This document shows, one piece after another, positions 1 through 64,000 of a stretch of 64,000 nt of DNA. Each line of letters starts with the position of its first letter. Position 1 is the stretch's first letter. The notes beneath the pieces are model-generated. The model searched no databases and was not told where the DNA came from. It saw only the letters and a list, made by a program, of their open reading frames with translations. The stretch lies in contig CDRNVI010000044.1 of assembly GCA_977017575.1 (NCBI GenBank), forward strand, positions 310,001 through 374,000. Direction: 5' to 3'. Made by a program: the position numbers and the translations under genes. This DNA is from Paramoeba atlantica. Lineage: Eukaryota; Protista; Discosea.

Positions 1-768
1 GACAGAGCATCTTCCGGTTTGAGCTAGAGGGAACCCCGAACTAGAAGGGGCGGGGAGGAGTTTGAGTCGCACAGCGTCCATCGCCTTGAACTTCTGCGCA
101 AGCGCGGGGAGTTTCAGCGGACGCTCCATCGGGGCGGGGGCGTCGCTATCCATCGCTTCCGACGTGATCGGGGGGCGGTCGCCAGGCCAGGCGCCGAGAT
201 GCGGGCGTAGGACGTGCTCCGACTGTCGGAGGTGGGGAGAGGAGCGAAGGAAACGTTGGCTGCTTTCCTCAGGATGGGGGTAGGGGCCACCGTAGTACCT
301 ATACGGTCAAAGCTCCGGGATCGGCCCCGAGAGGAAGAAGAACGTGTGATCCTTACTAGCCGTGGAGTTGGCGCGGGAGGATCGAGAGGAAGACGTGGGA
401 CGGGATGGAGGGGTCCCAGAGGCTTGCGTCGAAGCACGCACTCTTATGTCGTTCCTGTGCCGAGAGCGCAGAGTAACGCACTCATCACGCAGGCGGTTGT
501 CCCGCCTGATTGGCACGAAAGGGGGGCCACAGAAGTCGCAGGCACATGGCTTGTGCTGCTCCTTGACTCGGACGACCAAGTCCGGCCTCACCTTCTTCAG
601 CCCCTCGATGGAGAGCTGGCGCAGCCCCTCGACCCCTAGGGAGGGGTGGGGGCTGGAGTCTCGTCTGAGAGGGGTGGTAGCAGGTCCCCCTGAGGTCGAG
701 GATGATGGGGTGTTAAGCCCAGTAGCGCAATCCTTGGATCCCCGGTGGTCACGCCGACGTCGCGTCAT
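1..768 (-). other. GC-rich minus-strand reading frame, open to the window edge except for one TGA at 307-309; unknown gene, pseudogene or retroelement ORF1 fragment
   Basis: ORF 307..768 contains CACDFC. The same frame continues without a stop from 306 to 1 (checked codon by codon; ...MERPLKLPALAQKFKAMDAVRLKLL...). No family recognised. Confidence 0.25.
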
Positions 769-1168
769 GGGTTTGCGCCGGGGAGAGAGAGAGTAGAGGT
801 AAAAAAGGATTCAACAATTATTTACTTGTATTTCATGAGCTCATTTTCTGAGGCTGAAATAAAGGCCATTCGTGCTTTCAATTTCCCATTTCGCTCGTCC
901 ATGTTTTGTCCATACAGTATCGGTGCGCTACCGAACTCTATAAGTGTGTCAAAAGTTTGTCAACCTGGTGTGCCATAATTTGAGCCCTAGAACTCCTATT
1001 TTCTATGAATGTCCCCGAATGGCTTGGTGTAAATAAGTCAAAGTCTTCTCTTTCGTCAATACCAATCTAGAAGGATTGTAAAATTGCTGAACTCGAAAAA
1101 ACTTTAAAGTATTTTTTTTTGAAAATAATTTGGGGGAAAAAAGGGAGATTCCACCAAAATGATTAATA

Positions 1169-1255
1169 CTGTACCCCCCTAGTTATCTGTCACCTTTTCG
1201 CGAAAAGTAGTGACAGATACATGTAAGTATCTACATGTAAGTAGGGGGGGTACAG
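1169..1255. mobile_element. 87-bp palindromic MITE-like element flanked by TA (family A)
   Basis: TA-CTGTACCCCCCTAGTTATCTGTC...GTAGGGGGGGTACAG-TA with an internal palindrome TTTTCGCGAAAA. Related copies at 53411-53507 and 57463-57590. Confidence 0.7.
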
Positions 1256-1383
1256 TAATACATTTACGTAAATTGGATACTGTTCCGACTTCGAGTGTGA
1301 CAGTCAAAATTTTTGTACACAGTGTGATCGATTTTCTGTTTCGTGATCTTTTTCACAAGCATTCATTTGAACATACAATTCGA

Positions 1384-2697
1384 ATGTCATCTTCCGCAGA
1401 TTCGGTGAATGGAGACATCGCAGCGCTGATATCTGAAATACGTAGGATGGATACTAGCAACTTTTTCGTAAGAAATCCAACGGTTGATTTTCCCCAATTG
1501 ACCAAATTATATCAAGAAGCCTGTCCACAAGGAATGTGGCTAGATGAAATGTCGGAGAAAAACGATGAGAAAAAATACACATCGCTCGAGCAGTGGGAAG
1601 CCGACTTTGAACTTCTTCTCCAGAACTGCTTTAAATTCAACGGGGTTGATAGCGTATTTGGAAAGCTTGCATTGCAAATACAAGATGTGATCGTGCCCAA
1701 GCTTCACACGTTGAAAACTGCTTTGCAAAATGAAATTCCACGAACTTTGATGCATGAGAAATATGAAACACCGCACCACACTACAACGGATAAAGATGCC
1801 TCTCTAAGTGATTCCAAGGCAATGTCACGTCCAAAAATACGCATTCGACTGTCACATCAGAGTTCATCCTCTGCAGCTTCGCCACATTTAATAAATGTGG
1901 CTGAGAGACCGCCTGAGCTGAGGGGCGCGCTACAGACGTCCATACAAAATGAGAATATCAGTATACGAGATCTTTTACCGAAACATTTAGTGCCTTCAGT
2001 ATGCGAGAAAGACCATTCTATGGTTTTACCACAAATTAAGGTCCCTTCTAGGCTTTTGTTCTACCTCCGCGCTCGCGAAAACTATTTTACAAAGAAAAAC
2101 TGTGATATCGAATCTGTCCGTCGCAAGACTCAGATAAGCGATGAGGGGCCTCAGAATGTCACAAATATTTCACAAGAAAATCAGCCGAAAGATTCAGTTG
2201 AAGTTGTTCCTCAGGCAAAGAGTGCGCTGAAGCACATAACTGCTCATTCCGTTCTCGAGCGCTTTTTGTCAAAATTATCTAGCTTGCCACAAGTTACTAG
2301 GGATGAAATTGAGGAATGTGAGTCCATACTTCACACTCTTCGGGAAATGTTCAATGCGTCACTTCCAAAAATATTGCTGTATGATTCCGAGCGACTTTAT
2401 TTCTGCGAAATAGCACAAAGAATTACTGAACGAAAATCCGATTTTCATGAAAATCACAGTCAATACGCAACGCCATCATGCGACCTACATTACGACACTG
2501 CTACCGGGGTTAACTGGTCCAAATACTTTGGTGCAGAGCATCTTGTCCGTTTTTTGATTCATGCCCCATCATTGATATCTGCGAGTGGGACTGAAGCTGG
2601 GGCAATGCATCCTATACTCTCTAACATCGACGACCTGTTATGTTTCATTGACCTGAATGCTGAGTTGCTACTTCCAAATCTTTGTGAAGCATCATAA
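1384..2697 (+). CDS. Bromodomain plus C-terminal MRG-like domain protein (BDF-type chromatin reader)
   Basis: Bromodomain signature YTSLEQWEADFELLLQNCFKFNG; MRG-like C-terminus WSKYFGAEHLVRFL. ATG at 1384 preferred because the upstream part of ORF 1210 runs through the MITE. Confidence 0.8.
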   Translation: MSSSADSVNGDIAALISEIRRMDTSNFFVRNPTVDFPQLTKLYQEACPQGMWLDEMSEKNDEKKYTSLEQWEADFELLLQNCFKFNGVDSVFGKLALQIQDVIVPKLHTLKTALQNEIPRTLMHEKYETPHHTTTDKDASLSDSKAMSRPKIRIRLSHQSSSSAASPHLINVAERPPELRGALQTSIQNENISIRDLLPKHLVPSVCEKDHSMVLPQIKVPSRLLFYLRARENYFTKKNCDIESVRRKTQISDEGPQNVTNISQENQPKDSVEVVPQAKSALKHITAHSVLERFLSKLSSLPQVTRDEIEECESILHTLREMFNASLPKILLYDSERLYFCEIAQRITERKSDFHENHSQYATPSCDLHYDTATGVNWSKYFGAEHLVRFLIHAPSLISASGTEAGAMHPILSNIDDLLCFIDLNAELLLPNLCEAS

Positions 2698-3060
2698 CCT
2701 AGTTTGCGCAGAAATGTGCTTTCTTCGTCATGTGTGCAATCATGTAAACGATGGATATTCAGACTGAAAGCGGGAGTATCTAGCAAAGCAATTCGTACCT
2801 TACTGAGTCGTACTTCACTGACTCGTTAGCTACGGTTTCTTATGAGATCAGCAAGTCATGTTAAATATGATTATCCGTCTATTAAATAGGATTTCACATT
2901 TTCAGCTAGTTCTGAGCAAATGGATTGATACACAATCATTTCTACCAGAACTCACTCTGTTCCAATCCCTGTATGATGTTTTTGTTCGCCGTTAAACAAA
3001 GGTGACCAAACTATTTTATTTTATCTAGGTTAACTTCAAATCTTTTGGACCTATAGCTGC

Positions 3061-3876
3061 ATGACCGAATTAACAAAGAGTATCAACGACGAAGTAACAC
3101 CGTCAGACGAAAGTACGTCCACCACACGTGCTGACCCACCCAAGCGCGAAGGAGACTGGGATTGTCCCGAGTGTCGCTACCCAAACTTTGCTTTTCGACG
3201 TACATGCAAAGCGTGTGGAGTTCTAAAGCCCGGGGCCTCTGAGGTTCAAGTCAACCCCGCCGATATTCAGAACATGCGACCCGGGGACTGGCTCTGCATC
3301 TCGTGTGCCAACCACAACTTTGCCTACCGCAAAGACTGTCACCGCTGTCGCACCTCACGATTCGCCACTCGCGACTTCAAACAACCCTTCCGTCCCGGGG
3401 ACTGGACCTGCCCCTCCTGTGACCACCACAACTTCGCCTCCCGTGAGAGCTGTCACCGTTGCCATGCCCCCCGTGGGAATCCCCCCCGCGGTGAGCCCCC
3501 CTCAAGCTACCCTCCCCCCTCCCCTTCCTCCTCCTCCTCCTCTTCCCGCCCCTACGGGTCGTACAACTACGCCGCGCCGTACAACGACAGCCGCGGGTAC
3601 CCCCCGCGGCAGTACCCCCCCGGGAGCCGCGGGGCCCCGTACGGGTATGAGCCCCGGAGCGAGTCCCCCCCGCGGTACGGCGACCCCAAGCCCCGCCCCC
3701 CCCCGACGTTCCGCTTCGGGGACTGGAACTGTCCGTGCGGGCGGGTGAACTTTGCGTTCCGCCTGCGTTGCAAATTCTGTGACGCCGCAAAGCCGCCGTC
3801 CGCCGCGGGGGGGAGGGAGGGGGGGTACGAGGAGGAGGAGGAGGAGCGGCGTGAGGAGAAGGGGAGGTTTTATTAA
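3061..3876 (+). CDS. RanBP2-type zinc-finger RNA-binding protein with four fingers
   Basis: Four GDW-x-C-x1-2-C-x3-NFA-x-R-x2-C-x2-C motifs, with a P/Y/R/G-rich linker before the last finger. Confidence 0.9.
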   Translation: MTELTKSINDEVTPSDESTSTTRADPPKREGDWDCPECRYPNFAFRRTCKACGVLKPGASEVQVNPADIQNMRPGDWLCISCANHNFAYRKDCHRCRTSRFATRDFKQPFRPGDWTCPSCDHHNFASRESCHRCHAPRGNPPRGEPPSSYPPPSPSSSSSSSRPYGSYNYAAPYNDSRGYPPRQYPPGSRGAPYGYEPRSESPPRYGDPKPRPPPTFRFGDWNCPCGRVNFAFRLRCKFCDAAKPPSAAGGREGGYEEEEEERREEKGRFY

Positions 3877-4257
3877 GGGAAGTGGTGGTGGAAGATACGT
3901 TTTGGGGGAACGGAAAGGGTTGGGGAAGGTTGTAGGTTGTTTGTGATTTTTTATCAAGGATTATTTTTATATATTTCATGTATTTGAAAAGGAGATGGTA
4001 TTTTCAGACTTGGGCACTTATTTAAGCTTTAGAATTCACCGGCTATTTTAGGAATGTCTGAGAAGAATATACTCAGTTCTACATGTTCAATACTCAACGG
4101 GTTGTATTTGAGTTTACTTGAGGATTCTGTTTATGATGCAAGGTTAGTTTCGGAGTTAAACTATAGAACGTACGTAGAAACGAGTTTTTTATCTCGTTCT
4201 CAACTTTTTTGATACAAGTTCTTCAGTTCTACGCTTTTTACCCTCTCCCCCCACCTC

Positions 4258-5520
4258 ATGACCGACGCCTTCCTCTCCAATCCCATGTTCACCGCGGGTA
4301 TGGGCCTGTACGGCGTGGCCGCGGGTGCCTTCGCTCTCCGCGGGGTCTCCCGGCTCGCCAAACTCTACCTCCAACGCAACTACTTTGTCTCCCTCGAGAC
4401 CACCTCCCGCGATGTCTCTTTCGACTGGCTCATGCGCTGGATGGCCCACGTCCGGGGCTTCCACCACACCTCCCACCTGAGTGTGTTAACCAAACGTGTG
4501 GAGATTCTCCCCAACGATCAAGTCACCGCAGAGGCGCTGCTGACGCCTGCGCCGAATCTCCCGCATGTGTTCTGGTACCGCTCTCGCCCCTTTCTGATTC
4601 AACGTCATCGGCCCTCCGATCGCTTAGCCTCGGCCTCAGGAAACGCAATGGATACGATCACCGAGACGCTCACGGTAACCACCTACGGGAGTGACCCCTC
4701 GGTGGTCACCTCACTTCTAGACGCGGCTAAAGCGTACGCCGCGAATCGTGAGTCCAACAAGACGGTGCTTTATCATAGCGCGGGAAGTCGATGGATTCGG
4801 GTCGCGGAGCCGAGGAGAAGACGGCCCCTGTCGAGTGTGATTTTAGATGATCAACGACAGGAGGCACTGCTGAAGGATGCGAGAGATTTTCTACAAAGTG
4901 CGGAGTGGTACCATGAGATGGGGATTCCGTACCGAAGGGGGTATTTGCTCCATGGTCCCCCGGGGTGTGGGAAGAGTTCGTTGGTGTTGGCGCTCGCGGG
5001 GGAGCTTTCGATGGCGATTTGTGTGTTGTGTTTGTCGCATCATTCGCTGGATGATGAGTCATTGACGCAGTTACTGAATGCGTCGCCGAAAAAGTGTGTG
5101 CTGCTGCTGGAGGATATTGACCGGGCGTTTCATAAGGAGAGCCGGGTGACGATGTCGGGGCTGTTGAATGCGTTGGACGGGGTTGCCGCACAAGAGGGGA
5201 GGATTCTTTTCCTCACCACCAACCATGTGGAAAAGCTTAGCCCGGCACTCATACGTCCTGGAAGGGTCGATGTTCGTGCGTACATTGGTTATGCCACTCA
5301 AAACCAAATTCGGTCTCTCTTCTTGCGATTCTTTCCTAACGAGGAACTGCTTGCTGAGAAGTTTATTGAGCGAATCCCTGAAGTGAATACTTCAATATCG
5401 GACGCGGACAAGAAAGATTCCTGCGTGTCAACGATCAGCATGGCACATCTGCAGGGCTTTCTCTTTCTATACAGGGAGGATCCGGAAGGTGCAGTTGAAA
5501 ACGTGTCAGACCTCTTATAA
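4258..5520 (+). CDS. BCS1: Mitochondrial AAA chaperone BCS1 (complex III Rieske protein insertion)
   Basis: N-terminal TM segment, RRRPLSSVILD, GIPYRRGYLLHGPPGCGKSS, LLEDID, SGLLNALDGVAAQEGRILFLTTNH, PALIRPGRVD. Confidence 0.95.
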   Translation: MTDAFLSNPMFTAGMGLYGVAAGAFALRGVSRLAKLYLQRNYFVSLETTSRDVSFDWLMRWMAHVRGFHHTSHLSVLTKRVEILPNDQVTAEALLTPAPNLPHVFWYRSRPFLIQRHRPSDRLASASGNAMDTITETLTVTTYGSDPSVVTSLLDAAKAYAANRESNKTVLYHSAGSRWIRVAEPRRRRPLSSVILDDQRQEALLKDARDFLQSAEWYHEMGIPYRRGYLLHGPPGCGKSSLVLALAGELSMAICVLCLSHHSLDDESLTQLLNASPKKCVLLLEDIDRAFHKESRVTMSGLLNALDGVAAQEGRILFLTTNHVEKLSPALIRPGRVDVRAYIGYATQNQIRSLFLRFFPNEELLAEKFIERIPEVNTSISDADKKDSCVSTISMAHLQGFLFLYREDPEGAVENVSDLL

Positions 5521-5659
5521 CATACAAAATAAATAGGAATAATGGAAAATAGCCGGTTTTGACATGTTCCTTTCGTATATCCTTTTTGGTAAAACAAAAT
5601 TCGGACGTATGTGTTGTGAAATATGAACCCCGTATATTTATTATTAGTGTTCCTTTTTA

Positions 5660-8600
5660 ATGCGCATACGGCAAGATCAAAATCTTTCGCAGGATCTGAG
5701 AAGAATCAATGACCAACTTGCCCAATCTCTAGAAAAGAAGGAAATTCAGTCCTTCCTCGATCACGGAGAGGACCCCAACGCACTAGATGAGGCAACTTCT
5801 CGTTTCAAGAGCTCTTTGCATGCGATAATACCTTTTCGAAGCCCCGAAGAGTATGATGAAAAGCTAAAAACCGAACAAGCTAGGTCGCGTCACCTCGTTG
5901 CCCAACGGAGAAGGGCACTTGCACTGCTTACCAAGACTACAACTAAAAAGCTTTCTTCCTTTGATGCATTGTTGGAGCAGACAGAGTTGTGGATGAGTAC
6001 GACGCCTGCTCATGAGAGTGAGGTAACGCAATCTCCGGTTCGAAAGCAGCGCTCCGGACCCGCGCGGGTATACTCTCAGGACGAATGTGCTTCACATGAG
6101 GATACAGAGAGGGAGATCAATTTGACACCCTCTTCTGTGCGTTCAAGGCTACAAGTAACTCCACCATATCTTTCCGGGGAGCTTCGCTCCTACCAACTTA
6201 ACGGAGTCAACTGGCTCGTTTCACTTCACGACAACGATGTGAACGGTATATTAGCAGATGAAATGGGGTTAGGAAAAACGTTTCAAACGATAGCATTTTT
6301 AGCTTACCTCAAGTTTGGAAGGAGTATACCAGGCCCCCATCTGGTTCTCTGTCCTAAAAGTGTTCTGGGCAATTGGGCTCGCGAATTTCGGATGTGGTGT
6401 CCTTCATTGCATGTGTACAGGTTTCATACTGGTCACGAACATCGAGATATGATGATAAAAGCGGTTTTGAATCCCTCTCAGCTCAAAAGGTACGACGTCA
6501 TAATATCGACATTCGAAATGGTAAGAATGGAACTTGGTTCCTTTCGTAAAATCATGTGGAACTACTTAATCGTCGATGAAGCTCACAGACTGAAATCTGA
6601 TGAGTCATTGACAACAAGCACAGTGCGCTCACTGAATACGTCACATCGACTCCTTGTGACCGGGACACCTCTCCAAAACAATTTAAGAGAGCTGTGGACG
6701 CTGCTGAATTTTGTAATTCCTGATTTGTTTACGAATGCCGATGAGTTCGATTCCTGGTTTGATACTTCTACAGGGTCTGGAGATGAGAGTGTCATATCCC
6801 GCCTCTACAAGCTGCTTGCACCTTTAATGTTGCGCCGCCTGAAGAGCGAAGTCAGCACAAGTATACCACCCAAAAAAGAAATTTATGTAGAGTGTGGATT
6901 AACAAGAATGCAAAAAGAACAATACACTGCGCTTTTAGCAAAGGATTACGAGACCATTAACAAAGGCTCCGCTCAGATGAAGCAACTCAGCAACATAGTG
7001 ATGCAGTTACGCAAGTGTTGCAATCATCCATATCTATTTGACGGTGTTGAAGATGGTCCTCCCTTTATTACGAACGAAGCTCTGGTTCAAGCCAGCGGAA
7101 AACTATCACTCTTGGATCGATTAATCAAAAAACTTAGGGCCGAATACGACGATGAGAGGCAGCACAAAGTACTCATATTTTCTCAAATGACTCGAATGCT
7201 TGACATTGTTGAAGACTATTGCAACTACCGTGGGTATCGATTTGGAAGAATTGATGGAGGGACATCTGCTGCTGACAGAGATCGTCAAATGCATGAGTTC
7301 AACAACCCGAAAAGCGATATGTTTCTTTTCCTTCTTTCTACACGCGCCGGAGGTCTCGGAATTAACCTTCAGGCAGCGAATTACGTTATCATTTATGATA
7401 GTGACTGGAATCCGCAGCAAGACTTGCAAGCGCAGGATCGTGCTCATAGATTGGGTCAAAAAAGACATGTAACAGTGTTGCGCTTTATTTGTGAAGGTAC
7501 ACTGGAAGAGCGAATATACAAACGTGCACTTAAAAAACTTTATCTGGACGCGATGGTCGTTCAGCAAGGAAGAATGCAGGCTAAAGAAGATTCGCTTGGT
7601 GCTAAGGAAATGCTTGGCATGATACGATTTGGCGTAGAGGCCATGTTCAAAAATAAAAACGAGCCCTTGCAGGAAGAAGATTTAGATGTACTGCTTAATC
7701 GAGGAGAAACGCGGGTAAAAGCGTTGCGAGAAGAGCTATTAGAAAAGCAAGAAACTACTCTGGCCAATTTTCATCTTGGGATTGAAGAAAGCAACATGTA
7801 TGAATTCGAAGGCATCAACTATAGTGACGAGGTTCCCAAGAAGACGCTCCTTGTAGAAGGCATCGACCAAACTATTTCCCAAGCAGATATTGAAAACACA
7901 CTTTCTCAATGGGATATTGCGCCGGCGCAGGTATTCATTAGCCCAGAACGCGACAAAACCTTGCTGTATCTTAAAAGTATTGAGGGTGCAAAAATAGTTA
8001 AACAAAGGCTAAAAATTCTAAAAGACTGTCTTAATATCAAGGTTACTTTTGTAACGCAGGACACATTCATTTCAAAGGAAATGTTGGACGACGTCAAGCC
8101 CGATGAAGCCGCCGAAGAGCTTGGTCGCGGAGCACGAGCACGAATGCGTCAACAGGTTACGGCGGAAAGAGTGGCAGAATATGAGCGCCAACAGGCTATT
8201 GAAGCGCTTAAAATGCCAAAGATTCCTAAATTACCCGAATTTAAGAAATTTCACTTAGTATCACCAACAATGCAGAAGCGTTTGACAGAAATTCACGACA
8301 CCGAAGTCTCTCTTATGATTCGCAAATGGGAGAAACAGGTTGAAATTTTGAAAGCGAAACGCGTATCTGTTCCAGGATCGGAATCACCGAAGACAGACAC
8401 TCCAGACAAGGGTACTGTTGAAGAAGAGATAAATCCTTTGGAATTTGAATTAACACTGGAGGAAAAAGAAGAGAAAGCGCGTCTTCTTCAGACGTGTGAG
8501 GAATTCACTGATTGGACGTACACAGAGGTGAGACAGGTGACTAATGCAATGATTCATCATGGTCGCTTAAATTTGGAAAATATATGCGATGTTTTGAAAG

Positions 8601-9103
8601 ACACAAAGACGCCGGAAAAGGTACGAGCATACGTTCGCGCCTTTTGGCAGCGCGGGCAAGAATGCTATGACCACGCAGCTTGGCAGAATGTCTTGAAACA
8701 CATTGAAAAAGGAGAAAAGAAACTTGAACGAGAGCAAAAGGTGAAAGAAGCTATTTCTTGGAAGCTTCGCAGACTGGAAAATGAAGACGCACCCACGGGT
8801 CGTGGTGCGATTTCACGTGAACAGTTGTATGATCAAGCGATTGACCAGCATATTATTCGATTAGCACAAGAAAACGATTTCTCAAATTTTTCTGTTGTTG
8901 CACGAGAGCTCAATAAAGTTCCCGAATGTCGCTTTGATTTTCACATTCGCTCAAGGACGCCTGCGCAGATCAGCGCTCGATTCCGCGGTCTTGCCTGCAG
9001 GTTTGTTGCTGAAAAACAGCGCGAAGAAAGCGGTACTGAAGGTCTCGGAACAAAAAGAACCCGTTCTGGGAAGCGTTCTTCACAGGAAACTCCCACTGAT
9101 TAG
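5660..9103 (+). CDS. ISWI: ISWI-family SNF2 chromatin-remodelling ATPase
   Basis: LRSYQLNGVNWL, GILADEMGLGKT, DEAH, QLRKCCNHPYLF, STRAGGLGINL, QAQDRAHRLGQ; SANT/SLIDE-like C-terminus; RRM-like insertion. Confidence 0.93.
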   Translation: MRIRQDQNLSQDLRRINDQLAQSLEKKEIQSFLDHGEDPNALDEATSRFKSSLHAIIPFRSPEEYDEKLKTEQARSRHLVAQRRRALALLTKTTTKKLSSFDALLEQTELWMSTTPAHESEVTQSPVRKQRSGPARVYSQDECASHEDTEREINLTPSSVRSRLQVTPPYLSGELRSYQLNGVNWLVSLHDNDVNGILADEMGLGKTFQTIAFLAYLKFGRSIPGPHLVLCPKSVLGNWAREFRMWCPSLHVYRFHTGHEHRDMMIKAVLNPSQLKRYDVIISTFEMVRMELGSFRKIMWNYLIVDEAHRLKSDESLTTSTVRSLNTSHRLLVTGTPLQNNLRELWTLLNFVIPDLFTNADEFDSWFDTSTGSGDESVISRLYKLLAPLMLRRLKSEVSTSIPPKKEIYVECGLTRMQKEQYTALLAKDYETINKGSAQMKQLSNIVMQLRKCCNHPYLFDGVEDGPPFITNEALVQASGKLSLLDRLIKKLRAEYDDERQHKVLIFSQMTRMLDIVEDYCNYRGYRFGRIDGGTSAADRDRQMHEFNNPKSDMFLFLLSTRAGGLGINLQAANYVIIYDSDWNPQQDLQAQDRAHRLGQKRHVTVLRFICEGTLEERIYKRALKKLYLDAMVVQQGRMQAKEDSLGAKEMLGMIRFGVEAMFKNKNEPLQEEDLDVLLNRGETRVKALREELLEKQETTLANFHLGIEESNMYEFEGINYSDEVPKKTLLVEGIDQTISQADIENTLSQWDIAPAQVFISPERDKTLLYLKSIEGAKIVKQRLKILKDCLNIKVTFVTQDTFISKEMLDDVKPDEAAEELGRGARARMRQQVTAERVAEYERQQAIEALKMPKIPKLPEFKKFHLVSPTMQKRLTEIHDTEVSLMIRKWEKQVEILKAKRVSVPGSESPKTDTPDKGTVEEEINPLEFELTLEEKEEKARLLQTCEEFTDWTYTEVRQVTNAMIHHGRLNLENICDVLKDTKTPEKVRAYVRAFWQRGQECYDHAAWQNVLKHIEKGEKKLEREQKVKEAISWKLRRLENEDAPTGRGAISREQLYDQAIDQHIIRLAQENDFSNFSVVARELNKVPECRFDFHIRSRTPAQISARFRGLACRFVAEKQREESGTEGLGTKRTRSGKRSSQETPTD

Positions 9104-9531
9104 GCGATTCCGTTAAATGTTTGTATTCGTAGTTTGTATTCAATTTTTAATTCCTCTTTTTCCTTTCTTGCTAAAGTACCACCTAAGTTGGTGATATGTA
9201 TGGATGGTTTACGTGTATGATACACTGTGTATCTGACTTTGTTACTCATGTTTTGTTACTGCACATGCCGTACAAACGACGTCTAGTATATTCAGTATGT
9301 TACATACTGAATTTGCATTAGTAATTTACATTTTCATATGTAGACCAACATCACATGGTGATGTACTGCGATGAGAATAGTGTATATGACATGCGAGGAC
9401 CACATTGCGTATGGTGTGCATATACATTCGTGATGACAATTCTGAATTTTTGGAATTCTTTTCCTTCATACTCACGTGTATCCACGTCCTTTATGATTGG
9501 CTCCAGCACAAAGGTTGAGTCGGAACGAGTA

Positions 9532-10197
9532 ATGTCTCGCGCGAATTCACTAAGATCCGATGCTATACCGGAACTTGAGTCACTCTTGAAAGCAGAACCC
9601 CTTAGCTCGTTCGATTTAGATCTTTACGTTGCTATATTGAAGCTCTACCAATTTTATCCTAGTAGAGCAAACTATGATGCCATTTGCATAATTTGCCTAA
9701 AATCGCTCCTTCTTGGTGCAGAACAAAATGCTTTTTCGGCTTGCATGTTTCTGATTCCTGAGAAACTGTTCGAAAAGGCGGAGCTACGTGAACTGCTTGG
9801 TCTTCAAGATCGTATGGAAAGAGCGAGTTTTCTTGAAATATGGGAAAATATTCCTACTTACACCGAGATAGCGCTTAATCTTGGTGGGGGAGAAATTGAT
9901 ATTCGCTCTTTATTGCAAAAATTTGTCCTTTCCATACTCGCCCGGACATACACGGTCATGTCCTTGGATTTGTTTCTTATGATGACCAATTTCGAATCTG
10001 TGGAAGAAGCGCTCAACTGTCCTGAAGTACGATCACGCTATGTGGAAATTGATGCGAATGATCAGAAAGTTTCCTTTCCACAAGGACTTGCAGCTTCACT
10101 CGCTCTTGAAGCTGAAAATGATGAGTCCTCACCGGCCATTTTGAGAGCGTCTTGTGCATCTGAATTGTCGAAATTCGCTTCCTTAATTCAGCCATAA
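9532..10197 (+). CDS. eIF3k: Translation initiation factor 3 subunit K (PCI domain)
   Basis: FDLDLYVAILKLYQFYP...CLKSL...FSACMFLIP matches the eIF3k pattern. The start may instead be the in-frame ATG at 9493. Confidence 0.8.
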   Translation: MSRANSLRSDAIPELESLLKAEPLSSFDLDLYVAILKLYQFYPSRANYDAICIICLKSLLLGAEQNAFSACMFLIPEKLFEKAELRELLGLQDRMERASFLEIWENIPTYTEIALNLGGGEIDIRSLLQKFVLSILARTYTVMSLDLFLMMTNFESVEEALNCPEVRSRYVEIDANDQKVSFPQGLAASLALEAENDESSPAILRASCASELSKFASLIQP

Positions 10198-10641
10198 ATA
10201 ATTTTTGCTCGTATTCTTAAAAAATGTTTAACTTCGGCTCCCAGTACAAGAAATTGTTCTTTTTGCTGTAATTTGATTTCAGTCCTAAATCATTATTTTA
10301 TGGACGTCGGCCAGGTTATTTCCTTAAATTTTACGAATGCACAAATTTTAAGTATTTGTTACTCTGTAAAGTTCTAAAATTTTTTCAAATTGACGCACGG
10401 GTCGGTTTAATGTCGAATTTCTACATGTACGAAGAAGACATATTTTCAACTTTACGATGGTTTTTCGGAGATTAATCAAGATACACTAGTACCTATCTTT
10501 TGCGGATCTACGAGTACATGGATATGCATAATGTGGAAAATGTTCGTACTATTTGTGCAGCGAAATGCATTAGTGAGATAGATTGTATTACTACAACTTA
10601 CCAGTTTAAATAGTAAAAGGAAAATAACAGCTGTATATAGC

Positions 10642-11583
10642 ATGTTTCCATCACGGACCCTTAATGCAGAGTACTGTGCATTTCTTGCTCAACAAGAGCT
10701 AGTCACAATCATGCCTCTATTTACTCTTGACTCTATTTCGCTCTTGAGTGGCAATTTTGGTCCTTTTAGACTGCATCACGAGACGTCGGTACCTCTGTGG
10801 CTAGCGCTTCTGCTTCGGAAATCAAAGGTTTGCATAATTCGTCCTCCAGCATGGCTTGGGATTGATTCACTTCAAATTGTATTGCGATACGAAAAGAATA
10901 ATGACAGCTTCTATGCGCTCCCACATTACGCCACAGAGATTACCTCGATGTTACTTAACGAGTGCGAGGAGGATTTCGGCTCGGATCGCGCCGACCTGAT
11001 TGGTAAGCTCGTTGGGGAGATTCTTATTCATCGGTGGACAAAGGTGTTGAGAGATCTTGAAATTTTTCGCACCTCTGGAATTATCACTCCTGGAGTTCGC
11101 GTTACAAACCTCATTGCCTCGGAATTTCGTCGACTACGGCCGATAATGCTTCGAATATTGGATGATGGCGCCGACTTTGAGTTGATGTACCATAAAAACC
11201 TGGAGACGTCATCCGAGAGGAGTTCTACTTTTACTGATCTTTCTCCTACAACCGGCTATACTTTGGGAACGACTCGTGCCACAGATTTTGAAGATCTTGG
11301 GACAAGTGCTACGAAAACAGTTGATTCATCACTGGTTACTCCAATACGAACCAGTACTGAATACGAAGGCTCCAGAGTTGTGTCTACACGCGCAACAACA
11401 TCTGAGGGAGTACTAACGGACTCTGCATCTCGACCGACTGGACATTCTGGAGATAGGCTGCAAGATGAAACTCAACCCTCCAGAAGACGAGATGAGGCGG
11501 AGAACCCATTAGATACTCTTGAGGAGTATACTCCGGTGCGTCCATCACACACTCGCCGAAGACGCACGCTGCGCGACATATAA
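10642..11583 (+). CDS. PSF2: GINS complex subunit Psf2 with a long S/T-rich C-terminal tail
   Basis: FLAQQELVTIMP, GNFGPF, VPLWLALLLRK, IRPPAWL. Confidence 0.9.
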   Translation: MFPSRTLNAEYCAFLAQQELVTIMPLFTLDSISLLSGNFGPFRLHHETSVPLWLALLLRKSKVCIIRPPAWLGIDSLQIVLRYEKNNDSFYALPHYATEITSMLLNECEEDFGSDRADLIGKLVGEILIHRWTKVLRDLEIFRTSGIITPGVRVTNLIASEFRRLRPIMLRILDDGADFELMYHKNLETSSERSSTFTDLSPTTGYTLGTTRATDFEDLGTSATKTVDSSLVTPIRTSTEYEGSRVVSTRATTSEGVLTDSASRPTGHSGDRLQDETQPSRRRDEAENPLDTLEEYTPVRPSHTRRRRTLRDI

Positions 11584-11913
11584 AAGTCATTTTCTATTCT
11601 AGTACGTCGTGTGCGACTTTCGCTTCTCCTATATACCCGAGTTCGGTAGTCAACTTGTTAAAAGGTCTGATGAAATTCGAATCATAAAGCACCTTTTGCG
11701 CAACTAACGACTAATAAAAGCCAAATAAAAATGAAAATGACTATAGTTGCGAAAGTTATTAAAGAAAGTTATTAAAAAAGATTAAAGCTTTAGTTGCAAA
11801 TACATTACAGTAGTTTTAAAATAACTTCGGCTACGTTTTTTTCTAATGTGAACTTCTAAAATGAAGTTCTTTCTAAAATGAAGAACTGTGGGAAAGTGAC
11901 ATAAAGTTAAAAC

Positions 11914-14055
11914 ATGGGGGACAAGTATGAAAATAACGTAAATCCTCCGAGAAACGAGAAGGGCACTGAAAACTCTAATTCTGACCCTGTACAAAACGTA
12001 TCTCGAGATATTTACAATGCGTCAAGTGGAAATGCAAGTTTCGTTTGGAGAAAATTGTTACAAAAGGTCCTATCGAAAGCTCAAGGAGTCGGAAGACTTT
12101 GTGATGACATTCGACAAACACAGGTCAAGTGTCAGCGGCTACAGCTTCTAGAAGAGATTGTCGAGAAAAGAAAGTGCTTCGAAAGCAACTTGCGAACAGC
12201 TGTTGAGGCAATCGACGACAATGATATTGATGTGGCAGCGCTGATGGTGCATCATTGTAAAAAGATGATAGACATTCCGCATGCTCTCGAAATCTACGGA
12301 AGTGACTGCTTGAAACATTTTTCTGATATTTTAGAGAAAGTTAAGTCTGAGGTGCAGATAAATATCTGTGAGTTTACCTTCGATGACGTTGAATTTCTAC
12401 GGCATGCAAATCGGTGGGTCATGTGTGGTCTCCGACTAGAGGTTACGCAGAGATGTATTAATCGAGCCGTTCGTAGAATAAAAGAACAGGTCAAACCTGT
12501 TAATGGCTCCCAAGATCGGGTTTCTGACTCGTCCAAACATATTGTGTTTCGCGAAATAGAGCTAATTTCGAGGGCTTTTTTATTATCTCTTAACGAAGTT
12601 AAACAAACAGGAGAATTGATGAAACACCTTGATGATGACCAAAACTTACCAACACACATCGAAACAACACTTTCTGTTGATGTGTCCAATGTGTCGAATA
12701 TTGACTTTTCGGATAGTTGCTCGTTGTCATTCCGAAAGCATTTCAGGGTTCTTATCGAGGAAATAACAGCCTTTTGTTCGGAGTTTAGTAGAAATCTAAT
12801 ACAAGAAATGCGAAGCTCTATTTTACAACCGAGGACGACGCTTCCTTCAGGTGAAAGCGACCTACAGCTGTTCGATCTTCAGCTGGAAGCGTTATCTCAG
12901 TGCGTAGAATTCTGTCACCGTTACATAAGATACATAACGAAGTGTTGTACTAGCGTTTCGAACAGGGAGAATAGTGAAGACGTGATATTGGCTTTTAATC
13001 AGCCATTACAGGATGTGTTGCAAAATCTTGTCGCTCTTTTTTTATCCGTGCAAAGCGAGTATAACTCTCTTCTATTTCGAGAGACTTCTACCACTGATGA
13101 AGCACTGGCAAAAGTCTTCCTTGATGATGTGAGTTATGTAGTAAGGGTTAGCATCACTAGAGCGATAAGGCGAGGAACTCCTCTGATGATCTGCAGCTCT
13201 TTGAATATCATGATTGATTTTTTACGAGAAACTTTTCTGGGACATATTAAACGTATGTTGGACGAGATTCCAGCGGCAAATGAGAACGAAGGAACTTCAT
13301 GGTTGGGTTATACGGAGCCTACTGATGAGCAAGCTCTCTCGAACAGTATCATCAAGCGTATGCAATGGGCTAATATAGGCGTCCAAGCTGCAGACTATTT
13401 AGCAAAACTTCACGAAAATGTTATTATTGAATGCACGAAACGTGACTTAGAGGCGTCCCAATTTCTCATGTGCAGAGAAATCGCTAACGAGCTGAAGCTG
13501 CTCGGCAATGTTTCTTTTGAAATTGTCCATAAATTCGCTCATCAACTTGCAGCTCATGTTTCAGAAACTTTTCTTCATGGAGGGTTCTTCGAAATTATGG
13601 AATACACGTACGAAATTGCTAAACCACAGATTTCTATTAGCGCGTGGGTCAAAAGCACGATTCAGGCGTGGTCTCGATTTTTTACTCCTTATCGTAAATT
13701 AATGCGGGAGACACTTTTTTCTGCTTTTTTGTATCAATTGTCTTCCGTTGCAGCTCGCTCGATGGAGCAAATTCTTTTGGAAAAGAGATGTAACGGAGTT
13801 GGCGCTGTGCAGCTTGAAAGAGATCTGAACGACCTCATATTATTTCTATCAAGTTTGTCTTCCACACCTGTGCGAGATCAGTTTGGTAAGTGTTTCCAAC
13901 AGCTTTCCTTACTAAACACGCAAAAGCTTCCGGATGTCCTGAGTGTTATACGAGGCGTGCAAAAATGGAAGCTTACCTCGTGGGAAATCATTACTGTTCT
14001 TTCCTGTCGAGTCGAGTATACACAAGAGGATATTCACGCGCTCGAACTTTCATAA
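11914..14055 (+). CDS. COG4: Conserved oligomeric Golgi complex subunit 4 (divergent)
   Basis: C-terminus NGVGAVQLERDLNDLILFL...VRDQF...WKLTSWEIITVLSCRVEY matches the COG4 C-terminal pattern. Confidence 0.75.
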   Translation: MGDKYENNVNPPRNEKGTENSNSDPVQNVSRDIYNASSGNASFVWRKLLQKVLSKAQGVGRLCDDIRQTQVKCQRLQLLEEIVEKRKCFESNLRTAVEAIDDNDIDVAALMVHHCKKMIDIPHALEIYGSDCLKHFSDILEKVKSEVQINICEFTFDDVEFLRHANRWVMCGLRLEVTQRCINRAVRRIKEQVKPVNGSQDRVSDSSKHIVFREIELISRAFLLSLNEVKQTGELMKHLDDDQNLPTHIETTLSVDVSNVSNIDFSDSCSLSFRKHFRVLIEEITAFCSEFSRNLIQEMRSSILQPRTTLPSGESDLQLFDLQLEALSQCVEFCHRYIRYITKCCTSVSNRENSEDVILAFNQPLQDVLQNLVALFLSVQSEYNSLLFRETSTTDEALAKVFLDDVSYVVRVSITRAIRRGTPLMICSSLNIMIDFLRETFLGHIKRMLDEIPAANENEGTSWLGYTEPTDEQALSNSIIKRMQWANIGVQAADYLAKLHENVIIECTKRDLEASQFLMCREIANELKLLGNVSFEIVHKFAHQLAAHVSETFLHGGFFEIMEYTYEIAKPQISISAWVKSTIQAWSRFFTPYRKLMRETLFSAFLYQLSSVAARSMEQILLEKRCNGVGAVQLERDLNDLILFLSSLSSTPVRDQFGKCFQQLSLLNTQKLPDVLSVIRGVQKWKLTSWEIITVLSCRVEYTQEDIHALELS

Positions 14056-14337
14056 TCTCTAAAGCTCTAAAAAAAGTAAAACCAACTTTAATCATTCATC
14101 ACAGCGTTTGTAGCCATATTTATCAAAATACTACCCCATATCCTAGTGTTGCCCCGGTACACCCTTCTTAGCGTTGCATTTTGTTAGCACCCGGAAAAGT
14201 TAGAATAGGGGAGAGTAAAAGAAATGTTTCTTTCTAATTAAGATAGAAATAAACTAAGCTTATTCTGCAGAAAATAGAAAATAATGTTGTTATAAATAGA
14301 ATTGCAGAAAGTCAGTCTTTGTTAAAACTCATTTTTC

Positions 14338-15153
14338 ATGCCCGCGTTTGCCAAAAATAGGTCTTTTTCGCTGTGCTACAACATCTTCGCACATTCTACA
14401 AGACAACATCATAGTAAAGTGTTCACTGAATGTAGTCAACTTGGAACACATGATTGTCGGATACAATTTTTGAGACGTATATCTCCGTGGCACGATATCA
14501 ACCTGCTCTTCCCTGGTTCTAAATTTAGCAGCAATCCAACTCTGCAGTTTGTGAACGAAATACCGAAAGGTTCTTATGCGAAATACGAAATACGAACCCA
14601 GGAGCCACTAAATCCTATTCGACAAGATACCAAGAAAGGAGCCCTACGTTATCTTCGATATCAAAATCAAGGAATTCCTTTTAATTACGGAAGTCTGCCG
14701 CAGACTTGGGAAGGATGTGACGCGACTTCGCTAGGACCGTATACTTTTGAGGGGTTACATGGTGATGGAGACCCCGTTGACGTAGTTGAATTATCTGAAA
14801 CCCCTATGGCGGTTGGAGAAATTCGAAAAATACGAATTATCGGTAGTATTGGGTTGATTGACGAGAACGAGATGGATTGGAAAGTGATTGCTAGGGCCAT
14901 CCCGTGCGATACAGAAGCCAGTGATATATTACGTACCGTTTCACGTGATGAATTGGAAGCAATAAAATCATGGTTTATTAACTACAAAACAATCGATGGT
15001 AAGCCGAAAAACGCTTTGATACGTGAGGGTAAATTCTACGATAGCAACTTTACGCTTCAGATGATTACTCATTCCAACAAATTATACTGTGATCTTTGTG
15101 AACATAAAATTTCCAATACGAAGGGCCTGTGGTTGCCTTCACACGATTACTAA
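14338..15153 (+). CDS. PPA: Family I soluble inorganic pyrophosphatase, possibly with an organellar presequence
   Basis: FVNEIPKGSYAKYEI, NPIRQD, FNYGSLPQTWE, GDGDPVDVVE, IDENEMDWKVI. Confidence 0.93.
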   Translation: MPAFAKNRSFSLCYNIFAHSTRQHHSKVFTECSQLGTHDCRIQFLRRISPWHDINLLFPGSKFSSNPTLQFVNEIPKGSYAKYEIRTQEPLNPIRQDTKKGALRYLRYQNQGIPFNYGSLPQTWEGCDATSLGPYTFEGLHGDGDPVDVVELSETPMAVGEIRKIRIIGSIGLIDENEMDWKVIARAIPCDTEASDILRTVSRDELEAIKSWFINYKTIDGKPKNALIREGKFYDSNFTLQMITHSNKLYCDLCEHKISNTKGLWLPSHDY

Positions 15154-15508
15154 GAAAATACTGAAATTCAAATAAAGAGAAAAATACGAATTTTCGCTTT
15201 CCTACTTCTACCTGATCGTCAGCAAAAGAAACGAGCGAGACACAGAAATCTGAAATTCGTAGCGAATTACTGTCATTTTGCATGTACCTTGTTTTTGTCT
15301 TTCAAATTGCTTATATACAGATATATATCATATATCACATATGGATACATATCATATATATCGAAGAATATTATAATGTTATTAAAACTAAAAAATGATA
15401 AACCAAAAGTCTCGAAGTTTTATGAAAATTTCAAAAAGAAATCTAAAATTCTGCATGCCTTCATCGAGAAGCACACGTTTGAAAATGTTTGCGACTAATT
15501 CGATGTAG

Positions 15509-16168
15509 ATGAAAAAATCACTGTCATCAGAGAGGGCTGAGCACGCTGAGGACGTCGGTACAACCTCTGCACCTTCATTTGTTTGTCGCAGTGGCCAACC
15601 ATGGAACCTCCTTCCAGCCACATTTCGGGCACGTCTCTTGTCCTGCTTCTCTTGGAGGCGTATGCGATTGTGGAATGAGTGCGAATGGCTTGAAAACGCA
15701 GTACGAAATGTACAAGAAATCACTTGCTATGGAGCACCACAATCCGTTTTGTCACCTGCCCAGCTTTACTTGGCTAAATTAGTACAGCTTCAACCTGAGC
15801 CAGAAATCGTTTTAGAATGTCTCCGACAGCCTCATTTTAAATACGTGACCGCTTTGTCAGCAGTTTACGTGAGGCTAGCTTGTGGAGCTGTCGACTGTTG
15901 GGAAATTCTTTCTCCATTTCTAAAAGATTTCCGCCCTTTAAGAGTGAGTATGAAACCTGTCGAATCTGAGGAACGCACGATTACACAGAAATTCGAAAGT
16001 ATCGACGATGAATATTACATGGATACGTTCATCTACGATCTTTTACACGTAGCTGGTCGCTGGAGACTACTTGATATCTCACTCCCACACATTCCGATTG
16101 GCTTGTTCAATGTGGAGAAGGCTTTGGGCAAGCAGTTTATTAATTCTTGTGACGTATTCAGCACGTAG
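15509..16168 (+). CDS. PRP38: Pre-mRNA splicing factor Prp38
   Basis: KLVQLQPEPEIV...HFKYVTALSAVYVRL...PFLKDFRPL...MDTFIYDLL. Confidence 0.8.
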   Translation: MKKSLSSERAEHAEDVGTTSAPSFVCRSGQPWNLLPATFRARLLSCFSWRRMRLWNECEWLENAVRNVQEITCYGAPQSVLSPAQLYLAKLVQLQPEPEIVLECLRQPHFKYVTALSAVYVRLACGAVDCWEILSPFLKDFRPLRVSMKPVESEERTITQKFESIDDEYYMDTFIYDLLHVAGRWRLLDISLPHIPIGLFNVEKALGKQFINSCDVFST

Positions 16169-16458
16169 AGCACAACCAACGTACTGCTTATAGACCTACA
16201 TAGGTCCTTTTCTAGACGATCATTTTACGTTACGATATAATTTTTCTTTCTTCAAAGGATTTCTGATTCACCTTTATTCGACTTGTACGAACTTTGAATT
16301 CGTAAGGTAAGCGGAGGACCTCATTTTTCTCGAGGCTTCAATCGTTCTCGTAAAAACGGTTTTTAAAAAAAGTTTCTCGGAGTTTTTTATTTTTTGCTAC
16401 TACTTCTAGTATTTTAAGTGCCAAATTTTATGAAAACAATAACGCTGTGTAATATCTT

Positions 16459-17367
16459 ATGCACATGTTTTCATCCCTTCGCATCGGCTTCTTTCCCATC
16501 AAACGTCTCCTTTACTTAAACAGCGCCGATGATCAACCTCCTGCAAAACGTCGCAGATACGGCGCAAAGGTCAGGAATATTCTGCTTAGTGATGAGGAGA
16601 CAATGAAGCTGTTCGTACATAATCTTACTTCCGCCCCTGCTAGTTGGAAACGCGATGTATGTCAATGGAAGGGGATTTTTTGCAACAAGGCCAAGGAAAT
16701 AACAAAAATCGACTTTAAAGACACAAGTCTTACCGGAGTTCTCGACTGGAATCACTTTCCTGCTCATGTGACGAGCTTTCGATGCCAGCGTTGGCCAAAC
16801 ACGCCTGGGAAGCTCCGAGGGGAGATTCATACTCATCTGCTTTCTCCGTGTCTTGAACATTTACTACTATGCGCCAATCAGTTTACTGGGCCTTTCGATC
16901 TTACTACACTCCCACATGATATGATAGATCTTTACATCAATCACAATTTGTTCAATGGCCCCGCTGATCTTACTTCTCTGCCCCTTCAGCTTTCACGACT
17001 TTTAGCCACCAAAAACAGATTTGAAGGAACGATCGATCTCACGAGGCTCCCAGAACACCTTACGAAATTGGAGATTGGGCTTAATTTACTGTCAGGATCG
17101 CTAGATCTAACGAGGCTACCCAAAAAACTCTCCAGATTGGAGCTTTGCAAGAATACATTTGAAGGCGCAGTGGAACTGACGTCTCTGTCTTATCCACGAA
17201 TCAACATAGACTTGGGATATAATGCTCTTACAGGCTTCGTAGATCTAAGAGGTGTTCATAAGAAAACGCGCATAGACCTAAGAGGAAATAAGTTCGAGGG
17301 CTACCACGGTATGATACACAACGGCATAGAGCTCGACCAATGTGTGGTACACCAACCAGTGCCGTAA
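16459..17367 (+). CDS. Leucine-rich repeat protein of the type expanded in Perkinsela
   Basis: N-cap DVCQWKGIFC followed by repeats of N-x-F/L-x-G-x-x-DLT-x-LP. Confidence 0.85.
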   Translation: MHMFSSLRIGFFPIKRLLYLNSADDQPPAKRRRYGAKVRNILLSDEETMKLFVHNLTSAPASWKRDVCQWKGIFCNKAKEITKIDFKDTSLTGVLDWNHFPAHVTSFRCQRWPNTPGKLRGEIHTHLLSPCLEHLLLCANQFTGPFDLTTLPHDMIDLYINHNLFNGPADLTSLPLQLSRLLATKNRFEGTIDLTRLPEHLTKLEIGLNLLSGSLDLTRLPKKLSRLELCKNTFEGAVELTSLSYPRINIDLGYNALTGFVDLRGVHKKTRIDLRGNKFEGYHGMIHNGIELDQCVVHQPVP

Positions 17368-17415
17368 GGTAGAAGAAGCATCAGAAGATTTCATGTTTTA
17401 GGAGTGCATATTTTT

Positions 17416-17681
17416 GGGGAAAGTCAAGGAATATTGCATAAGTCAAGGAATACCCCACAACTACCACCTTCCCCCCATTTATCAGGGGTCGCTCGCGCGA
17501 CCCCCACTAAATAGGGGGGAAGGTGGTAGTTGTGGGGTATGGAGGCCTCTCGCAACTCCGGGGCCTCACCGGGTGCAGGACAGAAGTGCGAGGGCTTTAA
17601 TTTCAATGGTTCCTGACTTACGCAATATTTCCTGACTTATGCAATATTCCTTGACTTATGCAATATTCCTTTACTTTGGCC
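17416..17681. mobile_element. 266-bp foldback MITE with MULE-like ends and an 8-9 bp target duplication
   Basis: CATATTTTT at 17407-17415 and CATATTTTC at 17682-17690. 30-bp inverted repeats 17420-17449 / 17648-17677 (1 mismatch) built from 19-bp units. Internal perfect 27-bp stem 17450-17476 / 17514-17540. Confidence 0.7.
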
Positions 17682-17813
17682 CATATTTTCTATAGCCTGA
17701 AATATCATACGAAAAACCTTTACTTCCGGTCGAAAACGCTTCGCGGCGCAATCTTTTTTTTTGAACAATTTTCTACTTTTTTCTTTAAAACGTTAGAGGT
17801 GTGTGTAGAGATA

Positions 17814-18819
17814 CTGTCCCCCCCTACTTATGCGCAACCGTTTGACCCGGCCACTTAAGCGCAATTTTGACGCATCGTTCAGAAGAACAGCGCCGCAAAG
17901 CGGCGCGATTTTTTTTTGTGGTACGAATTTTTGTACCAATTTTCGCCGCTGTTGAAATGGAGAGTCTGCAGGCAGTCCCTTTGGGCGTTGAAAAATGATC
18001 TCCATCGATCTCCTCTGATCCACACTGACCTCCGCCGATCTGTACGGCGAGTCTTTGCATTCTATACTGTACTGTACATCAGAGGAACTCTCCTGCCACG
18101 TACTGTACGCTTTTGAAATGATCAGTGCACCAGCGTGCGGCACCGCCTAGATATAGGGCGGGTAAATATAACGTGGGTAATTGCACTACAAGTGCATGAT
18201 AAACTAAACTTTAATTTATATTTCGGACCCAAGCTCTTAAAAGTCCGTTCTTTTCCTACAATTGATCGGGTGCTCGCGAAAAAGGCACTTACCTCGTGAT
18301 GTGGTCATTCGCGGGCATAAGTAACCATACAAGCGAAGTACTGTACCTCCTCCCTAGTTATCTCTCACACGTCACCCCCTGTCCGACTGATCTTCCAATG
18401 AATCGGTAAACCCTTCGAACCTCGAAAAAATACCTACAGCGTTCGCAACCGGTCGCGATCTGTCGTTACCGATCGAGATTGGTTGCCACCGTTCGACAGC
18501 GAGCTACAGGTACCGTCTGCACCCCCTCCACTGATGGTACTAACGCCGACCAACTACCATTTTCTTTAATTAATTTTAATAAATATAATTATAACTCATT
18601 TTTCCCAGGGCACCCCGCGTACATAACTCATGATTTAAACACGCGTCGCGAAATTTTTTTTTCACCTCTTTTTTTGACCCGGCTACTTATGCGCAATGTT
18701 AGGCCAAAACCTGGTTGCGCTTAAGTGTCACCCCCCCTTTATACTTAGGAAAGTCAGACCCCCCCCTTTATACTTCCAAAAGTACCGAAACCGGTTGAAG
18801 TATAAAGGGGGGGTGACAG
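17814..18819. mobile_element. Composite ~1-kb TA-flanked element with CTGT...ACAG ends
   Basis: TA-CTGTCCCCCCTAC at the left and GGGGGGGTGACAG-TA at the right. CACTTAAGCGCAA inverted near both ends. Sub-element 18725-18819 has perfect 21-bp inverted repeats (18726-18746 / 18798-18818). Confidence 0.5.
18412..18530 (+). repeat. Dispersed repeat family C, copy 1
   Basis: Aligns by eye with the reverse complement of 60327-60444 and partly with 60648-60706. Confidence 0.8.
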
Positions 18820-19239
18820 TAATTGAAAAAAGATTTTCACCTCGGGCCGTGACAATTACTCAAAAATTATCGCAAATATTTCATTCTATCGTTACTCCTC
18901 CATGTCGGCTTGAGGGTTTTTCCGTGATCTCTTTAATCTCGTCTTGTTTTTTCCCCGTTTTAGACAAAGTGTATCTTACTAAACAGATGTATTTTTGTTC
19001 TCATCTCCCCTTATTGCATTCAGAAATAATGATAATGATAATAATAATGATATTCTCTCGGAAAAAATGTTATTATCATTATCATTATTTATGAGAGGGG
19101 GTGTACTCTTCTTTTGATTAATTTTTAGCCAACACATAGCCTGTAAATCTGATAGTCTAGAATTGCTTTTCGAACTGTTCATACATATAAGTATTGCAAT
19201 TGCATATTAAATATAAATATTGCATAATTTAATATTTTA

Positions 19240-19850
19240 GGCTCTTCGTTAAACGCGGTGGTTGTTTTCAACTTAGAAGTCACTCATGCTGCGCGCTTCG
19301 CGTTGAAAAATCCCGCCGCGTTTAACGAAGAGCCTAAAAAAGAAAATTTAGCCTGGAAAACGGAAAGATTATAGCCAAAAATAGCCGAATTTCGGGTACA
19401 AATGGGGTCATTTTCGCATATTTTTGCTCTCAGAGCACTAAATCCGACATTTGCACGTGGGAAATCACTCGCAGGCATGAATGGAAGCCTACCGAACGTA
19501 TTGGGTAGAGAATACGACTCCAACCATACCATTCTTTCGACACAAAAATGCCCCTTTAGGTCCGAAAAATACTTTTTCACCTTTTTTAGTCAAAAATGGG
19601 TCATTTTGAGGGGCGCACCACGGTTCGAAGAAGTGATACCTTGCGAAAACAATTGCGTAGAAAGCTAGTGTAGGTCCCAAACTATCAAAATACAATAGGG
19701 GAAACGATTTTGGAAAAATATTTTTTTTGTCATTTTTTTCGCCAAGTTGAAATTTTTTTCAAAAAAATTTTTCCGAAAAAATCCGAACTTGGCGGACCCG
19801 TCCTGCGGATACGCGGGGGGGTCACCCCCGGGTAGGGGGGTGGAAAATGC
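19240..19850 (+). repeat. Dispersed repeat family B, copy 1, starting with a 95-bp TA-flanked hairpin
   Basis: TA-GGCTCTTCGTTAAACGC...GCGTTTAACGAAGAGCC-TA (19240-19334). The GC-rich far end (19780-19850) matches the reverse complement of 56605-56690. Confidence 0.7.
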
Positions 19851-19926
19851 GCGCCAAGACCCCGGCTACCCTTTCTGCGGTTTCTTTTCGAAAACTAATT
19901 TTTTCGAAAAAATTTGCTCGACCATG

Positions 19927-20011
19927 CCCCCCCCCCTGGACCCCCCCCCTGGACCCCCCCCCCTGGACCCCCCCCTGGACCCCCCCCCTGGACCCCCCCC
20001 ATGGACCCCCC
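19927..20011. repeat. C6-10-TGGA tandem array; G-quadruplex-capable on the minus strand
   Basis: Seven C-runs (10, 9, 10, 8, 9, 8, 6) separated by TGGA or ATGGA. Confidence 0.9.
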
Positions 20012-20263
20012 ATTTTTTTCAATTTTTTTTTTCAGTTTTGGACCACCGGAGCCCCCTTTTATATTTTTTTCTTCTATTATATTACTGTGTTCCTCTTTAT
20101 ATTTTCACTGTTTTTGTTCACTTTTTTTTCAATAATCGAGTGTAGAGCGGTAGTTTTACAACCACCGCAATACTGCACTATTCGTCAATACCTGAACACT
20201 TCCACTTACTTTCTATGTTATCTTTTTTTGATTACTTTATTCACGCATACACCCACGTCACTA

Positions 20264-22735
20264 ATGGAACGAATTTTATTCACTTTTGTGGAAATGGTAG
20301 GACAAGTTGCCACGGCCCATTTAGCTGATGGTACCATTTTAGAAGGTGTTTTTGCGTCCTACTCCCCCGTTGAAAAAGCGATAATGCTTCTAAAGTGCCG
20401 ACGACTAGTCAGCGAAGTACACAGTCTTTCTGAAAATAGTGATGCCAAGGATGTGTCCATGATTCCTACTGTCAACCTCATTCAATTAAAATTTTCCCGT
20501 ATTTGTCAAGAACAAAGCTCCATCATGAGACATTTACGAGAGAAGCAAATCACGAGAAGCGAAAGCTGTGATAAATCAGTGACAAGCTTTGCGAACTGGG
20601 CAGATGAGGACGACGAAGATGAAGATGACGTTTTGGAGAAGGAGAAATCACATCGAGCAGGCTCTTGGGACCAATTTAAAGCAAATGAGCACCTTGTACG
20701 CGGGAAAAGCACTTACGATGAGCTGCTTTATACTACTTCTATTCCTAAAAATCTTACAAGGGATCAGCGTGAATATGCTGAACGTGCGGCCAGAAAAATA
20801 GAACGCGGTAAGGTCGTCAATCTTCAACATGCGGTGGATCGTGGCATTGAGATAGGCGCAGATTATGATGAGGAAAGGCTTTTTAGCGGCGTGGAACGTC
20901 CTAAAGGAAGAAGTTCTCCGAAAAAGTCTCGTGACCTGATAGGTGGCCTGAATGTCAACGCATACATTCCTCCTGGACGTCGTGAAGCTGGAACACCTTC
21001 TGGGTTACTCATAAGCGAGAACATAGTTAAAGAGGAAGCCCCGAGATCTAGGTCGGTAGATGAGATTCCACGTACCTTACCTATTGACAAGCAAACTACT
21101 TCTGAAGAAACTCCGGACGTTTCGAAAGAGACAACTGCTTCAAAAACATTTCTGAATCCCAATGCACGTGCTTTTACTCCTAGTTTTGTGACTTCTTTAG
21201 AGAAAACAGCTAAAACGGTCACAGAATCACCTCCAAACACTTGGAAACCAGATCTTAGAATCTCTTTTCTTCGCGAAAAGGACGGCCTGCTTCGGCACCT
21301 CTGTCAACAGGAACACCTACGTCACCCCAACGCCGAGAGGGCTATTCCAGCCACAGAATCCTATGCTTCACAGACCCCGGAGTCCTCTCTGTACTCAAAG
21401 CCCACAGAGGACATGAGCACCAGTGCGGTCTCGACGCAGCCTCACCTTTACCCTCCTCTCCCCGCGGGGGACACCCATGGCATCATCACCCCCTCGGTCA
21501 CTCCTCCAGTGAACTACGGTACCTACACCTATGCACTCTCCGACGGAACCGTGGTAGAGCCTTGGGACGTCGAAGCCCTTCACTCCGCCGCATCCTCCTC
21601 GGCCGCCTACCCCCACCAAACCCCCTCTACCCCCTATGTGGGTCATCTCCGTTCCGACATGTCCGAGCTCCCGCCGGAGTTCAAACCCTCACGCGCCCAG
21701 GTACCTACCCCGCTGATGACCACCCCCTACGGCTCGGGGCACCACCTCTACGCCGAGAGCTCTCTCGGAGGAACCCCGAGTGAGTACTACTACCACCCCT
21801 CCGAGACGCTTCCGTCCCATGAGGCCCGGCAGCCCGGGTCCTACACAACAGCGTCACACGCGGGTTACCCTCACTACCCCTACCCCGACCCTCACGGGTA
21901 CGCAGCTCAGTACACCACCCCGCTGTCCTGGGAGGCCCGGTACCCGGTAGCTCACACCCATGTGGGCGCCTACGACCCGCGGGTTAAGCCGTTAAGGAGT
22001 GGACGGGGAGGTGAGGCTTTTGTTTCCGGGATAGCGCACGGCACGATGCCGAGTGGGGAGTATTCGAACCGTGCTACGGGTCGAGGTTCACATTACTATT
22101 CAAGGACGCATTACCCGGAGTCAAAGCAATCTACAGGGGGTGGGGGTGGTCGACGTGCTGCCTCCACCGGGGCTACGCATGCCCCTCGTGGGAGATACGA
22201 TCGGGAGCGCAAGCCGCTGGCAGAGCAGCTGAGTGCGTCGACCCCGGTGAATTTTCCTCCTCCCCCCGGGAGTCCAATGGGGAGCCTCACTGCCACGGGA
22301 GTGTCGTTTGAGCCAAACTCGCAAACTACTCCTCCGGGGGTCACCGTGGCTCCGGTAGTTCCTACGATCATAACAAGTGCTTCTGCGGGATCTACACGGC
22401 CGATTTTACCTACGAAAGAGGTTGAACAAAGCGAGGCTTCGGTCGAAGGGAGCTCACGAGGAGGCATCTCGCGTCATCGCCATCGGCCCTCTACTCCGCC
22501 ATCTTCAACGAAAATGCCCGCAAAAACAGTGGCGGGGATGCAGAGAGAGTCGCCGGTACGGTCCTCACAGTCCAGTAGTCTGGAGAGCTCGGATGCTCCG
22601 CCGAGATCTGCGCCTTCAAATGAGAAAGCACCTTCTGCTGGTGGTGACTCCCGCGGTACGGTGACAACACCTAAATCATCGAAGGAAAAGGGTAAATATT
22701 TCAACCGAAAGTCTCACCCAAAACCTCATTCATAA
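20264..22735 (+). CDS. PBP1: Ataxin-2/Pbp1 homolog (LSm, LsmAD, PAM2)
   Basis: LSm-like AHLADGTILEGVF; LsmAD WDQFKANE...STYDELLYTT...NLQHAVDRG; PAM2 FLNPNARAFTPS. ATG at 20264; the upstream part of the listed ORF is repeat DNA. Confidence 0.9.
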   Translation: MERILFTFVEMVGQVATAHLADGTILEGVFASYSPVEKAIMLLKCRRLVSEVHSLSENSDAKDVSMIPTVNLIQLKFSRICQEQSSIMRHLREKQITRSESCDKSVTSFANWADEDDEDEDDVLEKEKSHRAGSWDQFKANEHLVRGKSTYDELLYTTSIPKNLTRDQREYAERAARKIERGKVVNLQHAVDRGIEIGADYDEERLFSGVERPKGRSSPKKSRDLIGGLNVNAYIPPGRREAGTPSGLLISENIVKEEAPRSRSVDEIPRTLPIDKQTTSEETPDVSKETTASKTFLNPNARAFTPSFVTSLEKTAKTVTESPPNTWKPDLRISFLREKDGLLRHLCQQEHLRHPNAERAIPATESYASQTPESSLYSKPTEDMSTSAVSTQPHLYPPLPAGDTHGIITPSVTPPVNYGTYTYALSDGTVVEPWDVEALHSAASSSAAYPHQTPSTPYVGHLRSDMSELPPEFKPSRAQVPTPLMTTPYGSGHHLYAESSLGGTPSEYYYHPSETLPSHEARQPGSYTTASHAGYPHYPYPDPHGYAAQYTTPLSWEARYPVAHTHVGAYDPRVKPLRSGRGGEAFVSGIAHGTMPSGEYSNRATGRGSHYYSRTHYPESKQSTGGGGGRRAASTGATHAPRGRYDRERKPLAEQLSASTPVNFPPPPGSPMGSLTATGVSFEPNSQTTPPGVTVAPVVPTIITSASAGSTRPILPTKEVEQSEASVEGSSRGGISRHRHRPSTPPSSTKMPAKTVAGMQRESPVRSSQSSSLESSDAPPRSAPSNEKAPSAGGDSRGTVTTPKSSKEKGKYFNRKSHPKPHS

Positions 22736-23254
22736 AATGCGTCAAACATGGATGAAAGATTTTTTGTCCTCATACTTTTTCACATCGGAAGTTTGTTTGT
22801 TCTAAAGACATGAAGCTAGGAATGTTCTAGAGACATGAAGAAATGGAGGAGTCAACCTCCCTTTCGTGACCACGTGCGCAAGGATTGGAGATCGGTAATC
22901 CTTTTTATGTTTTATTGAGCTTTCTTATTGGGCGCACAATAGCCTGTATGTACAGTACTGTATGTGCAATAGACTACTGTATGTAGATCAGTACCCATCC
23001 TTTTTTACTTCTATTCGACTTACTTTTCTTCATTATTCATTAGCCTATTGAAGGACTTCAAGCCAATCTGTTTCTGTTTCATGTGGCCTATACAAGAAAA
23101 TATGTTTGTAATGAAATCTACTTAGTGTGCGGGATTTTGGCGTTTACTCTTTTAATGTTCCTGGGTTGCATTTTACTGGTATTTCCATCAAAGCCATCTT
23201 ACATCTGAGGAGTAGAACTTAAAGGTGGAGGACATCCAAGGAAGTTTGAGCTAG

Positions 23255-25177
23255 ATGAATTCTCGGCAGCCTCCAAGTACGTATCGAAGTGATGCTTCTA
23301 TGGGCGTTATAACAAAGCTGTTCGCCAAGCACAGTAACATATCTCCTAGTGGAGTTCTGAAGGCGTGCGCTGAAGATTTTATCGTGCATGAAATTGGCCA
23401 AGACGGTTGTATTGCGGGCATACATGTCCCGCAAATAGCAGAATATTCAAAAGAGGCAGATGGCTGCGATCAGGGTATGTTGGGATCCAAAGATCCTCCT
23501 ATAAATACCAATACATGTACGCCAGCGAAAACCGAACTAAGTGATGCTGAAAAAGATCACATTCAACTCCTTAAGGATTCCTTTGGTACGCACGCCTTAG
23601 AAACGGTACTGCAGCTTTGCAGTAAGAAAACGCCTTCCCACAGGGATCGAGAATCTAAATTAGGGGATGCAACACCAAAAGCTGGCTTTGCATTAGAAAC
23701 TTCTACGCAAGAGAAGCTCTCCGAACTGCCACGTACAGGAATAATGAATATCAAACTCCTAGTTCCTATGAACAAAGAACAACGCACGAGAGTGCACGAA
23801 GCTGTAAGATTTTGTTTTCCACTGTTAACCTCTACATATTGTGGTGACAACTCCTTTGATATTCGAGTTTGCAGATCAGAAGATCGCAAACGCTCCCGTG
23901 CATGCGAGAGTCCATATTACTTGCATTTCACGCTGGAAAAAAGGAACATGGATACAGCTTCTGCCATCCAATACCTTTCCCGTAGCTTGCATCTATCTCA
24001 CAAGTTATTCGGATTTTCCGGTGCAAAAGACAAAAGGGCGCAAACATTCCAACGTGTTTCACTTTATCGAGGGGATTGGAGTCAAGTTGAAAAGCTCAAT
24101 ACACATGGCCGAGTATCAGTCAGTTGTCCTGAGCGCAAACCTGATAAGCTCTGGCTTGGCGCACATCGCGGAAATTACTTTAAAATTGTAGTGAGAGAAG
24201 TATCGCACTGGGGAGTATGCGAAGATAAACTCCTTGCAAATATCCGAAGCGTTGGTTTTATTAACTTTTATGGACCTCAACGTTTTGGTACCGCACCAAT
24301 AGCAACACATGAAATAGGCATAGAAGTATTGCTGGGCAAGCTGGATAGGGCAATCGGTCTAATATTTTTGAACGCTTCTCAAACATCTCCGAAATTTGCC
24401 AATGCTACGCGAGCAATAAACCTCCCTGATATCAAGTCTGTGTCTGCACAACCGGGCTCCAAAGGTGTATTTTCCTCGGCAGCAGCTGAGCTGAATTTTA
24501 AATTCAGGACTGAGAAGGGAATTTTATTATCTCTGGCTTCTGAACCTCATGACTATCAAAGAGCTTGGATGACCTTACCACGCAATACTCGAAGTCTGTA
24601 CGTTCATGCTGTCCAAAGCTGGGTATGGAATTGTGTAGCATCGGAGAGAATTCGTTGTTTTGGGAGTATTGTAGTGGTCGGAGATCTCATGCTGCCAAAT
24701 ACTGGATGTCAGCATGAGAGAACAGAATCAGATCTTGATCTTGACACGTCAGAATCTTCCCACAACGATACAACATGTGCATCGAGTATTGACAAGCCAC
24801 AAGTGGTAACGCGTGAGAACATTGAAAAGTGTTGTATAACCGACATTGTCTTGCCTTTGCCGGGATCTGATCCAGGACTCTTGTTCCCTGAGCATCACAT
24901 AAATCGCATGTTTTACGAAAGGGTATTAGCGCAATTGGGTTGTGAATCTATATTTACGACCCAAGCACGTGAATACAACATAAAGGGCAGTTACCGATAC
25001 CTCATAGTGAAACCTGACAAGATGGACTTCTCCACTGAGGAATTAACAACACCTGAAAACAGGGAAATAGTTGAGGAATCGAAGCCAATGAGATCGCTCC
25101 ATTTATCTTTCGCACTGCCTCCTGGAAGCTATGCAACTTCTCTCTTACGAGAAGTTTTTAACTGGGGCGGTATGTGA
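23255..25177 (+). CDS. PUS7: tRNA pseudouridine synthase TruD/Pus7
   Basis: LKACAEDFIVHEI, FGFSGAKDKRAQTFQ, GNYFKIVVR, GFINFYGPQRFG, LYVHAVQSWVWN, FALPPGSYATSLLRE. Confidence 0.95.
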   Translation: MNSRQPPSTYRSDASMGVITKLFAKHSNISPSGVLKACAEDFIVHEIGQDGCIAGIHVPQIAEYSKEADGCDQGMLGSKDPPINTNTCTPAKTELSDAEKDHIQLLKDSFGTHALETVLQLCSKKTPSHRDRESKLGDATPKAGFALETSTQEKLSELPRTGIMNIKLLVPMNKEQRTRVHEAVRFCFPLLTSTYCGDNSFDIRVCRSEDRKRSRACESPYYLHFTLEKRNMDTASAIQYLSRSLHLSHKLFGFSGAKDKRAQTFQRVSLYRGDWSQVEKLNTHGRVSVSCPERKPDKLWLGAHRGNYFKIVVREVSHWGVCEDKLLANIRSVGFINFYGPQRFGTAPIATHEIGIEVLLGKLDRAIGLIFLNASQTSPKFANATRAINLPDIKSVSAQPGSKGVFSSAAAELNFKFRTEKGILLSLASEPHDYQRAWMTLPRNTRSLYVHAVQSWVWNCVASERIRCFGSIVVVGDLMLPNTGCQHERTESDLDLDTSESSHNDTTCASSIDKPQVVTRENIEKCCITDIVLPLPGSDPGLLFPEHHINRMFYERVLAQLGCESIFTTQAREYNIKGSYRYLIVKPDKMDFSTEELTTPENREIVEESKPMRSLHLSFALPPGSYATSLLREVFNWGGM

Positions 25178-25577
25178 TTCTTTCTTGGCATTCCTAGGAT
25201 GACGAAGACTTCGACTCGAAGAATGTATTGGAATAATTAAACTTGTGAGTCAACAATCCCTGTTGGATTTTGTGGGGTTCTTTTTTTTCAGAGTTCTATG
25301 TGAACTTTCGCAATAGTACAGCGTAGCTGTTTAATACTAAGAAGAGTGACTGGGTGAGAGCGCCTAGAAACGCTTGTAAATATTGGCCCAATATTACTTC
25401 GACGAAGTTCGTAGTTGTATGTCACTAATATTAGTTTATAGGTAAAGTCAATAATAGGAGCGCATAAATATCATAATATTAGCGCATGAATATCATATTA
25501 AGAGCGCCATAAATATCAGAGCGTATATCTTGAAAATAAGCTTTTTCTTGTAAAATGAAATGATAGCATTCTGAATC

Positions 25578-26420
25578 ATGCAAGAAACGGACATACCATT
25601 ATTGTGTTCAAGTTGCCTGGGGTCTAATCGAAAGGTTCAACTCCTGAAAAAGACAAATGGGAAGGAATGCAACATATGTCAACGACGTTATACGAGCTAT
25701 CAGTGGCGTCCAAGCACTGTAACACGAAAGCTTGCTTCCACAGTAATGTGCTACACCTGTGCACGTCTAAAAAATGTGTGTCAATGTTGTGTGAAAGATA
25801 TGCAGTACGGAATGTCAGTAACACAGAGGGATCGCATAAACCCAGTAAATCCCCACCTTAGTTCTGCAGACAATGTGATGACTAGAAGAAGCATAGTTAG
25901 TGAGCAGGAACACTGTTGGAAAAAACAACGAACGGAGGAGACAATAGAAGTGCAGCGCCGCATTCTTGAATCATCTACATCGGGATTACTTGGTGATAAT
26001 CCAAAGCGCAACGAAATGGAACGATCGCTCTCTGTTACCACTGGCAAACCTTGTGTCTCGCTAGGTCAGTCTTACGAAACTCCAGTCCTTCCGGTTACAG
26101 TAAAAGAGGTTGACCCAATAGCCGTTGAGCACGAACTTCATAAATATGAGACAAAGAAAAGAGTTAAAGGCCATAAAAAACAGATTAATGCTCAGGAAGA
26201 AAGTTCTTCTACCGATGAGGATAAAATTTGCCATTTGCGCGGCAGTAGGGCTCGAGTTTTTGGACCCATTGAGACGCATCACGATTTTCCCTACGGTTTG
26301 AAAAAAGCGAATGACCCATTACTTCATAGCACCGGAGACCAAGAAGAGCAGAACACTTCCCACCGATTCCCACCTGGGGGAAGTATTGTATCTCGCTATT
26401 ATGGCGAGGACGAATTATAA
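25578..26420 (+). CDS. RBM22/Slt11(Ecm2)-like splicing factor, N-terminal zinc-binding domain only
   Basis: PLLCSSCLG...GKECNICQRRYTSYQW...CYTCARLKNVCQCCVKDMQYGMSVTQRD. Confidence 0.8.
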   Translation: MQETDIPLLCSSCLGSNRKVQLLKKTNGKECNICQRRYTSYQWRPSTVTRKLASTVMCYTCARLKNVCQCCVKDMQYGMSVTQRDRINPVNPHLSSADNVMTRRSIVSEQEHCWKKQRTEETIEVQRRILESSTSGLLGDNPKRNEMERSLSVTTGKPCVSLGQSYETPVLPVTVKEVDPIAVEHELHKYETKKRVKGHKKQINAQEESSSTDEDKICHLRGSRARVFGPIETHHDFPYGLKKANDPLLHSTGDQEEQNTSHRFPPGGSIVSRYYGEDEL

Positions 26421-26806
26421 AGTGAATTCCTTCCTTACCGCTTGGACAGCTTGATTCGTAGAGAGATGTTTAAGATCTCGGTAAGTTGAAGATCTTAACG
26501 TGTTCTGCACGTACTCGTAACATGCTCGTCTGCGCTTAAATGGTGGGATGACGGCGGTTGAAATACTTTCAGCAGAATCAATGTGTGGCATCAATCAATG
26601 TGTGTGGCATCATTTTATGGTCACTCTGTGCGTGATTGTGCTAGGGCATAGCTCACGTGGCCATCAGACAACGTAAATTAAATACAACGCCGTCAGCGAA
26701 TGCGAAAACAATATGCTACAATATGCTACAATAATACACACATTGGTGGTAACGTTGGGTCTTTTGTATTCGAAAAAAATGTGTTCATCTAAACTTTGAA
26801 GAAATA

Positions 26807-26987
26807 CTGTCCCCCTCCCCTTAAGCGTACCCGGTCCGATCCCCCGTTTAAGTGCACATACAGTTGAGGTGCAAACTGCAGTGCCGGGAAACAGCGCCAA
26901 TTTCTTTTATGTAGTGATTCAGACCCTTCCCCCGTTTAAGTACACTTTTGACGAAAATTGAGGTGCGCTTTAAAGGAGGGGGAACAG
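26807..26987. mobile_element. 181-bp TA-flanked MITE with CTGT...ACAG ends
   Basis: TA-CTGTCCCCCTCCCCTTAAGCG...CGCTTTAAAGGAGGGGGAACAG-TA; internal direct repeats CCCCGTTTAAGT and TTGAGGTGC, each twice. Confidence 0.65.
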
Positions 26988-27073
26988 TACTAGAAGAGTG
27001 CTAAAATTTATCTACTATCATATTGGATCAACATAACGTTTTTGTCACTAAGCTGAGATCACAACCCCTTAAC

Positions 27074-28513
27074 ATGCAACCTTCTACACCTCGTCTTTCG
27101 TTTCAACGTTCTCCGTCTCACCTTCTCAGCAGTCGGGGCGCAAAAGCCGCAGGAGTATTCTCTTACCCCATCCCACCTGCTCCAGCCCCTACTTTCCAGC
27201 CCGGTGCTTCCTCGGGGCCCTCAAACCGGTACCTCGTTCTGGGGGAGGGAATCACTGCACCCTTTATGGCGCTTTGCCTTCGCCTTCGTGGGCTAGAGTG
27301 TGATCTCGCGATCACCCAGAGTCCGGAGAGTGACCAGGACCGGGGGTCCGTGGTGCTTACCCCGGGTGCCACACAAGTGCTCGGGGATGTCATGGGGATT
27401 TCCGTCCCCCACGGTAGTGTGGCAGGTCGGCTGATCTCATTCGACCACGTAGGGAATGACCTCTGCGATCTCGATCTCGCGGGACTCTGTGAGAAGGGCG
27501 ATGAGGCACCGACGTTCTACTGCTGCGATCGGCAACGCATTGAGGACTCTCTGCTGTCACTTTGCCGGCTCAGCCAGTACGCATGTACAGTACTTTCCCC
27601 AGGCTCAGTTGTGGATGCGCGGACAATGACCGTGGCGGGAGAAGATTGCGTCAGTCTTCGGTTTCTGAACAACCCAGGCGTAACACGGGTGTACCGGAAA
27701 GTGATTGCTACATCACGTCATCACTCGATACTCCCCGACTGTTCTCAAACGGATGAGCAAACAAGGTACCATGTGCAGAACGAGGAGACATTAAGTGACG
27801 CGAAATCTCTTCGGTGGTTGGAGTACAAAGTACCAGAGTTTTCACCCGTCACGGACATGGAAAAACGGTTTACCCCTGGGAGTCAAGAAATCGTTGAAAT
27901 TCTTACTCCAACAGAGTCTAAGGTGATTGTAAGACCGATGATGAGCCCTTCACGGTTGTACTACAGTGTCATTTTGAGCCTTTCCGAGGAACTTTCCGAT
28001 CCTCGCCGTACGAGTTGCGATCCCACTACCTTCTGGCGAGAGCTGGTGCGCGTCTTCACTGGCAATCTCCCGGGCTACATTTCCCACACAATGTTTAAAC
28101 CTCTGATTCTTCACACGCAAAAGTACACAACGGCGAGAGACTTTCTGGTCTACCGTACCCCGCAGTACGTTCTCCCCTTTTGGTCAGAGATGGATGGGAA
28201 GTTTCTTCGCATAGGCCACTCGGCGCACTGTTCACACACTGATGCGATTGACGTCACAGAGGCAATCGCCTTTCAGGATTGTATGGAACTTAGCTCCCAA
28301 CTAGCCAGTAATACTGTCAACGCCCCACGCTGGCTGCAAGAAACGCGTCGTCCCGAGGTCGAAAAGATGTATTCGCATCACCAGAGTTTACTTGACTACG
28401 CCCTCCTACCGCGAACGACATTCGGCTATGTATGCAGTCGTTTCAAAATGCGCTTTATGGGCCGTTACAAAAGGGCTTGGAAAAAACTTCTGTTCCCTCT
28501 GCGAAGGTTTTAA
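27074..28513 (+). CDS. FAD-dependent monooxygenase-fold protein with degenerate motifs
   Basis: RYLVLGEGITAPFMALCL at the Rossmann position, CDRQRIEDSLL, and RIGHSAH at the GDAAH position. Confidence 0.6.
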   Translation: MQPSTPRLSFQRSPSHLLSSRGAKAAGVFSYPIPPAPAPTFQPGASSGPSNRYLVLGEGITAPFMALCLRLRGLECDLAITQSPESDQDRGSVVLTPGATQVLGDVMGISVPHGSVAGRLISFDHVGNDLCDLDLAGLCEKGDEAPTFYCCDRQRIEDSLLSLCRLSQYACTVLSPGSVVDARTMTVAGEDCVSLRFLNNPGVTRVYRKVIATSRHHSILPDCSQTDEQTRYHVQNEETLSDAKSLRWLEYKVPEFSPVTDMEKRFTPGSQEIVEILTPTESKVIVRPMMSPSRLYYSVILSLSEELSDPRRTSCDPTTFWRELVRVFTGNLPGYISHTMFKPLILHTQKYTTARDFLVYRTPQYVLPFWSEMDGKFLRIGHSAHCSHTDAIDVTEAIAFQDCMELSSQLASNTVNAPRWLQETRRPEVEKMYSHHQSLLDYALLPRTTFGYVCSRFKMRFMGRYKRAWKKLLFPLRRF

Positions 28514-28607
28514 TCCTGCCTACTCTTTCATGTGAAGTTTTGTTCAAGTGCGAATTTAGCATGTTTGACCTCAATTATCGTATGTACACATGTTTGGTTG
28601 CACATCG

Positions 28608-28696
28608 TTCTAGTCCAGAATAGACTATTCTGGACTAGAATAGTGCCACATACATTGACTATTGACGTACATTGACTATTGTAGTGCCACATACAT
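28608..28696. repeat. Perfect 15-bp hairpin followed by short direct repeats, upstream of PIF1
   Basis: TTCTAGTCCAGAATA-GAC-TATTCTGGACTAGAA (28608-28640); TAGTGCCACATACAT twice. Confidence 0.7.
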
Positions 28697-28815
28697 AATT
28701 TACGTTTTCCTTGATTTAATAGATATAGTTTTACCAGTGTCACTTCCTAAAGCTCAGAAAAATCTTTGCCTATGGTTCCACACTCTTGACTTCTAGCGCC
28801 ACAAACTGATATACC

Positions 28816-31002
28816 ATGTATCGATCTGTTCGCCTATTCAAGCTGTCTCACTTCGACACGAAGGATGTTCGTGCATCACTTGTTTATAATCCACTTACCA
28901 GACGTGCACTTCCTATGAAAAGCAAACAAATGGAACGCTGGGTTAACCTTGGCTTTCAACCATCCAAAAACTCCTCTCTCTATCTTGAAAATGAGTACCT
29001 TTTTTGGCAGCTCGCTAACGAACTCCTCGCGATTAAATTTTCGGGTGAAGGGTTGAAGTCTCTACTCAAACCTTTGGGAAAGTACGCCTCGCAAACGCTT
29101 TCTCACATGGTGCACGACAGCAATTCAGCAACTGAACTCATCGATCAATTACATAAGTATCTGGATCGTGAAGCACAGGAGTATTGCCGTCGCCAGTCAC
29201 AGAGCCCTGAGACCATTGACTTTGGCATCGGCGGGGATTCAATTGGAGAACGGGTTGATCTTACACAACTTACAACAGATCAACGAAATGCGTTAGAAAT
29301 TGCAAAATTGGGTTATAACTTATATCTTGGGGGATCTGCTGGGACGGGTAAGACAGTAGTGCTCCGCGAAATTGTAAATACTCTTCGACATGAAAGAAAG
29401 TTCCGCATTGCTGTGACAGCCTCCACGGGCGTTGCGGCTGCAAATATCAATGGATATACCTTTCATCACTTGTTTGGATTAGATGGATTATTGACCACAC
29501 ATTTGAAAAATTTGGACGCAATCCTGATTGACGAAGTTTCAATGATTCAATCGGAACTGCTCGCTCATCTGGATATTGCTGCTCGAGCGACAAGAAAAAA
29601 TTCTATGCCCTTTGGAGGCATTCAACTGATACTCTGTGGAGATTTTTTGCAACTTGGAGGCATTCCTAATCACCCACTTTTTTACAATGACCTTTTTATG
29701 CAACATTTCGTTCATGTGAAACTAACAACAATTCATCGCCTTGCAGAGCAACAAAATGAGTTTTCCCACATTCTGAAAGAAGTACGGTATGGGCAGCTAC
29801 CTTCCAGCATTTTTAATTGTGTAAAAACAATTTCAAGCAACGAAGAATTGCCGGAAGAGCCGGACGCTATCTATATTTTTCCACGAAACGAAGACGTACT
29901 GCGTCGTAACTCTCGCCGTCTTGCATTATTGCCCGGTTCGACCCAGTCTTTTCCAAGTCAACTAGGAAAAACGGAATTGATCGAGGATTGGACACCAAAG
30001 TGTGTGATACAACTCAGCGAGGTTGAGGAAAAAATAGGCAGCTCACTTGCTGATCTTAAACGTCGCGTTGCCCATGAGATGGAGAAAAACAGGGCAAGTG
30101 AAAATGAGTTTCGGGACATTGTGCTTTCGGTATATCCTTTGGATTTGGACAACGCACAGGATTTGAGGTGCGCCATTCGGGCTAAGGTCTTATCGGTGTG
30201 CATTGAAGATGAGGCACGGCGTGCTGAGGTGGTGGAAACTGCCACCCTAAGCGTCCTGCAGGGGCTCCGCGTATCATTGAGCAACATGGGTTATGAAACA
30301 CTCTCCGAGGTAGCAACGCCGGACGACATCCCTATCCACATTCAAACAAGGCTTCAGGAGAGGGCGCGAAAGGAGTTATTCTACGAGCCCTTGGGATTGC
30401 GTGTCGGCGCGCGTGTGATGCTTCGTTGGAACTTGAGTAGAACTCTGGTTAATGGATCAGTGGGAATAGTGGAGGGATATGCGGACCCAAGTACTCAGGC
30501 ACAGTACCAGGGAAGCATTCCTCCTCGGATGTACGAAGAGGTACCGAAGTACATGGATTTTTTGAGAACCCAAGAGCAGGAACTACCGCTACTCCCTCTT
30601 GTGCGGTTCAATAATAACGAGCTCGTTCTAGTCCCCCCTTTGGCCATTCCCGTCGGAGGCGATGTTGGCACGGAGTACTATTCCACCTATTTGTTAGGAA
30701 TACCGCTGCAGTTAGCCTACGCGTTTACAGTTCATAAAGTACAGGGCTTAACGTTGACAGGTAATGTTATATTGGACTTGACAAAAATGTTTTCTTGCCC
30801 TCATTTGCTGTATGTGGCGTTGAGTCGAGTGCGCAATCCAAAACAGTTGATCGTAAAAGCATTGGATGCAAAGTGGTCCGAGACAGATCCCATGGCATTA
30901 GCCTTCGATCAAGACATTCCGGGTGCAGACAACGTAGATATGAAGTCCCTTCCAGTAAAAGCCAGAGCTATGTTGAACTATCATTCCGTTGATAGAAAGT
31001 AA
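28816..31002 (+). CDS. PIF1: PIF1-family 5'-3' DNA helicase, probably mitochondrial (kDNA)
   Basis: GSAGTGKT, TASTGVAAANING-x-TFH, LIDEVSMI, PFGGIQLILCGDFLQL, LVNGSVG, PLQLAYAFTVHKVQGLTL, YVALSRVR; presequence-like N-terminus. Confidence 0.93.
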   Translation: MYRSVRLFKLSHFDTKDVRASLVYNPLTRRALPMKSKQMERWVNLGFQPSKNSSLYLENEYLFWQLANELLAIKFSGEGLKSLLKPLGKYASQTLSHMVHDSNSATELIDQLHKYLDREAQEYCRRQSQSPETIDFGIGGDSIGERVDLTQLTTDQRNALEIAKLGYNLYLGGSAGTGKTVVLREIVNTLRHERKFRIAVTASTGVAAANINGYTFHHLFGLDGLLTTHLKNLDAILIDEVSMIQSELLAHLDIAARATRKNSMPFGGIQLILCGDFLQLGGIPNHPLFYNDLFMQHFVHVKLTTIHRLAEQQNEFSHILKEVRYGQLPSSIFNCVKTISSNEELPEEPDAIYIFPRNEDVLRRNSRRLALLPGSTQSFPSQLGKTELIEDWTPKCVIQLSEVEEKIGSSLADLKRRVAHEMEKNRASENEFRDIVLSVYPLDLDNAQDLRCAIRAKVLSVCIEDEARRAEVVETATLSVLQGLRVSLSNMGYETLSEVATPDDIPIHIQTRLQERARKELFYEPLGLRVGARVMLRWNLSRTLVNGSVGIVEGYADPSTQAQYQGSIPPRMYEEVPKYMDFLRTQEQELPLLPLVRFNNNELVLVPPLAIPVGGDVGTEYYSTYLLGIPLQLAYAFTVHKVQGLTLTGNVILDLTKMFSCPHLLYVALSRVRNPKQLIVKALDAKWSETDPMALAFDQDIPGADNVDMKSLPVKARAMLNYHSVDRK

Positions 31003-31407
31003 AACCTGTAAAGTCAGTTGTTTTGCACTTTGACTCGTTTTTCGCTCATCCCACCAATGACTTACATATCGTCAGTACGTTGCATATATTATGCATTGCT
31101 TTAAAGAGGTTCAAAGGGGAAATACTTTAAAGGGAGGATAGTAGTTTTTGAAGCATTGTTTTACATCATCACCATTGCATCTATTTTTTACCTGAATTCA
31201 CACGTGCTGACTATTTACGCGCTATCTTAGATCTATCACCTTCATATTCCATGGACTAAGCCTCATTATATGCTTCCTCCATCAGAAGAAATAAAATCAA
31301 ACCCTATCCTTCGTACTTCAACATCAAAAAAACACTGAAGTATCTGACGTTACTAAACTTCAACACGTCATACTATTTTATTCTTATAGATTAGTGGAAT
31401 TAGTACA

Positions 31408-33459
31408 ATGAGTGTTGTTGCAGTTCATGAAGCTCCTCTTGCCGCTCGAGATGTTGAAACAGACAGTGTCAGCTCCGTAGTCTCTCATGAAGTAGGGGGG
31501 TCTCTTTATGTCGGAGATTTGGGTCCCAATGTGTCCGAGACAGCGCTTTTTGAGCATTTTCAATCCGTGGGTCCCATGACGTCAGTGCGTATTTGTCGTG
31601 ACGCCATTACTCGCCAATCCTTGGGGTATGGATACGTCAATTTTGCGGATGCTGCCCATGCACAAACCGCCATTGAGACCAAAAATAGTTCGTATCTTAC
31701 TGGATCTTGTATTCGTGTAATGCCCGTGCAAAGGGATCCTACCACACGGCGAAACGCAGCGGGAAATATTTTTATTAAGAATTTGCCACCTGACTTGAAC
31801 ACAAACTTACTGCTCGATATGTTTCGGTCCATAGGCAATATTCTGAGTTGCAAGGTAGTCGTCGATGAAAAAGGAAAAAGCCGGGGTTATGGATTTGTTC
31901 ATTTCGCAAATGAAGGAGATGCCGAAGTGGCAATTAAGGATTTCAATGGGAAATTTGTCAACAGTCTGGAGCTTTATGTGGCCCCTTTCGTGCGACGTGC
32001 CATACGCCAACAGCAAATGCAAAACAATTACACCAATGTGTACATCAAACATCTTCAATCAGCGACTACGGAAGAGGATATCCGTGAGCACTTTAAGCAA
32101 TTTGGGAGTATCACCAGTACATGCACAAAAAAGGACCCCACGGGTCGTCTATTCGCATTTTGCAGCTTCTCGAAGCACGACGAAGCTGTAAAAGCGATTG
32201 AGGAATCACATGACAAGAACGTGGAAGGTATCACTGATGCAGATCTTAAGCTTTATGTCCAACGAGCCCAGAAAAGATGGGAACGTCTAGCAGAGCTACG
32301 AGCCCGTTACGAGCAAAACCGTTTTTCCGGCTTGGGATCCAAAGGCAACAACTTGTATGTGAAGAACTTCGGAGACCATGACAGCACAGAACTGCGAGAT
32401 TTGTTTCGCGAGTACGGTGAGATTAACAGTGTGTTTGTCGCCAAGGATGATACCGGAGCCCCCCGTGGGTACGCCTTTGTGTGCTTTTCCAAAGCCGACG
32501 CCGCAAGCCAAGCTCTCCGCGAGATGAATGGCCGCCTGTTAAACAACAAACCCCTCTACGTCAACGTGGCACAAAAGAAAGAAACCCGCCGCACCATGCT
32601 CCAAATCCAGTTCAGTCGTCCTCAAGGCATCGGCAACCTCCCGGGGGCCTACACCGGGTACGGCACCGTTGGACTCACCTCCAGCTACGGCGTCAACACC
32701 GCCCTGATGCCTTTTCGGTGGTACTCCTCCCCCCAGGCCGCGGCGTTGTTTATGTACGACCCCGCGACCTCCTCTCACGGAGCAGGAGGCGGGCTCCCCC
32801 CGTACGCTATCCCCCGTCCCCTGTCCCGACGACAACTCCCCCCGGCACGTGGTCGCGTCCCCTACCGAGGAGCAGCAGCAGCAGCAGCAGCAGCCTACCA
32901 TGACCGACGCCTCTCTCGTCGACCGCAGCCCCAAAGTGTATATCATGACAGACAGCAACAGCAGCAGCAACAGCATCTTGTGGAAAATCCAACAGAAGCA
33001 GCAGGAGCGGGGCTGGTGCCTCCAACCGGGGGGTTGGTGGAAGGCACTGGGGTGGGGGGGGCCCTCCCCTCGGTGCCCTCCACTCCCGCGTTACGTAGTG
33101 AGACGGGGGGTAGTACCGCGGGTGGGGTGGGCAAGACCCCCTCCCGGCTGCATGGGACCCCTGTGGGGACGCGACCTGTGCCGCTGCCCTCCCCGATGCT
33201 GTCCGCGACACTGAAGGTGGAGGACCTCGCGGGGTTGTCCGTGGAGGAGCGTCATGGGGTGCTGGGGGAGCGGCTGTATGTGGCGATCCATGGGATCTAC
33301 CCTGAGGAGGCGCCGAAGATTACGGGAATGCTGCTGGAGACGGAGCCGGAGGAGTTGGTGCGGTTGTTAAGCCACCCGGCGGATTTGCAGGAGAGGGTGC
33401 GGGAGGCGTATGGTGTGTTGCAAGCCTACCGGAAGCGGAGTGAGGAGTATGGTACGTGA
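31408..33459 (+). CDS. PABP: Poly(A)-binding protein (4 RRMs plus MLLE)
   Basis: SLYVGDL, SLGYGYVNF, GNIFIKNL, SRGYGFVHF, TNVYIKHL, NLYVKNF, LGERLY...KITGMLLE. Confidence 0.97.
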   Translation: MSVVAVHEAPLAARDVETDSVSSVVSHEVGGSLYVGDLGPNVSETALFEHFQSVGPMTSVRICRDAITRQSLGYGYVNFADAAHAQTAIETKNSSYLTGSCIRVMPVQRDPTTRRNAAGNIFIKNLPPDLNTNLLLDMFRSIGNILSCKVVVDEKGKSRGYGFVHFANEGDAEVAIKDFNGKFVNSLELYVAPFVRRAIRQQQMQNNYTNVYIKHLQSATTEEDIREHFKQFGSITSTCTKKDPTGRLFAFCSFSKHDEAVKAIEESHDKNVEGITDADLKLYVQRAQKRWERLAELRARYEQNRFSGLGSKGNNLYVKNFGDHDSTELRDLFREYGEINSVFVAKDDTGAPRGYAFVCFSKADAASQALREMNGRLLNNKPLYVNVAQKKETRRTMLQIQFSRPQGIGNLPGAYTGYGTVGLTSSYGVNTALMPFRWYSSPQAAALFMYDPATSSHGAGGGLPPYAIPRPLSRRQLPPARGRVPYRGAAAAAAAAYHDRRLSRRPQPQSVYHDRQQQQQQQHLVENPTEAAGAGLVPPTGGLVEGTGVGGALPSVPSTPALRSETGGSTAGGVGKTPSRLHGTPVGTRPVPLPSPMLSATLKVEDLAGLSVEERHGVLGERLYVAIHGIYPEEAPKITGMLLETEPEELVRLLSHPADLQERVREAYGVLQAYRKRSEEYGT

Positions 33460-33774
33460 AGAGGTGGGAGATTGAATAAGTGTGGGGGTTTTCAGTAAGA
33501 ATTTGTTACATCATTGAGGAACGAAAGTATACATGCTGGTTAGTAAAAGATGGGATGGGTATTCTTGTTAAAAAAGAGTGATCTTTTGAAGTAATTTACA
33601 AATTTACGAAAGGTTGTTTTTTAAACCGTTTCATGAGTGGAATTCCTCTTCATTCTCTTAGTCTCAATGCATTTGTAAAGCATTTTTATAGCTTTCTTGT
33701 TCGTTCCCATTTATTTTGAGACTGTTGTGACCTGCAATCAAACTCATTTCATTTCCACTCTTTTGATCTCTTCA

Positions 33775-35295
33775 ATGCCAGAAGCTGCAGAAGTCGCTAA
33801 TCCGTCCATACTAGAAGAAATTCGCACTTTGCATAGTGACCTTGAGCAGTGTTATCGTTCCATTACTCCGCAGCTATTAATCAATCGTCGAACTCTGCAC
33901 CCAAGACATATCGTCCTAATGCGTCATTACATTTGCGAAAAGTTGCTAGAGGCTCAAAAAACATCCCGTACTCTGGTGGAGATCTACCGGGGATCTGACA
34001 TTACCACACTTCGATCACCAGACAGCAATACTTTGCCCGTTGCTCTACAACAATTCCAAGGCGAGATGCAAAAGATAATAAAGCACACTGCATCCCGGGG
34101 AAGACTTGGAGAAAGGTCAGAGCAAAACATTCCAATGTGCCCGATAACGCCTTATATCGAATCCACCGTGAACTCATTCTCTCGCTATACAACCAAAGGG
34201 AAGTTCAGTGGAGAGGAGGGATTTGGCCAGTATCTTGATTTAATAGAAGCACATCAGGCGTACGTCCAACTTTGGAATGATTTTAGTCAGGAGGTGAAAG
34301 AGTCAGCATCAGTTTGGCCCATAACCTACAAGGTCTATCTTGAACGCTATTTGAGCGATTTCGAGGTTTTGCCTAAGTATATACGCTTGATTCCAGATGA
34401 ATTTGTAGTGGAAGAAGACGAGAAACACGTCAGTGGAAGTCAGGCATACTGCGATTATCTTTCCTATTTGGGAAATACACTTCGAGATGCGCACTTGCGC
34501 CTTTTTCCACTAGAGGGTACATGTCTTTTAGAAAAGGAAGCACGCTTCTCGTTATCATCTGCGACAAAAAATTCTGGCGAATGCGCTATTACAGACAAGA
34601 GCACAATTGAAAGCACCTGGAATATATTGAAAGAAAAGTCGGCGACATGCAGGGCCCTAATGATTAATCAACTGGAAGATCGAGTACGCTTTTGGATTTC
34701 TCAAGTAGGTCATCGTCTGATCCATACGATACGCCGGCAGGAGAACAAGATTACCATTACTCCCGAAGAACTTATGGACGCCGAGCTCCGGGAAGAGGAT
34801 GCCATGCGGGAATCTGTTCTCAAGACGAATGAGCTCATTGATTATACGCAAGGTGTACTGCTCTCACCTGACTGTTCTACATTAGACAAGGAGAAAAGGG
34901 CAGTGGAAAAAGAAGAATTGGGGTGGGATGGAAACAAAATTCCTGTATGGCTCCGAAAAGCGCACGGCTTGAAAGTAAAGCAAAAATGTGAAATATGCGG
35001 AAAGATATACGCAGGACCACAAATCTTTGAGCAGCACTTTAAGGAATCTTTTCATATCAGTGCGTTAGCCCGATTGGGTATACCGAATACGCCTCATTTG
35101 CACGGCATTACTTCTGTAAATGAGGCCACCATTCTTTGGCAGAAACTGTGTTCCCAATTGGAAAACCAGAAGCAGGAGCAGTGGAAACCCGATGACGAGG
35201 AATTGGAGGATCGCGAAGGGCAAACGCTTCGTCGGGGCCAGTATCTAGAACTTAAGCGACAAAGAACAGGAGCGACCAATTGGGTTCATAGCTAG
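33775..35295 (+). CDS. SF3A3: U2 snRNP splicing factor SF3a60/Prp9
   Basis: FSGEEGFGQYLDL; GWDGNKIPVWLRKAHGL...CEICG...FEQHF...H...LGIPNT...IT. ATG at 33775. Confidence 0.92.
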   Translation: MPEAAEVANPSILEEIRTLHSDLEQCYRSITPQLLINRRTLHPRHIVLMRHYICEKLLEAQKTSRTLVEIYRGSDITTLRSPDSNTLPVALQQFQGEMQKIIKHTASRGRLGERSEQNIPMCPITPYIESTVNSFSRYTTKGKFSGEEGFGQYLDLIEAHQAYVQLWNDFSQEVKESASVWPITYKVYLERYLSDFEVLPKYIRLIPDEFVVEEDEKHVSGSQAYCDYLSYLGNTLRDAHLRLFPLEGTCLLEKEARFSLSSATKNSGECAITDKSTIESTWNILKEKSATCRALMINQLEDRVRFWISQVGHRLIHTIRRQENKITITPEELMDAELREEDAMRESVLKTNELIDYTQGVLLSPDCSTLDKEKRAVEKEELGWDGNKIPVWLRKAHGLKVKQKCEICGKIYAGPQIFEQHFKESFHISALARLGIPNTPHLHGITSVNEATILWQKLCSQLENQKQEQWKPDDEELEDREGQTLRRGQYLELKRQRTGATNWVHS

Positions 35296-35626
35296 AAAGT
35301 TGTGGTTCTTACAATATCTTTGACAGGTTCACGAATTGCCAACTGGTTTCCTTTAATAATCTGCATCCATCTTTTAAATATACATGTATTCTCCCTTAAA
35401 AAATCCTACTCCTACTAAAAGATTGACAACTTAAGTTATGTTCTACGTGCCTCAAAAAATCTAATGTTATGGAAGTATAGTTCGTTATGTTCTTTACATT
35501 CCAAAATCACCTCTCTGCAATGTTGACCCATCTGGTTTTGAGTATGTTGCATGAGCAGGTAGACCAAAGCGGTGTTCACGAGACGCATTTCAGCCTTGAA
35601 GACGTATCGTTGCGTTCACGTGGCCC

Positions 35627-36949
35627 ATGATTAAGGGGTTGCTCACCTTTACGGCAGTATCTAGCGGTGTGTTTGTGGTATACAATGTTTTTCAAAACCC
35701 CGTAGTCCGAGCCGATATGTTAGCCATCACATCTCTCCATGATACACATGGAGAAAATAGTCCTCTCTGGCATAATGCACAAGCCGGTTTTCTTGGAGAG
35801 CACACCACACCAGATCCATGGATACGGAACGATTCACATGACTATAATCCGTATGAGGAAATTTGTCACGCTGGTGTAACGCTGCAATGTTGCACAACTC
35901 CTAACGGAACGCAGTGGATTTTACAACCACGAGGTCAGAGTTCCCAATCCGGTACCGCGCCCATCACTGCAAAATCACCCCTTCACTACAACCCTCAACA
36001 CTCTCCTACGGATTCAACATCCCCTTCTCCGTACTTTCTCTCAGCAACTCGAAATCCTCGGATTTCCACACCCCACCCTTTTCCCCCACCCACGCCCACC
36101 CCCTACACCTCTCTTGGCTCCTACGAGGAGCACAAGGGACACTCTCGGCTAATCCGGTTTGCGCTTCCCCGCGCAAGCGACCCGATCCACCCCCGGGGGG
36201 TCTCTACCGTCTACATACAGCCCGCAACCCCCACGAGTGAGGGTTCGAAAAACAAGGAAAACGTAGATACGAAAAAAGAGCGTATTTCGGGGGATTTCGG
36301 AGCTCAGGGTGGCCCTTCTCTCGGGGTACCCTACTTTGCCATCCCCTCGGACCAACACAAGGGGTACTTTGACTTGTTAGTGTGGAACGCCCCATCTCAT
36401 TCCGCACTGTATCACTCCCACGAGGTAGGAGACACCGTGGTGGTACGGGAGGGGGAGTGTGTGCTGCGCTACCCCCGGGGGAGTAGGAGCGATTTCCGCC
36501 ACGTACTTCTGTTGCTTGACCCTACCGGGGTGGCACCCGGGTTGCAGTTTATTGAGGAAATCCGGGCATGTCGGAGGGGGGAACCTACGGGAGGGGGGGC
36601 CGTAGCAAAAGGAACTCACCCTCTCCCCGCGGTGCCTAATCTCCATGTGATGTATCTGAAACCTCCGGGGTGGTCAATGGACACCCCGCTGGATCGTCGG
36701 CTAGAGAGGTCATTGGGTGCATACCGTAAGGAGGCGTTAGGGAGCGACGCCCACTTGCACTATGTTACCTCGGGTACTGCGCATACACTGGAACACGCGG
36801 TACGGACCATACCTCCTCACACCTTGGTGGTTGCCATGCTCTCTTCCCAAGCGATGCAGTCATTTAGGATGAAGTACAATACATGGGTGGCAGAGAAAGG
36901 GGAGCAACCGACGTCGTCAGGAAAATGTATTATGCTCACCACGAGGTAA
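35627..36949 (+). CDS. Membrane-anchored cytochrome-b5-reductase/FNR-like protein, divergent
   Basis: N-terminal hydrophobic anchor; FDLLVW...VGDTVVVREG; HVLLLLDPTGVAPGLQFIEEI resembles the NAD-binding xGGTGIxP motif. Confidence 0.55.
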   Translation: MIKGLLTFTAVSSGVFVVYNVFQNPVVRADMLAITSLHDTHGENSPLWHNAQAGFLGEHTTPDPWIRNDSHDYNPYEEICHAGVTLQCCTTPNGTQWILQPRGQSSQSGTAPITAKSPLHYNPQHSPTDSTSPSPYFLSATRNPRISTPHPFPPPTPTPYTSLGSYEEHKGHSRLIRFALPRASDPIHPRGVSTVYIQPATPTSEGSKNKENVDTKKERISGDFGAQGGPSLGVPYFAIPSDQHKGYFDLLVWNAPSHSALYHSHEVGDTVVVREGECVLRYPRGSRSDFRHVLLLLDPTGVAPGLQFIEEIRACRRGEPTGGGAVAKGTHPLPAVPNLHVMYLKPPGWSMDTPLDRRLERSLGAYRKEALGSDAHLHYVTSGTAHTLEHAVRTIPPHTLVVAMLSSQAMQSFRMKYNTWVAEKGEQPTSSGKCIMLTTR

Positions 36950-37211
36950 GCGGTACGACGCTGTCAGATAGACATTATATTTCAGGATATACATATGCAT
37001 GTAGATTTTCTATGCACGTAGATTTTATGCATGTAGATGCATAGAGAAACGGATTCCCGTATGCAAAGGTACTGAAAGCAGCGCCAAGTTTCTCTGATAG
37101 AGCAAACATAGTTTTTTTTTACATGAGTATTCATAGTATTGATACTTTACACCTTTTTTCGGCATGTTTTTGAATATTTAAATTCTTGGGAATTTTATCT
37201 TTCGGTTAACA

Positions 37212-37640
37212 ATGGCTCCGCAGTTAACATCTGGTCAACAAGAAGTGGTCGAATATGAACAAAGAATCAACGAAATGAGGGATGATTTATCAAAATTGAG
37301 TATGCAGCAAAATCAGCTACAAACGCAGCAGCTGATTCTGGAAAGAGACAAAAAGAAGGCTTCCATTACACTTAGAGAGCTGCAAAAATTATCTAAAACA
37401 CATAGATGCTACGAAGCACTTGGGCGAGCATTCGTTCTAGCTCCCGTGACCGATCTCCTTAATTCCGTAGAGCATCACCAAAACCAACTTGGACAAGATC
37501 TCGACAATTGTGACCACCGTAAAGCCAAAGTGAATGAAACTATAAAAGATAAAGAAGTTCACTTTCAAAAATCCTACGAAGAATTCGCAAAATTGGTACG
37601 AGAACATTTCCCTCAAAACTCAACTTTGAGTAAGAAATAG
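37212..37640 (+). CDS. PFDN1: Prefoldin beta subunit, probably subunit 1
   Basis: Two coiled coils around ELQKL...CYEALGRAFVL. Confidence 0.75.
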   Translation: MAPQLTSGQQEVVEYEQRINEMRDDLSKLSMQQNQLQTQQLILERDKKKASITLRELQKLSKTHRCYEALGRAFVLAPVTDLLNSVEHHQNQLGQDLDNCDHRKAKVNETIKDKEVHFQKSYEEFAKLVREHFPQNSTLSKK

Positions 37641-37962
37641 TGGATAGGGTGCGCATTAATCTTTTTTATGATACTTTATCTGTGTTTTTCGGTAAACATT
37701 GGCGGACTGGAGCCGCGTATTGAGCTCAAGATAAGACTGTACCTTTGTATGTCGAAAATTCAGTTTGTCTACTCTGCAAGTACAATATACAGAATGCAGG
37801 TAAAAAATGTACTGCAGGTAAAATGGTTTAAAGTAAGTTACAGTACACTCTAGTAGTTGAAGTACAGAATAATCAAGCCGATGGGTATCAACTTAAAAAT
37901 TGCCCAAAACGTTTAATATGCTCAGAACTTTGACGCAAGGATCTTTGGGGTAAATTTAGACC

Positions 37963-38856
37963 ATGAAGCAACTGAACTCTCATCATCGACGAGACGAGTA
38001 TGTTCCTCGAGAAAATCGACGCGAATACAAGTCTATTTTACGTAAAAAGGTAGAAGCACTGCAAGAACTTCCTCCTCAGACTTGTCCTTGCGCATATCCA
38101 TGTCCTGGGTGGTATCTACGCAGTCCACACTCTCAATCATATTACCCGTTTCTTATCAGAACCGATACATTAAAGAATGTGGAGCAGCGGCTTCCATGTT
38201 TCATGGTTTCTCTCATTCGGCAATGGTTGGATTTTAATCCACCAATTGGGAAAGTTGAATGCACATCAGACTATTCTTTATATCGAGTGTGGATTCCCTT
38301 TGAAATCGTGTTAGGGTACTCGCCGCACATTGAAAAGGTGGGAAAAAGCGTCGCAGCTGCAACTATTCACAGACCAAGGAAGATGGGTCCTGCCATGTGC
38401 TGGAAAAGGGAATGCGTAGTAAGCATGAAATCAGTCTTGCGATTGGAGGAGGACACTTCCGAGACCGAAACCTTTACAACCCTTCGGCACGTCGACTCAG
38501 AAGAAGGTTCAGATGAAAGCACACCTTCTGGAGGGAAAACTAATTTTACCTATACTGACGTAACGTGCTGGGGTCAACCGACTCTTCCAACGGATCCCGA
38601 ATCGGAAAGGGCTGCTCGGTCAGGTGACTGTACCCAGTTGCACAATAGTGAGCATTCCTCTCTTATCACGACATGCGCAGTGATTGATGGAAGAACGCTT
38701 TCTTACACCCCGCAAGAAGCCCGCAGGTTGTCTGCTTCGCAACAAGGCGAAATTTGGTACGATTGGGTTGTACCGCATACAGCCCAGCGCGTGGTTGAGA
38801 CATTTCTCCGCACCAGTATACAAAAAAAGCTCATTAGCAGTGTTGATCCAGATTAA
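37963..38856 (+). CDS. Hypothetical protein
   Basis: 297-aa ATG-started ORF in the gene run with protein-like composition; no family recognised. Confidence 0.65.
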   Translation: MKQLNSHHRRDEYVPRENRREYKSILRKKVEALQELPPQTCPCAYPCPGWYLRSPHSQSYYPFLIRTDTLKNVEQRLPCFMVSLIRQWLDFNPPIGKVECTSDYSLYRVWIPFEIVLGYSPHIEKVGKSVAAATIHRPRKMGPAMCWKRECVVSMKSVLRLEEDTSETETFTTLRHVDSEEGSDESTPSGGKTNFTYTDVTCWGQPTLPTDPESERAARSGDCTQLHNSEHSSLITTCAVIDGRTLSYTPQEARRLSASQQGEIWYDWVVPHTAQRVVETFLRTSIQKKLISSVDPD

Positions 38857-39029
38857 TGGGGCTAGAGAATACGCTTTTCGTGGTTATCAATACATAGCTT
38901 TTTACTTTCCGGTATAACGAAGATTTGGGACAAACAATTCAAAAGGCATGTTGATAAAATTAGTCTCTTATTGATCAAATATATTCTTTTGGGAAGAGAA
39001 GACATTCAATTTATAAAAGAATAGTTGTT

Positions 39030-41489
39030 ATGTTTTTTCGCTCCTTCCTCCGCCGTGATTTTCGAACACAGAGGATTCAAGAAGTATGCACCTCACTTAC
39101 AAGAAAGAAAGAAGAATTCGATCACGTTGCTATTGATTTAGGAGACCTCATCGCAAATGCGTATAGGGCTAAAGAGTTTAGAAACCTTGTGGGGTCAGAT
39201 AGGTTTGAGCCTATGTATAAGCATGTTCAGAACAACCTTACGAATATCCTCCGGAAGATACATGCTCGAAAGTCACTAGTGTTTCTTCTTGACGGAACCG
39301 AGGGGATGTGGAAGTGTCGAAAATATCGGAAACGAATGACTAAAAAACAAGACGGATATACTCAACGAACCGCTGGAAGTCCGCTTGTGTTTGCTATTGA
39401 GGACCGTCTACAATGCGCACTGCTAACTCGCCAATCACCTTCGGAACTTTTGTTTAGTGGGACCATGACACCAGGGTGCGCTGAATCCAAAATGGTATCG
39501 TGGGCACTGGACCTTGCTGCTCGTACGGATGTTTCGAAGAATGAGTCCATATGTTTGATTGGAAGTACGCAACTTTTTATGACGGCGGTGGGTATCACTC
39601 CGTTCTTAAACATAACTTGTTTAAAATTTGATATGGGAGAATTTCGAATGTACACATTACCTGCAGTCTTAGAATGGCTCGATTTGAATAGATTTATGGA
39701 AAACGGGGAACTGGGAGCACTCTCACGTATACGGACCGACGTTGTCCTTTTGTTGCTCTTTCTCGAAGGGTGGAGTGTGAGTGAAGTAGGCGATGTATCT
39801 GGTATGGATGCCAAGGACCTTCTTCAGGCATACCACAACGTTTGTGTATCAGAAAAAGTCTATTTATTCGAAGAAGAGCCTGGTAGAGTAGGTCTCGACG
39901 TAGCTCTTTTAACAAAACTATTGCTACGCGTTAACAAAGCAAGGCAGCAGAAGGCTAGACAGTCGTCAGCAGAGGATTACCTAGAGATCGTACTACAAGC
40001 CCATCATATGCTTACAGTTGGTGGAATAAGCAACCAAATGTATTCTTTACCTACCAAGGCAGATCCGGAGAAAGCACTCAATCTGGTAACCGCTGACAGT
40101 CTCTATTCTCAACTGAAACTCTTGAAAACATCTCGTCTGTACTGCACGTCTTCGAGCGAACGCCTAAATCCGCTTGAGTACTTTCTTACAACGCTTAATA
40201 CAGAGCTACAACTAAGTGAAGCATTGAAGACTTATGCTCCATCAAAGTTTTACAAATACAATACCGGTACAGTTGAAAAGCTCATTAACATTGAAGATAC
40301 TTTTGACGCGTTAAATGACGCACGCAACATGTTAAAGGATCTTCGAACGCGTCACAAGGCGTTGAAGGAAGCTCCCACTCACATGTGGATGCGCGTGTCC
40401 GGGGCAATGGGCCCCCCTCCAGGCTACGTCTATTTCGCGTGTGATCTCGGAGGCCTTGCTCGACGGCACGACGTTCGAATAAACGCGGCTGCGGGGAAGG
40501 GTTTCGAGGATACCAAGATGGTCAAAGGAAATACGCCTCGCCTCATAGGATATGATGCTAGTCAAACAATTTGGGAAGCTTACGAAGCGGCTAAAACTCT
40601 GCCAGAGAACCAATCTGATTTTCCGCAATTCAGGGAACTGAAGATTGTCACATGGAATGTTCAATTTAGTCGTTTTTCCGGACAGAAGACACCACTAGGT
40701 CGTCCCGGAATTGATTGGTGTTCAGATACGAGATATATTGCGCTGTCGAAGATTCTTTCAGACACAGACGCCGATATTATTGCAATGCAGGAGTGTGAGT
40801 CGCCTTGGTGGAGATATTTAACTTCTCAAAATTGGGTTCGAAAGCATTACTATCTAAGCAGTGCGGAAGACGGAGACTGTCTTTCTCCTTGGGGGAACCT
40901 TGTACTGATAAATCGACGTCTTCCCATTAGCGCTTTACAGCATGTGAATCTTCCAGGCTTTGCAGGACATCGTAGTATTGCACCAATAATAACGATTCAA
41001 ATGACTCCTACCCGAGCGTTACACATCATTTGTATTCATCTCATGGCCCCTTTTACCACGGAAAATGAAGACAATAGAAAAACTCAAGTAACTAATTTAA
41101 TAAGAAGATTAGAAAATCGGTATCATCAGCAAGAATTCATCCTTCTCGGAGACTTCAATGATTATCCAACCAATATGTTGAGCTTCCCGCCTTCCCTAGG
41201 TTTAAAGGATGCGTGGGTTGAGGCACACGGTGATGATCCGGACACACAAGCAGATGCTTACACCATAAACGGCGATCGCAACAAATATACTTCACTAATT
41301 ATTGAGCCCGATTTCTTTGGACGTGCCGATCGTATATACTTTCGAGCACCCACACTCTCCGCCTCTGCTTCTGAACTTGTGGGAAGGCGAGATGTTCGTA
41401 CCGAATTATGCATTACCACATGTCCGGAATATTTATTTCCTTCAGATCATTTTGGAGTGCTTTCCACTTTTGCGGTAAATTCAAAATGA
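39030..41489 (+). CDS. KREX: RNA-editing U-specific exonuclease KREX1/KREX2 (XRN-like N-terminus plus EEP domain)
   Basis: Mitochondrial presequence MFFRSFLRR; N-terminal LVFLLDG...PGCAESK; EEP motifs TWNVQF, IAMQEC, LGDFND, RADRIY, PSDHFGV; TPLG-x-PGIDWC segment. Confidence 0.8.
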   Translation: MFFRSFLRRDFRTQRIQEVCTSLTRKKEEFDHVAIDLGDLIANAYRAKEFRNLVGSDRFEPMYKHVQNNLTNILRKIHARKSLVFLLDGTEGMWKCRKYRKRMTKKQDGYTQRTAGSPLVFAIEDRLQCALLTRQSPSELLFSGTMTPGCAESKMVSWALDLAARTDVSKNESICLIGSTQLFMTAVGITPFLNITCLKFDMGEFRMYTLPAVLEWLDLNRFMENGELGALSRIRTDVVLLLLFLEGWSVSEVGDVSGMDAKDLLQAYHNVCVSEKVYLFEEEPGRVGLDVALLTKLLLRVNKARQQKARQSSAEDYLEIVLQAHHMLTVGGISNQMYSLPTKADPEKALNLVTADSLYSQLKLLKTSRLYCTSSSERLNPLEYFLTTLNTELQLSEALKTYAPSKFYKYNTGTVEKLINIEDTFDALNDARNMLKDLRTRHKALKEAPTHMWMRVSGAMGPPPGYVYFACDLGGLARRHDVRINAAAGKGFEDTKMVKGNTPRLIGYDASQTIWEAYEAAKTLPENQSDFPQFRELKIVTWNVQFSRFSGQKTPLGRPGIDWCSDTRYIALSKILSDTDADIIAMQECESPWWRYLTSQNWVRKHYYLSSAEDGDCLSPWGNLVLINRRLPISALQHVNLPGFAGHRSIAPIITIQMTPTRALHIICIHLMAPFTTENEDNRKTQVTNLIRRLENRYHQQEFILLGDFNDYPTNMLSFPPSLGLKDAWVEAHGDDPDTQADAYTINGDRNKYTSLIIEPDFFGRADRIYFRAPTLSASASELVGRRDVRTELCITTCPEYLFPSDHFGVLSTFAVNSK

Positions 41490-41785
41490 AAAAAAGAGAA
41501 CGCAGCCTCATGTGTCTTGAATTTTTGTTTTAGCTTTGCCTAATTCAACGAATGTTGAGATTCGCTCAGGGCAGGATTGCGAGTGCAGCAAACAACCCTT
41601 CCATTCATAACCACATGAAGGATTGTATGAAGTCTACAGAAGGACTACATAGGTATATGAGGCTACACATCTTCATTGGATATCAAATTTATAGGAAGTT
41701 GAAGTTATTGAGTATTATGATAGAAAGGTGAGTAATGAGAAAATATTGAATAGATCAATTTGGAATAAAGTACTTATTTTAATTT

Positions 41786-44608
41786 ATGGTCTATATATCT
41801 GACAAGGAACGTGATAGATCCGGCATTTCGGAAAGAAAGCGACCAGGGTATTTAAGTACAAAAGATGTGGCAAACATCTACGTAGACACAATAAAAGATA
41901 CTGCTCAATTAGTGGGGCACTTTGCCAAAGGGTTCTGGAATGCGTGCGTCGGTAAGAAAGAGGAAACTGCCTCTACGGAAAATGACCCCAACGAAGAAAT
42001 ATCGGATGAATCCCCTGTTTTTAAACATAGAAGAACGAATAATCTTCTGCAGTCACATGCGAAGCGCGACGTACATCACTCAACTTTTGTTGATCGGGCA
42101 AATACTTCTTATGGTAATATTCCTAAGGAAGTGGCTGACAAGGCTAGCAGGGCGTACTCTTATCCAGTGAAAGGAACTGAAGAATCGCCTCAACAGGGTC
42201 TGAGAGAACATTTCGATGCACTTACTCCAACATCATATCGTCCTTCCTCCGATTTTCCATTTTCTCCCGCACCTATCCCTCCTCAGGCTCCTCAATCAGT
42301 TGTGTACAATTTCTACTACCAGACGCCCTACCAAACTCCAATTGCACCTGCACCTACTTTGGTAACTAATGCTTACAATGAACGAATGAAGCTTATTAGT
42401 GCCAGTGGCCTTCCTCTTCCAGCACCTGGAACAAACTCCACACTTTGGTTCACGTCAGATTCTACAAAGCCACGGAGATCCGCTTCATCGTGGGTTCCGT
42501 CGCGCAAACGTGACACTGAAACCCATCAACATAGTGAGACTCTTCAGAAACGGAAACGTGAGGTGTCGACTGGTATACAAACAGATCTCGAGACCAAGCA
42601 ATCCTTACGCTCTTCCGAGACATCGAAGGGAATCAATGTCTCTGCATCGTTCGAAAGCAATAGTATTGAAGAACCTTCCAGGAAGTTCGTTCGACTTCCT
42701 GAAGAACGTACGCACGTCGGGATGCCACTCAACCCTATTGATTTTTCCTTTGAAACAACTCGCGAAGTGAAGAAAGTTAACCAAGAAAGAGATGCGCTAG
42801 CCGAAACTTGGACGATAAAATCCAACACAGATGTTACATCGGTTGTGAAATCTGCTGTTTCAGATGGTGGCCAGCCTACGAATCCATTCGCAGCGCCCGG
42901 AGTAGTTCAGAGTGGTGCCAGTTTTATGCCTTCAGGGTTTGTAAGACCCACGCCCAAGGATAGTGGATTTACTTCTAGCACTGAGCTTCCTTCTTATATG
43001 AAAAGCTTGGAGGACAAACCTTCTGCCAATGTGGAAATAACGGCGAATATTGATCCCACGATTAACCCAAAGAACAATAAGCCGTCGCCTTTGTCTTCCG
43101 CCATGACGTTCAGAAGAGATTCCTTATCCGAAATGGGAACAAAGAAAAGTGAAACTTCATCGTTAACTGCTCTGTTTAAGGAGCAATCAAATGAAAACGG
43201 TTTTATTCGCTCAGGACCGCTTGCCGTCACATTCGAGGATGACGGTTTTGCCTCTAACGCGGAATCATCTGATGACAATCAAGACAATTCTGGGGAAGTC
43301 AATAACGCTGCTTTGCCTATAGTACCTTCGAAAAAAGCAAGTGGATCTACTGGGTCCTTTGAAAAACCATCTAATATTTCTACTAATCCCTTTGAACCTT
43401 CGCAATTTTCCGACAGTTCTTCTAACCCTTTCACGGCAATCACTAATAAAGCTGCATCACAACCTAGTCACGACAATGCACCGAGATTTGCTTTCTCAGA
43501 TCCTTTATCCTCTTCAAATCTTCTCACATCTTCAGCAAATCCTTTCACTGCTTTTGCAAGTGGAAAAGCCCAGGTCTTGCCGGAAAGTTTAAAAAACGAA
43601 TTTGCAGAAAATATTGAAGGCGGGAGACCGACTAAAAAATTAACACCCCTCTTTGATACGGCGGAGAGAATTCATGTGGAGAAAGAAGCACCACATTCTG
43701 ATGATCAAATCAAAAATACCGATGTGTTACCGAGCAGTCATACATTGAAAATTCAAGAAGATAATGCTTTGTCCAGCGGAATTGATTCAAATCCCTTTTC
43801 TTTTCATCATCGTGATGCGTGGAGGGCATCTTCTGGTGTAGTCGCAGATAAAAGCACGATTGAAGCGGAAGCCAGTAAGAGTTCGGTGCACGATAAACCT
43901 CCGAGTGTGCAAATGTTGGTTGGAACTCTTCCGCATTCCTCAGGTTCGTCCTCGTTTATCACGAGTAGTTCTACCGGTTCAAGGGGAGATTTTTCGAGAT
44001 CCCAGAGCAGTTTTGGTGCAATTGGAAATAAAATGGGCGGGTTAGAAAGTTTTGAAAAGAAAGCCCCTGCATCACTGTCTACTGCCGTAAATAGCGTCTC
44101 CCCTTTTGCAACGTTTGGGTCTGACGGAAAAAAGCCGGAACAAGACAACGAATTTCCTGGCGCGAATCATGCAATCATACCGAATCCTTTTAGTTTGGGT
44201 GGGTCAAGCATAGAAAGTAAATCCAACGCTATAGAGAAGGGACCAAAACCATTGCTTGGAGAAGTTTCCTCTGAACATAGCTCGAATTCTGGCCAATCTT
44301 TGAATCCTTTTGCCATGGGCAGTTCGGTCACTACCCGTACACAAAGCCTTGATCAAAAGAACCTGCTCGAAATTAATCCACCGAGTTTTGGAGCGAATAA
44401 AGGTCTCAGTGCGTGGAGTGCCAATCTGCCCACGAATCTTTCCAACATGGGCGCTACTTCCGAATCGGATACAACAGCAAATCCTTTTAGTGTAAATGCA
44501 TTTGGTGTAAATCCTAGTGAAACTGATGGCTCGTCCAACGCATTTTCTTTTGGAGCCTCGCAAAGTGATAGTGCTGCGCGAAAGAAGTGGAAGAGAAAGT
44601 TGTTATGA
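41786..44608 (+). CDS. Disordered S/T-rich protein with eight NPF motifs, FG-like motifs and a basic C-terminus; nuclear-basket nucleoporin-like
   Basis: NPF occurs 8 times; C-terminus ...AFSFGAS...ARKKWKRKLL. Confidence 0.5.
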   Translation: MVYISDKERDRSGISERKRPGYLSTKDVANIYVDTIKDTAQLVGHFAKGFWNACVGKKEETASTENDPNEEISDESPVFKHRRTNNLLQSHAKRDVHHSTFVDRANTSYGNIPKEVADKASRAYSYPVKGTEESPQQGLREHFDALTPTSYRPSSDFPFSPAPIPPQAPQSVVYNFYYQTPYQTPIAPAPTLVTNAYNERMKLISASGLPLPAPGTNSTLWFTSDSTKPRRSASSWVPSRKRDTETHQHSETLQKRKREVSTGIQTDLETKQSLRSSETSKGINVSASFESNSIEEPSRKFVRLPEERTHVGMPLNPIDFSFETTREVKKVNQERDALAETWTIKSNTDVTSVVKSAVSDGGQPTNPFAAPGVVQSGASFMPSGFVRPTPKDSGFTSSTELPSYMKSLEDKPSANVEITANIDPTINPKNNKPSPLSSAMTFRRDSLSEMGTKKSETSSLTALFKEQSNENGFIRSGPLAVTFEDDGFASNAESSDDNQDNSGEVNNAALPIVPSKKASGSTGSFEKPSNISTNPFEPSQFSDSSSNPFTAITNKAASQPSHDNAPRFAFSDPLSSSNLLTSSANPFTAFASGKAQVLPESLKNEFAENIEGGRPTKKLTPLFDTAERIHVEKEAPHSDDQIKNTDVLPSSHTLKIQEDNALSSGIDSNPFSFHHRDAWRASSGVVADKSTIEAEASKSSVHDKPPSVQMLVGTLPHSSGSSSFITSSSTGSRGDFSRSQSSFGAIGNKMGGLESFEKKAPASLSTAVNSVSPFATFGSDGKKPEQDNEFPGANHAIIPNPFSLGGSSIESKSNAIEKGPKPLLGEVSSEHSSNSGQSLNPFAMGSSVTTRTQSLDQKNLLEINPPSFGANKGLSAWSANLPTNLSNMGATSESDTTANPFSVNAFGVNPSETDGSSNAFSFGASQSDSAARKKWKRKLL

Positions 44609-44996
44609 TTAGCAAAAGAAATCTTCTAGTTATGTTGCTATAGCGAAACTGGTCTGAGACGTAATCTGTAGTAGCAAGTATGGAATAACTGTCTTAGTAC
44701 ATGTTTCATCAGCGCGATAATAGACCATTCACATCCATATCAGCCATATCAAGTTTTCATCATGAGCAAGAATAGTGTAGTTTCAGAAAAAGTACATTTT
44801 TTGTTATCTTCACATAGCGACAGTATTTTATGCATTTCCTGACTTGCGAAACGCGCCTTTAAAAAATGATGTTTTAAGAAAACAATATCTTTTACAGTTT
44901 TGTGTTACTTCTGAATTTCTAATCTACTATTTTTTTTTCTAATCTACCTGTCTTCTGTAAATTTTGGTCTTAGATCTACTTTATCACATCTCTGCG

Positions 44997-45833
44997 ATGC
45001 GCGCGTTTGCAAATCAGGACGATCCAAAAGAAATTTGTCAAAGTTACGTTGAAGTGGCACGTAGAGGACTAACGCCAGTGGATTCTAACACAATCAAGGA
45101 TAAATTTTCTGGCAGCAATTGTGCTGAATCTAGGGGAAACAACATTTCTTTGACTCGTCCACCAAAAAGGCGCATATTAGCAGTTGGATCCTACGATGAT
45201 ACAGAGCAAAAGGACGTAAAGGCTGCAGACTTGCGTCAAAACGTTGACTGCACGAAAAGAAATGTGAATGTAGAGTCTAAAGCCAAATATGTCCGAAATT
45301 CGAATGATATTGAGAGTACATTTGTTTCTGTGTCGCAGATAAATAATCAGAATAGTCACAAAAATGACGGTACATCTTCAAATTCTACGAAACCGCTTCA
45401 TGAAGCATCTAATACTAGTAATTCTGTTTCAAGTAAAATTGACGAAATCAAGTGCGAAACCGATGAAGACATCACCCACTTGCTTACACCTGACCACACT
45501 GAGTCACCCATTAAAAAGCTTCAAAACTTTGCCGAACATATTTCTTCTCGATCTCCCAAAATAGAAAGATTGTTCTCCAGTCCCAAAGGGGAAATGATAT
45601 CCTGTCACATGTTGGAAAGTAGGCAAGAAGAAGAGGAGTGCAGGCAATTGGATCCTAATTCTCGGTCGCCGAGTAGAACATCGGACCGCTCTCAAGGACA
45701 AGTGCGGGACGGTACCGAAATCGAGAATCTTACAGGCACAGAGTTGGAAGAATTTCTTAGAATGGAAGTGATGCAACCATGTGACGACGAACTGAACGAA
45801 ATAGTAAAACTCTCTAAGCAGTATGATCTTTAA
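44997..45833 (+). CDS. Hypothetical protein with a possible C-terminal UIM-like helix
   Basis: Low-complexity body; ends DDELNEIVKLSKQYDL. First ATG at 44997. Confidence 0.55.
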   Translation: MRAFANQDDPKEICQSYVEVARRGLTPVDSNTIKDKFSGSNCAESRGNNISLTRPPKRRILAVGSYDDTEQKDVKAADLRQNVDCTKRNVNVESKAKYVRNSNDIESTFVSVSQINNQNSHKNDGTSSNSTKPLHEASNTSNSVSSKIDEIKCETDEDITHLLTPDHTESPIKKLQNFAEHISSRSPKIERLFSSPKGEMISCHMLESRQEEEECRQLDPNSRSPSRTSDRSQGQVRDGTEIENLTGTELEEFLRMEVMQPCDDELNEIVKLSKQYDL

Positions 45834-46060
45834 TCTTTGTCTTTTACCTTCACTACACTTCATGGGCCTTGTACAATAAAACAGAAGACATGAATTGTTC
45901 ATAGAATGTTTTTCTACATAACTCGTTATTTGACATTACATTTATATGGTATCTAGTAAATTATACACAACGTAAACTGATTTTTGGATCATAACATTCA
46001 TGCAGAAAGCAATTCATTTAAGTTATATACATCAGACCATAGGATTTGATCTTGCAATAG

Positions 46061-46804
46061 ATGGCCAAATCACAGTACACTAAGAGCTGGAAAACTGATA
46101 GGTCGCTTTTTCTGGGACAGAAAAGGTGGGAGAACAAAATTAACCAACGTCAGAAGAGGATTGATAACTATCGCAAGCTAGTAGTAGAAACCGGAATCGA
46201 GTCTCAGAGATTAAGGGAAATTGATCTTAAAGAGGCAGAGCTGAAAAAGAAACTTGAGAATGCACGTGATTGCTCCAGGGAATCGTTAAGCAAGAGCAAG
46301 CTCAGGAAACGAGCATGGCATAGGGAAAGACGCGTGGAACGCGATCATTGGAAAAAAGTTCTGGCGAAACAGGGTCTCTCATCTGTTGATCAAGACTTGA
46401 AAATTAATTCAAAAGAAAATGATACTGCTGCGCCAGAAGGGAGCGCTGAAGACGTAATCTCGTCATACCGAAGGCAAAAATTTCACCTTCCATACATGGA
46501 CGACGAGTCTGACGTCACTTCAGAGGCAAATACGTTTGTGTCTCGTCCAAGCAGAAAAAGAAATTCTCCTCAGTCTTTGCCGGCTGAGACAGAACAGAAA
46601 ATTGTGCATCAGGATTCTGTGGTTCAATTTTTGGGGTTCAATCAGAATGAGGATCTCGGCTCAGAAACATCTAAAAATGCACTACAAAGTTATAAAAACA
46701 AAACGGGACGTTTTTTAAAAACTCGAACCTCAAAGGGTCAGCCCATAATGCGCAACAAGGTCACCGATTTATATTTAAAGGCAAAGAACAAATATGCAAC
46801 GTAA
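46061..46804 (+). CDS. Fyv7/TAP26-like rRNA-processing protein
   Basis: K/R-rich protein ending FLKTRTSKGQPIMRNKVTDLYLK (T-x-KGQP-x-M motif). Confidence 0.65.
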   Translation: MAKSQYTKSWKTDRSLFLGQKRWENKINQRQKRIDNYRKLVVETGIESQRLREIDLKEAELKKKLENARDCSRESLSKSKLRKRAWHRERRVERDHWKKVLAKQGLSSVDQDLKINSKENDTAAPEGSAEDVISSYRRQKFHLPYMDDESDVTSEANTFVSRPSRKRNSPQSLPAETEQKIVHQDSVVQFLGFNQNEDLGSETSKNALQSYKNKTGRFLKTRTSKGQPIMRNKVTDLYLKAKNKYAT

Positions 46805-47054
46805 TCGATATTAAGTTCGACTATCGTATTGTGGTACTTCATGCCATGCATATTGCAAAACAATTACTAAGTACACCCCATTCTTTGTGAGCGTATGATT
46901 TTTTTCTCATTGTCTTAGATAATGAAAGATTTAGATGTTTTCTTTTAGTCTTAATTTTCTAACTCTGCTTTCCCAATACGCATTGCATGCTTAGCGGGAT
47001 GAGAAGAAAATCATCCACTTGTGCAATGCTACCACTTTTTTCCTATTGCCTCAG

Positions 47055-48971
47055 ATGACTCGATGCAGCTTTCTTTTTCAGCGGAGCCTAAAACTGCTGG
47101 AATCCAAGGGGGTCCCGGTTACGTTACTCACCGCTAATTATGTCCGTGTCAGTGCCTTTGTGGATGGGAGCAAGATTCTAGGTTTTGGTAAAGTTATCGG
47201 ACCCGCCAGTGAGAATGGGGGAGAGAGCGGGGGAAGTGACGTATTTCTTGTAAAGTTCGACTCCGTGAATGTTGGTCCCCATGTCCCTCTGGAGGTGACA
47301 ACAAGCGTCTGGGTTCAAAGTGACGACCGCGCGTCGACGGGAATCATAACAAAAGTTCGAAATGATGGCACCTATAGTGTCCTAATGGACAGCGGCGTGT
47401 TTGAGGATGTTGTAGCACGAGATCGCATTGTGGCTTCCGAAGGAAAAAATCCACTGCTTAGTACCGACAGATGTAAGAACCTCGCCGAGTGGGCCTTTGA
47501 AGCGGGTGTTGAACGCAAGACAGATGCAGAGCTCGCGGCCCTTGTGCTCTGTAAGAATGGGTGGCGTCGTGAAAAGATGTACCTGCTAAAAGATGAAGAC
47601 GTCGCCGTGCTACAACATCTGCATCGGAGCACACGCGCTTCAATTCTTGAGCTTGCTGAGTGGGAAATGGAAAGCCGACGCGTGTGGCGAGAAAAGGAAC
47701 GGGAACGCGAAAAGGAACGCCTCTCTTGGAGCTACTTTACGGTGAAGTATGCCGGTGTAGTCTCCGCTACCTTTGCCAGCTTTGGTGTCTGTTCTGTCTT
47801 TCTTTGGAATTATTTGAATTGGAGGAAAGGTAGGAGGGACTATCAGATGGAACTGGCTATTGCTCGGCTTACCTCACCAAATGTTATGTGTGCTGGAGAC
47901 GACACAAGGATGGAATATTACTTAGAGACCTCAACCGATAATGTTCATGGCAGGGACGCTTCGGAAACAAAGCAAGACAAATCTAGTGATCATACTCGTG
48001 AGGCTGACATTCTTCGTCGTATAGTTCATTTCCCTAGTAAAGACGGGGACGTCTTGATTCCAAGAGGTGTTTCAGTCATGGGATCGCCACAATCAGTGGC
48101 TGTGATAGGAACTCGGGGATGTGGAAAGTCGACAGTTGTTCGCAGGGCGTTACGTGATTTGCCTGGTGTGGTACATGTTGCTGTTCGTATCGGTTGGTCT
48201 CATGAAGATCTGACTAAAGCCTTAGTGCGTGCTCTTGGAGTTGACAACCTTGCGGCATGTGGAGATTTAACGACGTTTACCCAAGAGACTCTCAGTAAGG
48301 TATCACAGAAAAACGGAATCATGCCTATCATAGTATATTCCTTACGCATGGGGGATGACTTTCTGGAAAACAAGAGACTTGTCAACGTTGTTCTAAATCA
48401 ACAACGCCATATATCCCGTGATCTAAAAATGGCTTCCACCATTTCTGAGATTGATCACACACGAGTTCATGTTTATCCTGAAATGTATGATGACATGATT
48501 TTAAGGTGGATTCAGGACCTTACTCCAGGGGATGCGAATCTTCTCCTCCGTCCTCGCATGAATCCTGATGATATTGACATTTTGGAAAGGTACCTTGGCA
48601 CTAATCCTGGGACACTACATCAGGCGACAATGGATATTTCCTGCTCTGAGGAAGGGACAGAAAAGTATGTCGAGCGGAAATCCATAGAAGCGCAAATGTA
48701 CCTAAGTGCTTTTCGGCGGCGACATTCGGAGTTGGATTCTCTACTGGATCGCTTGACCGACAGTGAATACGAGGATGGAATACCTCTGCGAGATTATCCA
48801 GATCTTGTGGACGGGAAGGAAGTTCCGAATGTCGTATTTCATGTTAACTGGATGCAAAGAGCGATCTTCTTTAACTCTAAATTAATGTACTGCGCTGCCA
48901 GATTATTGCAATCTTCTACAGAGCAGCCCATTTCTGGTGTCGAAGCAGTTGATTCGACGACCGATGTATAA
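47055..48971 (+). CDS. Tuzin-like membrane protein with a P-loop
   Basis: TM helix followed by W-N-Y-x-x-W-R-K; VIGTRGCGKS; KALVRALGVDNLAACGDLTTF matches my recollection of the tuzin motif ALGV-x-N-x-x-ACGDLLDF. Confidence 0.75.
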   Translation: MTRCSFLFQRSLKLLESKGVPVTLLTANYVRVSAFVDGSKILGFGKVIGPASENGGESGGSDVFLVKFDSVNVGPHVPLEVTTSVWVQSDDRASTGIITKVRNDGTYSVLMDSGVFEDVVARDRIVASEGKNPLLSTDRCKNLAEWAFEAGVERKTDAELAALVLCKNGWRREKMYLLKDEDVAVLQHLHRSTRASILELAEWEMESRRVWREKEREREKERLSWSYFTVKYAGVVSATFASFGVCSVFLWNYLNWRKGRRDYQMELAIARLTSPNVMCAGDDTRMEYYLETSTDNVHGRDASETKQDKSSDHTREADILRRIVHFPSKDGDVLIPRGVSVMGSPQSVAVIGTRGCGKSTVVRRALRDLPGVVHVAVRIGWSHEDLTKALVRALGVDNLAACGDLTTFTQETLSKVSQKNGIMPIIVYSLRMGDDFLENKRLVNVVLNQQRHISRDLKMASTISEIDHTRVHVYPEMYDDMILRWIQDLTPGDANLLLRPRMNPDDIDILERYLGTNPGTLHQATMDISCSEEGTEKYVERKSIEAQMYLSAFRRRHSELDSLLDRLTDSEYEDGIPLRDYPDLVDGKEVPNVVFHVNWMQRAIFFNSKLMYCAARLLQSSTEQPISGVEAVDSTTDV

Positions 48972-49188
48972 AATGCTCTTGTAAGCTACTTCTAATGTTC
49001 ATTTAGTATCACTCTTCAATTTATTCTTCAACTGTGCCTTGTGGGGAGTAACGGTACTTCCGCCAATTTATTCTTCACTCTATGTCATTAAATTAATACA
49101 GTATGTATTGCTTCATAAATGTTATTTCATTTAAGCTTGTGCTAAAGAGGATTAAATCTATTAAGTATGGTATACATAGCACTCTTTA

Positions 49189-52100
49189 ATGCGGAGTAGT
49201 CATAGTTCGCAGAGTCTCTGCAGTGTGTACGACGATCACATGGCGACGAACACGCTTAACCATGTAACAAGTGTGCTGTCCACTACGCAAATTCCTACGC
49301 GTTCATGTTCGCTGACTTCGCAACGCAGTGCCCTGAGTAGCAACGAGAATCTCGCATCACAGTGCTCGATTTTAGGTGACGAGTTGATTATTCAGAGCAG
49401 CAATAGCAATGATGAAATAAGGCCTCAAACCGTTATCGATGAATCTGTATCAGGATGGGGTACAATAGACCTAGAAGCTCAGGAAATGGAGCCTTCCAAA
49501 ATGTCTTCAGAGTCAGCCTTCTCTCCCTTACCAGTTCCTGGAAAGGCATCCTATTCAACGCAGAGAATATTTCAGTGGAGCACTGACGTGTCATGCTCCA
49601 CAATGAGGCAGAAGTCTCCACAAGAAGCGGTTTTGACACCTCAAAAATCGCATCCTAGATCTGAAATTGATGAACTTTTTGACATTCCCCGCAAGTCATC
49701 TAATCTTTTGGGTTTACGGGAAGCCAGCTTTTGCACCGAAGAGCTGTCTAGAAATGTTGATATCAATGCGGGCGAATGCTGTATCAAAGAAGAAATACTC
49801 GCTTATCCTACACACCCTGAGGAAGACATATCACTGAAGTCCAAATCAGGTGAGGATAATCCAAAAAGAGACATCTGTGTTCAACCTAGCGCTTCAAATA
49901 TCCAACCTTTTGCAACGTCCTCGTCGTTACAAAATTCGGCTCTAGATGCAAGTAATTGCCATCTCATCCACAATTCGAAAATGGAACATCCAACGGATGA
50001 AGAAAACAAAATATCAGAACGAATTCCTCTTATTCACGACAATTCAAAAGAAGTTGAAGCCACGGTGCCATCAACGCTGAGCATTGCATCAACAGATCTA
50101 TCGGTAGGTATTGTCGGTAGAGAAACGTCAATTCGTTGTTCTCCGACAACAACAGAAGCTGTTAAGTACGTTGACAGTAGAAATCTGAAGCCAACACGAC
50201 ACGTATATCCGGACATGACACAGGCACCCGAAATAGCACAAGAAGTGGGAAACCGTCATCATAGAGAATCATGCGCTGGTAATTCCTGCGCTAAGGAAGC
50301 AACTATAGAACTAATTTCAACAAACCCCACAACTCGTGTGAAAGACATACCTAAAGCACATCTTTCGGAGCATATTCAAGAATCTGCTGCGATACAGTTG
50401 CAAAGCGCTCCACAAATATTTCTGCAGCAAGACGACGTCTGTTTTGAACTTTCTGATTTGTCAACAGTACAAGTACTTTTGTCAGGAGGAATTCCTGTAT
50501 CAATGCCGTACGAACGGGCCTATTTTCTAAGAGAAGAATTGATGAGACGACTGAGTCAACCTCCATCCAAAGGCTTTTCCAGAAATACATGCGCCAATCG
50601 ATTAAATTCAAAATCATTTGATCAAGAGATTGCATCTCTAAGTCAAACGAACTCAACTGCAGAAATTACTTTAGAGAAAAAAAGCCTTCCTTCCGTGGAG
50701 CGGCACGCCCCACAAAATATTTGTCAAGAATCGGAAATTGCAAAAACCTCGAGAGCTTCATTGTTACGTTTTTGGGTGGATGAAAAAATGAAGAGTCCCA
50801 AAGTACGTTTTCTCCCGTTTGGACACATCCTTATTCAGGATACCGTGAACAAACATCTACAGGTAAAAGAAATCCGTCATCTCCTCGCAGAAAACCGTGC
50901 GACTCCTTTAGGAGGAAAATATATTAAGAATCTTGATCAATATCCCGGGCCGTTAAATAACGCAACTAAGACAGATGATATAATACAATATCTTCGCTTA
51001 ATTTTCCCGTCTTACGGGCCACTACAGCGTTATTTATTGGCGAACTTAGATCAACCCCTGGATTGGTCTGCTGAAAACCAGCACAGATCTTTTGATGAAA
51101 TTTTTGGGAAGAATGCATTCACCGATCATGAAAATGAATTTCGAGAGAGTATGAAAAACCATAACTCAGATCTTGATAAGGAAATTACGCCCTACCTTTT
51201 ACAAGGAAAGCGTCAAGAAGCGATTGAAGCGGCGTTATCCGGGCGAAACTGGGCCATTGCACTTTTGATTGCAACGCTTTGCGACCGGGACGCTTACACA
51301 AGAGTCATATCTTCCTTTGTTGAGGCTACACTTGCTACAAGTTCTCCTCTTACCACGCTGCTTCTGGAGGGTAACGCGCTATCGCCCGATATTTCAGCCC
51401 CATCTATTGAAAGATGGGAGGATCATATTCGTATATTGCTAGTTAATATGTCGCAAAGATCATGCGTTTCAACGGCACTTGTGAGATGGTCTGACGCACT
51501 GCAGTTGCATGATAAAGCAGAAGAAGCTCAAATCTGCTATTTGCTGGCACACAAACTAGACGAACCGAATTATCCATTGCGAAAGATTGCACTTTGGGGC
51601 GGGACTCAAAAGCCAAACATGTGGCGTTCCTCGTACTTGAACGAAAGAAGTTTTTTTCAAACCGAACTATTCCAATTTTTACGTCTAAGAGATGCCACAT
51701 TGAATAAATCAAGAGTAGCAACGCCACGCGCTGAATCGCATCACAGCTATTCGTCATTCAGGTTTGCACATGCTATTATTCTTAATGAATGCGGTTTTAC
51801 TACTCAAGGGCGGAAGATTTTAATCCAACTTCAAAAAGAAATATCTTTCGCTGGCGATTTACGAAGATGTCAGCAGAATTTATCTTACCTTGTACAGGAA
51901 CAAATACAGCTACTTGACACAATACAAGGTACGGGGCATATTTCTAAAGGAAATGTAATTTCTCGCTGGCTATGGGGAAGAAAAGACTCACACAGAGAAT
52001 TTTCTGAATCAATTCGAACTTTACAGCCTAATTTAAGATCTGTCTCGAGATTATCGGAAAAGAAAATGTCAGAAATACATGAAAGTGAACAGAAGGATAC

Positions 52101-52521
52101 ATTCAAAATTCCGACTTCTGGCGGAAGGTCATGGTGGCCGTTCAAGGGCAACCGAACGGAAGAAGGTCCCAAGGAAGTGTTCCTTCCAGAAGACAATGAG
52201 AAACCGGTATATAACGCTTTGACTGGGCAATGGGAATTAAAAGGGTATCAATCTACTGCACAGGAGATTGAACAAGAACGTCGAGCGCGCGCTGGCCCCC
52301 CTCTTCCCGAAACAGTATCAATTACATCCACTCCAGAAATATCCTTACATTCTAACTTGCAAATTACTCAGCCTCAGGATTATTCTGCATTCCAAAGCGC
52401 TGCTCAATCCGAAGCACAACTTTCTTATCTTATTAATCCAAGCGCAATTGATGCGCCTTCAGACTCTACACATTCCGCTCACAACTTAGTCAATCGTTAC
52501 GTTGATTTGTTTAATTCATAA
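49189..52521 (+). CDS. SEC16: COPII scaffold Sec16
   Basis: LLQGKRQEAIEAALSGRNWAIALLIA, WEDHIRILLVN, EEAQICYLLA, FFQTELFQF, C-terminal PVYNALTGQW. Confidence 0.75.
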   Translation: MRSSHSSQSLCSVYDDHMATNTLNHVTSVLSTTQIPTRSCSLTSQRSALSSNENLASQCSILGDELIIQSSNSNDEIRPQTVIDESVSGWGTIDLEAQEMEPSKMSSESAFSPLPVPGKASYSTQRIFQWSTDVSCSTMRQKSPQEAVLTPQKSHPRSEIDELFDIPRKSSNLLGLREASFCTEELSRNVDINAGECCIKEEILAYPTHPEEDISLKSKSGEDNPKRDICVQPSASNIQPFATSSSLQNSALDASNCHLIHNSKMEHPTDEENKISERIPLIHDNSKEVEATVPSTLSIASTDLSVGIVGRETSIRCSPTTTEAVKYVDSRNLKPTRHVYPDMTQAPEIAQEVGNRHHRESCAGNSCAKEATIELISTNPTTRVKDIPKAHLSEHIQESAAIQLQSAPQIFLQQDDVCFELSDLSTVQVLLSGGIPVSMPYERAYFLREELMRRLSQPPSKGFSRNTCANRLNSKSFDQEIASLSQTNSTAEITLEKKSLPSVERHAPQNICQESEIAKTSRASLLRFWVDEKMKSPKVRFLPFGHILIQDTVNKHLQVKEIRHLLAENRATPLGGKYIKNLDQYPGPLNNATKTDDIIQYLRLIFPSYGPLQRYLLANLDQPLDWSAENQHRSFDEIFGKNAFTDHENEFRESMKNHNSDLDKEITPYLLQGKRQEAIEAALSGRNWAIALLIATLCDRDAYTRVISSFVEATLATSSPLTTLLLEGNALSPDISAPSIERWEDHIRILLVNMSQRSCVSTALVRWSDALQLHDKAEEAQICYLLAHKLDEPNYPLRKIALWGGTQKPNMWRSSYLNERSFFQTELFQFLRLRDATLNKSRVATPRAESHHSYSSFRFAHAIILNECGFTTQGRKILIQLQKEISFAGDLRRCQQNLSYLVQEQIQLLDTIQGTGHISKGNVISRWLWGRKDSHREFSESIRTLQPNLRSVSRLSEKKMSEIHESEQKDTFKIPTSGGRSWWPFKGNRTEEGPKEVFLPEDNEKPVYNALTGQWELKGYQSTAQEIEQERRARAGPPLPETVSITSTPEISLHSNLQITQPQDYSAFQSAAQSEAQLSYLINPSAIDAPSDSTHSAHNLVNRYVDLFNS

Positions 52522-52761
52522 TTGATTGCATGCCAATCGTTTGCCCTTCAAAGCCGCGATCACTATACTTCAATCCGGAAATTTTACGCATTTTGTGTTG
52601 CAGAACCACGTATTTACATGTACATGTAGTTTAGATGTAAACATCATAGTGCATTGTACTACCATTTACTGATTCAGATCATTTTTGAGGTCCCAAGTAC
52701 CATTTTTAAATCTTTTTTATCTTTTGCTAATATGATTTTCTCTATGATTTTAAAGTGAGCT

Positions 52762-53049
52762 ATGAATAGAGGAGAATCCGATGATCAATTGCATCTATCC
52801 TCCACAAAATATTCTGGTAGACACAAGGAAGATAGCTTTGAGCCCGATACCAAAAAAAATTATATGACCACAGAGACAGTATCCGCTACAACCCATGTGA
52901 TACCGCAAGCAGAAATTCCGTTATCTTGTATCAATGAAGAAGAGGAAGAACGCTTAGTAAAAGAGGTTCAAGGGGATAGCTTATTGCTAGCCTTTGGTCA
53001 ATCTGTTCTACGGGCTTATAAATGTGATATGTTCGACGCAAAGGAGTAG
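52762..53049 (+). CDS. Small acidic hypothetical protein
   Basis: 95-aa ATG ORF on the coding strand just after Sec16; no motif recognised. Confidence 0.35.
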   Translation: MNRGESDDQLHLSSTKYSGRHKEDSFEPDTKKNYMTTETVSATTHVIPQAEIPLSCINEEEEERLVKEVQGDSLLLAFGQSVLRAYKCDMFDAKE

Positions 53050-53410
53050 CAGCAAGCAATAAAATGATTGCTCCGGTCGGAGTCCCGCACGCAGTACTCC
53101 TTCGGATTGCTTCTCTCCGGCAGCCGTAGAGAGAGGAGAAGTTCCGGGTCTGCTCGCAGCAGAGCTGCTCATAGATGTAGTGATTCGAATCGCGAATAAG
53201 GTAGTACGCTCCGAAAATACCGAAACCATATGGAAACCCACAAATTCGTGGCTTCGGCCTTGTTGGAGAGGATAGATAGCATGAAATGATCCGTCAAGAC
53301 TGAAAGAGGAGACATCTTTTCCTAAAAGTAATGACAGACAACTACGAGGATACAGTAAGTACAATAATTTTATAATGTAAACTTCATTTGTTAAATAAAC
53401 TTTGTATATA

Positions 53411-53507
53411 CTGTACCCCCCCTAGTTATCTGTCGCTACTTTTCGAGAAAAGGTGACTGATAACCAGGGGGGGGGGTAGGGGTGCGACAGATAACTAGGG
53501 GGGTCCG
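53411..53507. mobile_element. Family A palindromic MITE copy with a degenerate right end
   Basis: TA-CTGTACCCCCCCTAGTTATCTGTCGCTACTTTTCGAGAAAAGGTGAC...GACAGATAACTAGGGGGG. Confidence 0.65.
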
Positions 53508-53945
53508 TCGCCAAAAAAAGCGAGGGAACGAAATGTTACAGAAACGGTATCTTTATTGCCTAGGAAGATTCCTTTCTACCCCAATGGGGTACTACAAGCT
53601 GAAGGCATGCGCCTACGGGTTAAAAGAAGCCCAGAGAGTAATTTACACATATTTTATCGGGTTAAAATATTAATTACGTTACATATATCATACCCTGGAC
53701 GGTAATAGGAGGTAATTACCTCCGATTACCTCCTATTACCACATATTTTAGTTTACAGAGTGACTTCTAAAAAGTCTTACATTATCCTATCTAATTGTGT
53801 TCTAAGTGATACAGGGGGCTTTTTTACCGAAAAAAGTTTCGGTACTAATACAGGGTTTCTGCTCTCTTGTGGTGCAAAATACGATGTTATTGTGCCTCTG
53901 GGACCTACATAAAGGCGTTCGTACCTTTTATCCAACTTCTTACTA

Positions 53946-55013
53946 CTCCCCCTTTCATAATTCTTTATAAATATAAACTATAAGTGTTTCGGCGATTTAT
54001 ATTTATATTATACTGTCCGCGTCATATTGATCCCCCCCTCAGTAAATTTTAGTTTTTTTATCTGATTTTGCTCATCTTTGCAGCATTCGAGAGATCTCGT
54101 TCCGGTAGGAAAGTATTTTGCCGCAATAAACGTAAGGAGGGGGAGTGCCTCCTGGAGAGAATCCCAAAGTTAGGAAAAAACAGAAAAAGTTAGGAAAATG
54201 ACAAAAATCATGTGTGATCGCCGCTTTGCTACAAAGCGTTTTTTCGAGGAATTCGTATTTTTCATGTAACTAAAGGTATTTTTAAGGGATTCAGACGAGG
54301 ATACGTGCCGTTTCGGCCTCTTCGGGGTGCTGGAAGAAGAAAAAGTAATGAAAAAATAAGCAATTTTTAAATTTATTCAAGATTTTAGTAAAAAAACGTG
54401 TAGTTTTCCACTATTTCGAGGCGTCTGGCTAAAAGGTAAAAACAGTGGCAAAGTACTTTCCTATGGGAATGAGATCTCTCGAATGCTGCATAGATGAGCA
54501 AAATCGGATAAAAAAACTAAAATTTCCAGAGAGGGGGGATCAATATGACGCAGACTATAAAGCTTTATAAGTGTTTGGTACCGAGGTGGGTTTACTTATA
54601 AAAATATTTATATAAATTATGATCATTATTTCTACTAGTTCTTATGCGCTCTCATGGTGTGTTTGCATGAATAGGTGACCGAATTTGATATGTAAAGTCA
54701 CACACATTTGACCACATTGATGAATTTGACAAAAAAAGAGGACCGAAACAAAGAAACGAAAGAGAAGTTTCTAAAAGTATTAAACTGCTTAATGTCTAAA
54801 AAAGGAAATTCAAAATATGCATTTGATACGCGAATCAGAATGAGAAATACTCGGCGCGCAGCGCCGCGAGCTCCGTTTTTTCCACTGATCGTTTGGCGTT
54901 TTTCAGGCGTTTTAAAGTTGTACATGAGCTGTATATAGACAGCTGTATATAAATTTATATAGAACCATGAATCATTTTGGGCTCGAACTTATAAAGAATT
55001 ATGAAAGGGGGAG
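53946..55013. mobile_element. 1068-bp Stowaway/Tc1-mariner-like MITE with perfect 25-bp TIRs and TA duplication
   Basis: TA-CTCCCCCTTTCATAATTCTTTATAA ... TTATAAAGAATTATGAAAGGGGGAG-TA. Confidence 0.8.
54013..54557. mobile_element. Nested element with ~90-bp imperfect TIRs inside the 53946-55013 element
   Basis: GCGTCATATTGATCCCCCC...TTTTGCTCATCTTTGCAGCATTCGAGAGATCTC at 54019-54097, mirrored at about 54471-54551. Confidence 0.7.
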
Positions 55014-55342
55014 TATTCCCCATACTTTTTCCCACGCTCGTGTACTTTTAATCAAAGTCATAAGTGTTAGTTACTTTAAACTGTTCGTTAATCAAGTTAG
55101 TATCCTGATATGACCATGGAAGAGTCAGATATTACTCCAAGGTCTCGGAAGCGAGCAGCGCGTCGTATTAGCAACGAACTATGCGATGCTGTTAATCAGC
55201 GGGTGGCTGATGGACCAAGCCAATTAAGCTTGACCACAATGAGACAGGTCACGGATATTTCAAGCAATGCGAAGAATGTTCAGTCTGGGAACGTTGAGCA
55301 CCCACTTAAATTTGAAGATCTATCCTTTTATTTTATTTCGTC

Positions 55343-55986
55343 TTGTGTGACTGCAAGAATGCTGACAGTACTTCTTCGAAATTGTGCTTTAAGGAAATGG
55401 ATCATCGTCAGGGATCTGCATCCTTCTTAAAAGATGCCGCTAACCAGAGACTAAGAATACACATTATATTTAGCAACGTTTTTTGTATTCAAAAGGCGAC
55501 ACTGCGGCCACTCGCCACAAACTTGTTAAGAATGCCTTCGTGCACTTGCTACGACAGTACGGATTCACTCCTGACAATCATGAACCCCGATTCTCTGCTG
55601 GTCAGGGCCCCGACGTCTGCTTTATGCTGGGAGGGAAGATATGTCTGGTGGACGTGACCGTCGCTAACCCCCTTGCCCCTTCTTATGTTAAGGCCGAATG
55701 GGTAGCGCCTGGCAACACTCTAGAAAGGGTGGAAAGCTTGAAAGTAAAAGCGCACAGTGACATGGCCACGAAAAGGGGTATGCATTTCTACCCCTTTGCA
55801 TTTACCGTTTTTGGTGTGGCAGGGAAGCACACCGTACTCCTCCTAAAGGAGATCGCAAGGTATACGTATGACAGGAAAGGTTTCCTGCGTCATGCACTAC
55901 AAGCCATTAATGTGGCTGTTCAAAAAGGCAACGCCGCGATACTATCCTCCGCGGTAAAACAGTGGAGGAAGGCGGGTGTCCGCTAA
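55343..55986 (+). pseudogene. 3' remnant of a non-LTR retrotransposon with a restriction-like endonuclease (CRE/SLACS/NeSL-type)
   Basis: RHKLV...GPDVCFMLGGKICLVDVTVANP...E..K...FYPFAFTVFG...AVQKGNA. Upstream C-x-C...H...C in another frame; AT-rich tail; no RT domain. Confidence 0.75.
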
Positions 55987-56604
55987 TTAAAAATATTAAT
56001 ACATTCGATAACCACATAATAAATACATACATAATTAATACATGTAGGTTTACCTAGGTGTTTTTCCGTCAGTCTATAATTTTCTCATTGTTTTTCCTTT
56101 GTAAACTCATACATGTCTCTCCCATATATTATATGGGTTAAAGTAGAACATAGGGAGCTATCGGACTCCAATTTTCACAAAGGTTACGACGGGAAAGAAT
56201 GTCAATATCACGGTTTTCAAATAAGGTTTTCAAATAAGGTGCGATACATATTATTTATCACGTGAATTGCACAACTGTTTTCACCAGAACCTTGCTGCAC
56301 ACAACACATTGGCACTATTAAATACGTTGATAATAAATATTATCAAATTATTTTCATGCACGCAGGATTTTCTTACAAAAAATTTGTGTCTTAAAAAAAC
56401 GTCCGTTAAAGCTTAAAAAAACTAAAATACTACTGGTAAGGTTTCAAAAACGGACCAAATTCGGGTTAAAATTTCACATTTTGGCCTGAAAATCGCGTTT
56501 TTTTGTCGAAAACTATGTACTCTCCCTGCCATTAATTATTAATTTTTTCGAATTTTTTGCTTTTCAAAATCGAGCGCAGGGAAGTGTTAGAGTATGCCGC
56601 GGCT

Positions 56605-57067
56605 ATGATTTTCCACCACCCCACCTGGGGGTACCCCCCCTGGTACGCGTAGGAAGGGTCCGACAACGTCAAAATTTCCGAAATTTTTGAGGTGAACAAA
56701 AAATTTTTTTGGACCCAAAAAAAAGTAAAAATAATATTTTTCCAAAATCGACTCCTAAAACGTATTTTGAGAGTTTTGGACCTCAGCTACCAGTTTTTTT
56801 CCAGCTACCAGAGTTTTTTTCGTCAGATTCGCCTCATACCCCTATTGGTAAGGCATCAAAAACGGCCCAAATTTGGAGTAAACTTTCGCAATTTTCGCCT
56901 AAAAGGAGGAGGGGCTTTTTGACCCAAAAAAATAGTTATTCATGATCCTTTTTTTGCGATTTTTCTTTTTTAGGCTCTTCGTTAAACGCCGTGGGAGTTT
57001 TCAACGCGAAGCGCGCAGCATGAGTGACTTATAAGTTGAAAACAACCATCGCGTTTAACGAAGAGTA
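56605..57067 (-). repeat. Dispersed repeat family B, copy 2 (inverted)
   Basis: The 95-bp hairpin 56973-57067 is the reverse complement of 19240-19334 with a few substitutions. ATTTTCCACC...GGGGGT.CCCCCC...AGG.GGGTCCG matches the other end. Confidence 0.7.
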
Positions 57068-57160
57068 TAAAGAATAGTTTTTTTTTTAAAAATCATAAAA
57101 TGAAACTTACATTTTTTCTTTTTGTGTTTAAAGCGAATGGTCGTTCGTGGTGCCATTATA

Positions 57161-57420
57161 AACCCCGTCCGGGTTAATGTACCCCCCCGGTATAATAACT
57201 ACATACAGATACTTCTCTATTTTCATGTCTTCGCTGGTAGAAATGGTAAATTTGTAATCAAAATGAAAATGAAAATCTGTAAAAAGGCGAAAAAAATGGT
57301 GCCGCTTCGCGGCGCCCTCTTTTGCGCAGGGGGGGGAGTACAATAAAACCAAGCGTTCCCAGTTATTGTACCCTCCGGTACAATAGCGAGCTACAGGTAC
57401 ATTAACCCGGAATGGGGTTT
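57161..57420. mobile_element. 260-bp TIR element flanked by TA
   Basis: TA-AACCCCGTCCGGGTTAATGTAC ... GTACATTAACCCGGAATGGGGTT-TA. Confidence 0.6.
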
Positions 57421-57462
57421 AAATCGTTTCTGTAATTCCATGTTCTGACTTTTTTTGTGACA

Positions 57463-57590
57463 TACCCCCTCCCTAGTTATCTGTCGCACACTGATCCGCC
57501 TAGATATCTGACGCACCCCTATCCCCCCTATTTACATGTATCTGTCGTCTTTTCGCGAAAAGTAGTGACAGATAAGTAGGGGGGGTACAG
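57463..57590. mobile_element. Family A MITE copy abutting the next element
   Basis: CCCTAGTTATCTGTC...TTTTCGCGAAAAGTAGTGACAGATAAGTAGGGGGGGTACAG. Confidence 0.65.
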
Positions 57591-58741
57591 TCCAGGCCAC
57601 ACTGTTTGCCCCCCAGGCCACGGAGTACACCGTGATTGCGGGGGTTGTTCACAACCTCCGCCTCTCCCTTCTTTATGGTGTCCGGGGCAGGGTGGATCCA
57701 GCAGGGTGAGAAAAGGGGGTCCAGCCCCCCTCCATCCTCGATTTGGGCACAAATCACGGTGCTCAAAAACGTAGGTTGCGGGACTCGAACCCAGGTAATC
57801 CATTTGGCAAGACCTGCCGTTCATAATCTGGTAGTCGCAGGTTCGACTCCCGGCGGTTATATTTTCAGCCATACGCGGCGTCGTTAGTGGGAAGCAATTT
57901 GCGAAGCCCGTTTACCAACAGCCACCGCTATTTAACGGAGGAGCTAGCACACCGACATAGCTTTTGACCTATTTCCTTCGGCATTCGACAGATCTCGAAA
58001 AAGTAGAACGTTTTCCGTATTTTTTTCATCCGCGGAGACCCCTAGACCCCCTGTGTGCACCCCCAAAGTTGATTTTTCCCTTAAAAAGTCTTTTTTGACA
58101 AACAAAATGAAAAATATCACAAAAAATACTTATTTGAAGGGACAAACCAATACATGTACCTTGTATGGTTCCCCTTTACACGCTGCATAATTTACATGTA
58201 CATGCGTTTGGTCATTGAAGTCATACAATTCAGAGCCTGACGGGGAGTGCGCTTAATCATCACAAAAGCTTTTTTAATGACCGTTAACCAAAGGTTAAAG
58301 AACTTTAACCAAAGGTTAAAGAAATTAACCAGTTAATTTCTTTAACTGATTTTTTTTGGTCTGACGAATGATTTTAAGACGTTCAGAGAGTTCGCATCGG
58401 GCTATCTTGTGCGTAATTGGGGGGGTTCGTTCCGGAATGTGTTAGAATAAGTTTCTCAGTAGATTCTCAGTAGATTTAACAGGGGTTTTCCTAAATAGCA
58501 TGTGATGAGCTACCATTTTATAGGAAAAAACACCTAAAAATTGTACTTTTCGCGAAATATTTCAAAAAATTGCCTTTTTTCATGTTTTTTTGACCCGTTA
58601 CTCATGTGGGGGGCTCCACATGTGAAAAAAATACGGGAAACGTTCCACTTTTTTTAGATCTGTCGAATGCCGAAGGAATTAGGTCAAAAGCTCTCACGGT
58701 GTACTTTGTGGCCTGAGGGGCCGACAGTGTGGCCTGGACTG
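57588..58741. mobile_element. 1154-bp Tc1/mariner-type non-autonomous element (CAGT ends, TA duplication) with an interrupted long left TIR
   Basis: TA-CAGTCCAGGCCACACTGT ... ACAGTGTGGCCTGGACTG-TA (18 bp perfect). The TIR resumes at 57959 (AGCTTTTGACCTATTTCCTTCGGCATTCGACAGATCT), mirrored at 58656-58692. Confidence 0.8.
57773..57866. other. tRNA-like segment with B-box/T-loop motifs on both strands; not a canonical tRNA
   Basis: Plus strand: TTCATAA...GGTTCGACTCC (57840-57850) followed by TTTT. Minus strand: GGTTCGAGTCCC (57780-57791) followed by TTTTT. Acceptor stems do not pair fully. Confidence 0.35.
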
Positions 58742-59448
58742 TATAATACATTTTGTATATAAAGTTTTAAATACAGTTGTATATAAACTTCACTTGTTTA
58801 TAGTCACGTTTTCCCTATTTTACATAAGAAAAAATTATGTTTCTCTCCGTATGGGGAAGAATATTTGGGAGCTCGCAATTTTCCGTAGCACTTCCAACTG
58901 AATGATGGTGCAAACGTCATGAACTTTGTTGTGTTCCCTTCTTACTTTCTCCCGTGATTTATCATCTCTTCATTTATTGTGTCGCGATTTACTATATCGC
59001 GTTATATTTACGAGCACTCGGCGAATAGGGTAAGCAATTCTTCTTAATTCTCTATGATGATATTCCACAAAGTCAACGTTAATATACCTTGATATTTTGT
59101 GAAAATATTGCTCCCTCTGAACATTTAACTGCCCCCTAAATATATTTTAGTATTTTAACGTTTCTCAGAAACGTAGTATGTAGGTTGCTTTTTTTTGCGC
59201 TGATAGTAGTCACCCGCCACCCCTGCGCGCTCCTCGTTGAAAATCACCACGTTTAACGAACCAACTAAAAAATTGGATACAAAAGCATAAGGATTAACAG
59301 AGACAGAAGGAAAACAGAAGCGTCTCGAATACTTGACATTCAGCTTCGCCGCTTAAAGTTGTTTTTAGCTTCTGGCGCAATCTTCTTCGCGTTGGCTCCT
59401 TCAAATTGTTCCGTGCTGGGCTTGACACACTGTATAAAGAGCAAGAGG

Positions 59449-59733
59449 CTAAAGATCATCGTAGGTGTCAATCAACCCATGAAGTGGACCTCTTTTCTCT
59501 CTAGTCATCCTCTCGCTAGGCAACTTGTCTTCAGGGCCCCCTTCCTGAACGTCAAGCGCCTGCTTTCGCGCCTGGAATACCTTTACAATCCCTAACAACA
59601 AGCTGCCGCTCACCTTCTGGTCGGAGTATTTCCCTTCTTCGAGAAGCTTTGCTACTTGCAGTCTCTCGCTATCTGCAGTACTCGGCCTTGTGTCTCTAGG
59701 AATCTGCCTGGTACAGGTCTTCTTCTCAAACAT
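59449..59733 (-). pseudogene. Short minus-strand ORF with a Rad21/Rec8 N-terminal-like motif
   Basis: KVSGSLLLGIVKVFQARKQAL resembles the kleisin motif RxSGxLLLGVVRIYxRKxxYL. Confidence 0.3.
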
Positions 59734-60070
59734 CTAACTTGCTGGAATTTTAATTAGAGTATAACTTCCAATCACCTACTTCTGAGACTCCATTCTTAGC
59801 ACCTAACTTCTAACATCCGCCGTCTAAGCACCTAACCTACAAAGTCAACATCGAAGCATCTAACTCAGACCTCACGGAACCTGATTTCTCAACTTCTATT
59901 TCCAAACGTCTAACTTCTAACATCCGTTATCTAAGCATCTAATTTCTAAGCTTCACTGTCAAAGCATCTAACTCAGACCTCATCTAGTCTCTAGTCGCTC
60001 AACCTGTAGTTCTAAACATCGAACTCATGATCTTCTAGTCGTTGACTTCTCACCATCTAACTTCTAAATG
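59734..60070. repeat. Degenerate tandem repeat (~107-bp period, CATCTAACT/CTAACTTCTA subunits)
   Basis: CTAACTTCTAACATCCG at 59803 and 59910; GCATCTAACTCAGACCTCA twice. The minus strand reads as stop-riddled coiled-coil-like text. Confidence 0.6.
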
Positions 60071-60326
60071 ATTATCTCGCAGGTTTGGTCAAATTTCGAA
60101 GTTAACATCATGCCTAGGGACACACGAATCCTCTCTTGGTTAATCGCCTATTGTGATCATAGGCCAGAGCGCCACGACAAGGCGGATTGAGCTCTGGGTA
60201 GGAGGCAAGAAGTGGTATATTGTGAAACCAAACGGCTAGAAAACCGTAGAGCAATTTCTTATCATATCTCCCAGGTATCTCCCCCACATGTCTCCAGGTA
60301 TCTGCTGTTGACCGCGTATTCTCCAA

Positions 60327-60706
60327 TGGAGGGGGTGCAGACAGTACCTGTAGGTCGCTGCCGAACGGTGACGACCAATGGCGACCGGTGACGATCGATG
60401 GCGACCGGTGGCGAACGCTGTGGGTATTTTTTGAGGTTCGAAGGATCGACCATTAATCTTCCCCACAAGTATCACAAAATTTCTTAGCACAGCGAGAATT
60501 TTGCATTAATGGAACTAAATAGTTAGGAATGTATAAACTGGTGGTATATAAAATGCTAAATTGTTTATGCCGATGTATAATTATATTGATCAGTCAGTCA
60601 TAAAGTTGAGCATTTTGGCCTTCAAAGTGTCGTTTTCTGGGAGTCGGCGACGACCGGTGACGACTGGTGGCGAACGCTGTAGGTATTTTTTGAGACCTTC
60701 GAAGGG
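60327..60706 (-). repeat. Dispersed repeat family C, copy 2 (60327-60444) and partial copy 3 (60648-60706)
   Basis: Reverse complement of 18412-18530; internal ~10-bp GCGACCGGTG-like subrepeats. Confidence 0.8.
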
Positions 60707-60880
60707 CCCTCCAATGGCAACAATAGCAATCTCAAAAAAAAAATTGGAGTTTATCATTATCGTTATTAATGGCATGGGGTAGTTTATGTTTCGCTAAAAT
60801 CTTACAAGCTAAAAAATTCAACAAACTAAAACGCATAAAATTTTGCTTGCCAAGCGTCTTCGAATGCACCTTATTTTTGA

Positions 60881-61891
60881 ATGAGTAATCCATGGAATGT
60901 GGTACGCAGCACGCTGAAAAATATTTGTAATATTGATCTTGAGCTCAAGTGGTGGAAGGAATGGTGGTGCCGTTCTACAGCACAAAATGATTTAGAGGCT
61001 CTAACGATGCTTCTTTATCAAGATTTCAGACGCGTTCCCTTTTTGAAAGGCTTTCCATTAGTGGATGACTGCACTATAACCTCACGACATATTTTTCAGC
61101 TGAATGAAATAGAAAATATTTCTCAAAGTCTCCTGGAACAGTCAAAGGCAGAATCCGCGTCTCACATGCCAACTTGCAAAGGACCACGCAAACTTTGCCT
61201 GACGGACGGTGTGAGGGATTGGATTGCAATTGAACACTCCCCATGCGTTCAGCTTGATGAAGGTCTGGTTCCGGGTGCAAAAGTCCTCATTGAAAACGTT
61301 CGAATCAGAAATCGTGTTCTTCTTCTTAATGACAGCTGCATGACTGTATTAGGAGGTTCTGTTGCCGCTCTAGATGCACAGCACACTCAGAAACGAAAAA
61401 AACGAGCCGAACGTTTCAATAGAACTCGCATGCTTCACAATCTTGAATCAGAAATCGAAGCGACACCTTGCACAGGAGCAAAGACCATATCTCAAGGCCA
61501 GCTGCATACTCCTGAGCAAACTTCTCCCTCCTTAGCAACCATGAAAATTTCTCAATTACCAGTTCAAGGGAGCGAAACTCCTTTTATAGTATCTGCAGAA
61601 ATAATTTCTTTGCTTCCTCCATTATCGGTGATGGAAAATCAATTTGTCGCTCGTGCTTACGTTGATGATGGTGAATCAGTTACTCTTGCATATTTATCTT
61701 CGCCAATGATCGAGGCTCTTATGTACCATAGGCCTGCGCAATTTCTAAAGTTGGAAACTTATGAAGCAGACAAACTTCGAATGAAGTTTGCCGAAGTTGT
61801 GCAGAGTTGGGGTAAAAGCTGTTTTAAGTCCATACTTGATGTCGCATGTGGTCTCATGCTTATTGATCGATACGCTCAAGAGGAAATTTAA
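60881..61891 (+). CDS. RMI1: RecQ-mediated genome instability protein 1 (N- and C-terminal OB folds)
   Basis: QDFRR...FQLNEIENIS...KLCLTDG...AIEHSP...PGAKVLI...LLLNDSCMTVLGGSV; C-terminal RAYVDDGE...LSSPMIE. Confidence 0.8.
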   Translation: MSNPWNVVRSTLKNICNIDLELKWWKEWWCRSTAQNDLEALTMLLYQDFRRVPFLKGFPLVDDCTITSRHIFQLNEIENISQSLLEQSKAESASHMPTCKGPRKLCLTDGVRDWIAIEHSPCVQLDEGLVPGAKVLIENVRIRNRVLLLNDSCMTVLGGSVAALDAQHTQKRKKRAERFNRTRMLHNLESEIEATPCTGAKTISQGQLHTPEQTSPSLATMKISQLPVQGSETPFIVSAEIISLLPPLSVMENQFVARAYVDDGESVTLAYLSSPMIEALMYHRPAQFLKLETYEADKLRMKFAEVVQSWGKSCFKSILDVACGLMLIDRYAQEEI

Positions 61892-62066
61892 GAGAAACAG
61901 TAAAAAAGGAAACAATAACTTCTTCGTAGTGAATACCAGAATCAGGATCAGAAGTGTAACTATGGATGTGAGAAGGGCACGAATTCTATATTAGAGGGTC
62001 TGAATAGTTCAATAATGAAGTTGAATTTGTTTTGCTAAAAGAGTGCTTTTAATATACAGTGTTATA

Positions 62067-62500
62067 CCGGTGAAACGGTTATTAAGGATAAAAGTAATTA
62101 AGGCAGAACGGATTTAAAAATTAATTATTGCCTTAATTAAAGTTGCCTTAATTAAAATGGCGCTGATAAAAGCCCAAAACAGGTCTTATTTAAATATTGT
62201 CGTTTGTAGCATAAGTATCACATTTCTGCTAAAAGTGCTCAATTTCTGATCATTTGTCATGTTTTTCGAACTTTTCTAGACGAGATTCGCCTGTTTCGCC
62301 TACCTTTACGGTCTTCAACCAATTCAACATGTGAGAGAAATGCTAAAACGATCATTGAAAGGAGAAGTCTGAGACAGAATCATGAAATTAATTTTCCCAA
62401 TTTTTTCCCCAAAATGACAAAAAAATAATTATTCCTTAATTAAAGCTGCCTTAATTAAAGTTGCCTTAATTTTAATTACCCTTAATTGAAGTTTCTACGG
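62067..62500. mobile_element. 434-bp TA-flanked MITE (pogo/Tigger-like ends)
   Basis: TA-CCGGTGAAAC..ATTAAGG ... CCTTAATTGAAGTTTCTACGG-TA; subterminal (T)GCCTTAATTAAA repeats at both ends. Confidence 0.6.
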
Positions 62501-62603
62501 TATTTAATTATTTAATTACGCTTTTAAGGTTATTTTTGGCTAAAATTAATCTTAATTAAATTAACCGTAATATAATCCACTCGTAAATTAATAATTTTTG
62601 AAC

Positions 62604-63551
62604 CAGAGGTCCGTAAAACTACAAAAACTATTTTATAGTACTATTATAGTACTATAAATTATATTTTTTTTACTATTTTTCTTAGAAAGTTTTTTCTAAA
62701 AGTATTGCTTGAAATGCCGACTCGACGCAATTCATTTTTTATCACTCCCGTTTTCTTGAAAGATTTCTCACTGTTTTTCACATCACTATGCCCAACAAGC
62801 TCGTGGTCAAGCTCAAACCATTTTTCCACACTTCGTTGGAGTCGATGGGGAAGTCGACCTACTTTAATTTCAGATGTGTTCCAGCCCAGACGCCTTGTCT
62901 TCTTAGGTCGCTTTTCCTGTCGAAGTACAATGTGTAAATGTGAAATAGGGGGTAAGTGATTCATCAAAATTCTTCAAAAGATTATGAATTTTTCAGATAT
63001 TGAATCTTACAGGCTCTGTGATGTGTTTTTGTGTTTTACCTTGCCATTGAATACGCCACGTCTAGGATCCAACGAGTGATCTAACGGGAACTCGTTGGAC
63101 AACTGTAATGCGGACGTAATCGTTGGACAACTATAATGTTTGCACGCTACAAGGGAAGAGCATTATGGGAAGAACTTGTGAGCTATAGGATCCCGACTTT
63201 TTCCATTTCTGCACAAAAACTACAACTCTTTTCACTTTTTTCTACGCGACAGCGTATCCACGCCACTTGCTCCACCTGACATCTCGTGACCCCTCTAAGC
63301 CTCTATACCTCCATCGGCTCTCTCCTGCCCCGCGAAATTCCTCCAGGTCCATCGACCGATCTGTCTACCGAGTGCCTTCCTGGACATGAAACACTGATAA
63401 AGACCATATAGTTTTTATAGTACCATACAGTATAGTGTTTATAGTACTATAAATGAGGTTTATAGTACTATAAATTTTCTTGAAACACTATAAACTATCT
63501 ATAAATTATTTATAGATAGTAAACTATTTAAAATAGTTTTAGGGACCTCTG
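62604..63551. mobile_element. 948-bp hAT-like non-autonomous DNA transposon
   Basis: Exact 8-bp duplication TTTTGAAC (62596-62603 and 63552-63559). TIRs CAGAGGTCCGTAAAACTA and TAGTTTTAGGGACCTCTG (17/18). Subterminal TATAGTACTAT repeats. Confidence 0.85.
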
Positions 63552-64000
63552 TTTTGAACACACTTTTTGAGTAACTTTTAAGCAGGGTTCGCGGAAACTT
63601 TAAAACTTTCAAGAAAGTACTTTAAAGTTACTTTATTTTTTTTCTAAAAACTTTCAAAAACTTTTTTTTTCTTCGTATACTTTAGAATCACAGAATTTCT
63701 TTCATCATGATTTTGATTCGTCTGTATTCATTACAATTTATTGAGGGAGATACTACTCCCTCGCTATCGTAGGTTAATTCGTCGTGCCCGATTTGTGGCC
63801 CGATATCGTTTCAGGTGAGTTTTCGAAAAAAATGTTTACAAAGACGTATGAATCGAATTGAGTGACAAGATCACTAGTTTTTCAACAATTCCGATGGGTA
63901 CCCCCTGCCCCCCCCCCCTCCCCACCAGGGGGATCATAGCAATATTTGAATTTTTGAAAAATAAAACTGAAAAATTTTGGATGAAAATAGAAAAAACATA

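Follow-up and report, generated by a model that had tools for sequence, protein, structure and literature searches.

Why does one strand of a GC-rich stretch turn abruptly from C-rich to G-rich in the middle of a gene, in DNA that is otherwise AT-rich? Sign flips of strand composition are a main sequence-only clue to the starts of replication, transcription, and recombination, and start sites are poorly defined in kinetoplastids. The flips analyzed here lie in a 64-kb stretch of DNA (hereafter the window) with a median GC content of 43%, in which the GC skew per kb stays near zero. A sequence-only reading of the window had counted 39 C and 6 G residues at positions 3481-3540 and 38 G and 3 C residues at positions 3811-3870, and both counts are exact. 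It had also claimed that the pattern recurs; indeed, the same C-then-G order is present at five places in the AT-rich window. The observation is confirmed as real, is stronger than had been claimed, and lies well beyond chance. Which process could leave such a trace?

Source and gene content of the window

The window has at least 27 ORFs, which are intron-free and all on the plus strand. Pfam matches were found for a bromodomain/MRG protein, a RanBP2-type zinc-finger protein, BCS1, and ISWI, and further for an ataxin-2-like protein, PIF1, a poly(A)-binding protein, and SF3a60. The best named relatives of the window BCS1 are those of Prokinetoplastina sp. PhM-4 (58%) and Perkinsela (52%), followed by diplonemids and trypanosomatids. 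Judged from such similarities, the DNA is that of a kinetoplastid near Prokinetoplastina. Since the closest sequence in a collection of 5.8 billion proteins is only about 60% identical, the source is an unsampled kinetoplastid; it is uncultured, and its only record is a metagenome contig.

The source contig is ENA ERZ24900291 ctg3964l of 86.5 kb, of which 84.65 kb was stitched and scanned. All recognizable genes across the stitched 84.65 kb and the window (ORFs of at least 150 amino acids with a family match or a coding-like sequence) use a single coding strand. Minus-strand ORFs called within the GC-rich stretches gave no Pfam match, and no tRNA or Rfam RNA genes that could mark start sites were found in the window. 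Thus, the islands sit inside the genes of a single unidirectional cluster of about 85 kb and not at a unit boundary, in agreement with the sequence-only reading.

The five islands

The window has five GC islands, each 0.9-1.5 kb in length (about 1.2 kb) and each with a C-rich block on the left and a G-rich block on the right. The minima of the cumulative G-C skew lie at positions 3717, 4717, 21978, 32977, and 36421, which define islands A to E. A sixth example comes from L008, a different contig of this assembly (at about 6250-6900, with the flip at about 6724), and the sample amounts to five or six islands of one genome. Within the cluster, the density is about one island per 14 kb. Each island begins as a C plateau of 35-50%, in which G stays at the baseline, and continues as a G plateau of 35-45%, in which C does not exceed its baseline. 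The switch is step-like, lies at the middle of the island, and is completed within about 100-150 nt. Most halves are 520-770 nt in length (0.5-0.8 kb), and the skew is back to about zero at 0.5-0.8 kb from the flip. The coordinates of the blocks given below carry no strand.

Island A (3100-3990) reaches 82% GC, and its skew in 100-nt windows changes from -0.55 to +0.85. The C-rich block (3250-3717) lies within the RanBP2-type zinc-finger gene (3061-3876); its third codon positions have 99 C and 30 G, and 100-nt windows have up to 56 C with 15 G. The G-rich block (3718-3990) consists of the final 160 nt of the gene and about 115 nt of its 3′ flank, with 30 G and 13 C at third positions and 56 G and 9 C at 3800-3899. 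The C-rich block of island B (4200-4717) comprises 58 nt of 5′ flank and the first 460 nt of the BCS1 gene (4258-5520), with 77 C and 40 G at third positions. The start of this gene has 33-34 C and 9-10 G at the third positions of 50 codons. In the G-rich block (4718-5250), which encodes the AAA domain region of BCS1, third positions have 90 G and 24 C, or 28-32 G and 2-5 C per 50 codons.

Island C lies in the 3′ part of the ataxin-2-like gene, which ends at 22735. Its C-rich block (21270-21978) has a C plateau of 41-47% and third positions with 114 C and 58 G; its G-rich block (21979-22750) has 87 G and 39 C at third positions and ends at the stop codon. The C-rich block of island D (32300-32977) is in the poly(A)-binding protein gene (31408-33459), and third positions have 101 C and 44 G (27-29 C and 8 G per 50 codons). 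The G-rich block (32978-33600), with 93 G and 27 C at third positions (32-36 G and 6-10 C per 50 codons), covers the MLLE-domain end of the gene and about 140 nt of the 3′ flank. Island E, the weakest one, is located in a nameless ORF (35627-36949). Its C-rich block (35930-36421) has 45-47% C in 150-nt windows and 63 C and 33 G at third positions, and its G-rich block (36422-36950), which ends at the stop codon, has 72 G and 37 C.

The G blocks of islands A, C, D, and E finish at or just beyond a stop codon. Island B extends from the 5′ flank of BCS1 to a point 270 nt ahead of the BCS1 stop codon. The right edges of four of the five islands are thus at most about 150 nt from a stop codon, with a post hoc p of about 3e-4 to 1e-3. 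No model considered in this study cleanly predicts the placement of G blocks at the 3′ ends of genes.

There are two other GC-rich stretches. Positions 1-800, without a recognizable gene, have 57-72% GC and more G than C throughout, and they are the right, G-skewed part of a block of about 2.1 kb, which may be an island of the same kind. This block begins about 1.35 kb before the window, directly after a retrotransposon (the upstream part was read in L001/L006), and none of its ORFs has a Pfam match. Positions 27100-27700, at the 5′ end of the ORF 27023-28513, have 59% GC, a skew of -0.02, and a GC3 of 54-70% with about as much G3 as C3. Thus, GC-richness does not always bring skew.

Skew at silent positions and in flanks

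Is the skew a by-product of the encoded proteins? The sequence-only reading had argued that protein sequence alone could not explain it, and that it would be refuted by a skew vanishing at third codon positions and in flanks. It was found that third positions carry the strongest skew. Comparison of C3 and G3 between the left and right halves (Fisher) gave p values of 7.5e-8 for island A, 5.7e-12 for B, 1.6e-9 for C, 1.6e-14 for D, and 6.9e-6 for E. In the pooled five islands, the third-position GC skew is between -0.24 and -0.57 on the left of the center and between +0.37 and +0.55 on the right. In BCS1, C3 and G3 per 50 codons change from 33 and 10 to 2 and 32.

The skew is also kept in the flanks. 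The G-rich half of island A passes the stop codon at 3876, and the 3′ flank at 3877-3990 has 38 G, 43 T, and 4 C (p=6e-8). Similarly, the 3′ flank of the island D gene (33460-33600) has 40 G and 9 C (p=9e-6), and the 5′ flank of BCS1 (4200-4257) has 21 C and 4 G. A general tendency of genes for G-rich 3′ flanks and C-rich 5′ flanks was rejected, as only the flanks adjoining islands are skewed. A skew that peaks at silent sites of the conserved BCS1 and enters the flanks leaves the protein sequence insufficient as its cause, as had been claimed. Rather, the low-complexity parts of the proteins track the DNA, being Pro/Ser-rich in C blocks and Gly/Glu/Arg-rich in G blocks. In first and second positions of derived BCS1 codons, there is a weak and uninformative trend, with 10 C and 3 G in the left half and 11 C and 6 G in the right half.

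Selection on the protein or the mRNA might act through expression-tuned codons, an mRNA hairpin formed by the C-rich and G-rich parts, or the amino acids of disordered regions. The products of three of the five host genes do bind RNA and have low-complexity regions, and PMC5896880 indicates that codon choice alters the mRNA level in trypanosomes. Island A folds more stably than its shuffled sequences (-307 versus -254 kcal/mol), which is due to the complement of (CCT)n and (GAG)n. However, the fold of island B is no more stable than that of shuffled sequences, and long inverted repeats were not found, only short low-complexity complements, so that a palindrome or hairpin was rejected. Against such selection, the sign changes within single genes, only parts of genes are affected, and the skew spills into flanks; it is strongest at silent sites of a globular protein, BCS1, whose orthologues lack it. 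Moreover, no translational model wants C-ending and then G-ending codons in one mRNA. A cause in protein composition was rejected by the codon-position analysis. Selection on the protein or mRNA is largely excluded, and I regard it as very improbable.

Relatives and mobile elements

No island or flip was found in the BCS1 genes of four relatives (L002, L003, L004, and L010). The bromodomain-BCS1-ISWI synteny is kept in L002 and L003, and L004 is a third BCS1 locus. In L010, the nearest relative, the order of the zinc-finger and BCS1 genes is kept, GC3 is generally higher, and the zinc-finger gene has a mild C3 excess. Codon usage or another gene-intrinsic cause was thus rejected. Since these relatives are distant (protein identity of 53-61%), the BCS1 comparison goes no further than showing that the gene itself does not dictate the pattern.

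Could the islands have been brought in by a mobile element or another shared sequence? This was rejected, as blastn revealed no similarity among the islands or to the nearby retrotransposon. Insertion of a retrotransposon at the flip was also rejected; the flanks of three copies have no consistent C-left and G-right order. No motif common to the flips was seen by eye within 100 nt on either side. The lack of homology among the islands or to the retroelement and the lack of a shared motif suggest that the islands arose in place.

Base changes in the two halves

The four-fold degenerate sites of the background have 28% A, 20% C, 20% G, and 33% T, corresponding to 40% GC, while GC3 within the islands climbs to 80-96%. 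In C halves, the four-fold sites have 13% A, 50% C, 23% G, and 14% T, and in G halves, 16% A, 17% C, 48% G, and 19% T. A and T are lost about equally, and a single base is gained per half. Thus, which way round a new G:C pair lies depends on its position and not on the base that was replaced. At codons with a choice between C and T, the share of C in G halves is 0.40 versus 0.39 in the background, and there is thus no general shift from A/T to G/C in the G halves. At codons with a choice between A and G, the share of G in C halves is 0.60 versus 0.41 in the background, so that the likeness of the two halves is imperfect.

The A/T skew does not flip. At third positions, it is negative on both sides, with only two bins near zero, and four-fold sites have T/A ratios of 1.10 (C halves), 1.22 (G halves), and 1.18 (background). 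The observed/expected CpG ratio is 1.00 in the background and 0.88 in the islands, so there is no depletion. In three retroelement copies that are 97-99% identical, 44 S-to-W and 21 W-to-S substitutions were counted as the background spectrum. The islands are thus maintained against AT-biased drift.

These data bear on the two processes to which the flips had been ascribed in the sequence-only reading, namely a bidirectional replication origin and bidirectional R-loop or GT-rich initiation. The polarity agrees with both; the coupling of T>A, the long-range persistence, the CpG contrast, and the T-richness of silent sites that they entail do not agree with the data. In replication initiation zones, forks would leave the center in both directions, and the asymmetry of leading and lagging strands would mark the first several hundred bases. 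C-then-G is the polarity of an origin, and origin-like two-way asymmetries exist at human CpG islands (PMC2817419). There are indications from Leishmania and T. brucei reports of dense initiation sites of low efficiency, and as context, genes for PIF1 and GINS are nearby in the genome. However, a replication skew should persist along the replicon, and here it is confined to 0.5-0.8 kb per side. T>A should join G>C and both should flip, yet the sign of the A/T skew is the same on both sides. The amplitude, up to 0.5-0.9, is far beyond any known replication skew, and the GC gain is left unaccounted for. I therefore consider replication unlikely as the source.

Alternatively, the islands may be two-way start regions of RNA polymerase II, or R-loop islands, inside the cluster, with the G-rich strand as the non-template strand on each side. 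The skew would then be selected for directional initiation or for deposition of a histone variant, or be a by-product of damage to the displaced strand. The polarity agrees with that of divergent T. brucei start regions and of CpG-island promoters that work in two directions. The 10-mers that are in excess on the coding strand of T. brucei start regions consist of G or T runs, and directional transcription and H2A.Z deposition are driven there by synthetic elements of 210-416 bp (PMC5579346). The island halves are similar in size to these elements, and four of the five G blocks lie just upstream of a spacer and the next gene, which a sense-facing element could feed. Against this, the islands lie in the coding sequence of one same-strand cluster and are far denser than known kinetoplastid start regions, and initiation would make antisense RNA across the upstream gene halves. 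T at silent sites of G halves falls from 0.33 to 0.19, while the non-coding tails are G/T-rich, as in the 3′ flank of island A. The A/T skew is without a flip, the logic of CpG islands fails (the background is undepleted and the islands are lower), and the strong GC gain is left without a reason. This explanation seems unlikely, though less so than replication.

It may also be that the islands are selected two-way initiation sites, for replication, transcription, or both, which are written into silent positions and in which the G-rich strand sets the direction. I hold this to be rather improbable.

Polarity and island edges

The sequence-only reading would also have failed if C-to-G and G-to-C flips had been equally common. 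About 155 kb of this genome, including the source contig of about 85 kb, was scanned for flips, with a 52% GC filter in one scan, and no comparable G-then-C island was found in it; the islands stand out as C-to-G flips within GC-rich DNA. Three G-to-C flips passed the 52% GC filter (contig position 16871, which is window position 4078; L008 6971; and L009 6043), and the other G-to-C flips are in low-GC sequence. Two of the three (window 4078-4106 and L008 6971-7024) are junctions at which a G block meets the next C-rich start across an AT-rich spacer; the one in the window separates islands A and B. The flip at L009 6043 begins in a G-only minisatellite. The G-only blocks in L009 were rejected as islands since they are minisatellites with units of 11-12 nt.

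All five islands have the same sign combination, of four possible ones, with p of about 0.001 in this small sample. Since the order of a C block and a G block is identical when read on either strand, it belongs to the site and is independent of gene direction.

Do breaks occur at the edges of the islands rather than at their centers? Breaks or nicks in nucleosome-free spacers could be processed inward, and the exposed 3′-ended strand would turn G-rich, as could happen if C is inserted opposite damaged bases. A gene between two active spacers would then become C-rich at its 5′ end and G-rich at its 3′ end. Sharp outer edges often do coincide with gene ends or spacers (4200, 3990, 22750, 33600, and 36950), and islands A and D are most skewed at the right edge, where C is 3-7%. 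The AT-rich spacer at 3990-4200 lies between G-rich DNA to its left and C-rich DNA to its right, which fits as well. However, islands C, D, and E begin in mid-gene, where there is no spacer (left edges at 21270, about 32300-32450, and 35930), and C-richness is lacking in the genes that follow the G blocks of these three islands. The pooled profile is a step at the center and does not fade toward it. Breaks at the edges are thus quite improbable as the cause.

A possible break-repair origin

The islands look like the footprint of a DNA process that is symmetric around fixed points. The explanation that I favor, though tentatively, is that they are recurrent break-repair or recombination hotspots with strand-resolved, GC-biased repair. 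The break zone would be the C-to-G flip, a fixed site at which breakage and homologous repair recur. On each side of the break, about 0.5-0.8 kb would be resected, re-synthesized, and kept as a heteroduplex with the partner chromatid. Repair of the heteroduplex would prefer G:C over A:T, like GC-biased gene conversion, but it would be strand-resolved in that the strand made 5′ to 3′ away from the break acquires G. This could happen by two routes: G-containing mismatches may be settled toward G, with other mismatches corrected against the new strand, or repair synthesis may over-insert G. By symmetry, the gain on the top strand would be of C on the left side of the break and of G on its right side. 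In the course of many generations, the process would override AT-biased mutation at all sites free of selection, namely silent positions, low-complexity segments, and nearby flanks. The data show the compositional pattern with its symmetry and scale, that it does not depend on protein coding, and that the relatives' BCS1 genes lack it. From this I infer that the flips are the places of breakage, that the driver is biased fixation and not hypermutation, and that the strand rule applies.

A fixation bias of the gene-conversion type is the known way to such a GC gain, and a bias of this type is favored by a GC3 of 80-96% against an AT-biased background. The repair reading is also favored since the pressure reaches all codon positions and the flanks and shapes low-complexity protein, and since each half gains one base in a mirror symmetry with a step at the center. 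The half length of 520-770 nt is on the scale of resection and recombination intermediates in yeast, in which meiotic resection has a mean of 822 nt and recombination intermediates are 606 bp in length (bioRxiv 10.1101/067199). As the BCS1 genes of the relatives have no island, turnover would fit as well.

On the other hand, some features count against break repair. The flips are in coding sequence, not in spacers. In organisms that lack a targeting protein, breaks usually occur in nucleosome-free spacers, to which the intergenic regions of kinetoplastids would correspond. The strand rule is an added assumption, because GC-biased gene conversion of the ordinary kind works at the level of base pairs and would be expected to raise G and C alike. 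The asymmetry of the halves, with G raised in C halves and C not raised in G halves, is another such feature, and so is the ending of four of the five G blocks at the 3′ end of a gene, which break repair does not predict.

Implications

Standard models do not predict a third-position skew of plus or minus 0.5 over about 1.2 kb of conserved coding sequence, with one base gained per half and no A/T part. The mechanism of biased gene conversion is still debated; if break repair is the true cause, the islands would be a natural record of the winning strand in this process. If initiation takes place at the islands, no other sites of this kind would have been defined by sequence before within kinetoplastid gene clusters. 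If they are selected two-way initiation elements, initiation signals and the protein code would overlap over about 1 kb. In either case, the pressure shapes the low-complexity regions of proteins and matters for inferring selection or codon adaptation.

Comparison with known systems

At bacterial oriC and at the upward jumps of human N-domains, the skew persists over the replicon together with T>A. The islands have the same negative-to-positive sign change, but it reaches only 0.5-0.8 kb and the A/T skew is without a flip. Human CpG islands (Polak and Arndt 2009, PMC2817419) are likewise about 1 kb in length and GC-rich, with an excess of A/T-to-G/C changes inside. They also show asymmetries of complementary bases with opposite signs on the two sides and an origin-like polarity (PMC2817419). 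In contrast, the islands described here have no CpG contrast, the A/T skew is uninvolved, and the amplitude is about ten-fold larger. The asymmetry reaches up to a megabase at human CpG islands (PMC2817419) and only the island itself here, and the present islands are in the coding DNA of a polycistronic cluster.

T. brucei and Leishmania major belong to the same phylum, and their start regions (Wedel et al. 2017, PMC5579346) resemble the islands in polarity. As G runs lie on the strand transcribed away from the center, divergent start regions read C-rich and then G-rich, and the active elements are a few hundred bp in length, as are the island halves. For GT-rich dispersed promoters and skew at start regions, McDonagh 2000 and Siegel 2009 are also cited in PMC5579346. 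The T. brucei elements are G- and T-rich and lie at cluster boundaries in H2A.Z domains of 5-10 kb (PMC5579346). In contrast, the present islands, which are known from sequence alone, are intragenic, lie far closer together, and combine G-richness with a low T content at silent sites. In the literature searched, islands of this kind were not found to be described for kinetoplastids.

GC peaks are also found at the recombination hotspots of yeast, birds, or dogs. The GC outlier genes of gerbils (PMC7403616) resemble the islands in a local and lineage-specific extreme GC3, which arose against AT-biased mutation and spilled over into amino acids. Unlike at gene-conversion GC peaks, the rise within a given half of an island is limited to either C or G. 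I know of no mirror G/C skew at gene-conversion GC peaks. The islands differ from CpG-island asymmetry, from the skew of T. brucei start regions, and from gene-conversion GC peaks, in each case in a defining respect.

A retrotransposon upstream of the window

It was found that a 5.2-kb non-LTR retrotransposon lies on the window's own contig, in the sequence reaching upstream of the window (L006:6199-11379), and stops about 1.4 kb short of window position 1. The reverse-transcriptase ORF of this element encodes 1240-1617 amino acids. Further copies were found at L007:9693-14869 and, on another contig of the assembly, at L008:8495-13457. The copies share 97-99.5% identity and are spread over three or more contigs of the assembly, and recent activity of the element is therefore probable. 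The element is situated between a HEAT-repeat gene and the bromodomain gene, and these two genes are direct neighbours in the distant relatives represented by loci L002 and L003.

The retrotransposon is flanked on either side by GC-rich sequence, about 3 kb in total with 55-70% GC, in which no gene was recognised. The downstream part, which comprises window positions 1-800 and the preceding 1.35 kb (L006:11450-13580), is G-skewed, and the upstream part (L006:5250-6150) is slightly C-skewed. The two parts might be a single large island split by the insertion, but the skew on the left side is weak.

Genes and gene calls around the GC islands

A RanBP2-type zinc-finger gene (3061-3876) lies between the bromodomain gene and BCS1. 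It encodes four zinc-finger repeats, two of which (3277-3344 and 3391-3458) are about 80% identical in DNA. The gene is kept in the nearest relative (L010); loci L002 and L003 have no such gene at this position. The BCS1 gene (4258-5520) encodes 420 amino acids in full length, whereas the public protein set has a 290-residue BCS1 (P0001), for which the gene caller used an internal start. Prokaryote-style gene calling on this eukaryotic contig also produced spurious antisense ORFs within the GC islands, among them 3377-3979 and 4727-5191 on the minus strand.

Around the listed start of the ataxin-2-like gene, a C-rich tandem repeat, (CCCCCCCCCTGGA) x 6.5 (19928-20011), comes after a brief run of G-rich sequence (19790-19846) and precedes a T-rich tract. 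The ORF with a listed start at 19847 spans the repeat region, and this position is probably not the true start of the gene. The repeat may be the trans-splicing pyrimidine tract, and its bottom strand can form G-quadruplexes.

In three stretches of 2.5-4.9 kb (17368-19846, 52522-55482, and 55987-60880), neither strand carries a long ORF or any Pfam-worthy one, and there are no tRNA or Rfam matches. They contain several short tandem repeats (e.g., 17610-17676 and 58274-58331). Such stretches are unusual compared with the tightly packed cluster elsewhere, whose spacers are 140-600 nt.

Contig ctg3515l (L009) of the same assembly carries a second retrotransposon family, whose reverse transcriptase is 60% identical. 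Three GC-rich minisatellite blocks (L009:5650-5880, 15100-15560, and 16650-17100; 70-89% GC, 50-64% G) were found there, with GCGCGGCGGGA-like units of 11-12 nt. Two of the three, adjoining a retrotransposon, are copies of each other with 99% identity and are separated by 1522 bp. The blocks were considered as islands of the genic type and rejected; because they are G-only and repeat-based, they differ in kind from the genic islands.

Follow-up and report, generated by a model that had tools for sequence, protein, structure and literature searches.

The window, by which we mean the whole 64-kb stretch of DNA analysed here (C44:310001-374000, in a 45.7-Mb assembly of 248 contigs), contains, between RMI1 and a ubiquitin/L40 gene, a 948-bp segment that a sequence-only reading had taken for a derivative of a hAT-type DNA transposon in a kinetoplastid genome. 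Does a cut-and-paste element reside at this locus, to which family does it belong, and can it still move? No class II elements were found in 57 trypanosomatid genomes (PMC12278014), and the Merlin elements of Bodo saltans and Perkinsela sp., whose copies are few and degenerate, are the first DNA transposons reported in kinetoplastids (PMC8101967). Full-text searches on hAT elements and kinetoplastids yielded nothing beyond these two reports. We conclude, with a probability of about 0.9, that positions 62604-63551 are a non-autonomous, internally deleted member of the hAT superfamily, lying in the RMI1-ubiquitin/L40 spacer of a kinetoplastid-type nuclear genome.

The host is a kinetoplastid-type nuclear genome, as had been claimed from the letters alone. 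The assembly contains a full-length match to KMP-11 (PF03037, E 5e-43), and 26 of the 27 ORFs of at least 200 aa in the window run head to tail on the + strand, the lone minus-strand ORF overlapping a + strand ORF. A spliced-leader-RNA-like gene is also present, with an exon that ends CAGTTTCTGTACTTTGTTG directly before GT. The pattern for such genes matched at two places only (L041:1500-1560, that is C14:91759, and C23:255060), which probably represent two alleles; their exon has an unusual end (TTTGTTG followed by GTAC), and the expected tandem spliced-leader array was not seen in a pattern search of the assembly. Many contigs form near-identical pairs (C44/C66, C23/C14, C53/C15, C7/C65, C52/C8, C64/C47, C41/C36 and C39/C40), so the assembly is largely haplotype-resolved.

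The insertion lies within the one-strand gene array, 710 bp past the RMI1 stop codon. The spacer is a nest of repeats with a GC content of 34.5%, against about 44% for the whole window (the neighbouring repeats are included in Table 1). A search by way of the repeats that flank the window copy yielded no related empty site; these belong to separate repeats and are nowhere else found together. A fragment of a related hAT transposase lies some 8 kb outside the window (L071:7871-8307, C44:381871-382307) and is 37-54% identical to the protein encoded on contig C39 that is described below.

Table 1. The element, its internal features and the repeats of the surrounding spacer, with positions in the window
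Feature	Positions	Strand	Remarks
Element	62604-63551		948 bp; non-coding, decayed copy
Left target duplication (TSD), TTTTGAAC	62596-62603		Identical to 63552-63559; fits the hAT target consensus nTnnnnAn
Right target duplication (TSD), TTTTGAAC	63552-63559		Exact repeat of 62596-62603
Left inverted end (TIR), CAGAGGTCCGTAAAACTA	62604-62621	+	Pairs with the right end at 17/18 bases
Right inverted end (TIR), TAGTTTTAGGGACCTCTG in + strand letters	63534-63551	-	Reverse complement is CAGAGGTCCCTAAAACTA
Two left subterminal palindromes, TATAGTACTAT(A)	62634-62656		Element positions 31 and 42; sites at 62634 and 62645
Three right subterminal copies, TATAGTAC(T/C)AT	63416-63472		Sites at 63416, 63440 and 63461; 21-24-bp spacing kept in family and sister-family copies
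Decayed remnant of the first ~38 transposase codons (MPNK...)	62788-62900	+	ORF at 62788 starts MPNK and is then frameshifted
19-bp direct repeat, TCGTTGGACAACTrTAATG	63092-63138	+	Two copies 28 bp apart, at 63092 and 63120
Decayed remnant of the hAT C-terminal dimerisation region, ALWEELVSYRIPTFSISAQKLQLFSLFSTRQRI	~63160-63260	+	Collinear with the relic on C83 and with intact transposases
MITE-like repeat, ~440 bp	62065-62503		42-nt imperfect inverted ends, internal CCTTAATTAAAG repeats; at least 25 loci at 84-95% identity
89-bp repeat	62507-62595		Abuts the left TSD; 100% identical at C70:334610, C66:111980 and C20:89071
First ~160-bp repeat	63583-63742		At least 15 loci
Second ~160-bp repeat	63740-63900		At least 15 loci

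The outline of the element first noted holds in all its parts. The target duplication is exact over 8 bp, and the inverted ends of 18 bp begin with CAGAG and match at 17 of 18 positions. They fit the YARNG pattern and are conserved across the family; the sole mismatch is a G/C asymmetry at position 10, which recurs in other family members. The ends of hobo and Hermes start with CAGAG as well. Subterminal repeats had also been reported, and we identified these as a 12-bp palindrome, TATAGTACTATA, with two copies near the left end and three near the right. When searched as TATAGTACTAT with at most one mismatch, it has five sites in the 64-kb window, every one of them inside the element; its 10 matches on both strands stand against a mean of 0.52 in shuffled sequence, and none of 100 shuffles reached 10. 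The left subterminal palindromes are likely candidates for transposase binding sites.

The interior of the window copy is decayed. The ORF with the MPNK start resembles the beginning of the transposases on contigs C39 and C83. The transposase remnant reaches only E ~5 in hmmsearch, Pfam assigns no family to the remnant ORFs of this copy even at E up to 10, and tblastn of the C39 transposase against the element gives nothing significant (best E 0.43). Because these remnants are too decayed to score, the link to a transposase rests on better-preserved members of the family. Roughly 260 bp of the interior (about element positions 310-570) were traced to no source. Two short frames had been thought weakly similar to the hAT TRW motif. 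The peptides in question, GTRWTTVM and RWTTIMFAR, do exist, in different frames that are each bounded by stop codons, but they are not a conserved protein motif, because both arise from the 19-bp direct repeat read in two frames; their likeness to TRW is an artefact of the DNA repeat. The genuine transposase remnants sit elsewhere, at the two places listed in Table 1. MITEs are shorter than about 800 bp, of high copy number and free of coding traces, whereas this element has 948 bp, about 19 loci and ORF remnants, and is better called a deletion derivative than a MITE in the strict sense.

The origin of the element can be traced on contig C83 (C83:247830-257336). Here, DNA matching element positions 50-195 at 89% identity runs directly into an ORF beginning MPNKRRNDESQAGF, the N-terminus of which is 61-73% identical to the C39 transposase. 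Beyond a long interruption, the sequence for transposase residues 207-472 passes without a gap into DNA matching element positions 806-871 at 92% identity. By this arrangement, the C83 locus is a broken autonomous copy of the window element's own family. Family copies correspond to it in both coding remnants. One copy shares 80% DNA identity with the C83 parent through codon 38, and the better-preserved copies read MPNKR-RGQAQIVFSHFVEVDGE..., matching positions 1-38 of a transposase-alignment profile with E values of 0.0006-0.01. A later stretch of these copies, ALWEELVVSYRIPSFSISAQKLQLFSLFSTRQRI, lines up with FWEDLVVSDQFPILSLSARKL of the C83 relic and with the stretch FWSDLV..FP.LS.AA.KL...SEAACERLFS of intact transposases; in this dimerisation region, the DNA match between a family copy and C83 has an E value of 7e-4. 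The collinearity of the remnants with C83 marks the element as a derivative by internal deletion; it is no unrelated sequence with acquired ends. We found no intact transposase between exactly matching CAGAGG ends in the assembly, where the sole cognate copy, that on C83, is broken. The parent of the family encoded a hAT transposase, of which the C83 relic is all that is left.

The family is widespread in the genome. The window element has 97 BLAST matches in the assembly, and the family lies on more than 20 contigs. With allelic pairs collapsed, it occupies about 19 loci. The first 15 bases of the inverted end, with position 10 left free, occur exactly at 41 termini, and with one mismatch allowed the same pattern has 89 matches, compared with 11 for a reversed control pattern. 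TSDs were collected for part of these loci. At seven independent ones the duplication of 8 bp is perfect, and no two of the seven are alike (TTTTGAAC, CTCAGAAT, TTTTTTTA, CGAAGTTC, ATATTTTC, ATTTATAG and AGTCATAG); at an eighth, 7 of the 8 bases agree. The search for further copies suggested by the earlier reading was thus answered many times over, and the family has transposed to about 19 loci. Among 12 TSDs, those of the family together with four sister-family sites, seven have T at position 2 and eight have A at position 7, a bias in the direction of nTnnnnAn (binomial p about 0.003, from a small sample with A/T-rich targets).

Independent copies are 93-95% identical to one another and lie 2-5% (2.2-4.8%) from the consensus, whereas allelic pairs are 99-100% identical (differing by 0.4-1.5%); no near-identical non-allelic pairs were seen among the family copies compared. 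The window copy is 4.2% from the consensus, with private indels near both ends, and its two alleles are 0.8% apart. Since it is present on both haplotigs, and since 4.2% from the consensus far exceeds 0.8% between alleles, this copy predates the split of the two haplotypes. At C40:819095 there is a left end alone, the remainder of a truncated copy. In the family copy on contig C71 (L070, C71:159380-163219), multi-copy repeats of at least four other families are inserted, and no allelic contig for it was found in the assembly.

A sister family retains what the window family has lost. Its ends, CAGGGGTCCCTAAAAC (CAGGGG), differ from those of the window family at one of the first 16 bases, its palindromes stand at positions 31 and 42, as in the window element, and the first 55 bp of the sister element on C39 are 85% identical to the window element. 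This copy of 3343 bp (C39:428709-432051, with an allele on C40) carries an intact ORF of 626 aa that is 100% identical on the two haplotigs. A MITE of about 917 bp (L043:3402-4320 on C39, ends AACCSCCCACAGCGAA.AAGTCACCCCCC, TA flanks) lies 20 bp from the right end of this transposase-encoding element.

The C39/C40 protein is, by its sequence and its structural model, a predicted hAT transposase with an RNase-H-like DDE core, an all-helical insertion domain and a dimerisation domain. It scores 22.6 bits on Pfam Dimer_Tnp_hAT (PF05699; cut-off 21.4) and also scores on DUF659; proteins on C37 and C48 exceed the Dimer_Tnp_hAT cut-off too, and paralogues reach 27-38 bits. SDAG, CxxH, PTRWWS and SEAACERLFS are invariant when the protein is aligned with three paralogues, and so are the C248xxH251 and R286-W287 columns of the transposase alignment; the first catalytic aspartate was assigned by motif, not by superposition. 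The C39 transposase as a single sequence had no match in the PDB, and the alignment profile matched the Hermes transposase (E 0.0025) across the glutamate motif, SEAACERLFS aligning to SSAASERTFS. For the AlphaFold2 model (mean pLDDT 61, core 65-88), Hermes accounts for each of the ten best PDB matches, with about 500 columns aligned and E values between 4e-11 and 6e-9; the fold that ranks next has an E value of 4e-4. A word-based search of 5.8 billion proteins returned two matches only, an ENA protein at 95% identity, which is probably from the same organism, and one at 26%. Together, the parent relic on C83 and this related transposase bear out the original assignment of the segment to a non-autonomous hAT derivative.

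The assembly has 35 Dimer_Tnp_hAT matches above cut-off and at least 71 matches to the C39 protein, so that hAT transposases, which the sequence-only reading had proposed to look for, are present. The matches to the C39 protein span 27-100% identity, which indicates an old and diversified hAT population. The idea that the DNA belongs to a Perkinsela-like endosymbiont and that the element came from its amoeba host found no support. The Perkinsela genome is roughly 10 Mb, so that a 45.7-Mb assembly fits this identity poorly, and such a size, together with so many and so varied transposase-related matches, fits long residence and not recent uptake by a small endosymbiont.

Given hAT biology, we infer that a hAT transposase acting in trans would bind the inverted ends, which start CAGAGG, together with the TATAGTACTATA palindromes next to them. 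Excision would follow, leaving hairpins on the flanking DNA, and reinsertion at staggered cuts 8 bp apart would generate the 8-bp duplication.

Evidence of movement comes from another family copy. On contig C41, an 893-bp copy is flanked by the TSD TTTTTTTA, and its flanks match contig C36 at 96-99% identity. The element is absent from C36, where about 29 nt of A/T-only, partly palindromic low-complexity filler stand in its place, so that C36 does not offer a clean empty site. This is a presence/absence polymorphism between haplotypes, and an allele without the element, which had been named as a point to check, does exist for this member of the family. The difference could reflect a new insertion, an excision footprint or an unrelated deletion, which the sequence does not distinguish; in any case, the absence of the C41 copy from C36 implies that the family moved or was lost recently. 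At a further hAT copy, on C47, a 4.06-kb element is nested at about position 24 (L045:1025-5088, C47:213995-218058); it encodes an ORF of 865 aa with a DUF6729 match (E 2e-11) and a weak MULE match, and its flanking duplication looks like CAAAAA. The allelic copy on C64 (L003) lacks the nested element, which is therefore a haplotype-specific, and hence recent, insertion. The window copy itself is on both haplotigs, C66 being collinear over 3.8 kb at 99.2% identity.

The window copy is now probably immobile, or mobile only by cross-mobilisation through the C39/C40 sister transposase. We regard it as most likely a fossil, because the only copy of its cognate transposase is broken. That it is still mobile today, driven by the intact sister protein, seems to us unlikely, if worth taking seriously. 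Such mobility would be served by an uninterrupted 626-aa ORF with identical alleles, by ends and palindrome positions that are nearly the same in the two families, by the intact TSD and inverted ends that the window copy retains, and by a family in which the C41 copy is polymorphic. However, hAT transposases usually co-evolve with their ends, and the cognate (C83) and sister (C39) transposases are just 53-73% identical. The distance of the copies from their consensus and the lack of near-identical non-allelic pairs among those compared also speak against a live element, as do the fixation of the window copy in both haplotypes and the MITE that the C39 element carries close to its right end.

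The insertion might have been co-opted as a spacer that supplies trans-splicing or polyadenylation signals to RMI1 or to the ubiquitin/L40 gene. Its position inside the one-strand array, at 710 bp from the RMI1 stop codon, and its presence in both haplotypes would suit this role. We nevertheless consider co-option improbable: the alleles differ equally inside the element (8 of 947 bases) and in the flanks, showing no sign of constraint, and at least four other repeats occupy the same spacer.

It is highly improbable that the element belongs to another superfamily with TSDs of 8 bp or similar length, such as P or Mutator/MULE, and resembles hAT by coincidence. DUF6729/MULE-like elements do exist in this genome, and one hAT-like transposase gives a weak, sub-threshold MULE match, but the C83 relic and the sister protein have the hAT dimerisation domain, the CxxH and RW motifs and the Hermes fold. 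In the fold search, the P element transposase falls behind Hermes by about seven orders of magnitude; the ends are short and of the YARNG type, and the TSDs, in the small sample above, lean towards nTnnnnAn.

Finally, we give almost no credence to the segment being contaminant or host DNA misjoined to the contig, despite its locally low GC, for which clustered A/T-rich repeats, each of them multi-copy in the genome, account, since the family is spread over more than 20 contigs and, as far as assemblies can show, the RMI1-element junction that had been singled out for confirmation is shared by C44, by its haplotig C66 and by an ENA contig (ERZ24900291:ctg3964l, 6.1 kb without mismatch, maybe from the same reads), so that misassembly was rejected.

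The preferred reading, of a decayed and internally deleted hAT element, makes the window copy itself an ordinary fossil; the interest lies in the host lineage. Cut-and-paste elements have lived, and probably still move, in a kinetoplastid-type genome, at least this one, whose genes form polycistronic arrays. On the broader proposition, that this kinetoplastid lineage harbours a large, diversified and recently active class II mobilome of which hAT elements are a main part, we are evenly divided. If it is true, elements have transposed since the present diploid lineage arose, as recorded by the C41/C36 site and the nested insertion on C47, and the loss of DNA transposons in trypanosomatids is a derived state whose starting point is open to study here. 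For this hAT family the parent can be traced to a relic, a sister lineage still has an intact transposase, the candidate binding sites are conserved, and the haplotypes are polymorphic. The family may serve as a natural system for how insertions between co-transcribed genes are tolerated, and possibly as a native transposon tool.

Among the closest known systems is Ds, which in maize stands to Ac as a non-autonomous hAT derivative with an internal deletion. The window element is like Ds-type elements in its 8-bp TSD, its short ends starting with CAG, its subterminal repeats, its retention of both ends with small transposase remnants, and its presumed dependence on a transposase in trans. It differs in having a kinetoplastid-type host and a family whose cognate transposase is only a relic, in its 12-bp palindrome as the subterminal motif, and in the ~260 bp of interior without a traced origin.

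The C39 protein is similar to the transposases of Hermes, hobo and Ac (PDB 2BW3, 4D1Q) in its Hermes-like fold, its dimerisation domain, its CxxH motif and its ER.FS glutamate motif, and the RW motif reads PTRWWS in C39-type transposases and PTRWNS in Hermes. In contrast, C39-type transposases are just 16-17% identical to Hermes, and the best relative of the C39 protein outside its own organism, in the word-based search, is the one at 26% identity.

Like the Merlin elements (PMC8101967), which occur in kinetoplastids outside the Trypanosomatidae, the window family represents class II elements in a kinetoplastid-type genome. Merlin belongs to an IS1595-like DDE superfamily, whereas the elements described here are hAT elements, with dozens of copies, intact ORFs and polymorphism between haplotypes.
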